This document shows, piece after piece, positions 1-64,000 of a DNA stretch of 64,000 nucleotides. The position numbers and the translations under genes were made by a program. This DNA comes from a bacterium (lineage in GTDB: Bacteria; UBA8248), in NCBI GenBank assembly GCA_965203325.1, contig OZ241875.1:2784001-2848000 (forward strand), in the 5' to 3' direction. Numbering within the stretch: the stretch's first letter is position 1; every line of letters starts with the position of its first letter. Below the pieces are notes generated by a model. That model searched no databases and was not told where the DNA came from. It was given only the letters and a program-made list of their open reading frames with translations.

Positions 1-447
1 AATGCCGATCAGCTGTTAGTGAAAAAAGAGGGTTTTACGCTCAACCGGATTCATGTCGAACCGGATGAGAGCTTTTCCATAGGCGCCGGTATATGGGATG
101 TGGGACAGACCACCCCGATTCATGATCACGGCACCTGGGGAGTGATAGGCATTTACCGAGGAATGGAAAACGAAGAGAGTTTCTTGCGTGAAGGTCCCCG
201 CGAGAGCGGCGCTCGCGTAAAACTCACGCCCCTAGGCGAACGCCTGGCCGGACCCGGAGATGTCTTCGTCTGCTGTACGAAGGATAAAGATGTGCACCGC
301 GTAAGCTGTGCTTCGACGGAGCCTGTGGTGGGCATTCATGTCTATGGTGATGATCTCGCCAAGTTAACGCGCTATAAATATGAGGAATCAACCGGCGAGG
401 TGAAATTGTTTGTCACGGGATGGGATTATGCAAAAACATCGGCTTGA
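1..447 (+). CDS. Cysteine/thiol dioxygenase-family cupin, probably 5'-partial
   Basis: TPIHDHGTWG, DVHRVS and IHVYG motifs (3-His cupin); the frame is open back to position 1. Confidence 0.75.
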   Translation, partial: NADQLLVKKEGFTLNRIHVEPDESFSIGAGIWDVGQTTPIHDHGTWGVIGIYRGMENEESFLREGPRESGARVKLTPLGERLAGPGDVFVCCTKDKDVHRVSCASTEPVVGIHVYGDDLAKLTRYKYEESTGEVKLFVTGWDYAKTSA

Positions 448-561
448 TTTATAAAAGCCGACTAAATCGATAATTAACGCCGCTCAACACTTTTTCCATC
501 GAAGCAATCACTAGACACCTGCCTACCGAACACCAGCTACGTGATGAAATAAACACGCTTT

Positions 562-1266
562 CTACCAGGGCATGGGTTTTCTGTCCTGGAAGTATCCACC
601 GGTAGGCCCGTCCTTCGGCAACAAGGCGAGCCATACGGGCGTATCTGCTCCTTCGTCTATTGATTTTGAGGCGCCCCGACCGCCCATGTCGGTTCTCACC
701 CACCCTGGATGGCAACAATTCACTAATACGCCAGTTCCTCGGAATTCACTCGCCAGTACTTTCGTCATCGCATTCAATGCGGTTTTGGTAATTCTGTATG
801 CGGGAGAGCCTCCTCCCATGCTGGCGAGAGAACCCATGCCGCTTGAGACGTTCACGATTCTACCGGCTGAACTTTTTTTCAGTAGTGGTGCCAAGGCTTG
901 GCAAATCATCAGAGGGCCATAGAGGTTGGTTTCCATCATTTCGCGGACGACCTCGACTGGAACGTCCAACCCCATCATGCCGGCGTCTTTTCTGATGGCC
1001 GCGTTGTTGATTAATATGTCTAGTTTTCCAAATTCTTTGGCCAAAAAGCTGGCCAGAGAATTGATGCTATTCTCGTCGGTGACATCCAGGGGATGGAATA
1101 TGATTTCCAGCCCCTCTTGTTTTAGCTGCTTTTTAGCGACTTCACCCTTGGAAACGTCTCGCGCCGTGAGGATGGTTCGAATTCCTTGGCTTGCAAGCGA
1201 TCGGCAGATCCCGAAGCCAATGCCTTTGTTCCCGCCCGTTACGACGGCGATTTTCTCATCTGGCAA
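562..1266 (-). CDS. Short-chain dehydrogenase/reductase (carbonyl reductase-like)
   Basis: TGGNKGIG, NNAA, YRITK, HPGWVRTDMGG. Confidence 0.9.
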   Translation of the reverse strand: MPDEKIAVVTGGNKGIGFGICRSLASQGIRTILTARDVSKGEVAKKQLKQEGLEIIFHPLDVTDENSINSLASFLAKEFGKLDILINNAAIRKDAGMMGLDVPVEVVREMMETNLYGPLMICQALAPLLKKSSAGRIVNVSSGMGSLASMGGGSPAYRITKTALNAMTKVLASEFRGTGVLVNCCHPGWVRTDMGGRGASKSIDEGADTPVWLALLPKDGPTGGYFQDRKPMPW

Positions 1267-1435
1267 CTTTCATCTCCTTTTTCTGTGTGCCTCGCTGGAT
1301 AATTTTCACTGAATTCATGTGTTTCACCAGCACGATCAGGAATGATTCTGGAATCAATTCGGCACCCTGTTATATCATAGAGGGGAATCATCTCTCGCTC
1401 AGGGTGTTTCCAAGCATATACATTGGAAGAAACAA

Positions 1436-2140
1436 TTGAATTTAACTCATCTGATCCTGTTCGACGTGGATGGAACGCTGCTTTTGAGCGGAGGAGCAGG
1501 GGCGAGAGCGTTGAATATCGCTTTTGAGCGTATATACGGGATTCCAAACGCTATGCGTCATGTTCATCCGCACGGCAAGACGGATGAACTCATTGTTCAA
1601 GAGATGTTTCGTTCTCATCTTGAGCGTTGCGGGAGCGAGCCTGAGGTAAAGGCTCTATTGGAGAGATATTTGGAAATCCTGCCCATCACGGTTAGGGATT
1701 CTAAGAATTTTCATCTGATGCCGGGAATCCCAGGTTTGCTTTCGTATCTCAGGAGCCGAAAGGACGTGTTCATGGGATTGGGAACGGGCAATATCGAAGA
1801 GGGTGCGCGGATCAAACTCTCGCGTGGCGGGCTGAACCGGTTTTTCTCATTCGGAGGTTTCGGGTCTGATTCTGGAGACAGGACGGAGTTGCTGGAAGCA
1901 GGATTTCAGCGGGGCGAGGAAATCATTCAAAAGGAATACACGCGCAAATCCATCGTTCGATGGGTGATAGGTGATACATGGCGTGACGTAGCAGCGGGTC
2001 GCGCGTGCGGAGCAAAGACGATAGCCGTGGCTACAGGAGGGGATTCGCTTTACGAGTTGGCGAGTGCTTCTCCGGATTTTCTTTTCGCCACATTGCAGGA
2101 TACGAAGAGGTTTTGCGGGATCTTGGATACAGGCGAATAA
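1436..2140 (+). CDS. HAD-superfamily hydrolase/phosphatase
   Basis: FDVDGTL motif I, TGN motif II, IGDTWRD motif IV. Confidence 0.88.
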   Translation: MNLTHLILFDVDGTLLLSGGAGARALNIAFERIYGIPNAMRHVHPHGKTDELIVQEMFRSHLERCGSEPEVKALLERYLEILPITVRDSKNFHLMPGIPGLLSYLRSRKDVFMGLGTGNIEEGARIKLSRGGLNRFFSFGGFGSDSGDRTELLEAGFQRGEEIIQKEYTRKSIVRWVIGDTWRDVAAGRACGAKTIAVATGGDSLYELASASPDFLFATLQDTKRFCGILDTGE

Positions 2141-2143
2141 GGG

Positions 2144-2827
2144 ATGAGTGAATCTTTGTATCCGCTTACTCCGAGGGAAATCGCGCATGTCTACCGGCAA
2201 ATCCCCGTGTGGACCATAGGGGAGCTCGCCGATTTATCCGAAGCGCAGTTGGATAGAACGGGGACGGAAGAATGGGCGCGTTGGTCTCCGAGAAGGCAGC
2301 TCAGTCATATGGCCTACATTACGACAAGATGGTTCATGGTTCTCTACGGCGCCACTCGCCTGCCCTGGCCGGTTGTGGATATGAGTCAGTTCGGCACTTT
2401 CATCAATACACGAGATGATGACCGTCGATTTTCTTCTAAGCGGTATGCGGATCCAAAATGGCTTCATTTACGTTTTTCCGAAGCATGCGAAGCTGCAGCG
2501 ACAGAAGTTGAAAAGTGGGAGCAAGAGAACTCGACCAAGAACGGGCTTTTGTTTGTTTTTACAGACACCTCGGTTGTGGGCGTGAGTCAGGAGCGCTCGG
2601 TAGATTTATGGAATCGTTGCATGAAGTGCCACCCAGATGGATTTACGGTTGACCCTGAACACGAGCACGGGTTTCGAATTACACCTTTAGCGACATTGCG
2701 CCATGTGCTTTGGGACGATTTGATTCACTTGCGCTCCATCAGGCTTCATCGCAAAGCCTTGGGTTTGTCTCCCGTTTATCCTGATGCCCCTGTCGGCGGC
2801 TACGCTTCGGCCTATCCGGTTTCTTGA
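2144..2827 (+). CDS. DinB/YfiT-like protein (paralog of 4380..5051)
   Basis: WSPRRQLSH and LRHVLWDDLIH motifs shared with 4380..5051. Confidence 0.6.
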   Translation: MSESLYPLTPREIAHVYRQIPVWTIGELADLSEAQLDRTGTEEWARWSPRRQLSHMAYITTRWFMVLYGATRLPWPVVDMSQFGTFINTRDDDRRFSSKRYADPKWLHLRFSEACEAAATEVEKWEQENSTKNGLLFVFTDTSVVGVSQERSVDLWNRCMKCHPDGFTVDPEHEHGFRITPLATLRHVLWDDLIHLRSIRLHRKALGLSPVYPDAPVGGYASAYPVS

Positions 2828-3330
2828 TGAAAATTGCTGGTTCACCTCGGGCAAATTTCCTTTTTTGGTTGTTGTTCATCTCATTTGCATCAATCGCAGG
2901 CTTACTTTTGTTCTTTTCGAAACCACTATTTCTTTCCAAAGCAGGCGTCAAAGCGTCCTTGGCAGCAGAAGCAAAGAAGTTGAGAGGAATGCCTCCAGAG
3001 GCCATAACAAAAAACGTAGGTCATATTCTCAAGAAATACCTGGATTCTTCAAAGCATACCAGTCGTGCCGATGTTCGCGTCTCCGAGATAGCCCCTGAGA
3101 GATTGTCTGTTGACATTCTGTTGCCATGGGCGGAGGTGAGCGCAAAAAAAAGAAGACAAAGAGCAGAGTTGGTCTGCCGTTTGGGCGGCGGCATGCTTGA
3201 GAATGCGGGAGCAAAAGATACAATTTTTTCGGTTAATATCCTTCGCATGACGAGAGACGCGACTGCCAGCGAGCGTGCAGGTGCGATGGTGTATTCTCCA
3301 AAAGATAAAAAATGTACTTGGAAAGAATAG
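2827..3330 (+). CDS. Hypothetical protein with N-terminal membrane anchor
   Basis: Hydrophobic FLFWLLFISFASIAGLLLFF; start overlaps the upstream stop (TGATG). Confidence 0.6.
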   Translation: MKIAGSPRANFLFWLLFISFASIAGLLLFFSKPLFLSKAGVKASLAAEAKKLRGMPPEAITKNVGHILKKYLDSSKHTSRADVRVSEIAPERLSVDILLPWAEVSAKKRRQRAELVCRLGGGMLENAGAKDTIFSVNILRMTRDATASERAGAMVYSPKDKKCTWKE

Positions 3331-3462
3331 TTAATTCGGAAAGCCAGTCACATCTGAAGCCAAATACATCAAATGCCGACGGCTTTTCTCTGAAAAGCCC
3401 CATTTCTGCTAGACTCTGTTTATTTTGGTTATTTCATTTTTCGGGCGAGAGGAGGTGTTCAC

Positions 3463-4362
3463 ATGTCCCTTACAACCGTTGCCATCATCAGCCCGGGAGA
3501 TATGGGACATGCTGTGGGGCGAATGCTGGGTTTGCATGGGCTTGAGGTAATAACTTGTCTTGCAAACAGAAGCGAGCGGACGAAGCAATTGGCCGCGAAA
3601 GGGGGTATTCGGGATTATCCGACAAAGGCTGAAATGCTGGAGCGCGCGGATATTGTTTTGTCCATCGTGCCTCCGGGTTTAGCCGCTCAGGCGGCGGACG
3701 AAGTGGCGGAATCTATGTCGAACTCTGGTTTTTGTCCCCCGTATGCGGACTGCAATGCTGTATCACCCGAAACGGCAAAAGCAATGGCAAAGAGGATTTC
3801 AGATGCCGGAGCGGATTTCATCGATGGGGGGATACTGGGTCCCCCGCCGAATGAGACACGGAACAACACAAGGTTTTACTTCAGCGGTGCGCAGGCGGGA
3901 TTGCTCTCGGAATTGGACGGAAAAGGAATCATCGTTCGTCAGCTTGGGCCAGAGATTGGCCACGCTTCTGGAATCAAGATGTGTTACGCCGCTCTTACGA
4001 AAGGAACCCATGCTCTTCAAACCGCGGTCATTACTCTGGCAGAGGCGCTTGGTCTCTCCGAGGAAGTGAATCGTGAGTTTCAAACAAGCCAGGACGCTTC
4101 TTATAAACAAATAACCTCGAGTGCCCCCCGTCTTCCCGTCGTGGCGTGGCGGTATATCGACGAGATGAAACAAATCGCACAGACCTTTGAGGCCGCCGGC
4201 GTCACTCCGAAGTTTCATGAAGGAGCTGCGGCCGTCTATTCCCATCTCGCGACAACGCCTTTAGCGGAGCAAACCGTAGAGACGATTGACAAGAGCTTAT
4301 CTCCACAGCAAGCGGCGGCGGTGTATGCTGAACACTTGCCGATGAAAATGGACGACATTTGA
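3463..4362 (+). CDS. NAD(P)-dependent oxidoreductase, 6PGD/HIBADH-like (DUF1932-type C-terminus)
   Basis: SPGDMGHAVG, DCNAVSP, DGGILGPPP, IKMCYAALTKG; GGAGG RBS. Confidence 0.85.
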   Translation: MSLTTVAIISPGDMGHAVGRMLGLHGLEVITCLANRSERTKQLAAKGGIRDYPTKAEMLERADIVLSIVPPGLAAQAADEVAESMSNSGFCPPYADCNAVSPETAKAMAKRISDAGADFIDGGILGPPPNETRNNTRFYFSGAQAGLLSELDGKGIIVRQLGPEIGHASGIKMCYAALTKGTHALQTAVITLAEALGLSEEVNREFQTSQDASYKQITSSAPRLPVVAWRYIDEMKQIAQTFEAAGVTPKFHEGAAAVYSHLATTPLAEQTVETIDKSLSPQQAAAVYAEHLPMKMDDI

Positions 4363-4379
4363 TTTTTTGAGGGAGCGAT

Positions 4380-5051
4380 ATGCCAGAAGACCTATCCACT
4401 CCAGGGTTGGACGTTTTCCCGGAATATAGAAATTTAGCGGATTTGTTTCGGGAAGAAACGAAAGGGCTTCCTCAGGAATTATGGGAATGGAAGCTGCCAG
4501 AGAAGAGTTGGGGAGCTTGGTCCATCAAAGAACAAATCAGCCATACGGCATGGATACCGTATCTTTTTTTCCTGGAATTTTGGCCGCCCGTTTTGTATCC
4601 GGATTCTTTGCCGCGAGATAAGTCTCTGGCGGATCAAGGTGGGGCAGACAGAATGTTGGATCCACTGCGGTTTCCAGATGTGTCCGATGTTCTGGCAGCG
4701 CTTGATGACGCGTGCGTTTTGTGTCGGGAGGTTTTATCAAAGGAAACGCTAGCCACGTTAAGGAATAAAGAATTGCCCAGAAAGTACTCTCCGGACAGAA
4801 CTTGGGCGAACGGTGAGCGAGTAATTGATTATTTTCTAAATCTCGTTTTGCCTGCTCACGAGAGGGGTTTTCGCAAAGACGAGAACGATCCTTTTCTTTA
4901 TTACCAGACGCTCGAGTGCACGTTCCGCCACATATTGTGGGAATCGAATGTGCACCTGATTACCATTCAGGAATTTAAGCGAATCAAAGGCTTGCCAATT
5001 CATTCGACTGTCCCGAGAGACGGGTATGCTGCAATGCTCACCTGGGAATAA
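4380..5051 (+). CDS. DinB/YfiT-like protein
   Basis: WSIKEQISH and FRHILWESNVH motifs; GGGAG RBS. Confidence 0.6.
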   Translation: MPEDLSTPGLDVFPEYRNLADLFREETKGLPQELWEWKLPEKSWGAWSIKEQISHTAWIPYLFFLEFWPPVLYPDSLPRDKSLADQGGADRMLDPLRFPDVSDVLAALDDACVLCREVLSKETLATLRNKELPRKYSPDRTWANGERVIDYFLNLVLPAHERGFRKDENDPFLYYQTLECTFRHILWESNVHLITIQEFKRIKGLPIHSTVPRDGYAAMLTWE

Positions 5052-5129
5052 ATGCGCTTATGCCTTGGGATTTATTCGTTTTGTGATCCTGAATTCTGAA
5101 TCTTTCTTTATCTGAAAAGGAGGGCATTC

Positions 5130-6995
5130 ATGACAACCCCTCAACGGGGGATTGGTGCGCTGCGAGAATATTTTTACGGTGAAGATATTGGGCAGGCAGA
5201 GATTGAGCCTGAAGGCCCAATCGTAGCGGGCAGGATGGGGAAATGGCGCGTTACCTACGAAGTTGGCCCGCGTGGAATCAGTCAAGGCGGGGGTCTTCGC
5301 TTCACGCCGCCTAACGGGTTCACTACGCCCCAATTTGAAGATATGACGGCTCCGGGATATTGCACGTTCCGATGTTCGAATGAAGATGTTTCTTTGGTTC
5401 CCTTATTGATTGAGCCCGTACTCGGCTATACTTTCCTGCCTGCCAGCCTTGATTTGAAGGTTCAAAACGCTTCTTTGGCGCAAGGGGATTTCATAGAAAT
5501 CGAGTACGGCTGGACGCCATCCGGCGTTCCCGGTGTGCAAGCGCAGTTTTTGGCCATGCCTGTGGAGTTTACCTTGTCCGTAGATACTGAAGGTAAGGAT
5601 GATTGGGAGCTTCTTCCGGATCCCCTAACCTTTGATGTGCTCCCGGAGGAGCCATCTTTCCTTTGGGTGACGGCGCCGGCGCAGGTAGTCACTGGACAAA
5701 CTTTTTCCGTTCGGGCTGTGGCGCGCGATTGTTTTCATAATGTAGCGACAACAGCATCATTCATTCCAAATCTTGAATTACCTGATGAAAGTACGGTCTC
5801 TTTTCGCCAGGAGTCGCCCGGAATTTTTGTTTGTGAAAATGTCGTGTTGGGAGCGCCTGAAGTTCATCGGTTAAAGGTTTTGGCTGATGGATTGTCGACA
5901 GCTCATACACCACCGATTCAGATATTGGACGAAGTCCCGAAGCGCACACTTCTTTTTGGAGACCCGCACTGCATGAGCGGGTTGTGCGTGGGCGAGTATC
6001 CGAGGCCATCGACTGCGTGTGAAATCGTGGAATATGTCCACAGCTATGCCCGAGATTGCGCAGGGGTGGATTTCGCCGCCTGCACCTCCTTGGCCATGCG
6101 AATGGATGAGGCGCAATGGGAAGAAGTTGCTGATGTGGCGAATCGTTTTTCTGAAGCGGGAAGATACATTGCCCTTCCTGCGTATGAATGGTTTGGCATG
6201 CTTGAGCAAGATGGGAATAAAAATGTCTATTTTCTGGACTGTGAAGACATCCCGAAACTGGATTCCCGCAGCCCTGATTCAAATGATCCGAAAAAATTAT
6301 GGGAACAACTCGAGAAGTTTGAAGGTCGCGTGATGACGATTCCCCATCATTCGGTAAGTGCTGTGATTGGCACGCGCTGGCGGTGGCACGACCCGAGGTT
6401 TCAGCGCCTCGTTGAAATATATTCTTGTTGGGGGAACTCCGAAGCCAGTCATTGCGATAGACCTTTGGTCAACCCGGCGCGCTATGAAGGACAAAGTGTG
6501 CAGGATGCGCTTGAGAAAGGATATCGTTTGGGCATTATCGCCGGCTCGGATACGCATACGTCTCAACCTGGATTTTCGAATCGGTTGCGGCTCAAGAATG
6601 CCTGGAGAGGCGGCTTGGCCTGTGTATGGGCGAAGACCTTCGATCGGGAAGGGATATTCAAGGCCCTTTGGGAACGGCGTTGCTATGGCACGACAGGAGC
6701 GCGCATTATTCTTGATTTTTCCTTGAACGACGCCCCGATGGGTTCAGAGATCAGGTTAAATGAATCGGCTGGAAGAAAGCTCAAGGTTCAGGCAGAAGCC
6801 TGCTCGCTTGTTCATAAGGTCGTCATCATCAAAAATGCGAGAGAAATTCATATGGATGAACCAGGGCGGGAGTCAGTTTCTTTTGAGTGGCTCGATTCGA
6901 GCGGCAGGGAACGAGAATCAGATTATTATTATGTCCGCCTGATACAGGACGATGGAGAAATGGCCTGGTCGAGTCCCATTTGGGTGGATTCCTAA
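5130..6995 (+). CDS. DUF3604/PHP-like metallohydrolase
   Basis: FGDPH, YEW, IPHH, EIYSCWG, GSDTH, RRCYGTTG, AWSSPIW; AGGAGG RBS. Confidence 0.75.
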   Translation: MTTPQRGIGALREYFYGEDIGQAEIEPEGPIVAGRMGKWRVTYEVGPRGISQGGGLRFTPPNGFTTPQFEDMTAPGYCTFRCSNEDVSLVPLLIEPVLGYTFLPASLDLKVQNASLAQGDFIEIEYGWTPSGVPGVQAQFLAMPVEFTLSVDTEGKDDWELLPDPLTFDVLPEEPSFLWVTAPAQVVTGQTFSVRAVARDCFHNVATTASFIPNLELPDESTVSFRQESPGIFVCENVVLGAPEVHRLKVLADGLSTAHTPPIQILDEVPKRTLLFGDPHCMSGLCVGEYPRPSTACEIVEYVHSYARDCAGVDFAACTSLAMRMDEAQWEEVADVANRFSEAGRYIALPAYEWFGMLEQDGNKNVYFLDCEDIPKLDSRSPDSNDPKKLWEQLEKFEGRVMTIPHHSVSAVIGTRWRWHDPRFQRLVEIYSCWGNSEASHCDRPLVNPARYEGQSVQDALEKGYRLGIIAGSDTHTSQPGFSNRLRLKNAWRGGLACVWAKTFDREGIFKALWERRCYGTTGARIILDFSLNDAPMGSEIRLNESAGRKLKVQAEACSLVHKVVIIKNAREIHMDEPGRESVSFEWLDSSGRERESDYYYVRLIQDDGEMAWSSPIWVDS

Positions 6996-7004
6996 GGAGC
7001 GGTT

Positions 7005-7092
7005 GTGGCGCATGTAACGGCGGATGCCGTCGTCATAGGTGGTGGTGTGAAGGGAAGTTCCATCAGCCTATCAGTTGGCGAAACGAGGATGA
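7005..7092 (+). pseudogene. Remnant of an FAD-dependent oxidoreductase (DAO/sarcosine-oxidase-like N-terminus)
   Basis: AAGGAG RBS, then GTG and MAHVTADAVVIGGGVKGSSI; a +1 frameshift gives AYQLAKRG, then TGA. Confidence 0.7.
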
Positions 7093-7144
7093 TGAATGGG
7101 ATTTGATGCAAAGTGTTTTCGGAACAGGATTTCAGGGCTGAAAA

Positions 7145-7924
7145 CTAGGACTTGGGCCTAGGGTACACTTCAATTAGAGGAAATATTTTTTCAGCATTTT
7201 CTTTTAAGCCAAAGAATACAGGCCCTTCGGCTTTTTCGCCATTCGCGAGGTTCTGAAGATCGAGAGAATGGCCATCTGGATGATATGCGCCTCCCCTCAC
7301 CTCCTGCAATACGGCAAGAGGACCCAGGATATCCCAAATTTGGGGCCTATCGACCAAAGCGGCGATGACGCCCCCGGTAGCCGCATACGCTACATGTGCG
7401 GAAGCGCTTCCATAAGCGACGGATTTTCCTGGATAATCCAGCTTGTAAAAACGTTTTCGAGACGAAGGACCGAGCATGACGGTTTGATTGGTGATTTCCA
7501 TATCCTTCAGATTTGGAAGTATCTTTCCGTTTCTTGTGGCGCCTTCTCCTGCGAGGGCAAGAAACATTTCATCTACGATGGGCATGTAGAATCCTCCGGC
7601 GATGGGTTTCCCGTTTTCCATGACACCGATGGATACGCCCCAGGTGGGCAGACCGTTCAGAAATGGATTGGTGCCATCAATAGGGTCAACCGCCCAAAGA
7701 CGATGGTTCTTCGGGTATTGCATTTCCCCGCTTCCAAGTTCTTCTCCAATCACATTGTCATTCGGGTATGATATTTTCAGACAGGAGAGGATGAATCTTT
7801 CTACTTCAAAGTCGGCCTCGCTCACCAGGCTCCTATCTTGTTTTTGAATGCCTTTGGCATTGTTTGTGAACGACAATGCCAGTTCGCCCGCATCTATGAG
7901 GGTTTTTTTAATAAATTCAATCAT
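7145..7924 (-). CDS. Inositol monophosphatase family protein
   Basis: IGEE, WAVDPIDGT, IWD motifs. Confidence 0.88.
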   Translation of the reverse strand: MIEFIKKTLIDAGELALSFTNNAKGIQKQDRSLVSEADFEVERFILSCLKISYPNDNVIGEELGSGEMQYPKNHRLWAVDPIDGTNPFLNGLPTWGVSIGVMENGKPIAGGFYMPIVDEMFLALAGEGATRNGKILPNLKDMEITNQTVMLGPSSRKRFYKLDYPGKSVAYGSASAHVAYAATGGVIAALVDRPQIWDILGPLAVLQEVRGGAYHPDGHSLDLQNLANGEKAEGPVFFGLKENAEKIFPLIEVYPRPKS

Positions 7925-8077
7925 GGAAACACCAAACCCTCCGCCTGTATTGAACTTGAAACCATCGCTTTGGGGAGCAACCTATCTTGTGGAGTGGAAA
8001 CTTTCCAGCCCACCTGAGAGATCTCGCCAATCTGTAAACACGGCACCCATTTTGTTTTTTTAGGATAATATTTGCGC

Positions 8078-9499
8078 ATGGTTCGCTTTCGGTCGAAGAC
8101 AAAAAAGTATGATTACACCAGCGGCCCAATCGGGCGAGGCCTGGTTGTTTTGTCTCTGCCGATTTTCGCAGAACTCATGTCTTGGAACATCGATACCATT
8201 GTTGAAATTTACTGGGTGGGCCACTTGGGAGCAGATGCTCTCGGAGCGATGTCTCTGGGATTTATCATCCCCATGATGGTGAGAGCGGTGGGCATGGGAG
8301 TTAGGGTAGCGGGACAAGCTCTGGTTGCACAAAGAGTTGGCGCGAATGACGTAGAGGGAGCCGCTCTTATTGCTGGCCAGTGTATTTTTCTTCAAACGCT
8401 TTTCTTCATTCCCTTATGCGTAGCAGGGTATGCGTATTCACCTGATTTAGTGGGATGGATGACGTCTGATTCGAGACTTTTGTATTTATCGACGATTTAT
8501 CTCCGATCCGGTTTTGTAATGCTTTTGTTCATTGACGGGATATTCACACTTGCAAATATATTCCGGGGCGCCGGAGAGCCAAAGTATTCTCTTTTCGGCA
8601 TGATTGTGAATTCAGTCGTTACTTTCATTGCTATGCCAGCTCTTATCTTCGGTTTCGGACCGATTCCTTCATTGCACTTGGCCGGCGCGAATTACGGTTT
8701 AGGAGTGGGCAGACTGGCGGGTTGCATCGTGATGATAATCTTTCTCTTCAAGGGAAATGCCAGAATACACTTGAGATGGCGTCATCTTGTTCCACAATCT
8801 CTTGAGATGAAACGCATATTAATACTGGGTTGGCCTGCTTGGGGACAAATGTTTTTTGAAAGAGGCGCTAATTTGGTATTGGTCTGGATGCTTGCTCCTT
8901 TTGGCTCACTGGCCCTTGCGGCATGGGGTCTTGGTAGTCGTGTCAACAATATGGGGAGAATGCCCGGGTTTTCTCTTCAGGGAGCAGTGCGGACTATGGT
9001 GGGACAAAACATTGGCGCAAGAAAGCCTGAGCGGGTCATCCGCAGTGCTTGGGTGACGGTTGGGGCGGTCGTTTCCATCATGGTTGTCGTTGTTACAGGC
9101 TTTAGTGTTTGGGCCGAAGAAGTCGTGTCTTTTTTTGGAGTGAAAGGTGCCGCGTTACCCCACGCGGTACTTTGTCTGCAAATATTGTGTGTAGGCCTTG
9201 GTTTTGAGGCTACGAGACGTGTAATAGCGGGAATATTCGAAGGCGCCTCATCCACCAGACCTCCAATGATCGTTGAAGCAATCGTTCGCTGGATCGTGCA
9301 GTTGCCGGGCGCTTATATATTGGCGGTTTGGTTGGGATTGCAGGAGTTGGGCATTTGGTGGGCGGTAGCGTCGAGTCAGCTCATCGGTGGCTTGGCGTTG
9401 TTCTTGTGGTTTGCGATTGGTTGGCGGCGGCGTATGGAAAGTATGGCAACAAAGGCCAAGGCATCTGCACGGTCAAATTTTGAGTTTCATTCCTCATGA
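8078..9499 (+). CDS. MATE-family efflux transporter
   Basis: About 12 hydrophobic segments, FRGAGE, VGQNIGA; start uncertain (8072 or 8078). Confidence 0.88.
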   Translation: MVRFRSKTKKYDYTSGPIGRGLVVLSLPIFAELMSWNIDTIVEIYWVGHLGADALGAMSLGFIIPMMVRAVGMGVRVAGQALVAQRVGANDVEGAALIAGQCIFLQTLFFIPLCVAGYAYSPDLVGWMTSDSRLLYLSTIYLRSGFVMLLFIDGIFTLANIFRGAGEPKYSLFGMIVNSVVTFIAMPALIFGFGPIPSLHLAGANYGLGVGRLAGCIVMIIFLFKGNARIHLRWRHLVPQSLEMKRILILGWPAWGQMFFERGANLVLVWMLAPFGSLALAAWGLGSRVNNMGRMPGFSLQGAVRTMVGQNIGARKPERVIRSAWVTVGAVVSIMVVVVTGFSVWAEEVVSFFGVKGAALPHAVLCLQILCVGLGFEATRRVIAGIFEGASSTRPPMIVEAIVRWIVQLPGAYILAVWLGLQELGIWWAVASSQLIGGLALFLWFAIGWRRRMESMATKAKASARSNFEFHSS

Positions 9500-10872
9500 G
9501 ACCCGAGAAGCGCTATGACTACACAAAAGGCTCAATTAGCCGTGGGCTGTTTCGCTTGGCTGTTCCCTCATGCCTGGAACCGATAGCCTGGAACGCCGAC
9601 ACACTCGTCGAAATCTTTTGGGTGGGGCGCTTAGGGCCCGAATATCTGGCAGCAGTGTCTTTGAGTTTTATGATTATTTTCTTCTTTCGTGCGATTGGTT
9701 TCGGCATCAGAATTGCGGGCAGCGCTTTGGTGGCCCAGAGAATCGGAGCGAAAGAACCTGAACAAGCAAGCCACGCGGCAGGCCAAGCGTTTTTGCTTGC
9801 AGGCATCTACTACGTTGCCATCAGCATTCTGGGGTATATGCTGTCCTCGCATCTGCTTGGCCTTTTAACCTCTGACGCCAATGTGATGCGAGTTGGCGTT
9901 GGGTATTTGCAGGCGTCGTTTCTTACCATCGCGTTCGTTGACGGTATTTTCACCGTTTCGCATATGTTGAAATCTTCCGGCGAACCTGGAAAATCCTTGA
10001 TTGGCCTTGGAATTTCTACGCTCATGTCCATCACGTTCATTCCCCTCCTGATTTTTGGTCTGGGGCCGTTTACGGGGTTTGGACTTCCGGGTTCCGCCAT
10101 TGGCATTGGAATAGGTCGCATCATTGGCATTTTTGTTGTTCTGTGGATTTTGACATCAGGACATTCTCGCCTCCGTATCAGGTGGATTCATCTCAAGCCC
10201 CATGCGCAAACCATGCGGCGCATCATTCATTTGGGATGGCCTGCAGCGGCACAAAATTTGCTTGAGCGCGGCGCACTTCTCATATTACTGAAGATTTTGG
10301 CGTTGTTTGGTCCAGTGGTGTTAGCCGCATGGTCGATTGGGAATCGGCTAGGGACATTTTCACGATTGCCCGGTTTTGGGATTCAGTCCGCCGTCCGGAC
10401 GATGGTGGGTCAAAACGTAGGCGCCAACCGGCCGGATCGGGCGCTAAAAAGCGTCTATCTCGCTATGGCTGGCTTGTTTGCCATTATGTGTGGCGTGACG
10501 TTTCTTTTGTATTTTTATGCAAGGGAAATTGTCTTGATCTTTGGAATGAAAAACGAGGGAATCGATGTTGGTGTCATGTGTGTCCGTATACTCACCATCG
10601 GCACTTTGTTTGAAGCTATCCGGCGAATGTTGGCGGGTGCTTTTCAAGGAGCGGCGAACACGAAGCCGCCTATGGTAGTGGAAGCCTTCATCCGATGGGG
10701 TTTTCAGATCCCTCTTGCATATTTTGCCGCTTTGCCTTTGGGATTCGAAGCCTCTGGCGTATGGGGCGCGATGACGGTAAGTCATTTTATGGGTGGCGTA
10801 TGCCTACTGGTTTGGTTCCTGGTTTGGAGCCGACGGAGAGGAATAGGCTCACATGCAGAAGCAAGATATTGA
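9496..10872 (+). CDS. MATE-family efflux transporter (tandem paralog)
   Basis: VAQRIGA, VGQNVGA; ATGA overlap with the previous gene. Confidence 0.88.
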   Translation: MRPEKRYDYTKGSISRGLFRLAVPSCLEPIAWNADTLVEIFWVGRLGPEYLAAVSLSFMIIFFFRAIGFGIRIAGSALVAQRIGAKEPEQASHAAGQAFLLAGIYYVAISILGYMLSSHLLGLLTSDANVMRVGVGYLQASFLTIAFVDGIFTVSHMLKSSGEPGKSLIGLGISTLMSITFIPLLIFGLGPFTGFGLPGSAIGIGIGRIIGIFVVLWILTSGHSRLRIRWIHLKPHAQTMRRIIHLGWPAAAQNLLERGALLILLKILALFGPVVLAAWSIGNRLGTFSRLPGFGIQSAVRTMVGQNVGANRPDRALKSVYLAMAGLFAIMCGVTFLLYFYAREIVLIFGMKNEGIDVGVMCVRILTIGTLFEAIRRMLAGAFQGAANTKPPMVVEAFIRWGFQIPLAYFAALPLGFEASGVWGAMTVSHFMGGVCLLVWFLVWSRRRGIGSHAEARY

Positions 10873-11087
10873 TGTTAAGCAAAATGGGTTTCGCATGGGA
10901 TGCTGGGTCAACGACAACCGATGGCGGGTGCACCAATGAGGTTGTGGCAACTCCTCACTCGCGCACGGCTGAAAATCGGTAGTATATGTGTGTGGTAGAT
11001 ATGAATATATGGTGAGACAATTTGACATTGGATTTATTCTTCACCTTGAAACTAGCTGACATAAAAGATGTTGAAAGCGAGAGACTC

Positions 11088-13457
11088 ATGAGCCGCAAAA
11101 AGGTTTGTCTTTATTCCATCTTAGTGATTTTGTTTTTTCTCTCATCTCTAGCATATGCGGCGGATGTTGGTTCAAGCGAAACAACAGAATCAAATGATTG
11201 GGCGATCATTTTGCAAGATGCGACCCGATATCTTCAAGGTGAAGGGAAAACACCAACTCTCACTCAGGGATATTTGTCCTTGGTGCGGCAAGTCCGCTCA
11301 CGGGCATATGATGTTAAAACAAGATCCCAACAAGTCCTCCTCCAGTCTGAAAAGTTACTCAATGCGATTGGCCCTCCTCCCGGAAAGGATAGCCCGCCAG
11401 AGGCGAGTGAAATAGCCGACAAAAGAGAGCGATACAAACGTCAAGTTACAACTGCCCGCGCGCGCATCGCTGAGGCTGATTTGGCCATTGTTCGTGCTGC
11501 GGATTTGGAAGAATCTTTCTCCCGAGAGAGGTTCGAGCGGTTTTTGGGAGAGATTTACCGTCGTACGCCGATACCTATCGCACCGGGCGTGCTCGTAAAG
11601 GGCTTTTCAGAAATTACGGTTGAAGTTCGACGTATTCTTCGCTCTCCAGGGTATTGGTTCGTAAAACTACCTCCTGGAATTGGTGGCACCGCCGTATTTC
11701 TGCCCGGGATAGTGGTTTTGATTGTAGGCGTGGTTTTTGGGTGGGCAATACGGCGGAGCATTTTGAGCATGTTCGGCCGCGACACCGGAATATTGGAGCC
11801 CTCGTATGCTCGTAGGTTTAGCTCCGCCATCGCAGATGGCGTTGGCAACAGCATTTTGCCAGGAGCTATTTTAGTGGCTCTTTATATATGGGTGACCCGA
11901 CCGGGCGCTTTGGTGAGCGGTCTCTTTGAAGAAGCGCTCATGTCTTCTCTGATTTCCATGTTGTTCTTTTGTGTGTTTGTTGCGTTTGCGAAGTCTTTTC
12001 TCTCCCCAGAGCAGCCGAATTGGCGTTTCACGGGACAATCTTCCGAAAATGCGCAGAGCGCATATCGTTTGATTGTCGCTTTGGCGGCTGTTTTTTCGGT
12101 CGACATGTTTTTCTCGAATCTTGAAGGTGAAGGGGTTAGGTCTGCAGAGGCGATGTCCATCTACGCTGCAGTGTTCGGTACTTTGGAAGGTTGTTTTTTT
12201 GTCAAGCTCGGTCGGGGGGAACTCTGGCGAGCCGGAGCGGCCCAAGAAGGTGCAACCCAGCAGGGTGGACACGCGTGGAGATTGATCCGTCGTATTGCAA
12301 GAGTGCTCGCGGTAATCGGTGTTGCAGCGTTGTATGTTGGATATGGCGCTTTTGGCAAGCGCCTTCTCACCAACCTGATTTGGACCGGCCTGTTGCTGTG
12401 GATAGTGATTCTGTTGCGTGGTTTCATTCACGAACTGGTATCCTGGTCGACTAAATCCAAGTCTTTACAAGACAAGCTCCACGTTCCGTCCCACGTAATC
12501 GAGAGGTTCAGTTCCTGGGGACGAGTCGTTGTCGACCCTGTGGTTTTCCTTTGCGGCCTCCTCATTATCGTACCTGTTTGGGGGGTGCCGCCGGATGATT
12601 TGATGCGCTGGACGCTTCAAATCCTATCCGGTTTCCAGGTGGGCAGTTTTCGCATCTCTATTATCGACATTTTTCTGGCCATTGCCGTTTTCTTAATCGC
12701 CATGGCCGGAACAAGATTTTTACAAAGACAGTTGTCCGAACGTTTTTTCGATCGGACGAATTTGCCTTCAGGCATACGTCACTCCCTGAACGCAGGGTTT
12801 GGTTATGCAGGTGTGATCATTGCGACGTTGTTGAGTATTTCGGTGACGGGAGTCGATCTCTCGAACCTTGCTTTGGTTGTCAGCGCGCTCTCCGTGGGGG
12901 TCGGTTTCGGTCTGCAAAATGTAGTCAACAACTTTATTTCCGGGCTTATACTCCTTGTAGAAAGACCTATAAAAGTTGGCGATTGGGTGCGCGTGGGCAG
13001 TGATGAAGGAATTGTGAAAAGGATACAGTTTCGCGCAACGGAGCTGGAAACATGGCAACGCGCCTCGGTGATTATTCCGAACGCGGAGATTATTTCGACA
13101 TCGGTCACCAACCTGACGCATCGGGATCGGTATGGCCGCGTGGAGGTCGGAGTGGGCGTGGCGTACGGATCCGATGTGAAGAAGGTTCGGGAGATTCTTC
13201 TGGATATCGCCGAGAAGAACAATAGGGTGAGCGATGACCCCGCTCCAGCGGTCGTATTTCGAGATTTTGGCGCGAGCAGTCTGGATTTCGAACTGCGGTG
13301 TTTTACTTCGGACGTGATGAGACGTCTGGGGGTCGCGAGTGATTTGAGATTTGAGATTGAACGCCGCCTTCGAGAGGAAGGCATCGAGATACCCTTCCCG
13401 CAAAGAGTCGTTCACCTCATGAACCCACGGCAAAATGATACGGAAACCGAGGCTTAA
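11088..13457 (+). CDS. MscS-family mechanosensitive channel with large N-terminal domain (MscK/DUF3772-like)
   Basis: Signal peptide; C-terminal GVGFGLQNVVNNFISG, ERPIKVGD, IPFPQR. Confidence 0.9.
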   Translation: MSRKKVCLYSILVILFFLSSLAYAADVGSSETTESNDWAIILQDATRYLQGEGKTPTLTQGYLSLVRQVRSRAYDVKTRSQQVLLQSEKLLNAIGPPPGKDSPPEASEIADKRERYKRQVTTARARIAEADLAIVRAADLEESFSRERFERFLGEIYRRTPIPIAPGVLVKGFSEITVEVRRILRSPGYWFVKLPPGIGGTAVFLPGIVVLIVGVVFGWAIRRSILSMFGRDTGILEPSYARRFSSAIADGVGNSILPGAILVALYIWVTRPGALVSGLFEEALMSSLISMLFFCVFVAFAKSFLSPEQPNWRFTGQSSENAQSAYRLIVALAAVFSVDMFFSNLEGEGVRSAEAMSIYAAVFGTLEGCFFVKLGRGELWRAGAAQEGATQQGGHAWRLIRRIARVLAVIGVAALYVGYGAFGKRLLTNLIWTGLLLWIVILLRGFIHELVSWSTKSKSLQDKLHVPSHVIERFSSWGRVVVDPVVFLCGLLIIVPVWGVPPDDLMRWTLQILSGFQVGSFRISIIDIFLAIAVFLIAMAGTRFLQRQLSERFFDRTNLPSGIRHSLNAGFGYAGVIIATLLSISVTGVDLSNLALVVSALSVGVGFGLQNVVNNFISGLILLVERPIKVGDWVRVGSDEGIVKRIQFRATELETWQRASVIIPNAEIISTSVTNLTHRDRYGRVEVGVGVAYGSDVKKVREILLDIAEKNNRVSDDPAPAVVFRDFGASSLDFELRCFTSDVMRRLGVASDLRFEIERRLREEGIEIPFPQRVVHLMNPRQNDTETEA

Positions 13458-13459
13458 GA

Positions 13460-14476
13460 TTACCTGTACGTGTAGGGTTTGGGCTCTGGCTTTTGACCGA
13501 CCTTGTTTCTCATGACTCCCAATGGCCCCATATCAATTTCCACGATATCCCCTGGTTGAATCCAGCGATCCATTTCCATGCCGCATCCTCCGGGGACGGT
13601 GCCTGAGCCCATCAAGTCTCCCGTGAGGAGATTCTCGTCCCTGGCGGTATAGGCGATGATTTGAGAGAAAGTCCAATACATCTCTCCGGGCGTGGTTGCG
13701 ACCCACGTTTCTCCGTTGACCCTGGCGGCCATGGGAATGTTTTTGGGGTCGCCGACCTCATCGGGTGTGGCAATCCACGGCCCTAAGCTCCAGCACCAGT
13801 CTTTGCTTTTATATGGCCCGGTTCCCATGGCCATTTCACCCCCTTGGGCGTCCCTCGCGCTCCAGTCGTTCAAAATTGCATAACCGAAAATGTGCTCATG
13901 CGCATTGTCTTCCGAAATATCCCGTCCCGGAACGCCGATCACGCAGCAGAATTCGAGTTCGAAATCCATTTTGTCGGTGAAGCTGGGCCAGGGGACTTCT
14001 TCTTCAGGGCCGGCCATGTGGGCGCAACTCGCTTTGAAGGCGAGGGGACGCTCGTACCAGATTTTGGGGATTTCGAGATTCATCACCTCAAATGTTTTTT
14101 TGAGATGGCGTTCGAATCCCGCAAAACCGCGAATGAGCGGAGGCTGCTTTATCGGTGCAAGAAGCTGAGCTTCATTCGACGCATAGATAATTTGCTCCCC
14201 GCGGGGGCCTGAAGCGTCTTCATGTTCAAGTGCATATTCAAGGGCTTCTTCAGCTGCTTCGATGCCGCCTTTTCCCGATGCCGCGATGGCCAGCATGTCG
14301 GAAGGAATGAGGGCGTCCGCCATGGCTTGGGGTCGTGAGGAGCCACGCTGTTTGAACTTGGCCGCCGCTGCGAAATTGAGGTCGACGTATCGGAGGTCAT
14401 CGCCTTCGGATACAACGGCGCCCAGACGCTCGAATGGGCCTACAGGTGTTCGCACTTCAAAGGTGCAGAATTTCAT
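13460..14476 (-). CDS. Fumarylacetoacetate hydrolase family protein
   Basis: DFELE, NDWSARD, GDLMGSGT. Confidence 0.88.
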   Translation of the reverse strand: MKFCTFEVRTPVGPFERLGAVVSEGDDLRYVDLNFAAAAKFKQRGSSRPQAMADALIPSDMLAIAASGKGGIEAAEEALEYALEHEDASGPRGEQIIYASNEAQLLAPIKQPPLIRGFAGFERHLKKTFEVMNLEIPKIWYERPLAFKASCAHMAGPEEEVPWPSFTDKMDFELEFCCVIGVPGRDISEDNAHEHIFGYAILNDWSARDAQGGEMAMGTGPYKSKDWCWSLGPWIATPDEVGDPKNIPMAARVNGETWVATTPGEMYWTFSQIIAYTARDENLLTGDLMGSGTVPGGCGMEMDRWIQPGDIVEIDMGPLGVMRNKVGQKPEPKPYTYR

Positions 14477-14522
14477 GGCTTCTCTCCGGGTTGATTTAGT
14501 AAATAGTGTCCATTTCTACTTA

Positions 14523-15044
14523 TTACAAATCGACTTTGTCTCGCTCATCTGTTTCCGGGAAAGGGCCTTCCTTGATTTCGATGACCTTTGAATCATCTTC
14601 CAAGAATTCAACTTCATGACCCTCGTACATCAGTATGAGGTCGTCACGGTGTAGAATCGCATCGCCTAGATTTTCCCCTTCTTTGGTAAATACGCCGACT
14701 CGAACCTTCCCGCGTTGACACAAGAGAATTTGGTGTCGTGTGGTATTCGCGGTCCTGTCTTCCACCACGTGATAATGCGCTTTGGTTATCGCGCCTTTGG
14801 GTCTGTTCAAGACGATGATTTGCAGGGGCACGTCATCATCTGTCATATGAGCTTTGGTGTTGCGTTCCGCTTCGATGTCCTGGCCGGCGTATGCAGTCCG
14901 GATGTGTTCTTTCGCTTCCTCGGTGTCCAGATAGGGAGGAAACTTGGCGTAATCGTTGAAATCTCCTTTGATGTGGATGGCAATGATGCGTCCATCTGAG
15001 GCCTTGTAATAATTCACGCTTTTAGAATCAACTTCTAAAGACAT
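14523..15044 (-). CDS. Cupin-fold protein of unknown function
   Basis: AHYH ... GHEVEFLE ... EIKEGP pattern. Confidence 0.6.
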   Translation of the reverse strand: MSLEVDSKSVNYYKASDGRIIAIHIKGDFNDYAKFPPYLDTEEAKEHIRTAYAGQDIEAERNTKAHMTDDDVPLQIIVLNRPKGAITKAHYHVVEDRTANTTRHQILLCQRGKVRVGVFTKEGENLGDAILHRDDLILMYEGHEVEFLEDDSKVIEIKEGPFPETDERDKVDL

Positions 15045-15117
15045 AATTTTCCTCGGAAGTGAGTAGAATCAAAGAAACGCCAACTGAGCATGAATAAAAA
15101 ATAGTCGCTCAAGGGTA

Positions 15118-16002
15118 TCACAAATTCAATTTTGTGATCTTCATATGAAAATCAAGCGGAGGGGCGGAGCGGACGAGCGAACTGGTGGAGATGTAGTCCA
15201 CTCCCGTCTCCGCAATGCTACGAATGTCGGTGTCGGCGATGCCGGAGGCCTCAAGTTCATAGGGTTTTTGCGTTTTGAAAGCGATGCCGACTTTCCTGGT
15301 GCGGGCAACGGCTTTTTGAAGCGTTTCTATGTTCATGTTATCGAGCAGAATCATGTGTACTCGTCCGTCTTCGATGACTTCTTCGAGTTGGGCCAGATTC
15401 TGTACTTCAATTTGAGTTTCCGTCATGTAGCGGTTACCGAATTGTCTGTCGATGGCGGCGGGGATGGAACCGGCGGCAACGATATCGTTGTCCTTTATCA
15501 TTTCCCCGTCGAAAAAACCCAAGCGGTGATTCCGCCCGCCGCCTGCCCGTACCGCGTATTTTTCAAAATAACGCAAGCCTGGTCGATTTTTCCTGGTATC
15601 GATGATGCCCTTGAGGGATTCGGGGAAGTTCCCGAAGCGGGCCAATGTATTCGCTGTGTGCGTGGCGATTTCAGAGATATGCGAAAGAAGATTGAGCGCG
15701 GTGCGTTCCGCCTTCAAAATGGTCTGGGTATGGCCGGAAACGTGCGCTAAAAGTTCGCCCCTGGAAATATTGGCGCCTTCGCTCTTGTTCCAGATGACTT
15801 CTGGTGGGTTGCTTTTCCCGAGTGCCAAAAGGTATTGGGTTTCTTCCAAGATAAGAAGGAAAAACGGAGAACCTGCGAGAATGGCATCGCTTTTCGAGCG
15901 TAACTCGGCCATACACAAGGGTTCTTTTTCGGGGTCGTACTGGAGGGGAGCGCTCCCGAAATCCTCCAGTAGCCATTCGCGGATTTTAGAGCGGATGTCC
16001 AT
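15118..16002 (-). CDS. nadC: Quinolinate phosphoribosyltransferase
   Basis: AERTALNLL, DTRK, NHRLG, MIKDN, LLDN, EASG; directly downstream of nadA. Confidence 0.92.
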   Translation of the reverse strand: MDIRSKIREWLLEDFGSAPLQYDPEKEPLCMAELRSKSDAILAGSPFFLLILEETQYLLALGKSNPPEVIWNKSEGANISRGELLAHVSGHTQTILKAERTALNLLSHISEIATHTANTLARFGNFPESLKGIIDTRKNRPGLRYFEKYAVRAGGGRNHRLGFFDGEMIKDNDIVAAGSIPAAIDRQFGNRYMTETQIEVQNLAQLEEVIEDGRVHMILLDNMNIETLQKAVARTRKVGIAFKTQKPYELEASGIADTDIRSIAETGVDYISTSSLVRSAPPLDFHMKITKLNL

Positions 16003-16020
16003 ATTTAGCGGTATTTGGTT

Positions 16021-17133
16021 TTATACGATTTCAAGCATGCGTTCGATGGGTATACGCGCGCGCCGAGCCAGTTCCGTATCCACGGTAATTTCGTGTTTTA
16101 GATCCCGCAGGCATTCATGCAAGTTTTGCAGCGTGTTTTGTTTCATGTAGGCGCAAAGCGCTTCACGGCTCGCGGGAATCAGGGTTTTGTCCGGAACCGC
16201 CTTTGACATGGGGTGGAGGTTTCCGACCTCGGTAGCCACGATGACTTCCGAGTGCGGGACTTCTTCAACTAACTTAATCATGCCCTGAGTCGATCGGAAC
16301 TGGAGCATGTCTTCAGGAACGATGCCATCGTTTACTTGCCGCATACAGGCGCTGGTGCATCCGCATTCGGGATGAACCACTGTAATAGCTTCGGGGTATT
16401 GTTGTTGCTGTTCCAGGACGTGATGCGGGCGAATCCTCTCATGTACATGGCACGCGCCCATCATGAGATGGAGTCGCTCCAGAGAATGTCCTTCACTCTC
16501 CAGTAGCTTGGCTGCGTAGAAACCCAAGAAGACGTCGGGTAAAAACAGAATGGGTTGTTCGGGCCTTGAGTTTTCAAGAATGTGGAGGGTGACTTTGCCT
16601 GCATTGGCGGACGCACAACAGTAATCGCTCTCGGCTTTTACCTCGAGATACGTGTTTACATAACTGATGACGATTCCGTCTGGATGCGCTTTTTTCCAGT
16701 CTCGAATTTTATTAACGTCAGCATGAGCGGCCAAAGAGCAGAGTGCATCGAGGCTGGGGGCCAAAACGGTTTGATGGGGTTTCTTTAGCGCGGCTAAAAT
16801 CTGATTCATGAATAACACGGAAGGTTCGACGAGATAGTCTGCGTCCGAGGCGGCACCCTGTTGGGCCAGGAACAAAGAATCACCGATGACATCGGATACG
16901 TCCTGAATATCTCTTGGCACGTAATTGTGTGCCAGGATGAGAGCGTTTCTCTCTTTCTTGAGGCGCCTGACCTCACCTTGCAGAAATTTTCTTTCCTCTT
17001 CCGTGATGTTCTCAGGATGAGCGTTTGCGGGGATTTCAGGAACATCAATGGAAGGTCCGAGGTCAGCTTGGTCCATCAAAGCGATGGCATCTTTTGCAGG
17101 AAGGATGTCACCAGCTTCAATATCAAAAATCAT
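16021..17133 (-). CDS. nadA: Quinolinate synthase A
   Basis: LILAHNY, GDSLFL, CSLA, YVNT, CHVH, HPEC, CAYMK; start moved to the ATG preceded by GGAG. Confidence 0.93.
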   Translation of the reverse strand: MIFDIEAGDILPAKDAIALMDQADLGPSIDVPEIPANAHPENITEEERKFLQGEVRRLKKERNALILAHNYVPRDIQDVSDVIGDSLFLAQQGAASDADYLVEPSVLFMNQILAALKKPHQTVLAPSLDALCSLAAHADVNKIRDWKKAHPDGIVISYVNTYLEVKAESDYCCASANAGKVTLHILENSRPEQPILFLPDVFLGFYAAKLLESEGHSLERLHLMMGACHVHERIRPHHVLEQQQQYPEAITVVHPECGCTSACMRQVNDGIVPEDMLQFRSTQGMIKLVEEVPHSEVIVATEVGNLHPMSKAVPDKTLIPASREALCAYMKQNTLQNLHECLRDLKHEITVDTELARRARIPIERMLEIV

Positions 17134-17244
17134 TTGAAACTCCACTAATTTGGATGTCGTAAAGATACGTTTATTGCTACTAGGTAAGTTGCTTGCTCGC
17201 TTGCGCAAAAAATCACAAGCCGAAGCAAAAAATAATAAACCTCA

Positions 17245-17292
17245 TTAAATCAACAGTTCGACTCCTGATGAATAATACATGATACGGGACAT
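17245..17292 (-). CDS. Putative 15-aa leader ORF (MSRIMYYSSGVELLI) upstream of nadA
   Basis: AGGAG-N5-ATG; too short for the ORF track. Confidence 0.3.
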   Translation of the reverse strand: MSRIMYYSSGVELLI

Positions 17293-17596
17293 GGAATCTC
17301 CTACCCCTTTCTGCTCTTATTATTCCAGTCTTGAGGAAATAAGTAAAATGGAAATATGGAAAAAGACGATTATTCCTTGCCGGGGAGTATAGTTTTTGTT
17401 AGGTTTCGTACCTGTAATTTCTGTTTTGGGTCATTGAAGAGGCAGGGCGTCGGAATCGTCTCCCTGTATAGTAGTTCGAATCGCGGGTCGCCGAGCGAGA
17501 CGACTCGTTTTTTATTTGTATGAGCCAAAATTCAACGCACCTCCTTCACCTGTAGTCATTTTGCTTGAGAAGCCGGGGTGATTTGAGGAATCCATC

Positions 17597-17791
17597 ATGA
17601 GCCGTGGTGTGATTTGGCTGTTGGGCACATTGCTTTTGTCTGGGCTTTTCATTTTTGCACTAAGTGGGATCTGCTCGAATGCGTCGATTTTTCCATCACT
17701 AACTGGATATTTTTGTCCGAAACCCCGGATGAAATTGATAACTGTTCCGCAGAATCCTGCGTCCAAAGGGGTGGAACAGAAAAACAATTGA
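17597..17791 (+). CDS. Small membrane or secreted protein (64 aa)
   Basis: GAGGA RBS, single N-terminal hydrophobic helix. Confidence 0.6.
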   Translation: MSRGVIWLLGTLLLSGLFIFALSGICSNASIFPSLTGYFCPKPRMKLITVPQNPASKGVEQKNN

Positions 17792-17825
17792 TCGATTGTC
17801 AAAGATTTTACAGAAAGGTGAGGTT

Positions 17826-19232
17826 ATGAACGATTCAGATTCTCTCATCACAGATGCCATCGTCGAATTTGTCTTGAATACGGAGTACGAAGACATTCCT
17901 GAAGACGTGAGAGTAATCATGCGTCGATGTTTCGTGGATGGAATCGGTCTGATGGTTGCGGGTTCCACGGAAGAAAGCGGCCATATCATCCAAAACTACC
18001 TCAAGGAAATCGGAGGAGAACCCGAGGCGCGCGTTATCGGAACTGAAATGACAGTGCCCGCGCATCTCGCTGCTTTGGCCAATGGCATCGCCGGCCACGC
18101 AATGGATTATGACGATACGCAGTTGAGCAGCTATCCGGATCGTGTGTATGGCCTGTTGACTCACCCCACATGTCCAGTGATGCCCGCAGCTCTGGCCCTT
18201 GCCGAGGCGCTGGGCGCAACAGGACAGGAACTGCTCACTGCATTTGCGCTGGGTTTTGAAGTGGAATGCAAGGTGGCGGAGGCGATTCGGCCGGATCATT
18301 ACATCAAAGGATTTCATTCAACGGGAACTATCGGCGCCATCGGGGCGGCGACTGCTGCAGCGAAATTGATGGGATTGAATGAACCCCAGTTGCGCATGTG
18401 TTACGGCATCGTTTGTTCGGAAAGCGCTGGCCTGCGTGCGAATTTTGGAACGATGACGAAGCCATACCACTGCGGCCGAGCGGCGGAGAATGGCGTCGTG
18501 GCGGCGAGGCTGGCATCGGGTGGCTACACTTCGGACCCCACGGTATTTGATGGGCAGTGGGGATTTTTCCAGATTATGGGTGGCGGCTGCGATAAAGATT
18601 ATATCGTCGGGAAACTCGGAAACGCATGGTCGGCTGTGGAGCCGGGCGTGTCTATTAAACCCTACCCTTGCGGTTCCCTTGCGCACCCCGCCATGGATGC
18701 CGCCAGGGATCTGATTTTGGAAAACGACATCAAACCCGACCAGGTGAAAGAGTTGCGTTTTGGCACCACCTCGCGCGTTCTGGAGCCCCTGCGCTACAAG
18801 GAACCACAAAACGAACTGGAGGCGAAATTTTCTTTGCAGTTCGGTTTCGGCATCTTGCTACTCGAGCGCGCGGCCGGCATCGCTCAATACAAAGACGAAG
18901 TCGTAAAACGCCCCGATGTCGTAGAGATGATGAAAAAGGTGAATCCCTTTATGGACGATGAAATCGAAGCCCAGGGTTACGCGCTCATTCGTGGCAAAGT
19001 GGCGATAGAGCTTGAAGACGGGACCGTTTACGAAAAAATGTCTGAAATCTCACGCGGCACTCCTCAGCGCCCCATGGACCGCGAGGAGCTTTATGAGAAA
19101 TTCACGGAATGCACCAGTTTGGTATACGAGGGCGATCAGATCGCCTTGATTGAGGCGATGCTCTACAAAATCGATACGCTCGAAAATATCCATGGCCTTA
19201 TCGATCTCTTGGGCGAAAAAGTGGAAGCCTAA
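17826..19232 (+). CDS. MmgE/PrpD family protein
   Basis: HAMDYDD, THPT, GFHSTG, TKPYH, KPYPC, AKFS. Confidence 0.9.
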   Translation: MNDSDSLITDAIVEFVLNTEYEDIPEDVRVIMRRCFVDGIGLMVAGSTEESGHIIQNYLKEIGGEPEARVIGTEMTVPAHLAALANGIAGHAMDYDDTQLSSYPDRVYGLLTHPTCPVMPAALALAEALGATGQELLTAFALGFEVECKVAEAIRPDHYIKGFHSTGTIGAIGAATAAAKLMGLNEPQLRMCYGIVCSESAGLRANFGTMTKPYHCGRAAENGVVAARLASGGYTSDPTVFDGQWGFFQIMGGGCDKDYIVGKLGNAWSAVEPGVSIKPYPCGSLAHPAMDAARDLILENDIKPDQVKELRFGTTSRVLEPLRYKEPQNELEAKFSLQFGFGILLLERAAGIAQYKDEVVKRPDVVEMMKKVNPFMDDEIEAQGYALIRGKVAIELEDGTVYEKMSEISRGTPQRPMDREELYEKFTECTSLVYEGDQIALIEAMLYKIDTLENIHGLIDLLGEKVEA

Positions 19233-19294
19233 CGATTTATCCCTCGAAGTTGTTCATCTATTGTTCGTGGGACTGACAGGCAAGGGGAAAGAAT

Positions 19295-19690
19295 TTGGGT
19301 TTTCATCGCTGGGAAGATATTCCGCAAACTCAAAACCTTCGCAAGGGGACCATGCGCCGCGCAGCCGCGTTGGATGGATTGACGATGCAGCGCGGCGAAA
19401 TAGCTCCCGATACGCTGTTCGACGAGAGCACGATTCATCGCCATCCCGAAGATCAGTTTATCGTCGTGCTTGAGGGTAAACTGAAAATGCACATCGATGG
19501 GGTCGAGGAGTGGATCGAGCCCGGTGGTTTCGCCTCCATTCCGGGCGGTGTGTTCCATAGCGCAACAGGCGTGGGATCAGAGGGTGCGAAGTACATTGAA
19601 GTATTGTCTTCGGGACGCATCGACTACTTGCCCGGCTATCTGGGTGAGCCCAAAAACGAATTTTTGCATGAGAAGAAAAGCGATTCATGA
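19295..19690 (+). CDS. Cupin domain protein
   Basis: HRHPEDQ ... IPGGVFHS. Confidence 0.8.
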   Translation: MGFHRWEDIPQTQNLRKGTMRRAAALDGLTMQRGEIAPDTLFDESTIHRHPEDQFIVVLEGKLKMHIDGVEEWIEPGGFASIPGGVFHSATGVGSEGAKYIEVLSSGRIDYLPGYLGEPKNEFLHEKKSDS

Positions 19691-20091
19691 TGGCAGAAGA
19701 GGCCAATAGGGTTTTTGTTGTTTGCTCTGATTTGATGTTCTCCGCGGGCATTCGGGAAGCAGGGATATCCCGAGGCGTCAGATTGGAGTTCATCGATTCA
19801 GAGGAGAAATTTGACGAAGCTCTCGAAAAATATCGCGCCACATTATTCATGTCCGATTTGCATCACCACAAGCTAGGTGGTGAAAGAGCGGGCAAGCTCG
19901 TAAAAAAGCTAAAAGCCAGCCCCCAAAACCAAGACGCGTACACTATCGCTTGGGGCAAGCATACCGAGCCGGAATTGCTCAAATCAGCGATGCAAGAGGG
20001 TTTTGACAAGGTGGTGCCCCGATCTTTGTTTGTGAAAGAAATGCCAGAGTACATTCGGCAAGCAGCGAGTCGAATTCAAGTGAGTGAATGA
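19687..20091 (+). CDS. Atypical receiver-like domain protein
   Basis: DLMF, FMSDL, WGKH, GFDKVVPRS; overlaps both neighbours. Confidence 0.6.
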   Translation: MMAEEANRVFVVCSDLMFSAGIREAGISRGVRLEFIDSEEKFDEALEKYRATLFMSDLHHHKLGGERAGKLVKKLKASPQNQDAYTIAWGKHTEPELLKSAMQEGFDKVVPRSLFVKEMPEYIRQAASRIQVSE

Positions 20092-20411
20092 CCTTCCATA
20101 GCGAAGAAAAAAGACTCAACCCGGAAATATTTGATGGTTCCCTCATCTGGTGGTTGCATGTGCCAACATCTCGGCAAAATTACCTGCAAGCGGTATTGGA
20201 AGGTTATGACGATTTAGGGTACTACCAAACTTTTCATGCTTGCGCCGAGAAAAACGAACACGGCGAACCCATGTCTCTGGCACGGCTGACCTCAACCGTT
20301 GACGATGAAGTCGAGACAAAGACGCTTCTTGAGGCACTCTCTCGTGAAATCAATCTTAAAATCCTGGATTGTGCGCCTCCAATCAAACCCTCAGAACAAC
20401 CAAGAGTATAA
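20088..20411 (+). CDS. Small conserved hypothetical protein (DUF4911-like)
   Basis: YLQAVLEGYDDLG pattern; operon position. Confidence 0.5.
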   Translation: MTFHSEEKRLNPEIFDGSLIWWLHVPTSRQNYLQAVLEGYDDLGYYQTFHACAEKNEHGEPMSLARLTSTVDDEVETKTLLEALSREINLKILDCAPPIKPSEQPRV

Positions 20412-20421
20412 AGGCATCTCG

Positions 20422-21249
20422 GTGACGCGTTGTTTTCTTGCGCGGTTATTTCTGGCTCTTTTATTGGTTTTAGGATTTTGGACTCACTCTTCTGCGCTTG
20501 ATCGCCTGAAACTCGCTACTACGACGAGTACGGAGAATTCCGGTTTGCTCAAGCAATTACATCCGGTATTCGAGAAAAGATATGGCGTTTCCGTGCACAC
20601 CATATCTGTAGGTACGGGCAAGGCATTGCGCTTGGGGCAAAATGGCGATGTGGACGTTGTACTCGTCCATGCAAAGAAAGCGGAAGATTTGTTCATGGCC
20701 AAGGGATACGGTGCTCACAGAAGAGGCGTCATGTATAACGATTTCGTGATCGTGGGCCCGGCATGGGACCCTGCCGGGGTTTTCAAGACATTCGATGTGT
20801 CCACAGCATTGCTTCAAATTAAAAATTCGAGAAGCCTTTGGTTCAGCAGGGGTGATGATTCCGGCACACACAAGAAAGAGTTGGAACTTTGGAAAGGTGC
20901 TGGCGTTGGCATGTTTGGTTCCTGGTATCGTGCTTTGGGTCAAGGAATGGGCAGGACGCTGATGGCGGCAGATGAGAAAAGCGGATACACGCTTACAGAC
21001 AGGGGCACGTATATCGCTCTCGTTGCGAACGGAAAGATTTCTCTCAAGATTCAAGGTCCCAGAGGAGAACGTTTGCACAATCCCTATAGCGTGATTGCCG
21101 TGAACCCAAAGCGCCATCCGCATGTAAAATTTGATTTGGCATTGAAATATATCGGTTTTCTTACATCGGGAGAAAGTCAAGGCATCATTCGTGATTTTCG
21201 GCTCTTGGGAAAACAGCTATTTTATCCAAACGCGAAAAACCCCCGTTGA
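20422..21249 (+). CDS. tupA: Tungstate ABC transporter substrate-binding protein
   Basis: ATTTSTENSGLL (TTTS motif), SRGDDSGTH, GQGMG, NPYSVI; signal peptide. Confidence 0.9.
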   Translation: MTRCFLARLFLALLLVLGFWTHSSALDRLKLATTTSTENSGLLKQLHPVFEKRYGVSVHTISVGTGKALRLGQNGDVDVVLVHAKKAEDLFMAKGYGAHRRGVMYNDFVIVGPAWDPAGVFKTFDVSTALLQIKNSRSLWFSRGDDSGTHKKELELWKGAGVGMFGSWYRALGQGMGRTLMAADEKSGYTLTDRGTYIALVANGKISLKIQGPRGERLHNPYSVIAVNPKRHPHVKFDLALKYIGFLTSGESQGIIRDFRLLGKQLFYPNAKNPR

Positions 21250-21270
21250 TAGGATTGGAGGAGGAGCGTT

Positions 21271-21957
21271 TTGGAATACTTGCTTGATGGATTTGCCGAT
21301 GGATTGATGCGCGTGCTTCGGGCGGATCCTCAAGTCATGCTCGCCGCCTGGGTGACCATTAAGGTGGGTTTCTGGGCTACGATTCTGGCGTCTCTTATCG
21401 GTTTGCCTGTTGGGTTTTTGCTGGCTGTGGGCCGCTTTAGAGGGCGCGGGTTCGCTATCACACTGCTCCAGACTTCTTTGGGCTTGCCTACTGTCGTTAT
21501 CGGGTTGCTCTCATATGGTTTTCTCTCCAGGCGAGGTCCTTTGGGATTCGCCGACTTGTTGTTTACGCCCTCGGCCATTGTCGTTGGATTGGTAGTTCTA
21601 GCGGTTCCACTCGTAGCGGTATTCTCCATGACGTCTGTGGCATCCGTTGATGAAAGGGTACGGGAAACTGCTCTTACATTGGGTGCGCCGAACAGGCTTG
21701 TGGCATGGACGGTGCTTCGCGAAGCCCGCTTTGGAATGATGGCCGCAGTGTTGGCGGCGTTTGGCCGTGTATCCTCGGAAGTGGGAATCGCCATGATGCT
21801 CGGAGGGAATATAGAAGGATATACACGGACCTTGACCACAGCCATTGCGCTTGAAAGCATGAAAGGTGAATTCGGTTTCGGGATCGCGCTGGGCGTTGTG
21901 CTTTTGGGAATTATTTTCGTGACGAATTTGCTTTCTCGCTACATTCAAAGGTCATGA
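21271..21957 (+). CDS. tupB: Tungstate ABC transporter permease
   Basis: GLPTVVIGL, SRRGPLG, GGNIEGYTRTLTTAI. Confidence 0.9.
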   Translation: MEYLLDGFADGLMRVLRADPQVMLAAWVTIKVGFWATILASLIGLPVGFLLAVGRFRGRGFAITLLQTSLGLPTVVIGLLSYGFLSRRGPLGFADLLFTPSAIVVGLVVLAVPLVAVFSMTSVASVDERVRETALTLGAPNRLVAWTVLREARFGMMAAVLAAFGRVSSEVGIAMMLGGNIEGYTRTLTTAIALESMKGEFGFGIALGVVLLGIIFVTNLLSRYIQRS

Positions 21958-21958
21958 G

Positions 21959-22603
21959 ATGGAAGTGTTCTTTCTGGAAAACGTAAAATTTCGTTTTGAG
22001 ACCGATTTGGTCCTGGACATCGAGAGGATGACGGTCTCGTCCGGCGAGGTGGTGCTGCTCACTGGCGCGAATGGTTCCGGGAAAACAACACTCTTGCGCG
22101 TGATGGCGGGTTTGCTTACGCCTGAAGATGGTGTGATCCAATATAAGAGCGAACCCGTCATTTTCGGCAAAACAGGACTTGAACACAGGAGAAGGGTCAC
22201 ACTCCTTGCCCAGGAGCCATATCTTTTTCGGGGAAACGTGTTGCTGAATGTTTCTTATGGACCTCGTGCACGCGGGATGAGCAATTCGCAAGCGAATAAA
22301 ATAGCTCAAGAAGCCATTCTCAAAACGAGATGCGAAGGTTTGATTCACCGGGACGCTGCAAAACTCTCTGGGGGGGAGAAAAAGCGCGTAGCCCTCGCCA
22401 GGGCGTTGGCGGCGGGAGCGGAAACCCTTCTCTTGGATGAGCCCATCTCTCATCTGGATGAGGAAAACAGCAAACTGATTGCCGAAATAATCAAAGAGTT
22501 GGCTGCCTCTGGAATCACTTTGGTCGTGAGTACTCACATACCGGAATGGGCAAGTGCTCTTTCGGTGAAGGATGTGCGGCTTGCTTATGGCAGGATAGTC
22601 TAA
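21959..22603 (+). CDS. tupC: Tungstate ABC transporter ATPase
   Basis: GANGSGKT, LSGGE, LLLDEP; follows tupAB. Confidence 0.87.
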   Translation: MEVFFLENVKFRFETDLVLDIERMTVSSGEVVLLTGANGSGKTTLLRVMAGLLTPEDGVIQYKSEPVIFGKTGLEHRRRVTLLAQEPYLFRGNVLLNVSYGPRARGMSNSQANKIAQEAILKTRCEGLIHRDAAKLSGGEKKRVALARALAAGAETLLLDEPISHLDEENSKLIAEIIKELAASGITLVVSTHIPEWASALSVKDVRLAYGRIV

Positions 22604-22604
22604 C

Positions 22605-23357
22605 TCAGGGCAATCCAGTTTCATCGGCATGGTGCGAATCCCCGAACAGATCGGCCTCGAGTGGACCTCCGCGCCAAACGGGGTGCTGCCTGACATAATA
22701 ATCTACCAATCCCGCCTCAAACACTTTTGGTTGCGTGTAATCGGTAGCTTGTCTTTGGGAGCGGTGGCATGCGTGCGCTTTTCGTCTCGCGTGCGGAAAG
22801 TTTCTCCCATCAACAATGGTCGTGTAGTCATCCCGATAAACGAGGTCGGAGCGATTATATATTTCGCGCCTTTTCGCTGGCGATATTCGGTGGTACAGGC
22901 GTTTGGGAGCATCTCCCGGATTTTTCCTCACAAGCCGATGGAAAGCTTTTGTGGTCCAGCCACCGACGGCGATGTGGTCTGGGTGTCCCGTAACGCCGTC
23001 CTCTCCATAAGTCACGACCACGTCGGGAGAAAAGTTTCGGATAAATTCTTCGAGCCGAGGAAGAATTTCCGAATCTTCAATTGATTTCAATCCGCCATCC
23101 GGGTAGTTCCAGAGCGTCATATCTTTCACGCCCAGCACACGGCAGGCGTCTTTGAGTTCCGCATGCCGAACATCGCCCAACTCATCCGGTCTGCATACAC
23201 CGTTCGTGAGGCCTGCTTCTCCTCGGGTCAGGGTAAGGAGGCCCATTCGCACGCCCTGGTTTGCGTAGAGTGTGAACGTGGCCGGGTTTCCGAAGGATTC
23301 ATCATCCGGATGTGCGTAAACGTGGAGAATGGAACGCTGAGAGGTAGATTTATTCAT
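22605..23357 (-). CDS. PIG-L/LmbE family deacetylase (MshB/Mca/BshB-like)
   Basis: AHPDDE, TRGEAG, GHPDH, HRSQ; start adjusted. Confidence 0.88.
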   Translation of the reverse strand: MNKSTSQRSILHVYAHPDDESFGNPATFTLYANQGVRMGLLTLTRGEAGLTNGVCRPDELGDVRHAELKDACRVLGVKDMTLWNYPDGGLKSIEDSEILPRLEEFIRNFSPDVVVTYGEDGVTGHPDHIAVGGWTTKAFHRLVRKNPGDAPKRLYHRISPAKRREIYNRSDLVYRDDYTTIVDGRNFPHARRKAHACHRSQRQATDYTQPKVFEAGLVDYYVRQHPVWRGGPLEADLFGDSHHADETGLP

Positions 23358-23736
23358 AACGAAGAAATGAGTTAGGAAGCCTCCAAAGAAACAAGACTTG
23401 CATATTACCATTTCAAATCCATGGTTCAAGAATTGCGTCCTTCGTTTTTCTTTTTGTGATTTGAATTGTGACGTTTCTGATCGCAACATTTTCTCTTCTT
23501 CTTGGATGTCCTCATGCGCAAAACTTCAGATTGCGCTCGCAACTCATGGAATCAAATTTGATCGAGCGACAAAAAGGTTTTTTCAAGAAATCCGTCCTCT
23601 TGCCCTGTATCCATCTTTGGTTTATATGAAACCTATGCCCAAGAGACCCTAAAATTTGTTATTATCAAGCCAATAACCAAGTTCGATGCCGATCAATGAT
23701 TCGGAAAGCCCTGTTCCATTACAAGGAGTCGGTACT

Positions 23737-24894
23737 GTGGAGTTAGCTATTTCAAGGGATACGTTGCTCAGAGCCCTGCAGACGATACAAGGTGTCGTCG
23801 AAAACAGAAGCAGCGCAATGCCAATACTACAAAATGTGCTTGTCGAGACCGAAGGTGATCAGAATATCCGTTTGTTGGGTACGAATCTTGATATCAGCAT
23901 GCGGGGTATGTTTGAGGCTGAAGTAGAAAAAGCGGGGAAAGTTACGCTCAATGCAAGGAAATTGTTCGACATTGTCCGAGAACTGCCTGAAGCGAAAGTT
24001 CGTTTCACGGAGGAAGACGGACAGTGGATTGAAATGCGCTGCGAGCGCTCGAAATTTCGTTTTCCGGGATTGCCGCCTGCAGAATTTCCCGCACTTCCAG
24101 AATCGAAAGAATCAGACGCACATACAATATCTGCTTCGGTTTTATCTGAAATGATTCGAAAAACGATGTTTGCGATATCGCAGGACGAGACGCGCTATAC
24201 TTACAATGGCGTTTTCATGGAAACCGAAGCCGACACCCTGCGCCTTGTCGCTACGGATGGCCATCGATTGGCGATGATCGAGCGACCGAGCGAAGGGTTG
24301 GTGCTTAATGAAGGAGTGATTGTCCACAAAAAAGCTTTGGGAGAACTCGTAAAGCTCTTGCAAGGCGTCGAGGGTGACGTATCCGTTGCTCTCACCCACG
24401 TCTCGAGCGGTCAGGGCTTGTCTCTTTCGGGAGATGAAGCTTCTGTCTCCCTCACTCCAAACCACATTATTTTTCAAATGGGGAATATTGCCTTATCGGC
24501 TCGGCTGATAGACGGTGAATTTCCAAAATACAGGCAAGTGATTCCAGATAATAATGAGCACTCCATTTTGATGAACCGGGAAAGTTTAACGCAAGCACTC
24601 AGGCGGGTTTCCCTTTTTACCAACGAAACGCGCATGGTGAAGTTCGCGTTTTCCCCGGGCCAGTTGAAGTTGACGACGAACGGTTCAGAGGTGGGGGAAG
24701 CTGAGGAAATCATAGAATCGAACGCGCAGACTGACATTACGATTGGATTTAACTCAAGGTATTGTCTGGATGCGCTCTCCATATTGGACGAAGAACAAGT
24801 TAGCATGGAGTTAAAGGATTCGCTGAGTCCCGGGGTACTCTCTCCCAAAGACTCGGACGGTTATACATATGTTGTAATGCCGATGCGTGTCTAA
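23737..24894 (+). CDS. dnaN: DNA polymerase III beta clamp
   Basis: MPILQNV, DETRY, VATDGHRL, RLIDGEFPKY, GFNSRY, VVMPMR; GTG start after AAGGAG. Confidence 0.95.
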   Translation: MELAISRDTLLRALQTIQGVVENRSSAMPILQNVLVETEGDQNIRLLGTNLDISMRGMFEAEVEKAGKVTLNARKLFDIVRELPEAKVRFTEEDGQWIEMRCERSKFRFPGLPPAEFPALPESKESDAHTISASVLSEMIRKTMFAISQDETRYTYNGVFMETEADTLRLVATDGHRLAMIERPSEGLVLNEGVIVHKKALGELVKLLQGVEGDVSVALTHVSSGQGLSLSGDEASVSLTPNHIIFQMGNIALSARLIDGEFPKYRQVIPDNNEHSILMNRESLTQALRRVSLFTNETRMVKFAFSPGQLKLTTNGSEVGEAEEIIESNAQTDITIGFNSRYCLDALSILDEEQVSMELKDSLSPGVLSPKDSDGYTYVVMPMRV

Positions 24895-24975
24895 GCATCT
24901 TTTCGATTTGCGTAAAGGTTCCATTATGTGTAGCTAATTTCCCAAAATGGAAATGTTTTGGAATCGTCGTTTCTG

Positions 24976-25008
24976 AGGCGCCTCTTTGGTGGGGCGCCTG
25001 TATTTTTT
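24976..25008 (+). terminator. Probable intrinsic terminator after dnaN
   Basis: AGGCGCCTC-loop-GGGGCGCCT hairpin followed by a T-rich tract. Confidence 0.6.
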
Positions 25009-25027
25009 CTGTCGTGGATTCGGCTAG

Positions 25028-26263
25028 ATGAAGTTTTATTTTTCAGAGAAGACGAGTGAGAATTCAAGCCGCTATTATGGCTGGGTGATAGTGGGCCTCA
25101 CCTTTTTCACCATGGCTGTCGGTGGCTCCATCGTCGGTACTTTTCCTGTTTTCTACGTGGCTTTTCTCAATGAATTTGGGTGGTCTCGAGCAGACACCGC
25201 TCTGGCGTTTTCTTTTTCAATGGCCACGTTTGCGATTTCGGCCGGCTTTATAGGGGCAATGGTGGACCGATGGGGCCCGAGAGTGATCATCCCTACGGGC
25301 ATCACGATTCTATGCATCGGCCTTGCATTGATGTCACAGGTTTCCAGTTTACCCACCTTGTATTTTTTCTATGGAGGCGTTGTGGCACTAGGCATTACCA
25401 TGTTCGGGTTCATTCCTACGAGCACTGTTGTGAGTCAATGGTTTGTGCAACGCCGCTCTGTGGCGATGGGGATATCGTTATCGGGAAGGAGTTGTGGCGG
25501 TATCCTCATGGTTCCGTTTTCCGCCTACCTCATCGCGACTTTCGGGTGGCGTGCGGCGTATGTTTTGTTGGCGATTGGCATCATCGTCTTGTTGGTTCCC
25601 TTGAATCTGTTTTTACATCGTAGCCGCGTCGACATGACGGAAAGAAAAACAGGGGATGACCTCGGACCGAGTTGGACCTTGAAAGAGGCCCTGTCTGATT
25701 CGGTCTTTTGGTTGTTGTTTCTGGCAGGGATATTTAATGGCGTTGGTTTCAGCGTTGTTGGCGTGCACCAGGCGGCCCACATGGTTGATGTGGGAATGAG
25801 CACCATGAAAGCCGCTTCTTTGATAGGGGGTCTGGCTGTAGTCAGAGCCTTGGGAGGCATTTTGGGCGGATGGGTGGGGGATAGAATCGGGCGAACCCGA
25901 ACCTTTTATCTACTTAGCTTGGTTGCCATGTCGGGCGTTTTTTTGCTGATGAATCTATCTGAACGCCTTGCTTGGCTGGGATACGCTTATGTTCTGGTGT
26001 ATGGCATTGGCGCCGGTGCTCGAGGTGCAATTTTCGTATCGCTAAAGGCGGATATTTTCGCCGGCAAGAGTTTTGGCCGAATCCTGGGTTTTAGTCAAAC
26101 GGGAGGAGGATTGGCCTCAGCCGTCGGGCCTTGGATTGCGGGATATATTTTTGACTTATGGGAAAGCTATTACTGGGCGTTTATTCTCGTGTTGGCGGTT
26201 CAGGTTTTTTCGCTTATTGCAGTGGCGGCGGCGTCTTCTCAAGCAAAGAAAAGGAAAGGGTGA
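25028..26263 (+). CDS. MFS transporter
   Basis: 12 hydrophobic segments, GAMVDRWGPR and GWVGDRIGR motifs. Confidence 0.9.
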   Translation: MKFYFSEKTSENSSRYYGWVIVGLTFFTMAVGGSIVGTFPVFYVAFLNEFGWSRADTALAFSFSMATFAISAGFIGAMVDRWGPRVIIPTGITILCIGLALMSQVSSLPTLYFFYGGVVALGITMFGFIPTSTVVSQWFVQRRSVAMGISLSGRSCGGILMVPFSAYLIATFGWRAAYVLLAIGIIVLLVPLNLFLHRSRVDMTERKTGDDLGPSWTLKEALSDSVFWLLFLAGIFNGVGFSVVGVHQAAHMVDVGMSTMKAASLIGGLAVVRALGGILGGWVGDRIGRTRTFYLLSLVAMSGVFLLMNLSERLAWLGYAYVLVYGIGAGARGAIFVSLKADIFAGKSFGRILGFSQTGGGLASAVGPWIAGYIFDLWESYYWAFILVLAVQVFSLIAVAAASSQAKKRKG

Positions 26264-26278
26264 TTTTCCTGACTGTAT

Positions 26279-26851
26279 TCAGGAAGCTGCTTTTTCTTTT
26301 TCTGCAATCATCGATTCGATGAAGGAAATCATACTTTCAGGTGATGTTTGTTCAATATTCAATGTGCTGTGATATAGAGTTGAATCGGCGAAATCGACAT
26401 TGAAGAAATATTGGGAAAACAAACCCTGATCCCGGTCTGACCTCTTGATGGTTTCCTCCGCCGCAGTTCTCGTTACGCCTGACGATTCCATGAAGTGTCG
26501 GATGCGGGCTTCCAGGCTGCCGACGATCCGAAGATGCAGGGCATCGGTTCGATCCTTGAGGAGTATCTGACCACCCCACCCGCCGATAACCACGTTCCCT
26601 TTGTCTGCCGCTTCGTTCATGCTTTCAGATAAAACGCTTCGTAAGCTGTCTCGTCCGACGCCAAAGGTGCGTTCCAGGATTGTTGGAGCACGGCCTTCTA
26701 TTTTCTCTAAATCCAGGGTCAAGCCTCGTTGTTTACAAATTTCGACGAGTTCGTCACGTCCCATAAACGCATAACCTAATTCGTTCGCGAGCTTGTGCGC
26801 AATGAAAATTCCACCGGTCCCGTATTGACGTGAAATGGTGATGACGGCCAT
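26279..26851 (-). CDS. Cytidylate kinase-like family protein
   Basis: ITISRQYGTGG, VVIGGWG. Confidence 0.82.
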   Translation of the reverse strand: MAVITISRQYGTGGIFIAHKLANELGYAFMGRDELVEICKQRGLTLDLEKIEGRAPTILERTFGVGRDSLRSVLSESMNEAADKGNVVIGGWGGQILLKDRTDALHLRIVGSLEARIRHFMESSGVTRTAAEETIKRSDRDQGLFSQYFFNVDFADSTLYHSTLNIEQTSPESMISFIESMIAEKEKAAS

Positions 26852-26982
26852 GTGAAATCTCCTATTTTATGAACTCTATTTTAATAATACTTGTTCCACC
26901 AATCTTATCAAAATTAATCATATCGCACGACCTTGATGAACAGCGCGTTTTTTGACCTCACTTGGTGAGATGGAGGTGAAAG

Positions 26983-27624
26983 ATGTCTTCGGGTATTCTG
27001 TAGCCGAGAGTTTCGGAGCAACCGGCACCGATGATCACCGATGGAGAGATAGGTTTCGTGAAAATTCCACCCGACGAACTTCTTGAATGCCTTGGTGTGC
27101 ATACTCCGCTGTATACCGCGGATGAAAAAGGAATTTTCGCTGTCCTGAATGATCAGGAAAAGGGCCATTTTTTCGCAGTGGATCGCGAAAGCGGCAATTT
27201 CCGCTGGCGAGTGGAGAACACGGCGGGTTGGGTGATAGCGCCTCCTCTCATCTGGGGAGATTTATACATCGTGGGTACAAGCAGCGCGGAAATGAGAAGA
27301 GAAGAAAAAGGAGAGCCGTTTGCGACGGTGGACTGGAAGCGTGGAGGTTCCGTTTATGTTTTCGGCGCAAGCGATGGCGCTGTGCGGTTTTGGGATGAAA
27401 AAACTGGCGTGGTAAGAGATAGCCCCAGAGTAGAGGATGCCGTCTTGATCGTGGAGGGAGAAATTCGGGTAGGTGGTTTTCGGGACGAAGAGCCGTGGTC
27501 TTCATCGTGCGAGGTGGAAAGTCGTTTCTCTTTAATATCAAAACGCTTGATCGCCCGACGTGTGCGAGGAGATGTTCCTTCCGGATATTTTGAGGGAGAA
27601 GCGCCGCCAACCGAATGGGTGTGA
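26983..27624 (+). pseudogene. PQQ-like beta-propeller repeat protein with early in-frame TAG (or an intact CDS from 27031)
   Basis: AVDRESGNFRW and VFGASDGAVRFW repeats; strong-RBS ATG at 26983 is in frame, TAG at 27001-27003. Confidence 0.45.
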
Positions 27625-27629
27625 GGCTC

Positions 27630-28508
27630 TCACCTTCTTTTTCTTAATTCCTTGGCCATTAGCGTCGCGTTTTGCGGAACCAGGTTTGAGCGAAACCAAT
27701 TCCGGTATTCTTCCATGTGAACGCTCGGAACCGTTTTTGCGAGAGTTCGATGTTTTTTCAGGGCTGCGGCGGTGCGCGAGCGCAATTTCGTCATATAGCC
27801 CCTGAATTCATCCCATACCTTTGAGGCGGGCTGAGTGGGAATGGGTCCATGACCGGGGATGAGGAACTTGGCGGGAAATTTCTTTAGTTTCGGGATCGCA
27901 TCTATCCAGTTGCCGAAATTCCCCAGTCTCGCCACGGGGTGGGTTCGATAATCGAGCAGGTCTCCCGTGAAGAGAATTTTCTCCTCCGGCATCCACACAA
28001 CGGTATCTCCCTTTGTATGACAGTGACCAATGTGGGCCATCTCGAATAATCGCCCGCCGTAGCGGATGGAAATTTCGCCTTCGAACGTCACCATGGGCGG
28101 TGCGACGTGAAGCTTGTCAATCAGGTGCTCCACTTTTTGCGGCCTTCCCGCCATTTGCTTCACCCAGATGCCCTCGTTCTCCTCTCGTTCCATCTCCAAA
28201 CGCACGTTTTGCTCACCGACGGAAACGGCCCCTCGCTTGTGGTAGTAACCGTTATCGGAGGTGTGGTCGAAATTGTGGTGGGTATTGAGCACTAGACCAG
28301 GCGATTTTCGGATGATTTCTTTCATTCCGGACACAAAAGCCTTTCGTATACGAATGTCGTTATCAACGATGACGGGTTTTTCGTTCGTAAGAACGAGGCC
28401 GAAATTCGTGCCTCCGTCTCCTCCAATGAAAATATGCACACCCTCTGCAATTTCGACGAACCCTTGGGTTTTTGCCGGACCTGGCAATGCCTTTACACTA
28501 CGTGCCAT
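27630..28508 (-). CDS. MBL-fold metallo-hydrolase
   Basis: THHNFDH, HTKGD, FTGD, IPGHG. Confidence 0.88.
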   Translation of the reverse strand: MARSVKALPGPAKTQGFVEIAEGVHIFIGGDGGTNFGLVLTNEKPVIVDNDIRIRKAFVSGMKEIIRKSPGLVLNTHHNFDHTSDNGYYHKRGAVSVGEQNVRLEMEREENEGIWVKQMAGRPQKVEHLIDKLHVAPPMVTFEGEISIRYGGRLFEMAHIGHCHTKGDTVVWMPEEKILFTGDLLDYRTHPVARLGNFGNWIDAIPKLKKFPAKFLIPGHGPIPTQPASKVWDEFRGYMTKLRSRTAAALKKHRTLAKTVPSVHMEEYRNWFRSNLVPQNATLMAKELRKRR

Positions 28509-28630
28509 TGGTTTCTCCTTGCGGGGGCAGCGATGATGACGATATCGTTATGGAAATCTAAGCCAAGGTAGCAGAGTGCTTTTGAAGCAACAATATCGAG
28601 AATAAAATTTTCATAAATGAGACTCCTGAT

Positions 28631-29836
28631 ATGAATCCTTATTCTGCATTCATAGGACTTGAGTGTTCAAAAACCGGAGAACAATTCGAACCCGGCGGCC
28701 TGATGAATCTAAGCCCCTGCGGTGCTCCGTTGCTGGCGCAATATGACACCGAAGCCGCAGCGCTGACTTTGGACATCAAGAATATGGTGGGTCGCGCTCA
28801 TTCCATGTGGCGTTACCATGAAATGCTCCCGGCTCCCGATGAGGATGCCATCGTTACGCTCGGCGAAGGCATGACACCCTTGTTGAGGGCGCGTAGTTTT
28901 GAAAAAGTTTTGGGGCTTTCCTGCCTGTTCGTGAAAGATGAGGGTTTGAATCCGACGGGAAGTTTCAAGTCCAGGGGATTGTCCGTTGCGATCACGATGG
29001 CGCGGCATCTGGGCGCGAAAAAAATCGCCATACCAACGGCCGGCAACGCTGGCGGCGCGGCGGCAGCTTACGCTTCACGAGCGGGAATCGAAGCGTCTGT
29101 GTTTGTCCCCCAGGAAGCGCCGAGTGTGCATAAAGTAGAATGTGCGTTGGCGGGGGCCGATGTGACCGTTGTTCGTGGCTATATACATCATTGCGCTGAA
29201 ATCGTGGCGCAAAGAACACCGGCGGAAGGTTGGTTCGAATTGTCAACGTTCAAGGAGCCCTATCGAGCCGAAGGTAAAAAAACCATGGCTTATGAACTCG
29301 TCGAACAATTCGGCGGCGATGTCCCCGATGTGATTCTTTACCCCACAGGCGGCGGGACGGGATTGGTGGCGATGTGGCGCGCCTTTGGCGAACTCGAGGC
29401 GTTGGGCTGGATTGGCGAAAAAAGACCTCGCATGATTTGCGTTCAAGCCGAGGGCTGCGCACCGATCGTGCGGGCATATGAGAACGGCGATGAAGTTTCG
29501 TCCCTGTGGGATAATCCGACGACGGTGGTATCCGGCTTGCGCGCGCCGAAGGTGCTAGCGGATTTTCTGTGCCTTCGGACCATACGAGAAAGTGGAGGCA
29601 CGGCGATTGCTGTTTCGGATGAAATGATGTTCGAGGCGCAAAGAAAAGTGGGTGCTTCCGAGGGGATTCTTATCTGTCCGGAAGGCGGGGCATGTATTGC
29701 GGCCTTGGAAGTTTTGGTTGAGCAAGGTGACATCGGACGCGATGAACGTATCGTGACGTTTAATACAGCCACAGGCTTAAAATATGCAGATATGGTAGAA
29801 ACGGAGGTCTCTGTTATCGACCCGCTTTCAGCGTAG
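28631..29836 (+). CDS. thrC: Threonine synthase-like PLP enzyme
   Basis: LGEGMTPL, NPTGSFKSRG, TAGNAG, EGKKT, TGLKY. Confidence 0.82.
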   Translation: MNPYSAFIGLECSKTGEQFEPGGLMNLSPCGAPLLAQYDTEAAALTLDIKNMVGRAHSMWRYHEMLPAPDEDAIVTLGEGMTPLLRARSFEKVLGLSCLFVKDEGLNPTGSFKSRGLSVAITMARHLGAKKIAIPTAGNAGGAAAAYASRAGIEASVFVPQEAPSVHKVECALAGADVTVVRGYIHHCAEIVAQRTPAEGWFELSTFKEPYRAEGKKTMAYELVEQFGGDVPDVILYPTGGGTGLVAMWRAFGELEALGWIGEKRPRMICVQAEGCAPIVRAYENGDEVSSLWDNPTTVVSGLRAPKVLADFLCLRTIRESGGTAIAVSDEMMFEAQRKVGASEGILICPEGGACIAALEVLVEQGDIGRDERIVTFNTATGLKYADMVETEVSVIDPLSA

Positions 29837-29848
29837 GATGAACGGCAA

Positions 29849-30277
29849 ATGATTGAGATAACAAGGCGAGAGGAATTCTCCGCGGCGCACCGGTTGTTTC
29901 GTTCCGATTGGAGCGATGAGCGGAATGAGGCCATGTATGGAAAATGCGCGAATCCGCACTATCATGGCCACAATTATGTTTTTGAAGTAACCCTGCGATG
30001 CCGTGTAAACCCAGAAACGGGGATGGCGTATAATCTGGCCGATTTGAAAGAGCTCATGAGGCGGGAAGTCGTAGAAGCGCTCGATCACAAGAATTTGAAC
30101 GAAGATGCTGCGGATTTCATGAAAAACAGGATCCCCACGGCGGAGAACATAGCGATTTCGATTTGGGAGTGTTTGGCGGAATATATAGATACAGAAATTC
30201 TTTTTCGCGTTCGCTTGTATGAAAACGAGAGAAATTTCGTGGATTATTATGGAGAAAACCCCGATGGCGTTCGGTGA
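29849..30277 (+). CDS. 6-pyruvoyl-tetrahydropterin synthase/QueD family (C-x5-HGH type)
   Basis: FSAAHRL, KCANPHYHGHNY, LDHKNLN, PTAEN. Confidence 0.88.
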   Translation: MIEITRREEFSAAHRLFRSDWSDERNEAMYGKCANPHYHGHNYVFEVTLRCRVNPETGMAYNLADLKELMRREVVEALDHKNLNEDAADFMKNRIPTAENIAISIWECLAEYIDTEILFRVRLYENERNFVDYYGENPDGVR

Positions 30278-30995
30278 ACCGAGAAATCTTGAGAAAAGAA
30301 GAATCGTTCTCACCGGGGCTTCACGGGGAATTGGCCGTGTGAGCGCGCTTCGTCTCGCAAAGGCAGGCGCGAGGGTTCTTGCCGTCTCGAGGGATGCCGA
30401 TGCCCTGGCGAGATTGGCTTTTGATTCAAAAGGGTACGTGGGGCAAATTTTGCCGCACAGTTGCGACGTGACGAAAGCCGATGAGGTGGAAGCACTCGGC
30501 GAAATGGCTGAAAAACGACTGGAGGGCGTGGATGCCCTGATAAACAATGCGGGTTCGGGCATTTTCAAGGATATCGAAAGCCTCTCGGTGGGTGAATTTA
30601 ACGCTACGGTTTCAGTGTGTCTCACCGCCCCTTTCATGTTGACGCGGGCGCTATGTCCCATGTTGGAATCGGCGAATGGTGAGATCATAAATATATCTTC
30701 TATTAGCGCTGTATCGGGATTTCCGGGAGCGTCGGCATATTGCGCCGCAAAAGCCGGTCTTGAGGGGCTCTCCAGAGCATTGGTCGAAGAATTGAGGCCC
30801 AAGGGGATACGCCTTACCATCCTCCGGCCCGGAGCCTGCGCAACGGACATGTGGAAATCCATTCCGGGGGAGTTCGATTTTGAGGCGATGATCCCTCCCG
30901 ATTTGGTGGCGGAAGCCATAGAGTTTTTGCTCTCTCAGTCCCGTAGGGCCTGGACGGAATCGATGGTGGTTCTTCCCCCAAAAGGCACGATTTAG
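30264..30995 (+). CDS. Short-chain dehydrogenase/reductase
   Basis: TGASRGIG, NNAG, YCAAK; overlaps the end of the PTPS gene. Confidence 0.88.
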   Translation: MAFGEPRNLEKRRIVLTGASRGIGRVSALRLAKAGARVLAVSRDADALARLAFDSKGYVGQILPHSCDVTKADEVEALGEMAEKRLEGVDALINNAGSGIFKDIESLSVGEFNATVSVCLTAPFMLTRALCPMLESANGEIINISSISAVSGFPGASAYCAAKAGLEGLSRALVEELRPKGIRLTILRPGACATDMWKSIPGEFDFEAMIPPDLVAEAIEFLLSQSRRAWTESMVVLPPKGTI

Positions 30996-31201
30996 CCAAT
31001 TCCCTCTTTTTCCCGGGAATCTGTTAGTCTGCGACGGGCATCGTCCAAGATGCAACACAAAGAGTGTCGAAGGCGCTTGTTCAACGGGGTGAAAAAGGGT
31101 AATAAATTTGACGCTGCCGCTTGGCGAATGGGAGTTCGCAGCATTTCCTGTGAGTGTGCGATCTCGAAATTTTTTTCATCATTTCTTCAGGAGGTTGGTC
31201 G

Positions 31202-31501
31202 TTGAGCATTATTCGATATGAAAATCTCGATGTCGAATATGAAACAGAGACTGGAGGTTCCATTCTTGATGCCGATTTGGATAACGGCATCGATCATACT
31301 TGCGATTGCGGCGGCAATTGCGCCTGTTCAACTTGTAAGGTGATCGTGATTTCCGGGGCCGAGTTGCTCTCTTCGCAACAGGAAGACGAAAAAGATACGC
31401 TGGATGCCTATGGATGGAATCCGGATGAATATCGTCTGGCTTGTCAATGTGTCGTCGAAGGAGAGGGCCGTATCGTATTAAATATGCCTGAACCCGAATA
31501 A
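31202..31501 (+). CDS. 2Fe-2S ferredoxin
   Basis: CGGNCACSTC ... RLACQ; TTG start after AGGAGG. Confidence 0.88.
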   Translation: MSIIRYENLDVEYETETGGSILDADLDNGIDHTCDCGGNCACSTCKVIVISGAELLSSQQEDEKDTLDAYGWNPDEYRLACQCVVEGEGRIVLNMPEPE

Positions 31502-31519
31502 AATTTAGCGCGGCGGTTT

Positions 31520-32155
31520 TCAAGTTTTGTTCCATGCGCGAACCACCGAATCGAAATCAACCATACCCTCACGCAAGAGTTTTGGCTTCTCCCCTCTCGC
31601 GTCCACGATGGTGGAAGGCCGTGTGTTTTCAAGTCTTCCGCCGTCCAGAACCAGCTCTACTTCGTTTTGAAATCGGGATAGAATTTCCTGTGCGCTTTGG
31701 AGAGGAGGCTCGCCGGATATGTTCGCGCTCGTCGCCACGAACGGACCGAAGGACATGGCCAGAATGCGGCATAGCGCTTGTTCGGGCATGCGAACGGCGA
31801 CGGACGAACCCTCTCCGGTCAGCAGGGTGGACAGAAAGGGGGATGCCGGCAGCACCAGGGTCAAACCCGAAGGCCAAAGAGAATCCATCAGGGCCAAGGC
31901 GCGTCGCGGGATGTCGCAGGCGACTCTTTTCAGCTGATAGAGGCCCCCGATGAGAATGGGCGCGCCTTTCTCGTCTTTTCTCCCCTTGGTTTCATAGAGT
32001 TTCTCGATGGCTTCGGGGTCGAAAGCGTAGGCGCACAGCCCGTAAATCGTATCCGTGGGCAAAGCGACGATGTTTCCCGAATTCAGTTCTTCGCCGGCCT
32101 GTCGAATTACTTCTTTTTTTGGTGAATCAGGATCCACCGGGAGGATTTTACTCAC
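31520..32155 (-). CDS. tsaC: L-threonylcarbamoyladenylate synthase (Sua5/YrdC)
   Basis: PTDTIYGL, KGR, TSANISG, PSTIVD. Confidence 0.9.
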   Translation of the reverse strand: MSKILPVDPDSPKKEVIRQAGEELNSGNIVALPTDTIYGLCAYAFDPEAIEKLYETKGRKDEKGAPILIGGLYQLKRVACDIPRRALALMDSLWPSGLTLVLPASPFLSTLLTGEGSSVAVRMPEQALCRILAMSFGPFVATSANISGEPPLQSAQEILSRFQNEVELVLDGGRLENTRPSTIVDARGEKPKLLREGMVDFDSVVRAWNKT

Positions 32156-32158
32156 CGT

Positions 32159-32788
32159 CTATTTTTTCCGGTACGTTCTTTTAGTGCGGCTCCGCTTGGG
32201 TCTTGTTTTTTGTCCGGAACTTTTTCTGGCGTCATTTTGTGGTTGTTTCGAACCGTCTTTTTGTGTTCGGGCGGGTGACGGAGAAATTTCTTTCTGCAGT
32301 TCGGCGTCCGCGGCCAGAACCCTCTCGGTTTGTTGTTGTGCGAAACGCCGGTATTCCTTCGCCAGTTTCGGGTCGGTCAAGGCGAGGATCCGGACGGCGT
32401 GAAGGGCCGCATTTCTCGCGCCGGGGCCGCCGATTCCCATCGTCGCCACGGGAATGCCGGGGGGCATTTGCACTGTCGAGAGGAGAGAATCGAGCCCGCC
32501 GAGTGAGGAACTGTCGATGGGAACGCCTATCACGGGCAGATCCGTAGCGGCTCCGACGACGCCCGCCAGGTGCGCCGACATGCCCGCGCCCGCGATCAAC
32601 ACCCGGATTCCGCGCTCGGGCGCCGTTTTGACGTATTCATGTACGGCGTCGGGCGTGCGGTGAGCCGATAATACTCTCATCTCGGAGGGAATGTTGAAGG
32701 TTTCAAACGCCTTCGTGGCTTCTTCCATCACCGGTTTATCCGATGCGCTGCCCATCAGTATCCCGACCAGGGGTGCTCTTGTGGCCAA
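32159..32788 (-). CDS. purE: N5-CAIR mutase with basic C-terminal tail
   Basis: MGSASD, SAHRTP, AGMSAHL, STVQMPPGIPV. Confidence 0.95.
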   Translation of the reverse strand: MATRAPLVGILMGSASDKPVMEEATKAFETFNIPSEMRVLSAHRTPDAVHEYVKTAPERGIRVLIAGAGMSAHLAGVVGAATDLPVIGVPIDSSSLGGLDSLLSTVQMPPGIPVATMGIGGPGARNAALHAVRILALTDPKLAKEYRRFAQQQTERVLAADAELQKEISPSPARTQKDGSKQPQNDARKSSGQKTRPKRSRTKRTYRKK

Positions 32789-32803
32789 AAGGTTCTCCTA
32801 ATT

Positions 32804-33193
32804 TTATTGGGGGATGAACGCGAGCAGTTCGATTTCGAGTTTCGCGCCCGCGATGATTTTCGCCGCCTGAAACGTCGTTCGCGCCGGGGGGTCTTCCGTC
32901 CCGAAGTACTCCTCGAACACGGCATTCATTTCCCCCAGATCCGCCAGATCTTCCATGAAAATGGTCACTTTTACGGCGTTTTTGAGCGCCGTGCCGCCCG
33001 CCTCGCAAACCGCCTTGAGATTCTCGATGACTTGGCGCGTCTGCTCGGCCACGCCGCCCGGGACGAGTTCCCCCGTCTTAGGGTCGAGGGGCAGCTGCCC
33101 CGAGCAGTGAAGCCACTCCCCCACCTGAACCGCCTGTGAGAGCGGCACCTTGCCCGATGCGGCCTTGTCCGTATGAACCACTCTTTTCTTCAT
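32804..33193 (-). CDS. RidA/YjgF family enamine deaminase
   Basis: SQAV, SGQLPLDP, PPART, EIE; AGGAG RBS. Confidence 0.88.
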   Translation of the reverse strand: MKKRVVHTDKAASGKVPLSQAVQVGEWLHCSGQLPLDPKTGELVPGGVAEQTRQVIENLKAVCEAGGTALKNAVKVTIFMEDLADLGEMNAVFEEYFGTEDPPARTTFQAAKIIAGAKLEIELLAFIPQ

Positions 33194-33347
33194 GATCGCT
33201 CCTGTGCGCCTGAAGCGTGACGCCCCATCAAAACACAAAATGAGGCCCGTGGGTATCTTTCGCGGGGTTTTTCGGCATCCAAAAGGTAACCTTATATTTA
33301 TCAGTCAGTTAGATCGCATCCCCTCCGCTCTCGGGGCGAGGCTCCCC

Positions 33348-33590
33348 CGCAATTGCCCGCATTTGCCGTTATCGCGTGAGGCGCGAGCATGGCAGAATTC
33401 CCCTGCGCCGCGACCCGGCTGCGTCATTTCCCGAGAATTTAATTTTCATTTATTTATCGAAAAACATCGGGAATTTATCTGATTTTATCGAATTTTTCAG
33501 AAATTCCATCGGCGCCGAACGAGCCGCCCGGCTCCGCCGTCACACCGGAATCCCCCGAACCCGCGCGAACGGCAAATGCGCGAGATTGCG
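33348..33590. repeat. 29-bp imperfect inverted repeat around an AT-rich core
   Basis: CGCATTTGCCGTT (33358-33370) versus AACGGCAAATGCG (33568-33580), with further matching flanks. Confidence 0.6.
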
Positions 33591-33745
33591 CGCGCGGACT
33601 TCCGGCGAAACGCAACCGATCACCCCTTCCCGCCTCGGCGCCGTCTCTCACAAAAAACTGGCCCCCCGCCGCCACGTTGTGTTATCTTGCTATCTTGGTT
33701 GGCGAGATGTTTTTCAACAGCCTATCACGAGGGAGGACTCAAATC

Positions 33746-34738
33746 ATGGCAGGAGTACGCCATCGGCAGCATCCCTTCGACACCGATTTCCATCTCACCC
33801 CCGAGCACAAGGAGCAATTCCGGCGCGACGGCTTCGTCAAACTGGAAGGGTTCTACAACTCTGAAGTGGTCGAGACGCTGCTTGCTCGTGTCGAAGCCGA
33901 AATGGACCGGGGGGAGGCCGACAGTTTCAAGGCCGATGCAATGTTCAATCGAGCGAAGTATGACTTCGCAGGCGAAATGGGCGACGTCTATGAACTGCTG
34001 GAACGGCCTTACTTGCGAAGGACTCTTACGGATCTGGTCGAATGCGATCTCTTTTTGACTTTCGAGCAGTGCTTTGAAGTCGAAAAGAACGTCAGCAAGG
34101 GGTTTCCCTGGCATGTCGGCGCGCAGAGCTTCGGCTTTCAACCCGCGGAAGAATTCGCGTGCACGCTGTGGGGGCCGCTGCATCCCGTGGATACGAAGGG
34201 CCAGCGGGGCGGGATGGCTTATGTCCCCGATCATGTCATATCGGGCGATTTCATCTTCCACCAGATCGAGCCGGCGATTGTCTCGACGCTGGAGGCCAAG
34301 GAGCAAGCCGGCGTCAGGACGAACGTAAATGAATATTTCGACATGCGTTCGGGGATCCTCAATTCACCGACCATGTGCGAGATACTCGAGAACCACCAGG
34401 TCGAAGACGATTTCGAGCCCGGCGACGCGCTCCTGTTCAACAAAATGGTCGTCCACCGAAGCATCATGCTCGGTGAGGGTGCGCTTCCCAGGCGCGCCGC
34501 CTACGTGATGCGTTTTATCGATGCGGGCTCGCACTACGATCTGGAGCGGGCGCGGATGCTCGAATTCCCCGTGGAAATGTACGGAAAGGGGTTCTTCCCG
34601 TATAAACCTTTCACCCGTCAGCACATCGAGATCGCGGAAGCCGGAGCGAGCGACGGCGACCTTCTCGCGGAATGCGCCTTTTTCGACGAACGTGATCGCC
34701 GCACGATCCGGCGCGAACGCTCTCTCCAGGCCGGTTGA
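33746..34738 (+). CDS. PhyH-fold Fe(II)/2OG enzyme with H-x-G, candidate halogenase 1
   Basis: EQFRRDGFVKL, PWHVG, PGDALLF..VVHRS, RRAAY; GGAGG RBS. Confidence 0.8.
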   Translation: MAGVRHRQHPFDTDFHLTPEHKEQFRRDGFVKLEGFYNSEVVETLLARVEAEMDRGEADSFKADAMFNRAKYDFAGEMGDVYELLERPYLRRTLTDLVECDLFLTFEQCFEVEKNVSKGFPWHVGAQSFGFQPAEEFACTLWGPLHPVDTKGQRGGMAYVPDHVISGDFIFHQIEPAIVSTLEAKEQAGVRTNVNEYFDMRSGILNSPTMCEILENHQVEDDFEPGDALLFNKMVVHRSIMLGEGALPRRAAYVMRFIDAGSHYDLERARMLEFPVEMYGKGFFPYKPFTRQHIEIAEAGASDGDLLAECAFFDERDRRTIRRERSLQAG

Positions 34739-34767
34739 ATATCGCCGGCGGAAACGCGCAGGAGGAC

Positions 34768-35781
34768 ATGATGAACAGCCATCCTTTCGACAACGAGTTC
34801 CTCATCACCCCGGAGCAGAAGGAGCAATTCCGGCGCGACGGTTTCGTCAAACTGGAAGGGTTCTTGAACGATAACGTGGTGGAGGCGCTTCTGAATCGTG
34901 TCGAAGTCGAATTGAGCGGAGAAGGGGCCACCAACTTCAACAAATCTCGTTCAGCGGAGCTTCTCGACATACGAACGACGTATGACTTCGAGATCGATAA
35001 ATCGGAAGTCTATGAACTGATGGAACGGCCTTATTTCCGGCGGGCTCTGACGGATCTGGCCGAATGCGATCTCTTTCTGACTGCCGAGTTGTGCTTTGAA
35101 ATCGAAAAGAACGTCAGCAAGGGGCTCCCCTGGCATGTCGGCGTGCAGAGTTTCGGCTTTCAGCCCGCTGAGGAATTCGCGTGCACCATTTGGGCGCCGC
35201 TGCATCCCGTGGATACGAAGGGCCAGCGGGGTGGAATGGCTTATGTCCCCCAGAACGTCATATCGGGCGATTTCGTCTTCCGCCAGATCGAGCCGGCGGT
35301 TGTCTCGACGCTGGAGGCCAAGGAGCGCGCCGGGGTCAGGACGAACGTAAATGAGTACTTCGCCATGCGCGAAGGAATCCTCAATTCGCCGACCATGTGC
35401 GAGATACTCGAGAACCACCAGGTCGAAGACGATTTCGCGCCCGGCGACGCGCTCCTGTTCAACAAGATGGTCGTCCACCGCAGCATCATGCTCGGGGAGG
35501 GAGCGCTCCCCAGGCGCGCCGCCTACGCGATGCGCTTTGTGGATGTTGGGTCGCACTACGATCTTGAGCGGGCGAAAAACCTCGAATACCCCGCGGAACA
35601 GTACGGGAAGGGGTTCTTCCCGTATAAACCGATTACCCGTTTCCACATTGAAATCGCGGAAGCCGGAGCGCGCGACGGAGACGTTCTCGCGGAATGCGCC
35701 TTTTTCGATAACCGAGAGCGCCGCACGATGCGGCGCGAACGGGACTTTCGACCTGAATCAAAGGAGCGCGTGGAACGATGA
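34768..35781 (+). CDS. PhyH-fold Fe(II)/2OG enzyme with H-x-G, candidate halogenase 2 (tandem paralog)
   Basis: Same motifs; long near-identical DNA stretches shared with gene 1. Confidence 0.8.
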   Translation: MMNSHPFDNEFLITPEQKEQFRRDGFVKLEGFLNDNVVEALLNRVEVELSGEGATNFNKSRSAELLDIRTTYDFEIDKSEVYELMERPYFRRALTDLAECDLFLTAELCFEIEKNVSKGLPWHVGVQSFGFQPAEEFACTIWAPLHPVDTKGQRGGMAYVPQNVISGDFVFRQIEPAVVSTLEAKERAGVRTNVNEYFAMREGILNSPTMCEILENHQVEDDFAPGDALLFNKMVVHRSIMLGEGALPRRAAYAMRFVDVGSHYDLERAKNLEYPAEQYGKGFFPYKPITRFHIEIAEAGARDGDVLAECAFFDNRERRTMRRERDFRPESKERVER

Positions 35782-36965
35782 AACACGACCGTCAGATGGC
35801 GTTGCTCGACAGAATGCTTGAACTCCGCGGGCGACGCGAAGACCAAACGATTTACGACAAGGTCTTGCATCTGCCCCTGGACGCCTATACCAGCCAGGAG
35901 GTCTTCGAACGCGAGCTCGAGACGTTGTTTTTCGACAGCCCGCTCGTAGCCGGGCACATGGACGGCGTTCGTGAGCCTGGCAGTTACATGCTCAGCGACT
36001 GGACGCGACAGCCGTATTTCGTTGTCCGGGGCGAAGACGGCGTCCTTCGGGCATTTCTCAACACCTGCCGCCATCGGGGCGCGCCGCTTATTGTCAGGGA
36101 GAAAGACGAACCGCTGCGGGCGCTGGTTTGCCCGTTTCACGGGTGGACATATGGCCTGGACGGCGCACTGCGGGGTATTCCGCGATCATTCGGCTTTCCT
36201 GACATCGACAAGCGGGACTACGGCCTGAAAGCGTGTTCGGTGGCGGAAAGCGCGGGATTGGTATGGGTTCACCCGACCCGGCAGGAATCGTTCGATCCGG
36301 CGCAGGAACTGGGCGCTTTCGCGGAAGATTTCGCGGAGTTCCGTCTTGAGCGTTTTGTCAGCCACCGAAGGGTCGTGACGGAGAAAAAGGCCAACTGGAA
36401 GCTTCTTATTCAAATGAACCTGGAAGGCTACCACGTTGCGCATCTGCACAAAGGAACCCTGGCTCCGAATTTCCGCGAAGGTTTTTTTTCTCACGACGCG
36501 GAGGGGCCTCATCTGCGCGTTATGGCAGCACAAACGAACTTGCCTGATGCGGAAAACGTCCCGGAGAAACAGAGAAAGCTTATCGACTTCGTAACGCTTT
36601 TTTATGTTCTGTTCCCCAACACGATTTTCATTGTGCGCAAAGACACTATTTTAATCAGCAGGTTCTTGCCGCTGGCCCCGGATCGAACGCTCTGCTCGCA
36701 GGAACTGCTCTATCTTCCCGATAAATACGTCGGGGAGTCGGGGCAGAAAGCGTTGCGCAACCGCCTCCTCTACGCGGAAGTCACTATGGACGACGAAGAT
36801 TACACGATGGCGGAACGGATCCAGGCCAACCTGCTGAACGGAGTGAACGAAACCCACATGCTGGGTCTCGAGGAAGGGCTCGTGATGGTGTTTCAGGAGA
36901 TAGTCAGCAAGAGGTTGGCCGCACGGGAGTCCGCGACCGCAGACAGCTCCCGGCGAGGTTGTTGA
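35778..36965 (+). CDS. Rieske non-heme iron oxygenase alpha subunit
   Basis: CRH...CPFH Rieske motif, NWK, EGYHVAHLH, DED; ATGA overlap with the upstream gene. Confidence 0.9.
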   Translation: MKHDRQMALLDRMLELRGRREDQTIYDKVLHLPLDAYTSQEVFERELETLFFDSPLVAGHMDGVREPGSYMLSDWTRQPYFVVRGEDGVLRAFLNTCRHRGAPLIVREKDEPLRALVCPFHGWTYGLDGALRGIPRSFGFPDIDKRDYGLKACSVAESAGLVWVHPTRQESFDPAQELGAFAEDFAEFRLERFVSHRRVVTEKKANWKLLIQMNLEGYHVAHLHKGTLAPNFREGFFSHDAEGPHLRVMAAQTNLPDAENVPEKQRKLIDFVTLFYVLFPNTIFIVRKDTILISRFLPLAPDRTLCSQELLYLPDKYVGESGQKALRNRLLYAEVTMDDEDYTMAERIQANLLNGVNETHMLGLEEGLVMVFQEIVSKRLAARESATADSSRRGC

Positions 36966-37257
36966 CCGCCCCTTGACTTGAAAAGCACCCCCCCCTACCC
37001 CCCCCCTTAACAGGGGGGTAAAAGCAGCGCCCCCTGACGAAGGTTTGACTCATCCGATGAAAGAGCAAGATACACTCCCCCCACCGACTCGCTTGCGGGC
37101 TTCGCCCTTACCTCGTCGACTCCCCCTCAAGGGGGGAGTGAATAAAATTCTTCTCGGTGGAAAGAAGGTCCTCCCGACAGGGGGGAATAAAAAAGACCCC
37201 CCTGACAAGGGGGGGTAGGGGGGGTTGCTCTTTTGAAAAAGGCTTTTTCAACAGTCC
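36957..37257. mobile_element. MITE/REP-like nested palindromic element
   Basis: Ends GGTTGTTGA / TCAACAGTCC; inner C-rich and G-rich inverted arms (about 36981-37018 versus 37197-37234); central ACTCCCCCTCAAGGGGGGAGT hairpin. Confidence 0.6.
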
Positions 37258-37269
37258 TTCGCGCGCGGC

Positions 37270-38169
37270 CTAGCGAATTCCGTGGCTTGCCAGGTATTCC
37301 CGGACCATCGCGGCGCACTCCTCCGGCTTTTCCACCTGCAGGAAGTGCGAAGCCTCGGGCACGAAGTCGTAGTCGACAGCCGTTGCGTGACTCAGGTCGA
37401 AAGTCGGCAGGTACGCGAAGGGCAGCGTGGGATCAGCACCGATGACCTTCGTCGGGCAGGTCAGTATCGTCAGATCCAGCAAAGGCGAGAAGCTCCTCAC
37501 ATATTCCGCGATCTGGGCCTCGTAATCGCGCGGGCAGCGGAGTTCGTAAGCCTCTCCGTCGGCGCTCTTGCGAAGGGTCGACCGCGCTATGAGATCGCGC
37601 ACCCCCGGTAAGACGCGGTTGTATCCGGGAACGATGGCGAGGATTTCGGCTAACTGCTCCCGGCTCTCGAACCGATCCGCCCGCTTCCGGGTCATCGCCG
37701 CTATCCGTTCCGCCGCAGCGTCCCATTCCGCCTCTCTCCCGGCGGGTTTGCACAGCGGCGGATCGAACAGAACCAGCGCGGAATAGGCGTCGGTGAAGGA
37801 GAGGAGCGTCACAAGCGTCGAAAGGGAATGAAACACGCCCACGGTCGGTTTTTCGCCGTATTCCCGGACGATGGCGTCGAGTATGAGGTCATGGTCGGAA
37901 ATCAGCGCCGGAATGTTGTGATCCCGCTGCGCGCCGACGCTGTTCCAGCCATGGTTCCTGAGGTCGTAGACCATCAGGTCGAAATCGTCGGCGAGCAGCG
38001 ACCAGAACGGATAATAGGGATCGACCGCGAGACCGTTGCCGTGGGTCAGGACGAGCCGGGAACCTGCCGGATTGCCGTGTCGCCGCACCGTGGCCATAGC
38101 GTGTTCATCGAGTCGAACCTCGCACGTCGAAACGGGCTTGGGTATCGTCCAATGCGCTTCTTGCGCCAT
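37270..38169 (-). CDS. Alpha/beta hydrolase (SupD-like)
   Basis: HGNG, DLRNHG, FHSLS nucleophile elbow, SHFLQ. Confidence 0.85.
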   Translation of the reverse strand: MAQEAHWTIPKPVSTCEVRLDEHAMATVRRHGNPAGSRLVLTHGNGLAVDPYYPFWSLLADDFDLMVYDLRNHGWNSVGAQRDHNIPALISDHDLILDAIVREYGEKPTVGVFHSLSTLVTLLSFTDAYSALVLFDPPLCKPAGREAEWDAAAERIAAMTRKRADRFESREQLAEILAIVPGYNRVLPGVRDLIARSTLRKSADGEAYELRCPRDYEAQIAEYVRSFSPLLDLTILTCPTKVIGADPTLPFAYLPTFDLSHATAVDYDFVPEASHFLQVEKPEECAAMVREYLASHGIR

Positions 38170-38210
38170 ATCCGAAGGCCTGGCTGCGCTCGAGCGTCGA
38201 GGAACGCCGA

Positions 38211-38438
38211 TCAGCCGCGCGCGTCGATATGATCTGCAAGTTCCTGCAAAGTCTGGAACTTCGAGAAGTCCTCTATGGCCAACCCGAGGCCGAACTCCTC
38301 GTTGACGAGTTTGAAGAAGGCAACCGCCTCCATCGAGGTAACCTCTATTTCGCCGAGCTGGGCGTTGAAATCCGGCTCATGGCCGATGTCGAAACTGCTC
38401 GCGATGATCTTCTTGATGCGATCCTGTGTTGCCGACAT
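38211..38438 (-). CDS. Free-standing acyl carrier protein (second SupB-like copy)
   Basis: 75 aa, LGEIEVTSMEAV, EEFGL, TLQEL; AAGGAG RBS. Confidence 0.8.
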   Translation of the reverse strand: MSATQDRIKKIIASSFDIGHEPDFNAQLGEIEVTSMEAVAFFKLVNEEFGLGLAIEDFSKFQTLQELADHIDARG

Positions 38439-38665
38439 GAGTGTTCACTCCTTTTCCAGTGGTAGCGGGCGCGAGCGGTGGCAGCAAGCGCGAGATTCTG
38501 AATTGGATACGTGCCGCAAAACCCGTATCTCAATCATAAGTGAAGCACCCGCATCTTGACAAGCCTCCGGCCCCTAAGGCGCAATCGAGGGCAGCGGCGA
38601 TGAGTTCCGGGGCGAGTTTCCGTAACCTGGCCTCCATTCTTTCTCGTTTGTGCGGGAACGAGCGG

Positions 38666-40396
38666 CTATGGCGCTTCCATGCGGACGGTCACGATGTCCA
38701 CTCCGTGGTATTGCTGGTGGCGAACCGAAGCCGCGAGATCACGCAAAAGCCGGAGCGACACCTCCTGCTCGAGGTGGGCTTCTTCCGTCTGCTCGCCGAG
38801 AAGCGCGACCTGATCCTCGAGGTTCCCTCCCTCGCCTGCCGCGGCGATGAACTCCAGAACGGCTGCGCCGCCGTCTTTTTTCGCGAGCAATACCACCCGT
38901 CGTCCGCTTTGCTCCCCATCCTTGTCTGGCCCGATCAGCGTCAGTAAGACTTCCTCGCAGACGCCGCCCAGACGCCTCGCCATCCCCTCATCCCAGTTGT
39001 ACGTGGAGGCGAACTCGCCGAGAAACTCCCTGAGCTCCGGCAGGGACGAGGTGTCGAGCGCCGTTTCCATCCGGGCGGGGCGGGGTTCGGTGATCTCCAC
39101 GAACAGGGTCATGACGATGGCGACGAGGCCGCCGGCCGTCATCCCGTTGTTCATCAGGCCGCCCGCGAATTCCGAGAAAAACTCCGGGAAGACAACCCCG
39201 CTCTGAAAAGCCACGCCGAGCCAGAACGAGACGCCGACGATCAGGCTCTTGCGGTAGTCGATCCCGTCCTGAACGATCATCTGCACGCCGATCATGAAGA
39301 GGATCGCCATCATCACGACGAGATAGGCGGCGAAGACCGGTCCCGGTATCGCCAGCACCAGGGCGAGCGCTTTAGGCAAAAACGCCAGCGCCGCGAACAT
39401 CGCGCCTGCGGCGATCCCGACGTGGCGGGCGGCGACTCCGGTGAGCTGGGTCAGGGATGCGCCCGTCGTATAGGACGTGTTCGGCACCGTTCCCGCCAGG
39501 CCGGAGAGCAGGTTGCTCAGAGCGTCGGTTGCCACCGCGCCCTGCACCGCCCGGAAATCCACCGCCCGGGGCCGGCGCCAGGAGACGCGCTGAGCGGCGG
39601 CGGCGCTGCTGATCGTCCGGATGGCGCCGATGGTGGCCGCCAGCAGGAACCCGGGAAGAAGCGACCAGAAAAGCGGCCCGAAGCCGAGATCGAGGCCCGG
39701 CCATTCGACCGAAGGCAGTCCGGCCCAGGCGGCCTCCGCGACGCGGGCCGTGTCGTAAATGCCGAAAAAGACGGCGACGAGCGATCCAGCGAGAATGCCG
39801 ATAACAGGCGCCCAGAGGCGAAGCGAGCCCGACGCCTTGAGGGTGAGGCCGCAGATGACGAGCACGGTCGCCAGAGCGCTCAGCGGAGCGCCCGGGGCCG
39901 GGCTGCCCTCCGGCACGTCCTTGAGCAGATTGAGGACGGGCGACATCACCGAAACGGGAATCAGCATGAGCACCGTGCCCGAGACGGCCGGGGTCAGGAT
40001 CCGCCGGAACAGCAAGAGTCTATCGGATATGACGAACTGAAAGAGCGCCGAGACGACGACCAGGGTGGCAAAGGTAGCGGGTCCTCCCTCGGCGAGCGCC
40101 TGAATGGATACTGCGATGAAGGCCCCCGAACTGCCCATCATGAGCACATGACCCATCCCGAAACGCCCGAGACGGAGTGCCTGGAGCATCGTGGCCCCGC
40201 CTCCGATAACGACGGCGGCGAACACGGCCCACGAGAGATAGGCTTCGCCTTGGCCGGCGGCCCGCATCACGACCGTCGTGAGCAAAATCGTGGCGGATAC
40301 GCTGAGTGCGGTGAGCTGCAGACCCAGGCCGAGGGAGATGGCGAGCGGTGGTTTTTCGTCGGCCTGGTAGCGGAGGCCGGAATCGTTCGCACTCAT
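38666..40396 (-). CDS. NCS2 (xanthine/uracil) permease with extra C-terminal domain (SupE-like)
   Basis: GLQ, GSSGAF, PNTSY, TGVAAR, PK and AIPGPV motifs; about 140-aa soluble tail. Confidence 0.85.
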   Translation of the reverse strand: MSANDSGLRYQADEKPPLAISLGLGLQLTALSVSATILLTTVVMRAAGQGEAYLSWAVFAAVVIGGGATMLQALRLGRFGMGHVLMMGSSGAFIAVSIQALAEGGPATFATLVVVSALFQFVISDRLLLFRRILTPAVSGTVLMLIPVSVMSPVLNLLKDVPEGSPAPGAPLSALATVLVICGLTLKASGSLRLWAPVIGILAGSLVAVFFGIYDTARVAEAAWAGLPSVEWPGLDLGFGPLFWSLLPGFLLAATIGAIRTISSAAAAQRVSWRRPRAVDFRAVQGAVATDALSNLLSGLAGTVPNTSYTTGASLTQLTGVAARHVGIAAGAMFAALAFLPKALALVLAIPGPVFAAYLVVMMAILFMIGVQMIVQDGIDYRKSLIVGVSFWLGVAFQSGVVFPEFFSEFAGGLMNNGMTAGGLVAIVMTLFVEITEPRPARMETALDTSSLPELREFLGEFASTYNWDEGMARRLGGVCEEVLLTLIGPDKDGEQSGRRVVLLAKKDGGAAVLEFIAAAGEGGNLEDQVALLGEQTEEAHLEQEVSLRLLRDLAASVRHQQYHGVDIVTVRMEAP

Positions 40397-40656
40397 GGCG
40401 CAACCGATGTCCTGAAAACACCGAACGCCCGCTCGACGAAACGGAAACGGCGCAGCACTTGAAGAATTCTCGTTTGGTCAACTCGTTCGAAGGGATAGCC
40501 CGCACCATAATCCGTCATAGACAAATCCCTCGTATCGCGAGTGAATCCATGGCTGAAAGGAACTGTTGAACAACCCCTCAAACCGCCGTCTTCCATGCGA
40601 ATTTCATGGGCGGAGAGCGGTTCGGGTATTTCCCGGACTTTTTCCGAAATCGTCAT
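40393..40656 (-). pseudogene. Truncated alpha/beta hydrolase (SupD-like remnant)
   Basis: EIPEPLSAHEIRMEDG matches TIPKPVSTCEVRLDE of 37270..38169, after which similarity is lost. Confidence 0.6.
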
Positions 40657-41393
40657 CGAGCCCCCTCGTTCTCTCCTCGAATGAACGCCTGGTCCGATTC
40701 ATAAGCGATGGCGGCGGCGAAATTTTCGTTCCCCAGATTTTCGAGTCTCCACTCGACTTTCGGTATCCAGGGAAACTGGAACATGCCCTTTCTCGCGCCG
40801 CGCCGTATGGCCTGTGGCACCTCGAACCGGGACGGATCCAGGGAAAACCCCGTGCCCAGAGCCTTTATCAGCGCCTCCTTGAGCGTCCAGAGCGTGAAGA
40901 ACAAGTGAAACTTTTCTCGTCCATGCGTCACTGCGAAGTCGGCTTGTTCGTCCGGACCAAACACGAACTCGCTAATCCCGTCGAGATCGAGGCGGTCGAC
41001 GCGTTCTTCCACGTCCACGCCGAGCCGTCCTCGAGGCGCAAGCGCAACCAGTCCATGTTTGCCGCTGTGAGATACGTTGAAGCTGACGGGAGCCGCTATC
41101 CCGTCCACAAGTGCGAACGGCTTTCCGTGTTCGGAAGCGCCGAACGCGAGTCGTTCGTTCCCGCAACCGAGCCGGCAGCAGAGAATGGAGCGCAACGCCG
41201 CGCGGCACAAGGCGAATTCACGCTTGGGGCGTTCATATTTATATCGCCGCCATCGTGACCGCTCTTCCTCATCTAGCCACGTCAAAGCGTACGCCTCGCG
41301 CTCCTCATGGGGTGTCAGGTCGACATGTATGACGAGAATATCGTCTATTTCACGGAACGTGTGAAACCAGGAATCGACAACCTCAGCAGCCAT
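40653..41393 (-). CDS. Sfp-type 4'-phosphopantetheinyl transferase (SupC-like)
   Basis: GKP, FNVSHS, GVDVE, WTLKEALIKALG. Confidence 0.92.
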   Translation of the reverse strand: MAAEVVDSWFHTFREIDDILVIHVDLTPHEEREAYALTWLDEEERSRWRRYKYERPKREFALCRAALRSILCCRLGCGNERLAFGASEHGKPFALVDGIAAPVSFNVSHSGKHGLVALAPRGRLGVDVEERVDRLDLDGISEFVFGPDEQADFAVTHGREKFHLFFTLWTLKEALIKALGTGFSLDPSRFEVPQAIRRGARKGMFQFPWIPKVEWRLENLGNENFAAAIAYESDQAFIRGENEGAR

Positions 41394-41449
41394 AGAAACC
41401 AGTCTTTCCGCGAGTGTGGGAGTCGCCGCCTGTGCGCCTTGAAACCAGA

Positions 41450-41471
41450 GGCCAGTCCTGCAGGACTGGCC
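41450..41471. repeat. Perfect 22-bp palindrome between the ACP and PPTase genes
   Basis: GGCCAGTCCTGCAGGACTGGCC. Confidence 0.7.
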
Positions 41472-41577
41472 CCGGCTCCAAAACGAAACTTGTTGTTTAA
41501 TTTCCTGAAAATCGGTGTTCCTGTCTGAAATTTATTACAACTTTCTGATTCCGGGACTGCGCTCAACTACGTTGGCT

Positions 41578-41799
41578 TCAACTACCCAGATAGTTGATCA
41601 AGTCCCTCAAAGTTCTGAAGTCTCTGGCAATTTCTTGTGTAATTTCGACCTCGAATTCCCGATCGACGACCTTGAGAAAGTTCACGGCATCCACCGAGTT
41701 CACGCCGATTTCGCCTAAGTCCGCGTCCAGCATCGCCCGATCCGAGATGCCCAAATGTTTTTCCACAAGGTCTCCCATACGTTCTTCGACACTTGCCAT
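41578..41799 (-). CDS. Free-standing acyl carrier protein (SupB-like)
   Basis: LGEIGVNSVDAV, REFEV, TLRDLI; directly downstream of the PKS. Confidence 0.85.
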   Translation of the reverse strand: MASVEERMGDLVEKHLGISDRAMLDADLGEIGVNSVDAVNFLKVVDREFEVEITQEIARDFRTLRDLINYLGS

Positions 41800-41887
41800 C
41801 GTCACGCTGTCTCCCATTTGAAAAATGTCAGAGCGGTGATTAAAACTATAGTGAAATCATAACTTTCCCGATATAGTTGTCAAGCAT

Positions 41888-44800
41888 TCAAGGTGCCTCG
41901 AACCAGAAGCGACGGCGTTGGAACGGGTAGCCCGGCAGCGAAATCCGCCGCCTCTCCTCTCCGGCGAACAGCCCGGCGAAGTCGAGCGTGAGTCCCGCCT
42001 CATACGTCCGCGCAACCGCCTCGACAAACCCGACGCCTCTCTCAGACGTCCGGTTCAGGCTCGAAAGCACCACAGGCGGCGCGGCGCCGTTTTCGCTGGC
42101 TCCTGCGTCGCCTGAAAGATCGGGCCAGGCCGAGAGCACCTGCGGGACGAACGCTGCATCCGGCCCGATCTCCACGACGACCTCTACGCCCGATTCCGCG
42201 AGCGTCTTGGCGCATCCTTCGAACGCCGCCGGTTCGCTCGCCTGTCGTCGCCAATATGCCCCATCCATGGTTTCACCCGAGTTGAGGGCCCGGCCCGTCA
42301 CCTGATTCACCAGCGTGAGCGAGGGCAGCGCCGTCACGACGCCCTCGAGCGCCGTTTCCAGATCGTACAGGGCCGCCTCGGCTCCTTCTTCTCTCGAGAC
42401 CGCCTCCATCAGCGCGCCGCGCCGCGCCGCGAAACGCAAGCCCTCCTCCAGCGTGAACACGCCCGCCGCATGCGCCGCCGCTATTTCTCCGGCTCTTGCG
42501 CCGAACACCACGTTCGGTCGAATCCCGATGCTCGACCAAAGCGCCGTGAGTGCGCACTCGAGCGCAAAAGCCGCAGGCTGCGCCCACGCCGGGTCGTCCA
42601 GTTCTCCTTCGCGGTCGAACATCACATCCAGCAGCGAAGCGCCGCGCTCCACCCGGAGCACTTCGTCGCAGCGGTCCAGCACCGCCCGCGCCACCGGCTC
42701 GCTCTCGTAGAGTTCTTGCCCCATGCCGGTCCGTATATCGTCCTCTCCGGCGTAGGCGAAGGCCACCCTCGCCGCCGTCTGCGGCTTCGGCAACTCGTCT
42801 GACTCCGCAAGCGCTCCCAATCCTTCCCGCAGCGACGCGGCGTCCTCGAAGGCGACCCCCGCGCGATGCGCGAAATGACTCCGCCCCACGGCCGCCGTCC
42901 ACGCCATGTCGGAAAGGAGCGGCTCTGCGGCCGCGCCCTCTGCGGAAAGTTCTCCAGCGCACTCATCCAGCCAGGAGAGATACCGCTCCGCCGACTCTCG
43001 AAGCGCATCGCCCGATTTGCCCGATAGGGGCAGCAAACGCGTCCGGCGCGGGCGCAACCCCTCCGCCGCCTGAGACTTCGGGACCGAATCCGGCAGCGTT
43101 ACGGAGACGGGCTGCGCGGAACCTGCGGGGGAACCTCGCCCGGCCTCTGCGACTGAATCTTCCTCCGGCGCGCCGTAGCCCTCCACCAGGACGTGCGCGT
43201 TCGTGCCCGAAAGCGCAAAAGCGCTCACCCCCGCCCGGCGCGGACGATCGGATACGAGCGGCCAGGCCGTCGCCTCGGACGTCACCCGCACCGGAAGCGC
43301 ATCCCAATCCATGTGCGGGTTCGGATCATCGAAATGCAGGTGCTTGGGAATGACCCCATGCTTCATCGCCAGCAACACCTTGATCAGGCCGGCGATCCCC
43401 GCCGCCGACTCCAGGTGGCCGATGTTCGTCTTCACCGTGCCGAGCAGGAGAGGACGGTCCGGAGCGCGGTCGCGCCCGTACACCGCCGCCGACGCGCGCA
43501 CCTCGATGGGGTCGCCCAATTGCGACCCCGTCGCGTGTACTTCCAGATAATCCACCTCCGAGGGCGAAAAGCCGGACCGGGAAAGCGCATCCTCGAGCAC
43601 CTGTTCCTGAGCCGTGCCGTTCGGCACCGTCAGCGCGGCGCTCGCGCCGTTCTGGTTCACCGCCGAGCCCTGCACCAGACCCCAGATGCGGTCGCCGTCC
43701 GTCTCTGCGTCGCTCAGCCGCTTCATGACCACCATCCCGCAGCCTTCACCCCGCACGTAGCCGTCCGCGTCCGCATCGAAGGTCCGGCACCGACCGCTCG
43801 GCGACAACATCCCGAACTCCGCCATGAATTTCGAAACCGGAGGCGAGAGCACCGCGTGCACGCCTCCGGCGAGCGCCAGGTCTACCTCGCCCTCCCGAAG
43901 GGCTGCGGCCGCCTGGTGAACCGCCACCAGCGACGACGCGCAGGTCATGTCCAGCGGCACCGCCGGTCCCATCAGACCAAATGCAAAGGCGATCCGCCCG
44001 ATGGCCACGCTCGGCGCGTTGCCGATATGGCTGTCATCCAGGCCGCCGGCCACGACGAGGTCGCGGTACTCGCTGACGCCCAATCCGACATACGCACCGG
44101 TGCGAGTACCCTTGAGCGGCGCGGGGTCGATGCCTGCGTCCTCGAGCACCTGCCAGGTCGTCTCGAGCAACAGTCTTTGGCGCGGGTCCATCAAGCGCGC
44201 CTCGATCGGCCTGATGCCGAAAAACTTCGCGTCGAACTGGTCGATTCCTTCGATGAACCCGCCTTGCCGGTAGAAGTCTTTTTCGGCGGCGGGATCTCCG
44301 GCAACGCCGCCCCAGGGGCCGGTGCCCCGCCGACCGTCCGTCACCGCGTCGACGCCCGCTTCGAGCAGACGCCAGAAGGCGGCGATATCCGGCGCGCCCG
44401 GAAAGCGGCACGCCATGCCGACGACGGCAATCTGCTCCTCCTCGCGCCGCACCGCCGGCCGCCGCTCCGGTTCGGGTTGCGCCTGCGGGGCGGGCGCGGG
44501 TCCGACGTCACCGAGTTCTTCGGCCAGATGACGGGCGAGCACCGCGATGTCGGGATAGTCGAACACCACCGTGTTCGGGGCCGTGTAGGCGTCCGCGAAC
44601 GCGCGGTTCAGCCGGTTGCGGAGTTCCACGGCCATGAGCGAGTCCATGCCCAGATCGAAAAATCCCACCGTGGGCTCGGGCGCGCTCGGCAGCCGCAGCA
44701 CCGCCTGCAGTTCCTGCTGCAGGAACGAAACCAGCAGGCTCTCGCGCTCCGCAGCGGGCGTCTCCCCCAGACGGGCTATCAGGTCGTCCGCCAAGGCAGG

Positions 44801-47800
44801 GGAGTCGTCCTCTGCGTCTTGAGCGCGGGAAAGCAGGTCTTCGAAAAACGGGGGAATGTTATCCAGGGTCTTTTCGAAAACAGACCAATCCCTCGCCAGC
44901 ACCATGGAATTCGCGGCGTCCTCGCGGACCAGCCGGTCGAATGCCCTGAGTCCCTGCTGCGGTGTCATCCAGTCGATTCCGGTCGCCGTGATGCTTTGGG
45001 AGATCCGCTCCCGCTGTTCCGCCGCTTCGCCGATTTCCGACCACGCGCCCCAGGCGATGGCCTGTCCCGGGAGTCCCAACGCGCGCCGGTGCGCGGCAAG
45101 TTGATCCAGGAACGCGTTGGCCGCCGAGTGGTTCGACTGGCCCGGATTGCCGAGCACGCCGGCCGCGCTCGAGAAGAGGACGAACATGTCCAGATCGCGA
45201 TCCTCCGTCGCGCGGTGCAGATGCCACGCGCCCAGCACCTTCGGCCACAGCACCCCCTCGAACCGCTCCCAGCTCTGGTTCCCGAGCGCGCCGTCAGAAA
45301 GCACCCCCACGCTGTGGATCACGCCGCCCAAAGGCGGCAAATCCGCATCCATCCGCGCCAGCATTTCGTCCACCGCGTCCGGGTCCGTCACGTCCGCGAG
45401 TTCCACCCGGACCGTGAACCCGCGCTTTCGCAACGATTCAACCGCTTCTTCGACCTCGGGGTCCGGGGGCCGCCGCCCATTGAGCACGATAGCTCCGGCC
45501 CCCCGGTCCGCCAGCCAATCGGCCACGGCGCACCCGATGCCGCCCAGACCGCCGGTGACGAGGTAGGTCCTGTCCTCCCGCAACCGCCCCCTGGTGAGCG
45601 GTGAGTTCGTAAAGACGATCTTCCCGATGTGGCGTCCGTCGCGCATGAACTCGACGGCCCGCCGCGCCTCGGCCAGCGGCCACCTGGTGTGGATGAGCGG
45701 CGTCAGTTCTCCCGCCGCCAGCCGCGCCATGATGCCTTTGAGCAGCGCTCCCGGCCGCTCCGGCTCATCATCTTTCATGGCGTCGAGCTTCACGATGTGA
45801 TAGGTCACGTCCGGCCGTACGGCCGCCATCTCTTCTTCGCTCAGAATGTCGCGCGCTGCCAGTTCCACGAAACGGCCGCCTTGCGCCAGACACGACAGGC
45901 TCGCGTCGATGAAGCCCTCCGCCGTCAGGCTGTTCAGGATCAGGTCGACGCCTTCGCCGCCCGTGGCCTCGAGTATCTCCTCCCCGAATTTCGTCTGGCG
46001 GCTGTCGAACACGTGCGCCACGCCGAGCGAGCGGAGATACGCCTGTTTCGGCGCGCTCGCGGTTGCGAACACTTCCGCTCCCGCCGCCTGCGCCAACTGG
46101 ATGGCTGCCAGACCCACGCCGCCCGCGCCTGCGTGAATCAGCACCCGATCACCTGCTTTCAGCCCCGCGAGTTCGTAAGAGAGCGCTGCGGACAAGAACA
46201 CCGTCGGCATCGTGGCGAGCGCCGCGGCCGGCAAATCCGCCGGAGCGGGCGCCACCAACTCCTCATGCGTCACGGACTCCGGGCCGAACATGCCGCGCGC
46301 GCCGCGCTTCACGCCGACCACGCGGTCGCCCACCGAAACGCTCGACACCTCGGAGCCGACTTCGAGGATATGGCCGCACATCTCCGTGCCCAGGAATTTT
46401 TCGTCAATCAGACCGAGCGCCGCGAACACGTCCCAGAAGTTGAGCCCCGCGGCCTCGACCGCCACGCGGACTTCTCTCGGCTCAAGCGGCGGCGACTCCG
46501 CCTGCAGCCCACTGAGCGCGCCGTCTTCGTCGACCCCGAGCAGCCAGTCCGGCTCTTCGGGCAAGGTCAGCCGCTCCGCCCCCTCGCCGGCCCGGACAAG
46601 GCGGGCGACGCGGCGCCTGTTGCCGCGGTGGACGATCTGGTTTTCCGTATCGGGGTAGAGCAGTTCATTGGCGAGATCCACCGGCGGCGCCGTCGGCTCG
46701 GGGTCCAGATCGAGCATCTTCGGCTGCATTTGGGATGTTTCCCGGGCCAAAGCCTTACCGAACCCCCACAGCACCGCACCGGCAAGCTCTCCGCCGCGTT
46801 CGCGCTCCAGCACCTGCGCGCCCCGCGTGAGGAACCAGAATCCCTTCCCGGGCGCCGCATCGGCGTCGGACATGGCTTGCGCCAGCGCCAGTGCGCTCGC
46901 GCCCACCCGTTTCACGTCCTCCGCCATCTCCGCCGTCGTCGCACCCGGCCCGTGGCCGTCGAGTGCGGCGAGATGCACGACGCCGCTGAGCGGCGGATCT
47001 TCGGGCAGGCCCTCCAGCAGCGCGCCCCAGGATTCGCGGCTATCCATCTCAAGAGTCGTATGGATGACTCCGGATTTTTCATCCGCCGGACCCCCGTCCG
47101 CCGAACCCGCCTCGCTCGCCAGCACGACCGTCTGGTTGCGCGACGCCAACTCCTCCGCCAGTTCCTCGGCCGCACCGCCGCGGTCCGCCGCCAGAACCCA
47201 AGCACCTGGACGCTCGGCCACCTCCTCGGACAGCTGCGCCAGAATCACGCCCCTGTCCGGCATCTCGACGGAGTCACCCCAGCCCAGCCCGAGAATCTCC
47301 ACGCCCTCGAAACCCGCGGCATCGAGGGACTGCCGCCATACGTCCGGCCCCGCCAGGGCGTAGGTGGGGCGGCAATCGTCGGAGAACCGCCACCAGCCGT
47401 CCAGTTGCCCGAAAGTCATATCCAGCCAGTCCTGGCCGCAAAGGTTCTCGAGCGCCACGAGGTGCCCCGAGGGCGCGAGAAGACTCCTGCAGTGCGTCAG
47501 CGTCTCCTCCAGGTAGCGCGTGGCGTGCAGCACGTTGGACGCGATCACCAAGTCATAGCCGTGGGAGTCGAAGCCCTGCTCCACCGGGTCTTTTTCGATG
47601 TCCAGCACCCGGTACTCGATGCAGCCGCCGCCGTCGCCGAACAGCCCCTCCGCCTGCGCGAAGAAGCCCGCCGAGATGTCCGTGTAGGTGTAGTCGAACC
47701 GTCCTTCGGGAAGCTCGGGCAGGACGGATTCGGTCGCCGACCCTGTGCCCGCCCCGACCTCGATCACCCGCAGGCGCCGTCCATCGGGCAAGCCGGCCAC

Positions 47801-50800
47801 TAGGGTGCGTATCGCGTCTCTCAGCATCAGATTCGCCGCCCGCCACACCGGCGCTTTGAAGTAGAGGTCCGCGGCGCTGGGCTCTCCACTGCCGAACAGG
47901 AGCGAGAGCGGATCCTCCTCGCCGCGAAGCACTTCCGCCAGGGCGCCCGCGCTTCTGCGGAACAGCCCGATCTCGTTGGAAGCATAAGCGTATCGCTCGA
48001 TCACCCCGGCCGCGAACTCCTCGGGATCCCCCGGCATGCCTTCCGGCAAGGGCTCTCCGGCCCCTACAGCGACGAGGAAACCTTCGCCCTCCGACTTAAG
48101 AACGCCCACCCTCTCCAATAACTCGAGCATCCGGCGGAACAGTTGGCTGTGTTGATCTTGCACCCCCAGGCGCTCCCGCAAATCTTCCGAATCCACGGCC
48201 TCACCCGCCTTCCGCTCCCATCCGAGTTTCTCCAGGGCCGCGAGCGCAAAATGCCGCGCCATGCACGAGAGGTCCGCCAGCACGGCGGGCCTCATTTCGG
48301 CATCGACTCCTTCCGCCGCCAGATAGCTGGAGAACGGCTCCCATCGCTCCGCGACCTCCACCGGACTCGGGAGGAAATCCGCAGGCTGTATTCCCGGCGG
48401 CAGGGCGCTATCGCGCCACACGACCTCGTAGAGAAGGTCGTCCAGCCCTTCCACCGCAGAGAGCAGCGCCGCCCGCGTCGCGCGCTTCACCATGAACCCG
48501 CTCAACTCGCCGATCAGCGTCCCGTTCTCGTCGCAGAGAAGAAAATCCGCGACGAAGACCTCCTGCGATCCGCCCGTTTCGGCGTCCGGTTCCTGGCTCT
48601 TCGGAGCCTCCCGCATGCGCACGTGGCAGAGAAGCCTGTCCGGCAGCTTCTCCGCCAGCCACAGCCGCTCCCAGCCGAACGGCAGGTAGGTGATCCCGTC
48701 CTCGGCCCCGCCCGGATTGCGCGCCGCCCCCATCACCTGAGAGCAGCCGTCGAGCAGGAGCGGGTGCACGTCGAGGGCGTTTTCGCCTAAAGCCTCAGGC
48801 CAGCACACCTCGCCCAGCGCCTCGCCCGCCCGGGACCAGACCGACCCCAGTGTACGGAAAGACGGGCCGAGATCGATTCCCACGGCCGCCTTGGCGCGGT
48901 AATACGCCGGCACGTCCTCGGGCGAAAGAGCGGCTTTCAGGCTTTCCAAATCTATCTGCTCCGCGGATTGCCGTCCGCCCGCTTCTGAGGGCGCGCGGCA
49001 CTCCGCGTGCAGCGTCCAGCCCTCCTCGGCCTCTCCTTTGCTGAATATCCGGACGAGGCGCGAGGGCTCCTCCCCCGGCGCCTCGAGCAGAACCTGTACT
49101 TCCCGACCGTCGCCGCCGTTCTCTGAATCTTCTTCCCCGAAGATCAGCGCGTTGTGGAACTGCATCTCCTCGATGAGCATCGTCCCGCTTCCCTCGGCGG
49201 TGGACGCCGATATCGCCATCGCTCCGTAGAGCGCACCCGGCGCGATGACCCGGCCGAACACCCGGTGATCGTTCATCCACGCCGGATCAGACGGCAGCAC
49301 TTCGGTCTCGAAGGTGATCTCGCCGCCGGCGGACTCATGCCTCTCGCCCAAAAGCGGATGGCCTGCACTCTGCCGCCGCCGCTTCGGTCCCTCGACCCAG
49401 TAGCGTTCGCGCTGGAACGGATAGCCAGGGAGCGAGATGCGACGCCGGGTCTCCCCTGCGAACAATCCCTCGAAGGAAAGATCGACTCCGGCTTCATAGG
49501 CCCCAGCCACAGCGCTCATGAAGCCCGCTTCGAGCTCGTCCGCCGGTTTCTCCTCGTCTTGCGATGGTCTTTGCAGGCTCGACAATACGAGAGGAGCCTC
49601 GATGCCCACACCTGCGGCATCCGCACCTTCATCCGGACCCGGCCAGGTGAGAGACAGCATCGGGCCAAGCACCGCGTGCGGACCGACTTCCACCACCAGG
49701 TCGACGCCCAGATTCGCCAGCGCCCGGACGCCGAGGTCGAACGCCACCGCCTCGCGGGCATGCCGGCGCCAGTACGCTCCGCCGAGTATCTCGTCCGGTT
49801 CCACCACCCGGCCCGTCACGTTGCTCACCAGAGTCGTGAGCGAGGGCGGCGCAATCTCGATTCCTCCAAAAAGTTCTTCCAGCGCATCCAGAGCAGGCTC
49901 CACGAGGGGGCTGTGGAACGCCTGGCTCGTGTGGATCGGTCTCACCCGGACTTCTTCCGATTCGAAGCGCTCCGAGACCGCCTCGACCGCGGAGACCTGG
50001 CCGCTCAACACCTGGTGCGCCCCGTTTCTCGCCGCAATCGCAAGCCTCTCGCTCCCGGCCGCCTCGTTGTATTCACGCACCGCCGCTTCCACTCTTGTGT
50101 AGGGAGCGAAGACGGCCGCCATCGTCCCGGCTTCCGGGACTGATGAGAGTATCTCGCTCCGCCCCATGACGGCCCGCATCCCGTCTTCGAGCCCGAACAC
50201 GCCCGCCGTATGCGCCGCCCCGAACTCCCCGACGCTGTGGCCCACCACCACGTCCGGGCGAACCTCGAGGCTCGCCCAAAGCGCCGTAACCGCGCACTCG
50301 AGCGCGTAGATGGCCGGCTGCGCCCAGACCGTGTCGTAGAGGTCTCCCCCGCCGCGTCCGAACATCACGTCCAGAAGCGAGGCGCCTCTCTCCGCGCGAA
50401 CGACTTCTTCACAGCGAGCGAGAACCGCCCGCGCCACAGGTTCCGTCTCGTACAGGTCCCGCCCCATGCCGACCCACTGGCTTCCCTGCCCGGTGAAGAG
50501 GAAAGCGACCTTGGTCGTCGTTCGCGCCTCCGGCGCTTCAGCTCCTTCGGCCAGGGCGCTCAATCGCTCCCGTAGCCGCTTGGCGTCGCCGAAGAGGAGT
50601 CCCGCGCGGTGCGTGAAATGGCTCCGCCCCACGCCGGCCGTCCACGCCATGTCCGAGAGCAGCGGCTCCGAGGCGGCGCTTTGGGAAGCGAGTTCTTCGC
50701 CGCGCCCATCGAGCCAGGAGAGATACCGCCCGGCTAGGTCCCGAAGCGCGCCCTCGGACTTTCCCGAGAGCGGAAGGAGCCTTGTCTCGCGCTCGATGTG

Positions 50801-52264
50801 CCCGTCTTCCGCCACCGGCTCGGGTAGTGACACGGTGATCGGCAGTGCGGAACCCACGGGTTCAACCATGGAGCCGGCGGTGGAATCCCCCTCCGATTCT
50901 TCGTATCTTTCCACGACGATGTGCGCGTTCGTGCCCGACCAGCCGAACCCGCTTACCCCCGCCCTCGGGGGATGATCGGGATGGCGCGGCCACTCCGTCG
51001 CCTCCGCCGTCACCTGCAGGGACATTTGTTCCCAGTCCACCGCCGGAGTGGGTTCCTGGAAGTGAAGGTGTTTGGGAATCACCCCTTGCTTCAGGGCCAG
51101 CGCCGTCTTGATCACGCCTGCGACCCCCGCCGCAGACTCCAAGTGACCGATGTTCGTCTTCACCGAGCCGATCAGGAGCGGGCGGTCCGCATCGCGGCCC
51201 TTGCCGTAAGCTGCCGCCGCCGCTTCCAGCTCGATGGGGTCGCCCACCTCCGTTCCCGTCCCGTGCGCTTCGAGGTAATCCACTTCATGGGGCCTGATTC
51301 CGGCTTGCGCGAGCGCATCCGCTATCACTCGTTCCTGCGCTGGGCCGCTCGGCACCGTCAGCCCCGGACTCGCGCCGTCCTGGTTGATGGCCGACCCGCG
51401 AATGACGCCCCAGATGCGGTCGCCGTCCGCTTCCGCCTCTGCGAGCCGTTTGAGCGCCACGATCCCGCAGCCCTCGCCCCGTACGTACCCGTTCGCGGCG
51501 GCGTCGAACGTCGCGCACCGCCCGTCGGGCGAGAGCATCCCGGCGTTGCCGCGCAACTCCAGCAGGCGGCCCGAGAGGATCGTGTGCACCCCTCCCGCCA
51601 GGGCCAGATCCGCCTCCCCCCGCTGTAGGCCCGCCACCGCCTGGTGGATCGCGACCAGCGATGAGGAGCAGGCGGTGTCCAGCGCGATCGCCGGCCCCTC
51701 GAATCCCAGCGCGAAGGCGACCCGTCCGACGGCCGTGTTGAATGAAGTGCCGCTCACCGTATACAGGCTCGTGGCGGGTTCCGCGGTATCGCTGACCTCC
51801 ATGATCAGGCTGCGGTATTCGTTGTTGCTGACGCCTCCGTATACGCCGGTGCGGCTGCCCCTGAGCCGTTTCGGGTCCATCCCCGCATCCTCGAGCGCCT
51901 GCCAGCTCGTCTCCAGCATGAGCCGCTGCTGGGGATCCAGGAGTTGGGCCTCGACTGGCGAAATGCGGAAAAACGCGGCGTCGAACCGGTCGATCTCGTC
52001 GAGATAGGCGCCGAAGCGGCAGGCCGGGCTCTGGATTTCGGCGTCGGGGAACAGCACGCCCACGCGCCCGATGCCTGAACCCGGAACGCCCTCGGTCACC
52101 GCGTTCTCTCCGGCCTCGAGCAGACGCCAGAAGGCCGGAATGCCGACGGCATTGGGAAAGCGGCACGCCATGCCCACAATCGCTATGGGATCTCCTCGCC
52201 GGGAAGCTTCCGGCGCGCCGACGTCAGATCCCTCGGAAGGATCGAAATTTCCGTCCGCGTTCAT
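41888..52264 (-). CDS. supA: Type I PKS/FAS-like synthase, SupA-like: KS-AT-DH-MT-ER-KR-ACP-KS-AT0
   Basis: KS1 DTACSSS/HGTGT/NIGHLE; AT GHSVG/AFHS; DH HRVFGRVIAP; MT EVGAGTG; ER HAGAGGVG; KR TGGLGGIG; ACP GMDSL; KS2 DMTCASS; AT2 GARAG. Architecture and neighbours match the sup operon. Confidence 0.9.
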   Translation of the reverse strand: MNADGNFDPSEGSDVGAPEASRRGDPIAIVGMACRFPNAVGIPAFWRLLEAGENAVTEGVPGSGIGRVGVLFPDAEIQSPACRFGAYLDEIDRFDAAFFRISPVEAQLLDPQQRLMLETSWQALEDAGMDPKRLRGSRTGVYGGVSNNEYRSLIMEVSDTAEPATSLYTVSGTSFNTAVGRVAFALGFEGPAIALDTACSSSLVAIHQAVAGLQRGEADLALAGGVHTILSGRLLELRGNAGMLSPDGRCATFDAAANGYVRGEGCGIVALKRLAEAEADGDRIWGVIRGSAINQDGASPGLTVPSGPAQERVIADALAQAGIRPHEVDYLEAHGTGTEVGDPIELEAAAAAYGKGRDADRPLLIGSVKTNIGHLESAAGVAGVIKTALALKQGVIPKHLHFQEPTPAVDWEQMSLQVTAEATEWPRHPDHPPRAGVSGFGWSGTNAHIVVERYEESEGDSTAGSMVEPVGSALPITVSLPEPVAEDGHIERETRLLPLSGKSEGALRDLAGRYLSWLDGRGEELASQSAASEPLLSDMAWTAGVGRSHFTHRAGLLFGDAKRLRERLSALAEGAEAPEARTTTKVAFLFTGQGSQWVGMGRDLYETEPVARAVLARCEEVVRAERGASLLDVMFGRGGGDLYDTVWAQPAIYALECAVTALWASLEVRPDVVVGHSVGEFGAAHTAGVFGLEDGMRAVMGRSEILSSVPEAGTMAAVFAPYTRVEAAVREYNEAAGSERLAIAARNGAHQVLSGQVSAVEAVSERFESEEVRVRPIHTSQAFHSPLVEPALDALEELFGGIEIAPPSLTTLVSNVTGRVVEPDEILGGAYWRRHAREAVAFDLGVRALANLGVDLVVEVGPHAVLGPMLSLTWPGPDEGADAAGVGIEAPLVLSSLQRPSQDEEKPADELEAGFMSAVAGAYEAGVDLSFEGLFAGETRRRISLPGYPFQRERYWVEGPKRRRQSAGHPLLGERHESAGGEITFETEVLPSDPAWMNDHRVFGRVIAPGALYGAMAISASTAEGSGTMLIEEMQFHNALIFGEEDSENGGDGREVQVLLEAPGEEPSRLVRIFSKGEAEEGWTLHAECRAPSEAGGRQSAEQIDLESLKAALSPEDVPAYYRAKAAVGIDLGPSFRTLGSVWSRAGEALGEVCWPEALGENALDVHPLLLDGCSQVMGAARNPGGAEDGITYLPFGWERLWLAEKLPDRLLCHVRMREAPKSQEPDAETGGSQEVFVADFLLCDENGTLIGELSGFMVKRATRAALLSAVEGLDDLLYEVVWRDSALPPGIQPADFLPSPVEVAERWEPFSSYLAAEGVDAEMRPAVLADLSCMARHFALAALEKLGWERKAGEAVDSEDLRERLGVQDQHSQLFRRMLELLERVGVLKSEGEGFLVAVGAGEPLPEGMPGDPEEFAAGVIERYAYASNEIGLFRRSAGALAEVLRGEEDPLSLLFGSGEPSAADLYFKAPVWRAANLMLRDAIRTLVAGLPDGRRLRVIEVGAGTGSATESVLPELPEGRFDYTYTDISAGFFAQAEGLFGDGGGCIEYRVLDIEKDPVEQGFDSHGYDLVIASNVLHATRYLEETLTHCRSLLAPSGHLVALENLCGQDWLDMTFGQLDGWWRFSDDCRPTYALAGPDVWRQSLDAAGFEGVEILGLGWGDSVEMPDRGVILAQLSEEVAERPGAWVLAADRGGAAEELAEELASRNQTVVLASEAGSADGGPADEKSGVIHTTLEMDSRESWGALLEGLPEDPPLSGVVHLAALDGHGPGATTAEMAEDVKRVGASALALAQAMSDADAAPGKGFWFLTRGAQVLERERGGELAGAVLWGFGKALARETSQMQPKMLDLDPEPTAPPVDLANELLYPDTENQIVHRGNRRRVARLVRAGEGAERLTLPEEPDWLLGVDEDGALSGLQAESPPLEPREVRVAVEAAGLNFWDVFAALGLIDEKFLGTEMCGHILEVGSEVSSVSVGDRVVGVKRGARGMFGPESVTHEELVAPAPADLPAAALATMPTVFLSAALSYELAGLKAGDRVLIHAGAGGVGLAAIQLAQAAGAEVFATASAPKQAYLRSLGVAHVFDSRQTKFGEEILEATGGEGVDLILNSLTAEGFIDASLSCLAQGGRFVELAARDILSEEEMAAVRPDVTYHIVKLDAMKDDEPERPGALLKGIMARLAAGELTPLIHTRWPLAEARRAVEFMRDGRHIGKIVFTNSPLTRGRLREDRTYLVTGGLGGIGCAVADWLADRGAGAIVLNGRRPPDPEVEEAVESLRKRGFTVRVELADVTDPDAVDEMLARMDADLPPLGGVIHSVGVLSDGALGNQSWERFEGVLWPKVLGAWHLHRATEDRDLDMFVLFSSAAGVLGNPGQSNHSAANAFLDQLAAHRRALGLPGQAIAWGAWSEIGEAAEQRERISQSITATGIDWMTPQQGLRAFDRLVREDAANSMVLARDWSVFEKTLDNIPPFFEDLLSRAQDAEDDSPALADDLIARLGETPAAERESLLVSFLQQELQAVLRLPSAPEPTVGFFDLGMDSLMAVELRNRLNRAFADAYTAPNTVVFDYPDIAVLARHLAEELGDVGPAPAPQAQPEPERRPAVRREEEQIAVVGMACRFPGAPDIAAFWRLLEAGVDAVTDGRRGTGPWGGVAGDPAAEKDFYRQGGFIEGIDQFDAKFFGIRPIEARLMDPRQRLLLETTWQVLEDAGIDPAPLKGTRTGAYVGLGVSEYRDLVVAGGLDDSHIGNAPSVAIGRIAFAFGLMGPAVPLDMTCASSLVAVHQAAAALREGEVDLALAGGVHAVLSPPVSKFMAEFGMLSPSGRCRTFDADADGYVRGEGCGMVVMKRLSDAETDGDRIWGLVQGSAVNQNGASAALTVPNGTAQEQVLEDALSRSGFSPSEVDYLEVHATGSQLGDPIEVRASAAVYGRDRAPDRPLLLGTVKTNIGHLESAAGIAGLIKVLLAMKHGVIPKHLHFDDPNPHMDWDALPVRVTSEATAWPLVSDRPRRAGVSAFALSGTNAHVLVEGYGAPEEDSVAEAGRGSPAGSAQPVSVTLPDSVPKSQAAEGLRPRRTRLLPLSGKSGDALRESAERYLSWLDECAGELSAEGAAAEPLLSDMAWTAAVGRSHFAHRAGVAFEDAASLREGLGALAESDELPKPQTAARVAFAYAGEDDIRTGMGQELYESEPVARAVLDRCDEVLRVERGASLLDVMFDREGELDDPAWAQPAAFALECALTALWSSIGIRPNVVFGARAGEIAAAHAAGVFTLEEGLRFAARRGALMEAVSREEGAEAALYDLETALEGVVTALPSLTLVNQVTGRALNSGETMDGAYWRRQASEPAAFEGCAKTLAESGVEVVVEIGPDAAFVPQVLSAWPDLSGDAGASENGAAPPVVLSSLNRTSERGVGFVEAVARTYEAGLTLDFAGLFAGEERRRISLPGYPFQRRRFWFEAP

Positions 52265-52686
52265 CAATTTCTCCCTCAAGTTCAGATTTCTCCCGGCAAA
52301 TACCCCGCCACGCCGTCATCACATCGCTCTGGAACGAATCCATCATATAGCGCACCCACAGGGCGGCTCAACAATTTTTTTCCCGGCTGAATAAATTGCC
52401 GATTAAAAGCGCCCGGCGGCAATGCTTCGGAAACGGTGATTGCGCTTCAGGTTTCCATGAAGTGCGCGGCGGGCCGGAGGTTCGTCTCTTGTTTTTCCCG
52501 ACAGGTCTTTTTTCTTCCTTCCTGTATTGGAACCCTGGCAAGGGGGCAGGGGAGTTGTTCTCGGGATGCGCGGAGATGCGCCGGGGCGGGTGGACGACAG
52601 TGGGTGTGATTTCGTGGAGGCAGGCTCTGGAATCACCCCTCCGTTCGCTCAAAGTGAAAAAAGGTTTCGAAAAGGCGAAAAACGGA

Positions 52687-52695
52687 TGCTACAAT
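52687..52695 (+). promoter_or_regulatory. Possible extended -10 promoter element for rarA
   Basis: TGCTACAAT about 30 bp upstream of the start, followed by AAGGAG. Confidence 0.4.
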
Positions 52696-52724
52696 GAGGC
52701 GTTTTCACCGAAAAGGAGCGCACC

Positions 52725-54167
52725 TTGGAGAGAAGCCTGTTTGACCGGACAGAAGACGACGATAGCGGAGCGCAATCACCCCGAGTCGATCCGGGGGCGC
52801 CTTTGGCCGAGCGCATGCGTCCCCGAACGCTCGATGAGGTCTTGGGTCAGGATCACCTCATCGGCCCGGGCCGCGTGTTGAGGCGCGCCGTGGAGGAAGA
52901 TTCCTTGCGCCCGCTCATCTTCTGGGGGCCGCCCGGCACGGGCAAGACGACGCTTGCGCGCATCATCGCGGGAAAGACGAACGCGCACTTCATCACGCTG
53001 AGCGCGGTGCTCCACGGAGTGAAGGAGTTGCGCGCCGCCGTGGACGAGGCGAAGCGCATGCGGCTGAGAAAGGTGCGGACGATTCTGTTCATCGACGAGA
53101 TTCACCGCTTCAACAAGGCCCAGCAGGACGGCCTCCTGCCCCACGTGGAAAACGGCACGCTGACGCTCATCGGCGCCACGACGGAAAATCCCTCTTTCGA
53201 GGTCATACCGCCCCTGCTCTCCCGCGCGCGCGTTTTCGTGCTCGAGGGATTGAAGGAAGAGCACATTGTTGCACTGCTCCGCCGCGCCCTGGAGGATGCC
53301 GAACGCGGACTTGGGGCCTTGAAACTGGATGCGGAAGAAGACGCCCTGCGCCGCGTCGCGGTACTCAGCAGCGGAGATGCGCGCTCCGCCTTGAACATCC
53401 TGGAAGCCGCGGCCGCTCTCGCCGGCGAGAACCGCCGTATCGACTCCAAGCTGGTGGGCGAGGCCGCCCAGCGCAAGACGCTGCTCTACGACAAGGCGGG
53501 CGAGGAGCACTACAACCTCATCTCGGCCCTCCACAAGACCTTGCGGGCTTCCGACCCCGACGCCGCCCTCTACTGGCTCGCGCGCATGCTCGAAGGCGGC
53601 GAGGACCCCATGTACATCCTGAGGCGTCTCGTGCGCTTCGCCTCGGAAGACGTCGGCATGGCGGACCCGAACGCGCTCGCCGTGGCGACCGCCGCCCAGG
53701 GGGCGTTCCACTTCATCGGGCTCCCCGAGGGGAAGCTCGCCATCGCGCAGGCGGTGGTCTATCTCGCCCAGGCGCCCAAGAGCGATGCGGTCTACCGGGG
53801 CTTCGGGGCCGCCGAGCGCGCCGTGCGCGAGCGCGACGCCGCGCCCGTCCCGCATCATTTGAGGAACGCGCCGACCGGCCTGATGCGCGACCTGGGCTAC
53901 GGGGAGGGCTACAAGCACGCGCACGAGTTCGACGACGCGGTCGTGGAGATGGAGGGCATGCCCGAAGGGCTGCAGGGGACGCGGTTTTACCACCCCACCT
54001 CCCGGGGATTCGAGGCGGAGGTCCAGAAGAGGCTCGCCATGCGCGAGGAGATACTGAACGAACGCCTGGGCGAGCGCCTGAACGTGCCCGATGAACGGTC
54101 CATGGACGACCGCCGCCCTTCCGACCCCGCCATGCCGGGAAGAAGGGCGCGAAGGAAGGATAGGTGA
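52725..54167 (+). CDS. rarA: Replication-associated recombination protein A
   Basis: [43 protein letters not shown]. Confidence 0.95.
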
Positions 54168-54214
54168 GGGAGGACTATTCCATAAGCAATTCTCTAGTGA
54201 AGGCGATTTTCTTT

Positions 54215-54234
54215 CGTCATTCCGGCGAATGACG
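54215..54234. repeat. Short CGTC-type REP-like hairpin
   Basis: CGTCATTC-CGGC-GAATGACG. Confidence 0.5.
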
Positions 54235-54293
54235 GCTCTTTGAGCGAACTCTACCAATCAGGGAAGAATAATCTTCACTGTGGCGGCCAACTT

Positions 54294-54321
54294 GTAGGGA
54301 CAGGTCGCGACCTGTCCCTAC
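54294..54321. repeat. GTAG-type REP-like palindrome
   Basis: Perfect 28-bp GTAGGGACAGGTCGCGACCTGTCCCTAC. Confidence 0.75.
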
Positions 54322-54390
54322 GATAACAGTCTCGCATCTCCTGACTGCTGGCAAACAATATCCCACCAAGAAGGTGTGTTTCCTGAAAGA

Positions 54391-55170
54391 CTAACCCGCC
54401 GCCGAGACGGACCTCCTGGATTCGAGCGCTTCGTCCATCTCTACGATAATCGCCTTCGCCGCGCCGAACGGCTCGTCGCTTTTCGTGATGGGCCTGCCCA
54501 CGACGAGATAGTCCGAACCCATGCGGATGGCATCCGCCGGCGTGGTGATTCGTTTGTGATCATCAGACGCGGCCCACGTCGGCCGGACTCCGGGGCTCAC
54601 GATATCGGCGTTCGGGAACCTTTCCCGGCAGGCCTTGATGGCGTCGCCTGAAACGATCAACCCGTCACAACCCTCATTGAGCAGCTTCTCTCCCCGGTCG
54701 AGGATGTATTGCGTCGAATCCGCGCCTTTTATCCCTTCGCTTCGCAGATCATCATCGCTCAGACTCGAAAGAAGCGGCACCATCAGGAGCTTGGGGTGCG
54801 CCGCATCCCCGCGGGTTTTGAGCGCGGTTTGAATCGTCCTGGTCGTCATGGCGTAAGGCATGGACTCGGTGAGCGTGATGAACCTGACGTTAAGCGCCAT
54901 GCAGCCCTCGATGAACCCGGCTATCGTGTTGCCGATGTCTCCCGAGAGCTTGAGATCGACGAACACCCCGCCTTCGCCTGCGCGGCGCTCCTGAAGCTCC
55001 TTGATGAACCCGAGCAGGTCCCCCGCCAGAAACAATTCGAGCCCGACCTTGAAGAAAGAGACGTTCTCGAGTTTTTCGACCAGCCCGAGCGCTTCCTCGT
55101 GCGCCGGCACGTCCAGCGCAACGATGAGGCGGTCCTTGCCGCTCAGGTTCGCCGCGGGTCTCTTCCCCAT
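54391..55170 (-). CDS. pyrF: Orotidine-5'-phosphate decarboxylase (divergent)
   Basis: LIVALD, KVGLE, DLKLSGDIGNT, SPGVR, LVVGRPI. Confidence 0.8.
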   Translation of the reverse strand: MGKRPAANLSGKDRLIVALDVPAHEEALGLVEKLENVSFFKVGLELFLAGDLLGFIKELQERRAGEGGVFVDLKLSGDIGNTIAGFIEGCMALNVRFITLTESMPYAMTTRTIQTALKTRGDAAHPKLLMVPLLSSLSDDDLRSEGIKGADSTQYILDRGEKLLNEGCDGLIVSGDAIKACRERFPNADIVSPGVRPTWAASDDHKRITTPADAIRMGSDYLVVGRPITKSDEPFGAAKAIIVEMDEALESRRSVSAAG

Positions 55171-55400
55171 CGACGCTCCTCCTGTTTTCTCGGGCGGGTA
55201 ATTCAGCAATTCATATGCGAAATCGCAAAGCCCTTATCTTATATTTTCCGAGGGAAATCAAAGGCTCATCCTTGATGCTGTGAAAGCCTGGTAAGGTCTG
55301 GTGTCAAGGGTTGCCCCGAACAGCCGGATACTTGAAAATCAGGAAAAACAACCCCCTGAAATGCCTCCTGAACAACCTGGCAGGCAATCTTTTCGTCTAG

Positions 55401-55799
<399 letters not shown>

Positions 55800-55878
55800 T
55801 GAATCGCCCTGCCGGATTCCTCGCCAGAGGGGGTTGTCGAAAAGAATTTCTCAATGAGGGAGTAACCCCCCAACCCCC

Positions 55879-56748
55879 CTAGCGAAACAACTCTATCTCG
55901 GCTTCCGCCTCTCCGTGGTAGACGGCCTTTGCCTTGAGCAGATCGTCGAGCACCAGCTTTTTGTCGCGCGGGTTTCTCAAGAGATACGCGGGATGGTACG
56001 TCGATAGGCAGGGGACTCCCTGGTAGCGCCCGAATTTGCCCCGCAGCCTGCCGATGGGCGTCTTCGTCTGGAGAAGCCACTGCGCGGCGAATTTTCCGAG
56101 CGCTAGGATGAGCCTGGGCTGGATGATGGCGAGTTGCTTGTGGAGATACGGCTCGCAGCAGTCTATCTCGTCCGGCTCGGGGTTGCGGTTGCCCGGCGGG
56201 CGGCATTTCAGGATGTTGCAGATGTAGACCTCCTGGCGCGGGACTTCGATGACGTTTTCGATCATCTTGGTCAGCATCTGGCCCGCGCGGCCCACGAAGG
56301 GAATCCCCTCCGCGTCTTCGTTTGCTCCCGGCGCTTCGCCGACGATGACGAGGTTCGCCGCCGGGTTCCCCACCCCGAACACGAGGTTCGTCCGGCCCGC
56401 TCCGAGCTTGCACCGCAAACAGCCGTCCACGGCGGCCTGGAGTTGGTCGAGCGACATCTCCGCTTCGGGGTCGAAGGGAAGCGGCGGCGGCTCGGGGCCG
56501 GGGTCTCTGCGTTTCGCCATGGGAGCCAGGGTAGGTGAAGATACGGGTGCTGCTTCAGGAATCAGGGCCTGCTGCTCGGGGTTGGGCGCGATTTCGGTTT
56601 CATGCGCTTGTGCGGGCGGGGCCGCCACCGGATGCGCCGTCTCGGGAAGCGTCTCCTGCGGAGTTCCCAGAGTCACGTAACCGATACCTGCGGCTCGCTG
56701 GTTTTGCAGATGCACCAGTAATTCTCTGGCGAGCTCAGAACGGTTCAT
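55879..56748 (-). CDS. Uracil-DNA glycosylase family 4
   Basis: CLRCKL, GEAPG, PFVGRAG, KCRPPGNR, YHPAY; start adjusted. Confidence 0.92.
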   Translation of the reverse strand: MNRSELARELLVHLQNQRAAGIGYVTLGTPQETLPETAHPVAAPPAQAHETEIAPNPEQQALIPEAAPVSSPTLAPMAKRRDPGPEPPPLPFDPEAEMSLDQLQAAVDGCLRCKLGAGRTNLVFGVGNPAANLVIVGEAPGANEDAEGIPFVGRAGQMLTKMIENVIEVPRQEVYICNILKCRPPGNRNPEPDEIDCCEPYLHKQLAIIQPRLILALGKFAAQWLLQTKTPIGRLRGKFGRYQGVPCLSTYHPAYLLRNPRDKKLVLDDLLKAKAVYHGEAEAEIELFR

Positions 56749-56782
56749 CGTCTTGGACCGGCGGGCGCTTCGGAAATAGGAT

Positions 56783-58021
56783 TCAGGTGTTGATACTCTG
56801 CCACATTTTGGCGAGGCGGTCGAGGATGCGCCCCGCCAGAATCCCTTTTTCGAGGACGGGGAGCGCTTCCGTCGCGTTTGAGTCGATGATCCAGGCGCGC
56901 GAGGCGTCCGCACCCATCGCGTCCTCATTGCCCGAGACCCTGTTCGCCACGATGAGGTCCAGCCTTTTTCGCGCGAGCTTCTCCTTCGCGCGATCGACCA
57001 CATCATCAGTCTCGGCGGCGAAGCCGACGAGGATTCTGTCTCCCTTTTCGCTTGAGAGCTCGGCGAGTATGTCCGTCGTCCGTTCGAGTTCCACCGCAAG
57101 AGGCGCGTCGCCTTTTTTGCGCTTCTGGGCCGATGGGTCGACTGGGCGGTAGTCCGCCACGGCGGCGGCCATGACGAGGGCGTGCGCATCCGCCCATTCG
57201 CTCTTCACCGCCTCGTACATCTCGGCGGCGGACTCCACGCGGACGACGCGCACTCCCGGCGGGTCGGCAAGAGCGGCAGGGCCGCTTACCAGAACGGCGT
57301 CCGCGCCGCGCCTCGCGGCCTCTCCCGCGATAGCGAAGCCCATCTTGCCGCTTGAGCGGTTCGAGAGATAACGCACGGCGTCCCATCTCTCCCGCGTGGG
57401 ACCCGCCGTGACCACCAGCTTCATGCCCGAAAGGTCCGGCTCGGGAAGCAGAATCCGGCGGGCGGCGAGAAGAATCTCCCCCGGCTCGGGCATGCGCCCC
57501 CGGCCGGTTCCCTCCTCGGCGCGTGCCATGCGTCCCACGCCCGGCGCCATGACGACGTGGCCCCTCTCGCGCAGGACGGCGACGTTCTCCTGAACGGCGG
57601 GCGAAGCCCACATGCGCGGGTTCATCGCGGGGGCGACGAGGGTGGGCGGCCTGGCGGAGAGCAAGAGCGTGGAGAGAAAATCATCCCCCACCCCTTGCGC
57701 GAATTTCCCGATGATGTTCGCCGTGGCCGGCGCGATGATGATGAGGTCTGCGCTCTCCGTCAGGGAGATGTGCGGCATGTCACCCGTGGATCCGCCCCCC
57801 TCGATGGGGAACATTTTTTGGATGGGCGTCACCCCCGTGAGCACCTCGAAGGGCAGCGGCTGCACGAACGAGGCGGCGCTCTCCGTCAGGACCGTCTGCA
57901 CGTCGGCGCCGTCCAGGACGAGCAGGCGCGCCAGGTCTATCGATTTATACGAGGCGATGCCGCCGGACACGCCGAGGACGGTTTTTTTGCCGGAAAGGGG
58001 GGCCGGGGCATTTTCGCTCAC
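56783..58021 (-). CDS. coaBC: Bifunctional PPC decarboxylase/synthetase
   Basis: GGIASYK, APATAN, PAMN, TAGPTRE, NRSSGKMG, AAVAD, GFAAET. Confidence 0.95.
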   Translation of the reverse strand: MSENAPAPLSGKKTVLGVSGGIASYKSIDLARLLVLDGADVQTVLTESAASFVQPLPFEVLTGVTPIQKMFPIEGGGSTGDMPHISLTESADLIIIAPATANIIGKFAQGVGDDFLSTLLLSARPPTLVAPAMNPRMWASPAVQENVAVLRERGHVVMAPGVGRMARAEEGTGRGRMPEPGEILLAARRILLPEPDLSGMKLVVTAGPTRERWDAVRYLSNRSSGKMGFAIAGEAARRGADAVLVSGPAALADPPGVRVVRVESAAEMYEAVKSEWADAHALVMAAAVADYRPVDPSAQKRKKGDAPLAVELERTTDILAELSSEKGDRILVGFAAETDDVVDRAKEKLARKRLDLIVANRVSGNEDAMGADASRAWIIDSNATEALPVLEKGILAGRILDRLAKMWQSINT

Positions 58022-58599
58022 GGGGAATCGACCTCCCCGCGATGCAAAAGGATTATTTTTTTGAGTTCGCAGAATGCGGCGTCCAGGTCGTCGTTGATGA
58101 TGACGTGATCGTACCGGTGGCTTTGCGCCATCTCTTCTTCGGCTCTCGAGAGCCGGAACTCGACGTCCTCCCCGGTTTCAGACGCCCGGTGCGCGAGGCG
58201 TTTGGCCAACTCGTCCAGCGAGGGCGGCATGACGAATATGAGGCTCGCTTCGGCTCGCTTCTGCTTGACCTGCAGGGCGCCCTGGACGTCGAGGTCCATG
58301 ATCACGTCATCTCCCCCGGCCAGATGCGTGTCGACCGCCTCTGCGGGCGTTCCGTAGCATTCCTCGAAAACCCGCGCCCATTCGAGAAGCTCGTTTCCGG
58401 CGATCATCTCCTCGAACCGCGTCTGTTCCATGAAATAATAATGAACCCCGTCCTGTTCATAGTCGCGCCTCGGACGCGTGGTCGCGCTTATCGAGTGCCA
58501 GATGTCGGGCAGTTCCCGGCAGGAGCGGTCGATGAGCGTGGATTTGCCCGCCCCCGAGGGTGCGGAGAGAACGAAGAGATGGCCCCGGCTTCCCATCAT
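58018..58599 (-). CDS. gmk: Guanylate kinase
   Basis: APSGAGKST, TTRPRR, YGT, DVQG, INDD. Confidence 0.95.
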   Translation of the reverse strand: MMGSRGHLFVLSAPSGAGKSTLIDRSCRELPDIWHSISATTRPRRDYEQDGVHYYFMEQTRFEEMIAGNELLEWARVFEECYGTPAEAVDTHLAGGDDVIMDLDVQGALQVKQKRAEASLIFVMPPSLDELAKRLAHRASETGEDVEFRLSRAEEEMAQSHRYDHVIINDDLDAAFCELKKIILLHRGEVDSP

Positions 58600-59468
58600 T
58601 CCACGTTCTGCACTTGTTCGCGGATTTTCTCGATGGCGCTCTTCACCTCGACCGCGCTCTGGGTGAGGGTCAGGTCGATGGATTTGGACGAAATCGTGTT
58701 GGCCTCGCGGTTCATCTCCTGGGTGAGGAAATCGAGTTTACGGCCGATGGGGCCTTCGCTCTCGAGCATCTCGCGAAACTGGACGACGTGGCTGTCGAGA
58801 CGGCTGAGTTCCTCGCTGATATCGCCGCGTTCGGCGGCGTAGATCATCTCCTGCTCGAGCCTCCCCTCGTCCAACTCGACACCGTCGGCGATTTCGAGAA
58901 TCCGCTCGCGTATCCGCTCGGTGAGGAGCCTGCGCGCCTCGGGCAGGCGTTCGCGTATCTCTTCGCACCCCTCTTTCACCGTGGCGAGGTGTTCGCGGAT
59001 GTCTTTGGCGAGCGCATCCCCTTCTTTTGCGCGCATCTCTCCCAGGGCGCCCAGTGCATTGCCGAGCGACTCCATCAGCACGGCCTTCAAGTCGTCCTTG
59101 TCGGGTTCGGGCTCCGCTGTTTTGAGCAGGTCGCGGAAGCCCGTGAGTATCGAAAGGTCGACCTCGCCCGCGATTCCCAGCTCGTCTTTCAGGGATTTCA
59201 GGGTAGAGAGCAGGGATTTCGCGGCTTCTGCGTCGATGGGCGACGCGTGGTTCCCCTCCTCGCCCCAGCGGATATAGATGTCGAAACGCCCGCGGGAGAA
59301 ACGCTTTTTCACCGCATCGCGCACCTCATTCTCAAGAGCCAGCGACCAGCGCGGCCCCCGGCAGGAGACCTCCAGATAGCGGTGGTTCACCGAGCGCGCC
59401 TCCACGTTGACCGAAGCCTCGCCCAGCAGCCTCTCTCCCGCGCCGTAACCCGTCATGCTGTCTATCAT
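58596..59468 (-). CDS. yicC: YicC/YloC family endoribonuclease
   Basis: SMTGYG, RSVNHRY, EELSRL, GRKLDF, REQVQNVE. Confidence 0.93.
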   Translation of the reverse strand: MIDSMTGYGAGERLLGEASVNVEARSVNHRYLEVSCRGPRWSLALENEVRDAVKKRFSRGRFDIYIRWGEEGNHASPIDAEAAKSLLSTLKSLKDELGIAGEVDLSILTGFRDLLKTAEPEPDKDDLKAVLMESLGNALGALGEMRAKEGDALAKDIREHLATVKEGCEEIRERLPEARRLLTERIRERILEIADGVELDEGRLEQEMIYAAERGDISEELSRLDSHVVQFREMLESEGPIGRKLDFLTQEMNREANTISSKSIDLTLTQSAVEVKSAIEKIREQVQNVE

Positions 59469-59583
59469 GCTCCGCCTCATGAAGAGTCATTAACAGTCCA
59501 CCGGAAAGAGTCTACAATAATTTTCCGCACAGGGCGTGTCAATTTATGCGCTTGGCGAAGATGTTTCCGTTTCGGGGTGATTC

Positions 59584-61356
59584 ATGGACACTTTCGTGCT
59601 TCAGGCGATTGCGGCGGAATTGAGCGGGAATCTTCTCGGCGCGCGCCTGGATAGAATCTCCCAGACCGACGCGCACACGGTCGTCCTTTTTCTCTCGGGC
59701 GCGGGAAGAGAAAAACGCGCCCTCCTGATAAGCACGGAGCCTGCGCACCCCCGCGTTCACCTGACGTCGGACCCGCCCAGGAGCCTGCCCGAGGCGCCCA
59801 CGTTCTGCCGCGCGCTCAGAAAACACTTGAGCGGCCTTCGCCTCACCCGCGCGGCGGCGGGAGAGTGGGAGCGCGTTCTCCAGTTCTCCTTCGAGCGGGG
59901 GGGAGGCTCCGGCAGCGGCGATTCCTTCGCGCTCATGGCGGAGGTGATGGGGCGGTGGAGCAATCTCGTGCTCCTGAGCGGCGCGACGGGAGAGATATTG
60001 GAAGCCAAACGGCTGGTTCCGCCCGGCCCGCACACGCCGCGTCCTCTGGAGAGAGGGGGCCGGTATCAGCTGCCGCCCGAGCAGAAAAAGGCCAATCCCG
60101 CCGACCTCACCAAAGAAGTTCTTCTGGAGATGATTCACGGGGCGAAGCTCGACTCCGCCGACCAGGAGGAGTTCGCGCGGTGGCTGGTACGCTCGGTGGC
60201 GGGCGTGAGCCCGGCCCTGGCGCGTGAGATATCGGGTATTTCCAGACCCGATGAGGAGTGGTCGGGCGCGGTGGATGCGCTGATGGGGGCAATCGAAAAC
60301 TACCGGAAAAAAGAATTCGCACCCGCCTGGATTCTGGACGGGGGTGGAAACCCGGTCGGCCTGAATGCGGCTCAAATTCCCGAGGCGCGCTCGGCCTCAT
60401 ACCGCGCGTTCGGATCCATGAACGAGGCGGCGGATGCGTTTTACGGAAGCCTCGTCAATGACGACCGGCTTGATGAGCAGAAAAAAAGAGTCTCGAAGAT
60501 ACTCCGTCGCGCGGGGGATCGTGTGCGCGCCTCCATCGAGGCGGTGCGGGGGGATCTGGCTTCCGCCGAGGAGGCGGATGCGGTGTTGCGGAAAGGTGAG
60601 CTTCTGCTCGCGCATCTGGACGAGGTGGAGGAGAAGGCGAGTGCCGTTGCCGTTACTGTGGAGGATGTGCCTGTCGAAATCGCGCTCGACCCCAGGCTCA
60701 CGCCTTCTGAGAACGCGCAGAAGTATTTCCGCCGTTACAAGAAGCTCAAGCGCCGCGCCTCGACCGGGCTGGCGCGTCTCCAGGAGATGGAAGAAGAGGA
60801 GAGGTTCATCGCCGCGCTGGCCTTCGACCTGGAAACGGCGGATGAGGTCGGAGACGTCTTGAGTGTGGAAGAAGCGCTGGCGCAGACGGGCTATGCCTGG
60901 CGCGGGCGAGAGAAAAAGGCAAAAGACGCGCGCCCGAAGGGCAGGCAGGCGGCGCGCGCCAGGCCCTACAGGCGGTTCGTATCCCCCGCGGGCTGGGAGG
61001 TGGTCGTCGGCAAGAATGCCATGGGCAACGACGAGATGCTGAGAAGCGTGGGCCGGGCGAGCGATACATGGCTTCACGCGCGCGGGGTTCCGGGCAGCCA
61101 CGTGCTCTTGCGCCGCACGGATGGGGAGCCTGCAGCGCCGGATTCGGAAATGCTCGCCCAGGCGGCGGCGTTCGCGGCCTATTTCAGCCGGGGCCGGACG
61201 GACTCCAAGCTCCCGGTCGCCCATCTCCCGTTTTCGCGCCTGAGAAAACCCAAGGGGCGGCGTCCCGGGCAGGTCCTGCTCGGCGCGCACGAGACGATAC
61301 TCGTCGACCCGGATATGGGGCGTCGCCTGTGCGAGGAATGGGAGGAGGTCGGCTGA
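59584..61356 (+). CDS. rqcH: Ribosome quality-control RqcH/FbpA (NFACT) protein
   Basis: LRKHL, EVMGRWSN, ENAQKYF, VGKN, WLHARGVPGSHV. Confidence 0.88.
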   Translation: MDTFVLQAIAAELSGNLLGARLDRISQTDAHTVVLFLSGAGREKRALLISTEPAHPRVHLTSDPPRSLPEAPTFCRALRKHLSGLRLTRAAAGEWERVLQFSFERGGGSGSGDSFALMAEVMGRWSNLVLLSGATGEILEAKRLVPPGPHTPRPLERGGRYQLPPEQKKANPADLTKEVLLEMIHGAKLDSADQEEFARWLVRSVAGVSPALAREISGISRPDEEWSGAVDALMGAIENYRKKEFAPAWILDGGGNPVGLNAAQIPEARSASYRAFGSMNEAADAFYGSLVNDDRLDEQKKRVSKILRRAGDRVRASIEAVRGDLASAEEADAVLRKGELLLAHLDEVEEKASAVAVTVEDVPVEIALDPRLTPSENAQKYFRRYKKLKRRASTGLARLQEMEEEERFIAALAFDLETADEVGDVLSVEEALAQTGYAWRGREKKAKDARPKGRQAARARPYRRFVSPAGWEVVVGKNAMGNDEMLRSVGRASDTWLHARGVPGSHVLLRRTDGEPAAPDSEMLAQAAAFAAYFSRGRTDSKLPVAHLPFSRLRKPKGRRPGQVLLGAHETILVDPDMGRRLCEEWEEVG

Positions 61357-61384
61357 GGAAGGTTATCGAATGTTTTTCTGGCCT

Positions 61385-61412
61385 GTAGGGGCGGTTCGCG
61401 AACCGCCCCTGC
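61385..61412. repeat. GTAG-type REP-like palindrome
   Basis: GTAGGGGCGGTTCGCGAACCGCCCCTGC (one mismatch). Confidence 0.7.
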
Positions 61413-61586
61413 GACTATTTGAACCATCCGTTTTGGCGCATAGGTTCCGTTTACATATTGGTGCAGATACAACCCGGCTACAAAGAGGAGCAGAGTTGCG
61501 CATCTGACTCCTGGTCGATAGATTTACTTCTCACTACAGGTTCTGTTATTATACGTATGGTAAAGTTGCCTGTGGGGAGGAGCCAG

Positions 61587-61778
61587 ATGGACAATGAAGC
61601 CAGGCAGGCGTTCAAAAAGATTCATGATCGGTTCGATAGCTTGGAATCGAAAATGGATGAAGGGTTTGAAGAAGTGAAGAACATGATGGATCACGGGTTT
61701 AGCCAGTTACTCCCGGAAGAACAATGGCCCCCGAACGAACACGATCTCCAAAGGGCAGAAATTAGAAGGAAGCTATAA
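61587..61778 (+). CDS. Small coiled-coil hypothetical protein (63 aa)
   Basis: GGAGGAG RBS; helical heptad-like sequence; lower GC than neighbours. Confidence 0.55.
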   Translation: MDNEARQAFKKIHDRFDSLESKMDEGFEEVKNMMDHGFSQLLPEEQWPPNEHDLQRAEIRRKL

Positions 61779-61835
61779 CGCCAAGAATTCTCAGTTTCTA
61801 CGAGGCTTCTCCCAAGGAACTGTAATCTCAACAGC

Positions 61836-62255
61836 CTACTCCCCTTCCAGAATCCGCTTCAGATTCGCCAGTTCGCGTATGTTCCGGAGCGTGCCGTCGC
61901 GGTGTTTGGCCTGGTTCTCGTATTCATCGCACTCCACCGTGTGGAGCACGTGCGTGTAGGGGCCTTCTTCCTCGAAGTAGTAGCTGATGATCATGACGGG
62001 CGTTTTCGAGTCGCCCTCGAAGTTGTGCCAGACAATCTTTTTATACGGCTCCCATACCATCATCTCTGAAACATGCTCGGCCCCACTCGTGTAGACCTGG
62101 TGGAATCGGGTGCCCACCCCTGTTTTCTTCCCGGAAATGATTTTCACGCTCTGGCTGAAATCCGCGATTTGCGGATGCGTTTCCACGTGGCCGATGAAGT
62201 TAAACACCTCTTGGGCCTGTGCGCGTATTTTTTCGATGACAGCCACGGGAGGCAT
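61836..62255 (-). CDS. SRPBCC/polyketide cyclase-like protein
   Basis: GVGTRF, WEPYKKI, C-terminal LANLKRILE helix; AAGGAG RBS. Confidence 0.75.
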   Translation of the reverse strand: MPPVAVIEKIRAQAQEVFNFIGHVETHPQIADFSQSVKIISGKKTGVGTRFHQVYTSGAEHVSEMMVWEPYKKIVWHNFEGDSKTPVMIISYYFEEEGPYTHVLHTVECDEYENQAKHRDGTLRNIRELANLKRILEGE

Positions 62256-62267
62256 GAGCGTTCTCCT

Positions 62268-63431
62268 TTATAGAAATTTCGCCAGGACCTGATTGGCCAG
62301 AAGGGTTCCCTTATCCGATAGACGAAGCCGGCCGTTCTCCCTCGCTATGAGACCTGCGTTTTCCAGTTCGCAGAACAGTTCCCCGAAAGACTCTTCGGGG
62401 TCTGCACCGCATTCGCGCTCAATGTGCGCGAGTGAGACGCCCTCTTTCACCCGCAGGCCGAGCATCAGGGTCTCACCGATTGCTTTTTGCGGCTCATCCA
62501 CGCGCTCGGAGTTCGCGGTGGGGTCGCTTGCGCTGCGCGCATATATGTCGGGTCTGGCATGGTTCCAGAAGCGTTCCCCCTCGATGAGGGAATGCGCACC
62601 TGCGCCCAGTCCCAGGTAATCCCCCCGCCGCCAGTAGTTCAGGTTGTGCCTGCACGCGAAACCGGGCCTTGCGAAATTGCTGATCTCGTAACGCTCGTAG
62701 CCGGCCTCGGCGAGAGCCGCATCCCTGAGCTCCCACATGCGAAGCGCCGTCTCCTCATCGGGCAGGCCGTTCAACTCCCCTCGCCCTTGCCGTGCATGAA
62801 ACGCCGTGCCCGGCTCGATGGTCAGCTCATACGCGGAGAGATGCTCCGGCCCCAAATCGAGGGCGCGCTCGATGTCGCGCTCGGCCATGTCTATCGTCTG
62901 ATACGGAATACCGAACATGAGGTCGAGCGAGACGTTGGCGAAGCCCGCCTCGCGCGCGGAGCGAAACGCTTCTTGTGCGTCATCGCCCGTGTGCACCCGG
63001 TCGAGCCTTTTCAGCGCCGCATCGTCGAACGTCTGCACGCCGATGCTGATGCGGTTGACGCCCGCCTCTCTCAGCGCGCCGAAGCGCTCGGCCTCCGCCG
63101 CGCCGGGGTTCGCCTCCAAGGTGATCTCGCAATCTGAATCTAAATCGAACGTCGCGGTAACGAGGTCCAGAATCCGCCTTGTTTCTTCCGCCGGGAACAG
63201 CGAGGGCGTTCCCCCGCCGAAAAATATCGTGCCGACCTCCCGGCCCTCCAAAGAGAACTGCTCGACGCGGCTTTTGATTTCCTCGGTCAGCGCGTCCGCA
63301 TAGCGGCGCGCCCAGTCCTCGGGTGCATGGCCTTTTTCCAGGAGCGTGTCCAGGGCGTAGGAGTTGAAATCGCAATAGCCGCACTTGGCGATGCAGAAGG
63401 GAATATGGACGTAGAGCGATAGCGGTTTCAT
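62268..63431 (-). CDS. hemW: Radical SAM heme chaperone
   Basis: YVHIPFCIAKCGYCDF, GGGTPS, YEISNF, HNLNYW. Confidence 0.92.
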   Translation of the reverse strand: MKPLSLYVHIPFCIAKCGYCDFNSYALDTLLEKGHAPEDWARRYADALTEEIKSRVEQFSLEGREVGTIFFGGGTPSLFPAEETRRILDLVTATFDLDSDCEITLEANPGAAEAERFGALREAGVNRISIGVQTFDDAALKRLDRVHTGDDAQEAFRSAREAGFANVSLDLMFGIPYQTIDMAERDIERALDLGPEHLSAYELTIEPGTAFHARQGRGELNGLPDEETALRMWELRDAALAEAGYERYEISNFARPGFACRHNLNYWRRGDYLGLGAGAHSLIEGERFWNHARPDIYARSASDPTANSERVDEPQKAIGETLMLGLRVKEGVSLAHIERECGADPEESFGELFCELENAGLIARENGRLRLSDKGTLLANQVLAKFL

Positions 63432-63525
63432 GGCGCGGTATTTTCCCGGTAAATTATAAGCCCCAAATTCTTTGTTGATATGATACCCTTCCTTTCCATC
63501 ATTTGGGAGATCAGGAGGAACAGGG

Positions 63526-64000
63526 GTGGTCGTTCACACGCTGTCCACCGAAGAGAGGCTGCGCGTCATCCAGCGGGTGGGGCACGTGCTCAACTCGAGC
63601 CTGGACATGGAAGTCGTCTTAAGCCGCGTGGCGCACGAGGCGAAGGCGATATTCCCGCTGGATCATTTCGTCCTCTATCTCGTGAACCCCGACAAGAAGA
63701 CCTACACCATGCGGGCGCTCGTATCGAGCGACGAAATACTCGAAGCCCCCCATGAGGACATCCCGCTCGAAGGCGGCACGCTGGGCTGGCTCATCGAGCA
63801 CCGCGAAGCGCCGTATGTGATTTACAAGGATTTGGACTTGGAGCGCCCCTTCGCGGAGGATGAAGATGTTTTCCGGCGCGGGATGAGAAGCGGGATCCGC
63901 GCGCCGCTCGTCATCGGCGATGACGTTTTCGGCGAGGTCGCCGTGGCCAGCACCATGCCCGATCAGTTCACCGAGGAGATGGCGGAGTTTCTCTGCGAAC
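63526..64000 (+). CDS. GAF-domain protein, 3'-partial (absent from the ORF track)
   Basis: AGGAGG RBS and GTG; open to the window end: LNSSLDMEVVL, GTLGWL, GMRSGIRAPLVIGDDVFG. Confidence 0.8.
   Translation, partial: MVVHTLSTEERLRVIQRVGHVLNSSLDMEVVLSRVAHEAKAIFPLDHFVLYLVNPDKKTYTMRALVSSDEILEAPHEDIPLEGGTLGWLIEHREAPYVIYKDLDLERPFAEDEDVFRRGMRSGIRAPLVIGDDVFGEVAVASTMPDQFTEEMAEFLCE

Follow-up and report, generated by a model that had tools for sequence, protein, structure and literature searches.

The halogenase of CurA is an ACP-dependent cryptic chlorinase of curacin biosynthesis, and BarB1/BarB2 are a precedent for two halogenases within one pathway. Among the PKS systems of sponge symbionts, the sup (sponge symbiont ubiquitous PKS) clusters, comprising SupA-SupE, were reportedly described by Fieseler et al. 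in 2007, and the sup PKS is said by Fieseler (2007) and Hochmuth (2010) to be a single module of the order KS-AT-DH-MT-ER-KR-ACP.

The nearest described enzyme to the gene pair studied here is BtnX (Dshi_3684, UniProt A8LT50, PDB 9PV1/9Q04), encoded on the "killer plasmid" of Dinoroseobacter shibae (Kipouros & Chang, Nature, July 2026; PMC13489965). According to that paper, BtnX is an Fe/2OG radical halogenase that crystallises as a homodimer, with chloride bound in a 2His-1Gly site. It alpha-chlorinates free carboxylic acids, including fatty acids such as octanoate, the sole requirement being a "propionate head group". Its proposed native substrate is biotin, with a Km < 2 uM. Chemoselectivity is controlled by G117, S120 and Y64. 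The G117D/E mutants are hydroxylases, and mutants of the S120/Y64 network lose chemoselectivity (PMC13489965). A single plasmid gene encodes BtnX, and its operon also contains the genes for a biotin transporter, BioY and ECF (PMC8831719).

HalA and HalB are a tandem pair of BtnX homologues encoded in the window, by which we mean the whole 64-kb stretch of DNA that was analysed. The two halogenase genes and a Rieske oxygenase gene are followed by hydrolase, permease, PPTase and PKS genes, all inside 18.5 kb (Table 1).

Table 1. Genes of the halogenase-PKS region, in window coordinates.
Feature	Position	Strand	Length	Remarks
HalA	33746-34738	+	330 aa	BtnX-type Fe(II)/2OG radical halogenase paralogue A (predicted); GGGAGGA before ATG
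HalB	34768-35781	+	337 aa	BtnX-type halogenase paralogue B (predicted); AGGAGG 4 nt before ATG
Rieske [2Fe-2S] non-haem-iron oxygenase	35778-36965	+	395 aa	alpha-subunit-only type; Pfam Rieske + Ring_hydroxyl_A
Alpha/beta-fold hydrolase	37270-38169	-	299 aa	Pfam Abhydrolase_6; candidate chain-releasing thioesterase
NCS2/xanthine-uracil-type permease	38666-40396	-	576 aa	C-terminal extension; Xan_ur_permease covers 24-396
Sfp-type 4'-phosphopantetheinyl transferase (PPTase)	40653-41393	-	246 aa	Pfam ACPS + AASDHPPT_N
Type I PKS	41888-52279	-	3463 aa	KS-AT-DH-cMT-ER-KR-ACP-KS-AT0

The HalA/HalB pair and its active-site residues

HalA and HalB are 78% identical across 311 residues. Among solved structures, the closest by sequence is 9pv1_A, "Biotin halogenase BtnX" (phmmer E 1.2e-136, residues 7-323 against 4-309). 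Over the full length, HalA is 66% and HalB 64-65% identical to BtnX, with tblastn values of 66% and 64%, respectively, against the gene from D. shibae. The residues named for BtnX are all retained in both proteins. H115, G117 and H229 of the iron site correspond to H123, G125 and H237, and Y64, Q119, S120 and R248 of the carboxylate/2OG network correspond to Y72, Q127, S128 and R256. H123-V124-G125 is encoded by cat gtc ggc at bases 34112-34120 in HalA and falls on 35134-35142 in HalB, with the HalB start taken at 34768. The distal H237 lies in VVHRS and R256 in PRRAAY in both. Inspection of the reading frames and the alignment thus bears out the first-pass annotation, which had pointed to PW-H-V-G, a distal His and an Arg in both tandem proteins. 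Because of the level of identity to BtnX and the retention of all the named residues, we predict that HalA and HalB are radical halogenases placing Cl or Br on an alpha-carbon. This assignment to the halogenases is strongly supported at the sequence level. The halogenase family to which the pair belongs is no longer new, having been published in July 2026.

Conservation of H-x-G across homologues had been set as a check beforehand, and the motif is conserved. In an alignment of 123 sequences (HalA, HalB and BtnX together with the 120 best homologues), the column of G125 holds Gly in 116, Asp in 5, Glu in 1 and Cys in 1. Across 98 representatives, which are the 50%-identity cluster representatives aligning a His at position 123, it holds Gly in 72, Ala in 1, Asp in 19 and Glu in 6. 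Judged from these alignments, the H-x-G of the pair is not due to chance. The pair scores 36.3 and 30.6 bits against Pfam PhyH (PF05721; cut-off 22), and both proteins read H-V-G at the place of the H-x-D/E...H facial triad of PhyH. The homologues in public records are named "phytanoyl-CoA dioxygenase family protein", the label that automatic annotation had been predicted to give.

BtnX and the pair are alike in being free-standing proteins of ~310-340 aa from marine host-associated bacteria. Relative to BtnX, HalA and HalB carry insertions of 5 and 3 residues near the C-terminus (GKGFFPYKP, AEA) and differ in the lid at residues 46-90. The divergence of HalB from HalA is likewise mostly in a lid segment, at residues ~38-88. 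Homologues number 284 at E<=0.001. On the tree, BtnX falls as sister to 26 MAG sequences and is not nested within them (support 93/93), and the A and B clades have supports of 100/99 and 100/100. Compared with 4 orthologues, HalA has dN/dS values of 0.19-0.25; the values for HalB, compared with 5, are 0.10-0.18. By this measure, both copies are under purifying selection and are being maintained.

The second sequence match of the pair is the CurA halogenase, at E 7.5e-25. This domain (PDB 3NNF/3NNJ/3NNL) shares with the pair the PWHVG motif, the distal His, the Arg and a PKS context. It differs in having only ~20-25% identity, in acting on an ACP-bound substrate as a domain within a PKS module, and in having Gly in place of the carboxylate-binding Gln that BtnX, HalA and HalB share. 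The AlphaFold model of HalA (pLDDT 81.3, pTM 0.83, with a low-confidence stretch at 56-68) gave CurA halogenase chains as its top five fold matches (TMq 0.68-0.72, E ~2e-18). Hydroxylases and epimerases ranked below these at TMq <=0.55. The library searched was the PDB up to 2026-04-08, from which BtnX 9PV1 is absent, so that CurA is the best fold match (TMq 0.72) within that library. The SyrB2, CmaB and BarB1/BarB2 enzymes are also Fe/2OG enzymes of PhyH-like fold in which the carboxylate ligand is changed to Ala or Gly. The NCBIfam model for that type, TIGR01762 "chlorinating enzyme" (SyrB2/CmaB type), scores HalA at 17.8 bits against a cut-off of 226.3 and does not match HalB. In a further difference from these systems, no stand-alone carrier protein or adenylation enzyme adjoins HalA and HalB.

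Neighboring genes and comparison with sup clusters

The ATG of the Rieske gene overlaps the stop codon of HalB (ATGA), and by this overlap the halogenase pair is translationally coupled to the Rieske oxygenase. The Rieske protein has a partial match to GbcA, and its nearest solved relatives are carnitine monooxygenase CntA and the stachydrine-demethylase group (E ~1e-26). The hydrolase has no solved relative in the PDB by sequence at E<=0.001. The permease appears by description to be SupE-like, SupE being the permease of sup clusters; Table 1 of a sponge-fosmid study lists a 557-aa permease as matching "SupE (ABE03914)" (PMC3908369). There are no sigma-70-like promoter sites in 33100-38300, and the 8 terminator-like sites there are no excess over the 6.7 expected by chance. 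Rfam gives 0 matches at the gathering threshold over the whole window and thus no riboswitch upstream of HalA.

The halogenases lie 5-6 kb from the PKS gene on the opposite strand, with other genes between. The PKS has the domain order KS-AT-DH-MT-ER-KR-ACP and then KS-AT0, the first part of which would match the order reported for the sup PKS. The first AT reads GHSVGE and the second GARAGE; the second KS retains its Cys and reads HATGS. MAGs contain thousands of PKS homologues that are 3400-3500 aa long and share this domain set, and "SupA" appears in none of the source names.

The likenesses to sup clusters extend to the single fully reducing C-methylating PKS module, the permease of the SupE kind, the PPTase and the hydrolase (sup clusters are described in PMC3908369, PMC4245539 and PMC9864124). 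The sponge-metagenome habitat and the abundance and diversity of homologues across phyla are also shared. What the window adds relative to sup clusters is the halogenase pair and the Rieske oxygenase. The available text of PMC4245539 makes no mention of "halogen", "dioxygenase" or "phytanoyl", and that of PMC9864124 no mention of "halogenase". A link between a BtnX-type halogenase and a sup cluster was not found in literature titles and abstracts, although the neighborhoods in Supplementary Fig. 2 of the Nature paper may show such. The genome containing the window also has a second sup-like cassette, which is without a halogenase.

Linkage across genomes, habitat and expression

Of 21 related loci, 12 have a KS-AT homologue of the window PKS no more than 10 kb to either side of the halogenase. 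These PKS-linked loci span Nitrospinota, Gemmatimonadota, Actinomycetota, Acidobacteriota and Pseudomonadota, and in four of them (L017-L020) the halogenase gene runs in the same direction as the PKS gene at a distance of 369-759 bp. The PKS is absent from the surrounding DNA (up to +-10 kb) in 7 of the 21 (L007, L008, L009, L010, L013, L014 and L021), where the contexts vary. The PKS label makes 7 changes on the tree; hence, the linkage is frequent but not obligate. Hydrolase homologues of 48-95% identity are near the halogenase in 11 of the 21 loci (L001, L002, L004, L005, L006, L011, L012, L015, L016 and L017, plus the own-genus sets), and a Rieske gene directly follows the halogenase or halogenases in L001-L006.

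The window's own genus shows the same association, with a PKS match in 7/7 genomes that have an intact halogenase. One further genome (G021) has no PKS, and its only halogenase is a pseudogene, with one TAG in residues 8-250. Genome G018 has an orthologous PKS, at 86% identity, and no halogenase. Taken with the halogenase-free second cassette, this last genome indicates that the halogenase is an optional accessory.

Where BtnX has its carboxylate-binding Gln, some other homologues linked to a PKS have D, E or R; therefore, recognition of the head group is not uniform among the PKS-linked members. Relatives such as L016-L020 carry Asp at this position, which might give them back a carboxylate ligand; HalA and HalB do not carry it.

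Parts of the stretch are contained in 20 run rows from 10 studies, most of them labelled sponge metagenome, and the MAGs that carry the related loci belong to lineages typical of sponge symbionts. Metatranscriptome contigs from two libraries of one study fall on HalA, the HalA/HalB junction, the Rieske gene and the hydrolase gene. The DNA run from that sample covers the upstream spacer (33382-33672) at a depth of 226, the RNA libraries at 0 and 1.07. Parts of the permease and PPTase genes have no cover in the RNA libraries. These being assembled contigs from a single study, whose libraries may contain DNA, we take them as no more than a weak hint of expression.

Proposed substrate and mechanism

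We consider it fairly probable that HalA and HalB are Fe(II)/2OG radical halogenases of the alpha-carbon of free acids, and that they act on a sup-type PKS fatty acid and not on biotin. The substrate is suggested by the PKS cluster context together with the lack of a biotin transporter. Neither BioY nor ECF genes occur in the 64-kb window, and BioY was not found in the 4.39-Mb genome by tblastn with a single D. shibae BioY query at E<=0.01, a search that a distant BioY could escape. HalA and HalB further differ from BtnX in being two diverged tandem chromosomal copies, coupled to a Rieske gene and adjoined by a PKS cassette, with no biotin genes.

The roles of the active-site residues are taken from BtnX. 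H123 and H237 would hold Fe(II), and G125, by sequence homology to the crystal structure, would leave the third iron site free for halide, with no other Asp or Glu expected to occupy it. Binding of 2OG and of the carboxylate of the substrate would fall to R256 with Q127, S128 and Y72. The C2 hydrogen would then be abstracted by a Cl-Fe(IV)=O species, and the halide would rebound. In the pathway as we envisage it, the PKS, primed by the cluster PPTase, would make an acyl chain that is reduced and may carry methyl branches. Release of this chain by the alpha/beta hydrolase would give the free acid, on which HalA and HalB would next act as halogenases. The Rieske oxygenase may add a further oxidation, and the permease may export or import. 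Since the paralogues differ almost solely in the lid beside the carboxylate-binding Tyr, they likely differ in substrate, in stereo-face or in taking a mono-halo product. If one of them takes the mono-halo product, an alpha,alpha-dihalo acid would result.

The first-pass annotation had proposed a two-enzyme halogenase pair working in the manner of BarB1/BarB2, sequentially on a carrier-bound substrate. The homology to BtnX and the 2His-1Gly site sustain the first part, that these are halogenase-type Fe/2OG enzymes. The BarB1/BarB2 analogy as written is less likely, since BtnX uses free acids. Successive action on a PKS-ACP-bound acyl chain, in the style of BarB1/BarB2 or of the CurA halogenase and possibly as a cryptic halogenation that prepares later chemistry, would suit a cluster in which an Sfp-type PPTase accompanies a PKS that has one ACP. 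It would also suit the place of CurA as second sequence match and top fold match, and the loci where the halogenase gene abuts the PKS gene. We nevertheless think it unlikely, given 64-66% identity to BtnX versus ~20-25% to CurA, the intact free-carboxylate network Y72/Q127/S128/R256 (CurA has Gly at BtnX Q119), the TIGR01762 score far below its cut-off, and genes that are free-standing and not PKS domains. A complex prediction of HalA with the PKS ACP domain (residues 2508-2598) scored 0.01, which gives no answer for or against binding.

A quite improbable reading is that the pair makes 2-chloro- or 2-bromobiotin as an antivitamin in a crowded sponge microbiome, with the PKS adjacent by coincidence. 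BtnX, with biotin as its proposed native substrate, is the closest characterised enzyme, and all its named binding residues are conserved here, although the biotin-ring contacts are not among the residues named in the accessible part of PMC13489965. The spread of the family over phyla within one habitat is also what a competition trait might show. Against it stand the missing BioY/ECF genes near the pair and the null BioY search of the genome, the six PKS-free loci examined by Pfam, in which no biotin gene was found either, the position of BtnX outside the 26 MAG sequences, and the PKS linkage of 12 of the 21 loci. That HalA and HalB mainly hydroxylate, desaturate or perform other radical chemistry in vivo despite H-x-G seems very improbable indeed. 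Some hydroxylation is often given by Fe/2OG halogenases, loss of chemoselectivity followed mutation of S120/Y64 in BtnX, and D or E occurs naturally at the Gly position (6 of the 123 close homologues, 25 of the 98 representatives). However, G125, S128 and Y72, the counterparts of the three residues controlling chemoselectivity in BtnX, are all kept, and Gly prevails among the close homologues.

Returning to a PKS-made fatty acid as the substrate, we tentatively extend this reading to the whole family. The main natural job of the BtnX family may be to tailor the sup PKS lipid and not to sabotage a vitamin, the cassette having spread by horizontal transfer between sponge symbionts that belong to at least five phyla. 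In the present lineage, the duplicated, lid-diverged pair and the Rieske oxygenase might then yield a lipid functionalised twice, such as an alpha,alpha-dihalo or halo-hydroxy methyl-branched fatty acid. This extension is possible, but we hold it with less than even confidence.

The HalA/HalB locus adds context to a known enzyme family by placing it beside a sponge sup-type PKS cluster. To our knowledge, sup PKS clusters are dominant in sponge metagenomes, and the search for their product goes back to 2007. A promiscuous alpha-halogenase in a sup cluster predicts a halogen-tagged lipid, which is readily sought by mass spectrometry. If the tailoring of a sup product is the true role, the halogen isotope signature would be the first practical handle on that product. 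The locus also supplies two naturally occurring variants of the lid in an enzyme attractive for biocatalysis, and it raises the possibility that the BtnX family had an ancestral substrate other than biotin.

The tandem genes and their iron site

The tandem PhyH-fold proteins HalA and HalB belong to the family of BtnX. The top PDB match by sequence is 'Biotin halogenase BtnX' (9pv1_A, E 1.2e-136, residues 7-323; 9q04 is the same sequence), and the second is the CurA halogenase domain (E 7.5e-25). The PhyH match in Pfam is weak, at 36.3 bits for HalA and 30.6 bits for HalB. BtnX is described as an Fe(II)/2OG radical halogenase that came to light in a search of AlphaFold models for 2His-1Ala/Gly sites, and its 1.20 Å structure has chloride bound at a 2His-1Gly iron site, with Q119, S120, R248 and Y64 gripping the substrate carboxylate (Kipouros & Chang, Nature 2026, PMC13489965). 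When the BtnX sequence, translated from the D. shibae plasmid, is aligned with the pair, Y64/H115/G117/Q119/S120/H229/R248 align with Y72/H123/G125/Q127/S128/H237/R256 of HalA and of HalB, with no residue changed.

The first-pass annotation had read an H-V-G iron site with a distal His and a downstream Arg in each protein, and it had placed them correctly. The codons cat-gtc-ggc at bases 34112-34120 encode H123-V124-G125 of HalA, the same residues occur in HalB under the same numbering, and VVHRS (H237) and PRRAAY (R256) are present in both. Over 311 residues, HalA and HalB share 78% identity. The Gly also holds across homologs, a point that the annotation had left to be checked: among 123 close sequences, the column is G in 116, D in 5, E in 1 and C in 1. 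The family is small: when 1.84 billion cluster representatives were searched exhaustively with HMMER, 167 passed at E<=0.001 and only 36 passed at E<=1e-30. Among the 98 listed representatives with a His aligned at 123, the position is G in 72, A in 1, D in 19 and E in 6.

The AlphaFold model of HalA (pLDDT 81.3, pTM 0.83; low confidence at 1-6, 56-68 and 328-330) has as its best fold matches five CurA halogenase chains (TMq 0.68-0.72), followed by hydroxylases and epimerases at TMq <=0.55, in a PDB library extending to April 2026 and lacking 9PV1. That HalA and HalB are halogenases is thus very well supported by BtnX homology, the Gly column and the CurA fold matches, as first proposed. The halogenase reading of the BtnX family is already in print in the 2026 paper, which lowers its novelty.

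A polyketide synthase neighborhood

Two maintained BtnX-family genes, with halogenase and carboxylate sites intact, are coupled to a Rieske oxygenase gene and sit in a sup-type (sponge symbiont ubiquitous PKS) neighborhood that recurs across phyla.

Genes of the halogenase neighborhood in the window
Feature	Position	Orientation	Remarks
HalA	33746-34738	co-directional with HalB	330 aa ORF; RBS GGGAGGA before ATG
HalB	34768-35781	co-directional with HalA	337 aa ORF; RBS AGGAGG before ATG
Rieske/non-haem-iron oxygenase, alpha-only CntA/GbcA/Stc2 group	ATG at 35778		ATG overlaps HalB stop codon
Alpha/beta hydrolase	37270-38169	opposite to halogenases	
NCS2-type permease	38666-40396	opposite to halogenases	with C-terminal extension
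Sfp-type PPTase	40653-41393	opposite to halogenases	
Type I PKS	41888-52279	opposite to halogenases	3463 aa

The PKS has the order KS-AT-DH-cMT-ER-KR-ACP-KS-AT, and its second AT lacks the active-site Ser (GARAGE versus GHSVGE in the first). The terminal KS-AT didomain (41888-44480) is 57% identical to the first, its AT carries a deletion, its KS keeps the Cys with HATGS in place of HGTGT, and no ACP follows it. PKSs of 3400-3500 aa that share these domains occur in great abundance among MAGs from many phyla. The domain set, the SupE-like permease (compare Table 1 of PMC3908369) and the sponge habitat together fit the sup cluster of the literature, to which the locus is putatively assigned. 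The sup product is presented in PMC3908369, PMC4245539 and PMC9864124 as mid-chain methyl-branched fatty acids, proposed but never demonstrated in these accounts.

Other features of the locus are recorded for completeness. In the permease, residues 24-396 of 576 fall within the Pfam domain, and the C-terminal extension beyond it, soluble and ~140-180 aa long, has no assigned family. The Rieske/hydrolase spacer holds a ~260-bp element (36978-37237) with inverted C-rich and G-rich ends; parts of it, mainly a ~65-nt core, give 340 blastn matches in the same genome, and its depth in sponge-metagenome contigs is 20-80x that of the flanks. The element resembles interspersed repeats of the REP/MITE kind. 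A ~40-kb block (window 1-32000 plus ~8 kb before it) has GC ~0.50 and ordinary gene content (nadA, nadC, two MatE genes, MscS, dnaN, PLP enzymes, SDR); beyond it GC climbs, to 0.58 where the halogenases lie and 0.68 across the PKS, and the genome stands at 0.604 (sd 0.043, 5-kb windows). Elsewhere in the genome of the window (G000:C1:455000-468500) lies a second, paralogous cassette whose PKS, PPTase and hydrolase have 60%, 70% and 58.5% identity to their counterparts in the window, with an N-terminal permease fragment at 91%; it is without halogenase and Rieske genes.

Part of 33746-36965 was found in 20 run rows from 10 studies, mostly labeled sponge metagenome. In two metatranscriptome libraries of one study, contigs cover part of HalA (33770-34276), span the HalA/HalB junction (34461-35312, 28 differences) and fall on the Rieske and hydrolase genes; depth over the spacer upstream of HalA is almost zero, versus 226 in a DNA run of the same sample. 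Since these are contigs only and the libraries may contain DNA, they give only a weak hint of transcription.

Linkage across genomes

Scanning one genome per species gave 21 loci that encode a relative, nearly all from MAGs of sponge-typical lineages. A homolog of the window PKS KS-AT lies within +-10 kb in 12 of them (L001, L002, L004, L006, L011, L012, L015, L016, L017, L018, L019, L020), labeled Nitrospinota, Gemmatimonadota, Actinomycetota, Acidobacteriota and Pseudomonadota. At L017-L020, halogenase and PKS genes point the same way and are only 369-759 bp apart. L003 and L005 reach a contig edge, with a Rieske gene in both and the hydrolase in L005. No PKS is seen in the flanking DNA covered at L007, L008, L009, L010, L013, L014 and L021. 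At L009:6787-9570 and L010:7742-9479, two gammaproteobacterial sponge MAGs, the halogenase comes after genes for a TauD-family dioxygenase and an EamA transporter, with no nearby PKS, a different context from that of the PKS-linked loci; L009 also encodes a canonical PhyH protein.

In a maximum-likelihood tree of 30 rows (pseudogene L008 excluded), plasmid homologs from Acinetobacter, Pantoea and Streptomyces fall outside, and the 26 MAG sequences all together have BtnX as their sister (support 93/93). Phyla are intermixed inside shallow clades, which indicates horizontal transfer, and the PKS label changes 7 times, so that the PKS link is frequent and not obligate. Of 51 genomes from the phylum of the window, 9 give a halogenase match and 11 a PKS match, every one of them from the same genus as the window. 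All 7 genomes whose halogenase is intact also give a PKS match; since these genomes are close kin, the counts are not independent. One congener (G021, L008:10001-10726) retains a halogenase remnant with an in-frame TAG stop, ending at residue ~250, and has no PKS match anywhere in its 97% complete genome; another (G018) has an orthologous PKS at 86% identity and no halogenase. These patterns are consistent with a tailoring module that is optional and decays upon PKS loss.

At the position of the BtnX carboxylate-binding Gln, L006 has Glu, L011 has Arg and an eight-member clade (L013, L014, L016-L021) has Asp, and several of these variant genes directly adjoin a PKS. Because this position varies among subclades, the substrate head group may differ between them.

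Divergence of the copies and their substrate

The HalA-HalB-Rieske tandem occurs in L001-L004, and L006 has a single halogenase with the Rieske gene. A damaged version occurs in L005 (807-7018, Nitrospinota MAG), where the first halogenase copy is split between two frames, with Rieske genes at both 2837-4012 and 5852-7018; this may be an assembly artifact or a real rearrangement. The A (100/99) and B (100/100) clades are separate, and L006 groups with B (90/76). Purifying selection acts on both copies, with dN/dS of 0.19-0.25 for HalA against 4 orthologs and 0.10-0.18 for HalB against 5.

In 20-residue windows, A and B share 30-55% identity at residues ~38-88 and 75-100% over 88-317; at third codon positions, identity lies between 0.58 and 0.73 for codons 1-90 and reaches 0.93 in the core. 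This would fit homogenization of the catalytic core by gene conversion with a distinct N-terminal segment retained. Within the divergent segment lie Y72, the loop at 56-68 that the HalA model gives with low confidence, and the counterpart of a BtnX loop (50-57) that is disordered in one chain of the crystal (PMC13489965), so HalA and HalB likely differ in substrate or attacked face, not chemistry.

BtnX becomes a hydroxylase as G117D or G117E (PMC13489965), and some relatives have Asp or Glu in this column; with Gly125 in both proteins, non-halogenating chemistry is very improbable here. Biotin, which BtnX converts to 2R-chlorobiotin (transferring Br- and N3- too; PMC13489965), is a doubtful substrate: the window has no biotin transporter or biotin gene, the D. 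shibae BioY finds no match at E<=0.01 in the 4.39-Mb single-contig genome, and Pfam contexts at six PKS-free loci (all but L014) are varied and contain no biotin genes. The first-pass annotation had proposed sequential action on a carrier-bound substrate, after BarB1/BarB2. The PKS does include an ACP, but the sequential model gained no support beside the intact carboxylate site, and an ACP-bound chain seems unlikely, if less so than biotin. BtnX alpha-chlorinates many carboxylic acids, a 'propionate head group' being required (PMC13489965). We therefore favor the reading that HalA and HalB probably place a halogen at the alpha position of a free acid after its release from the PKS.
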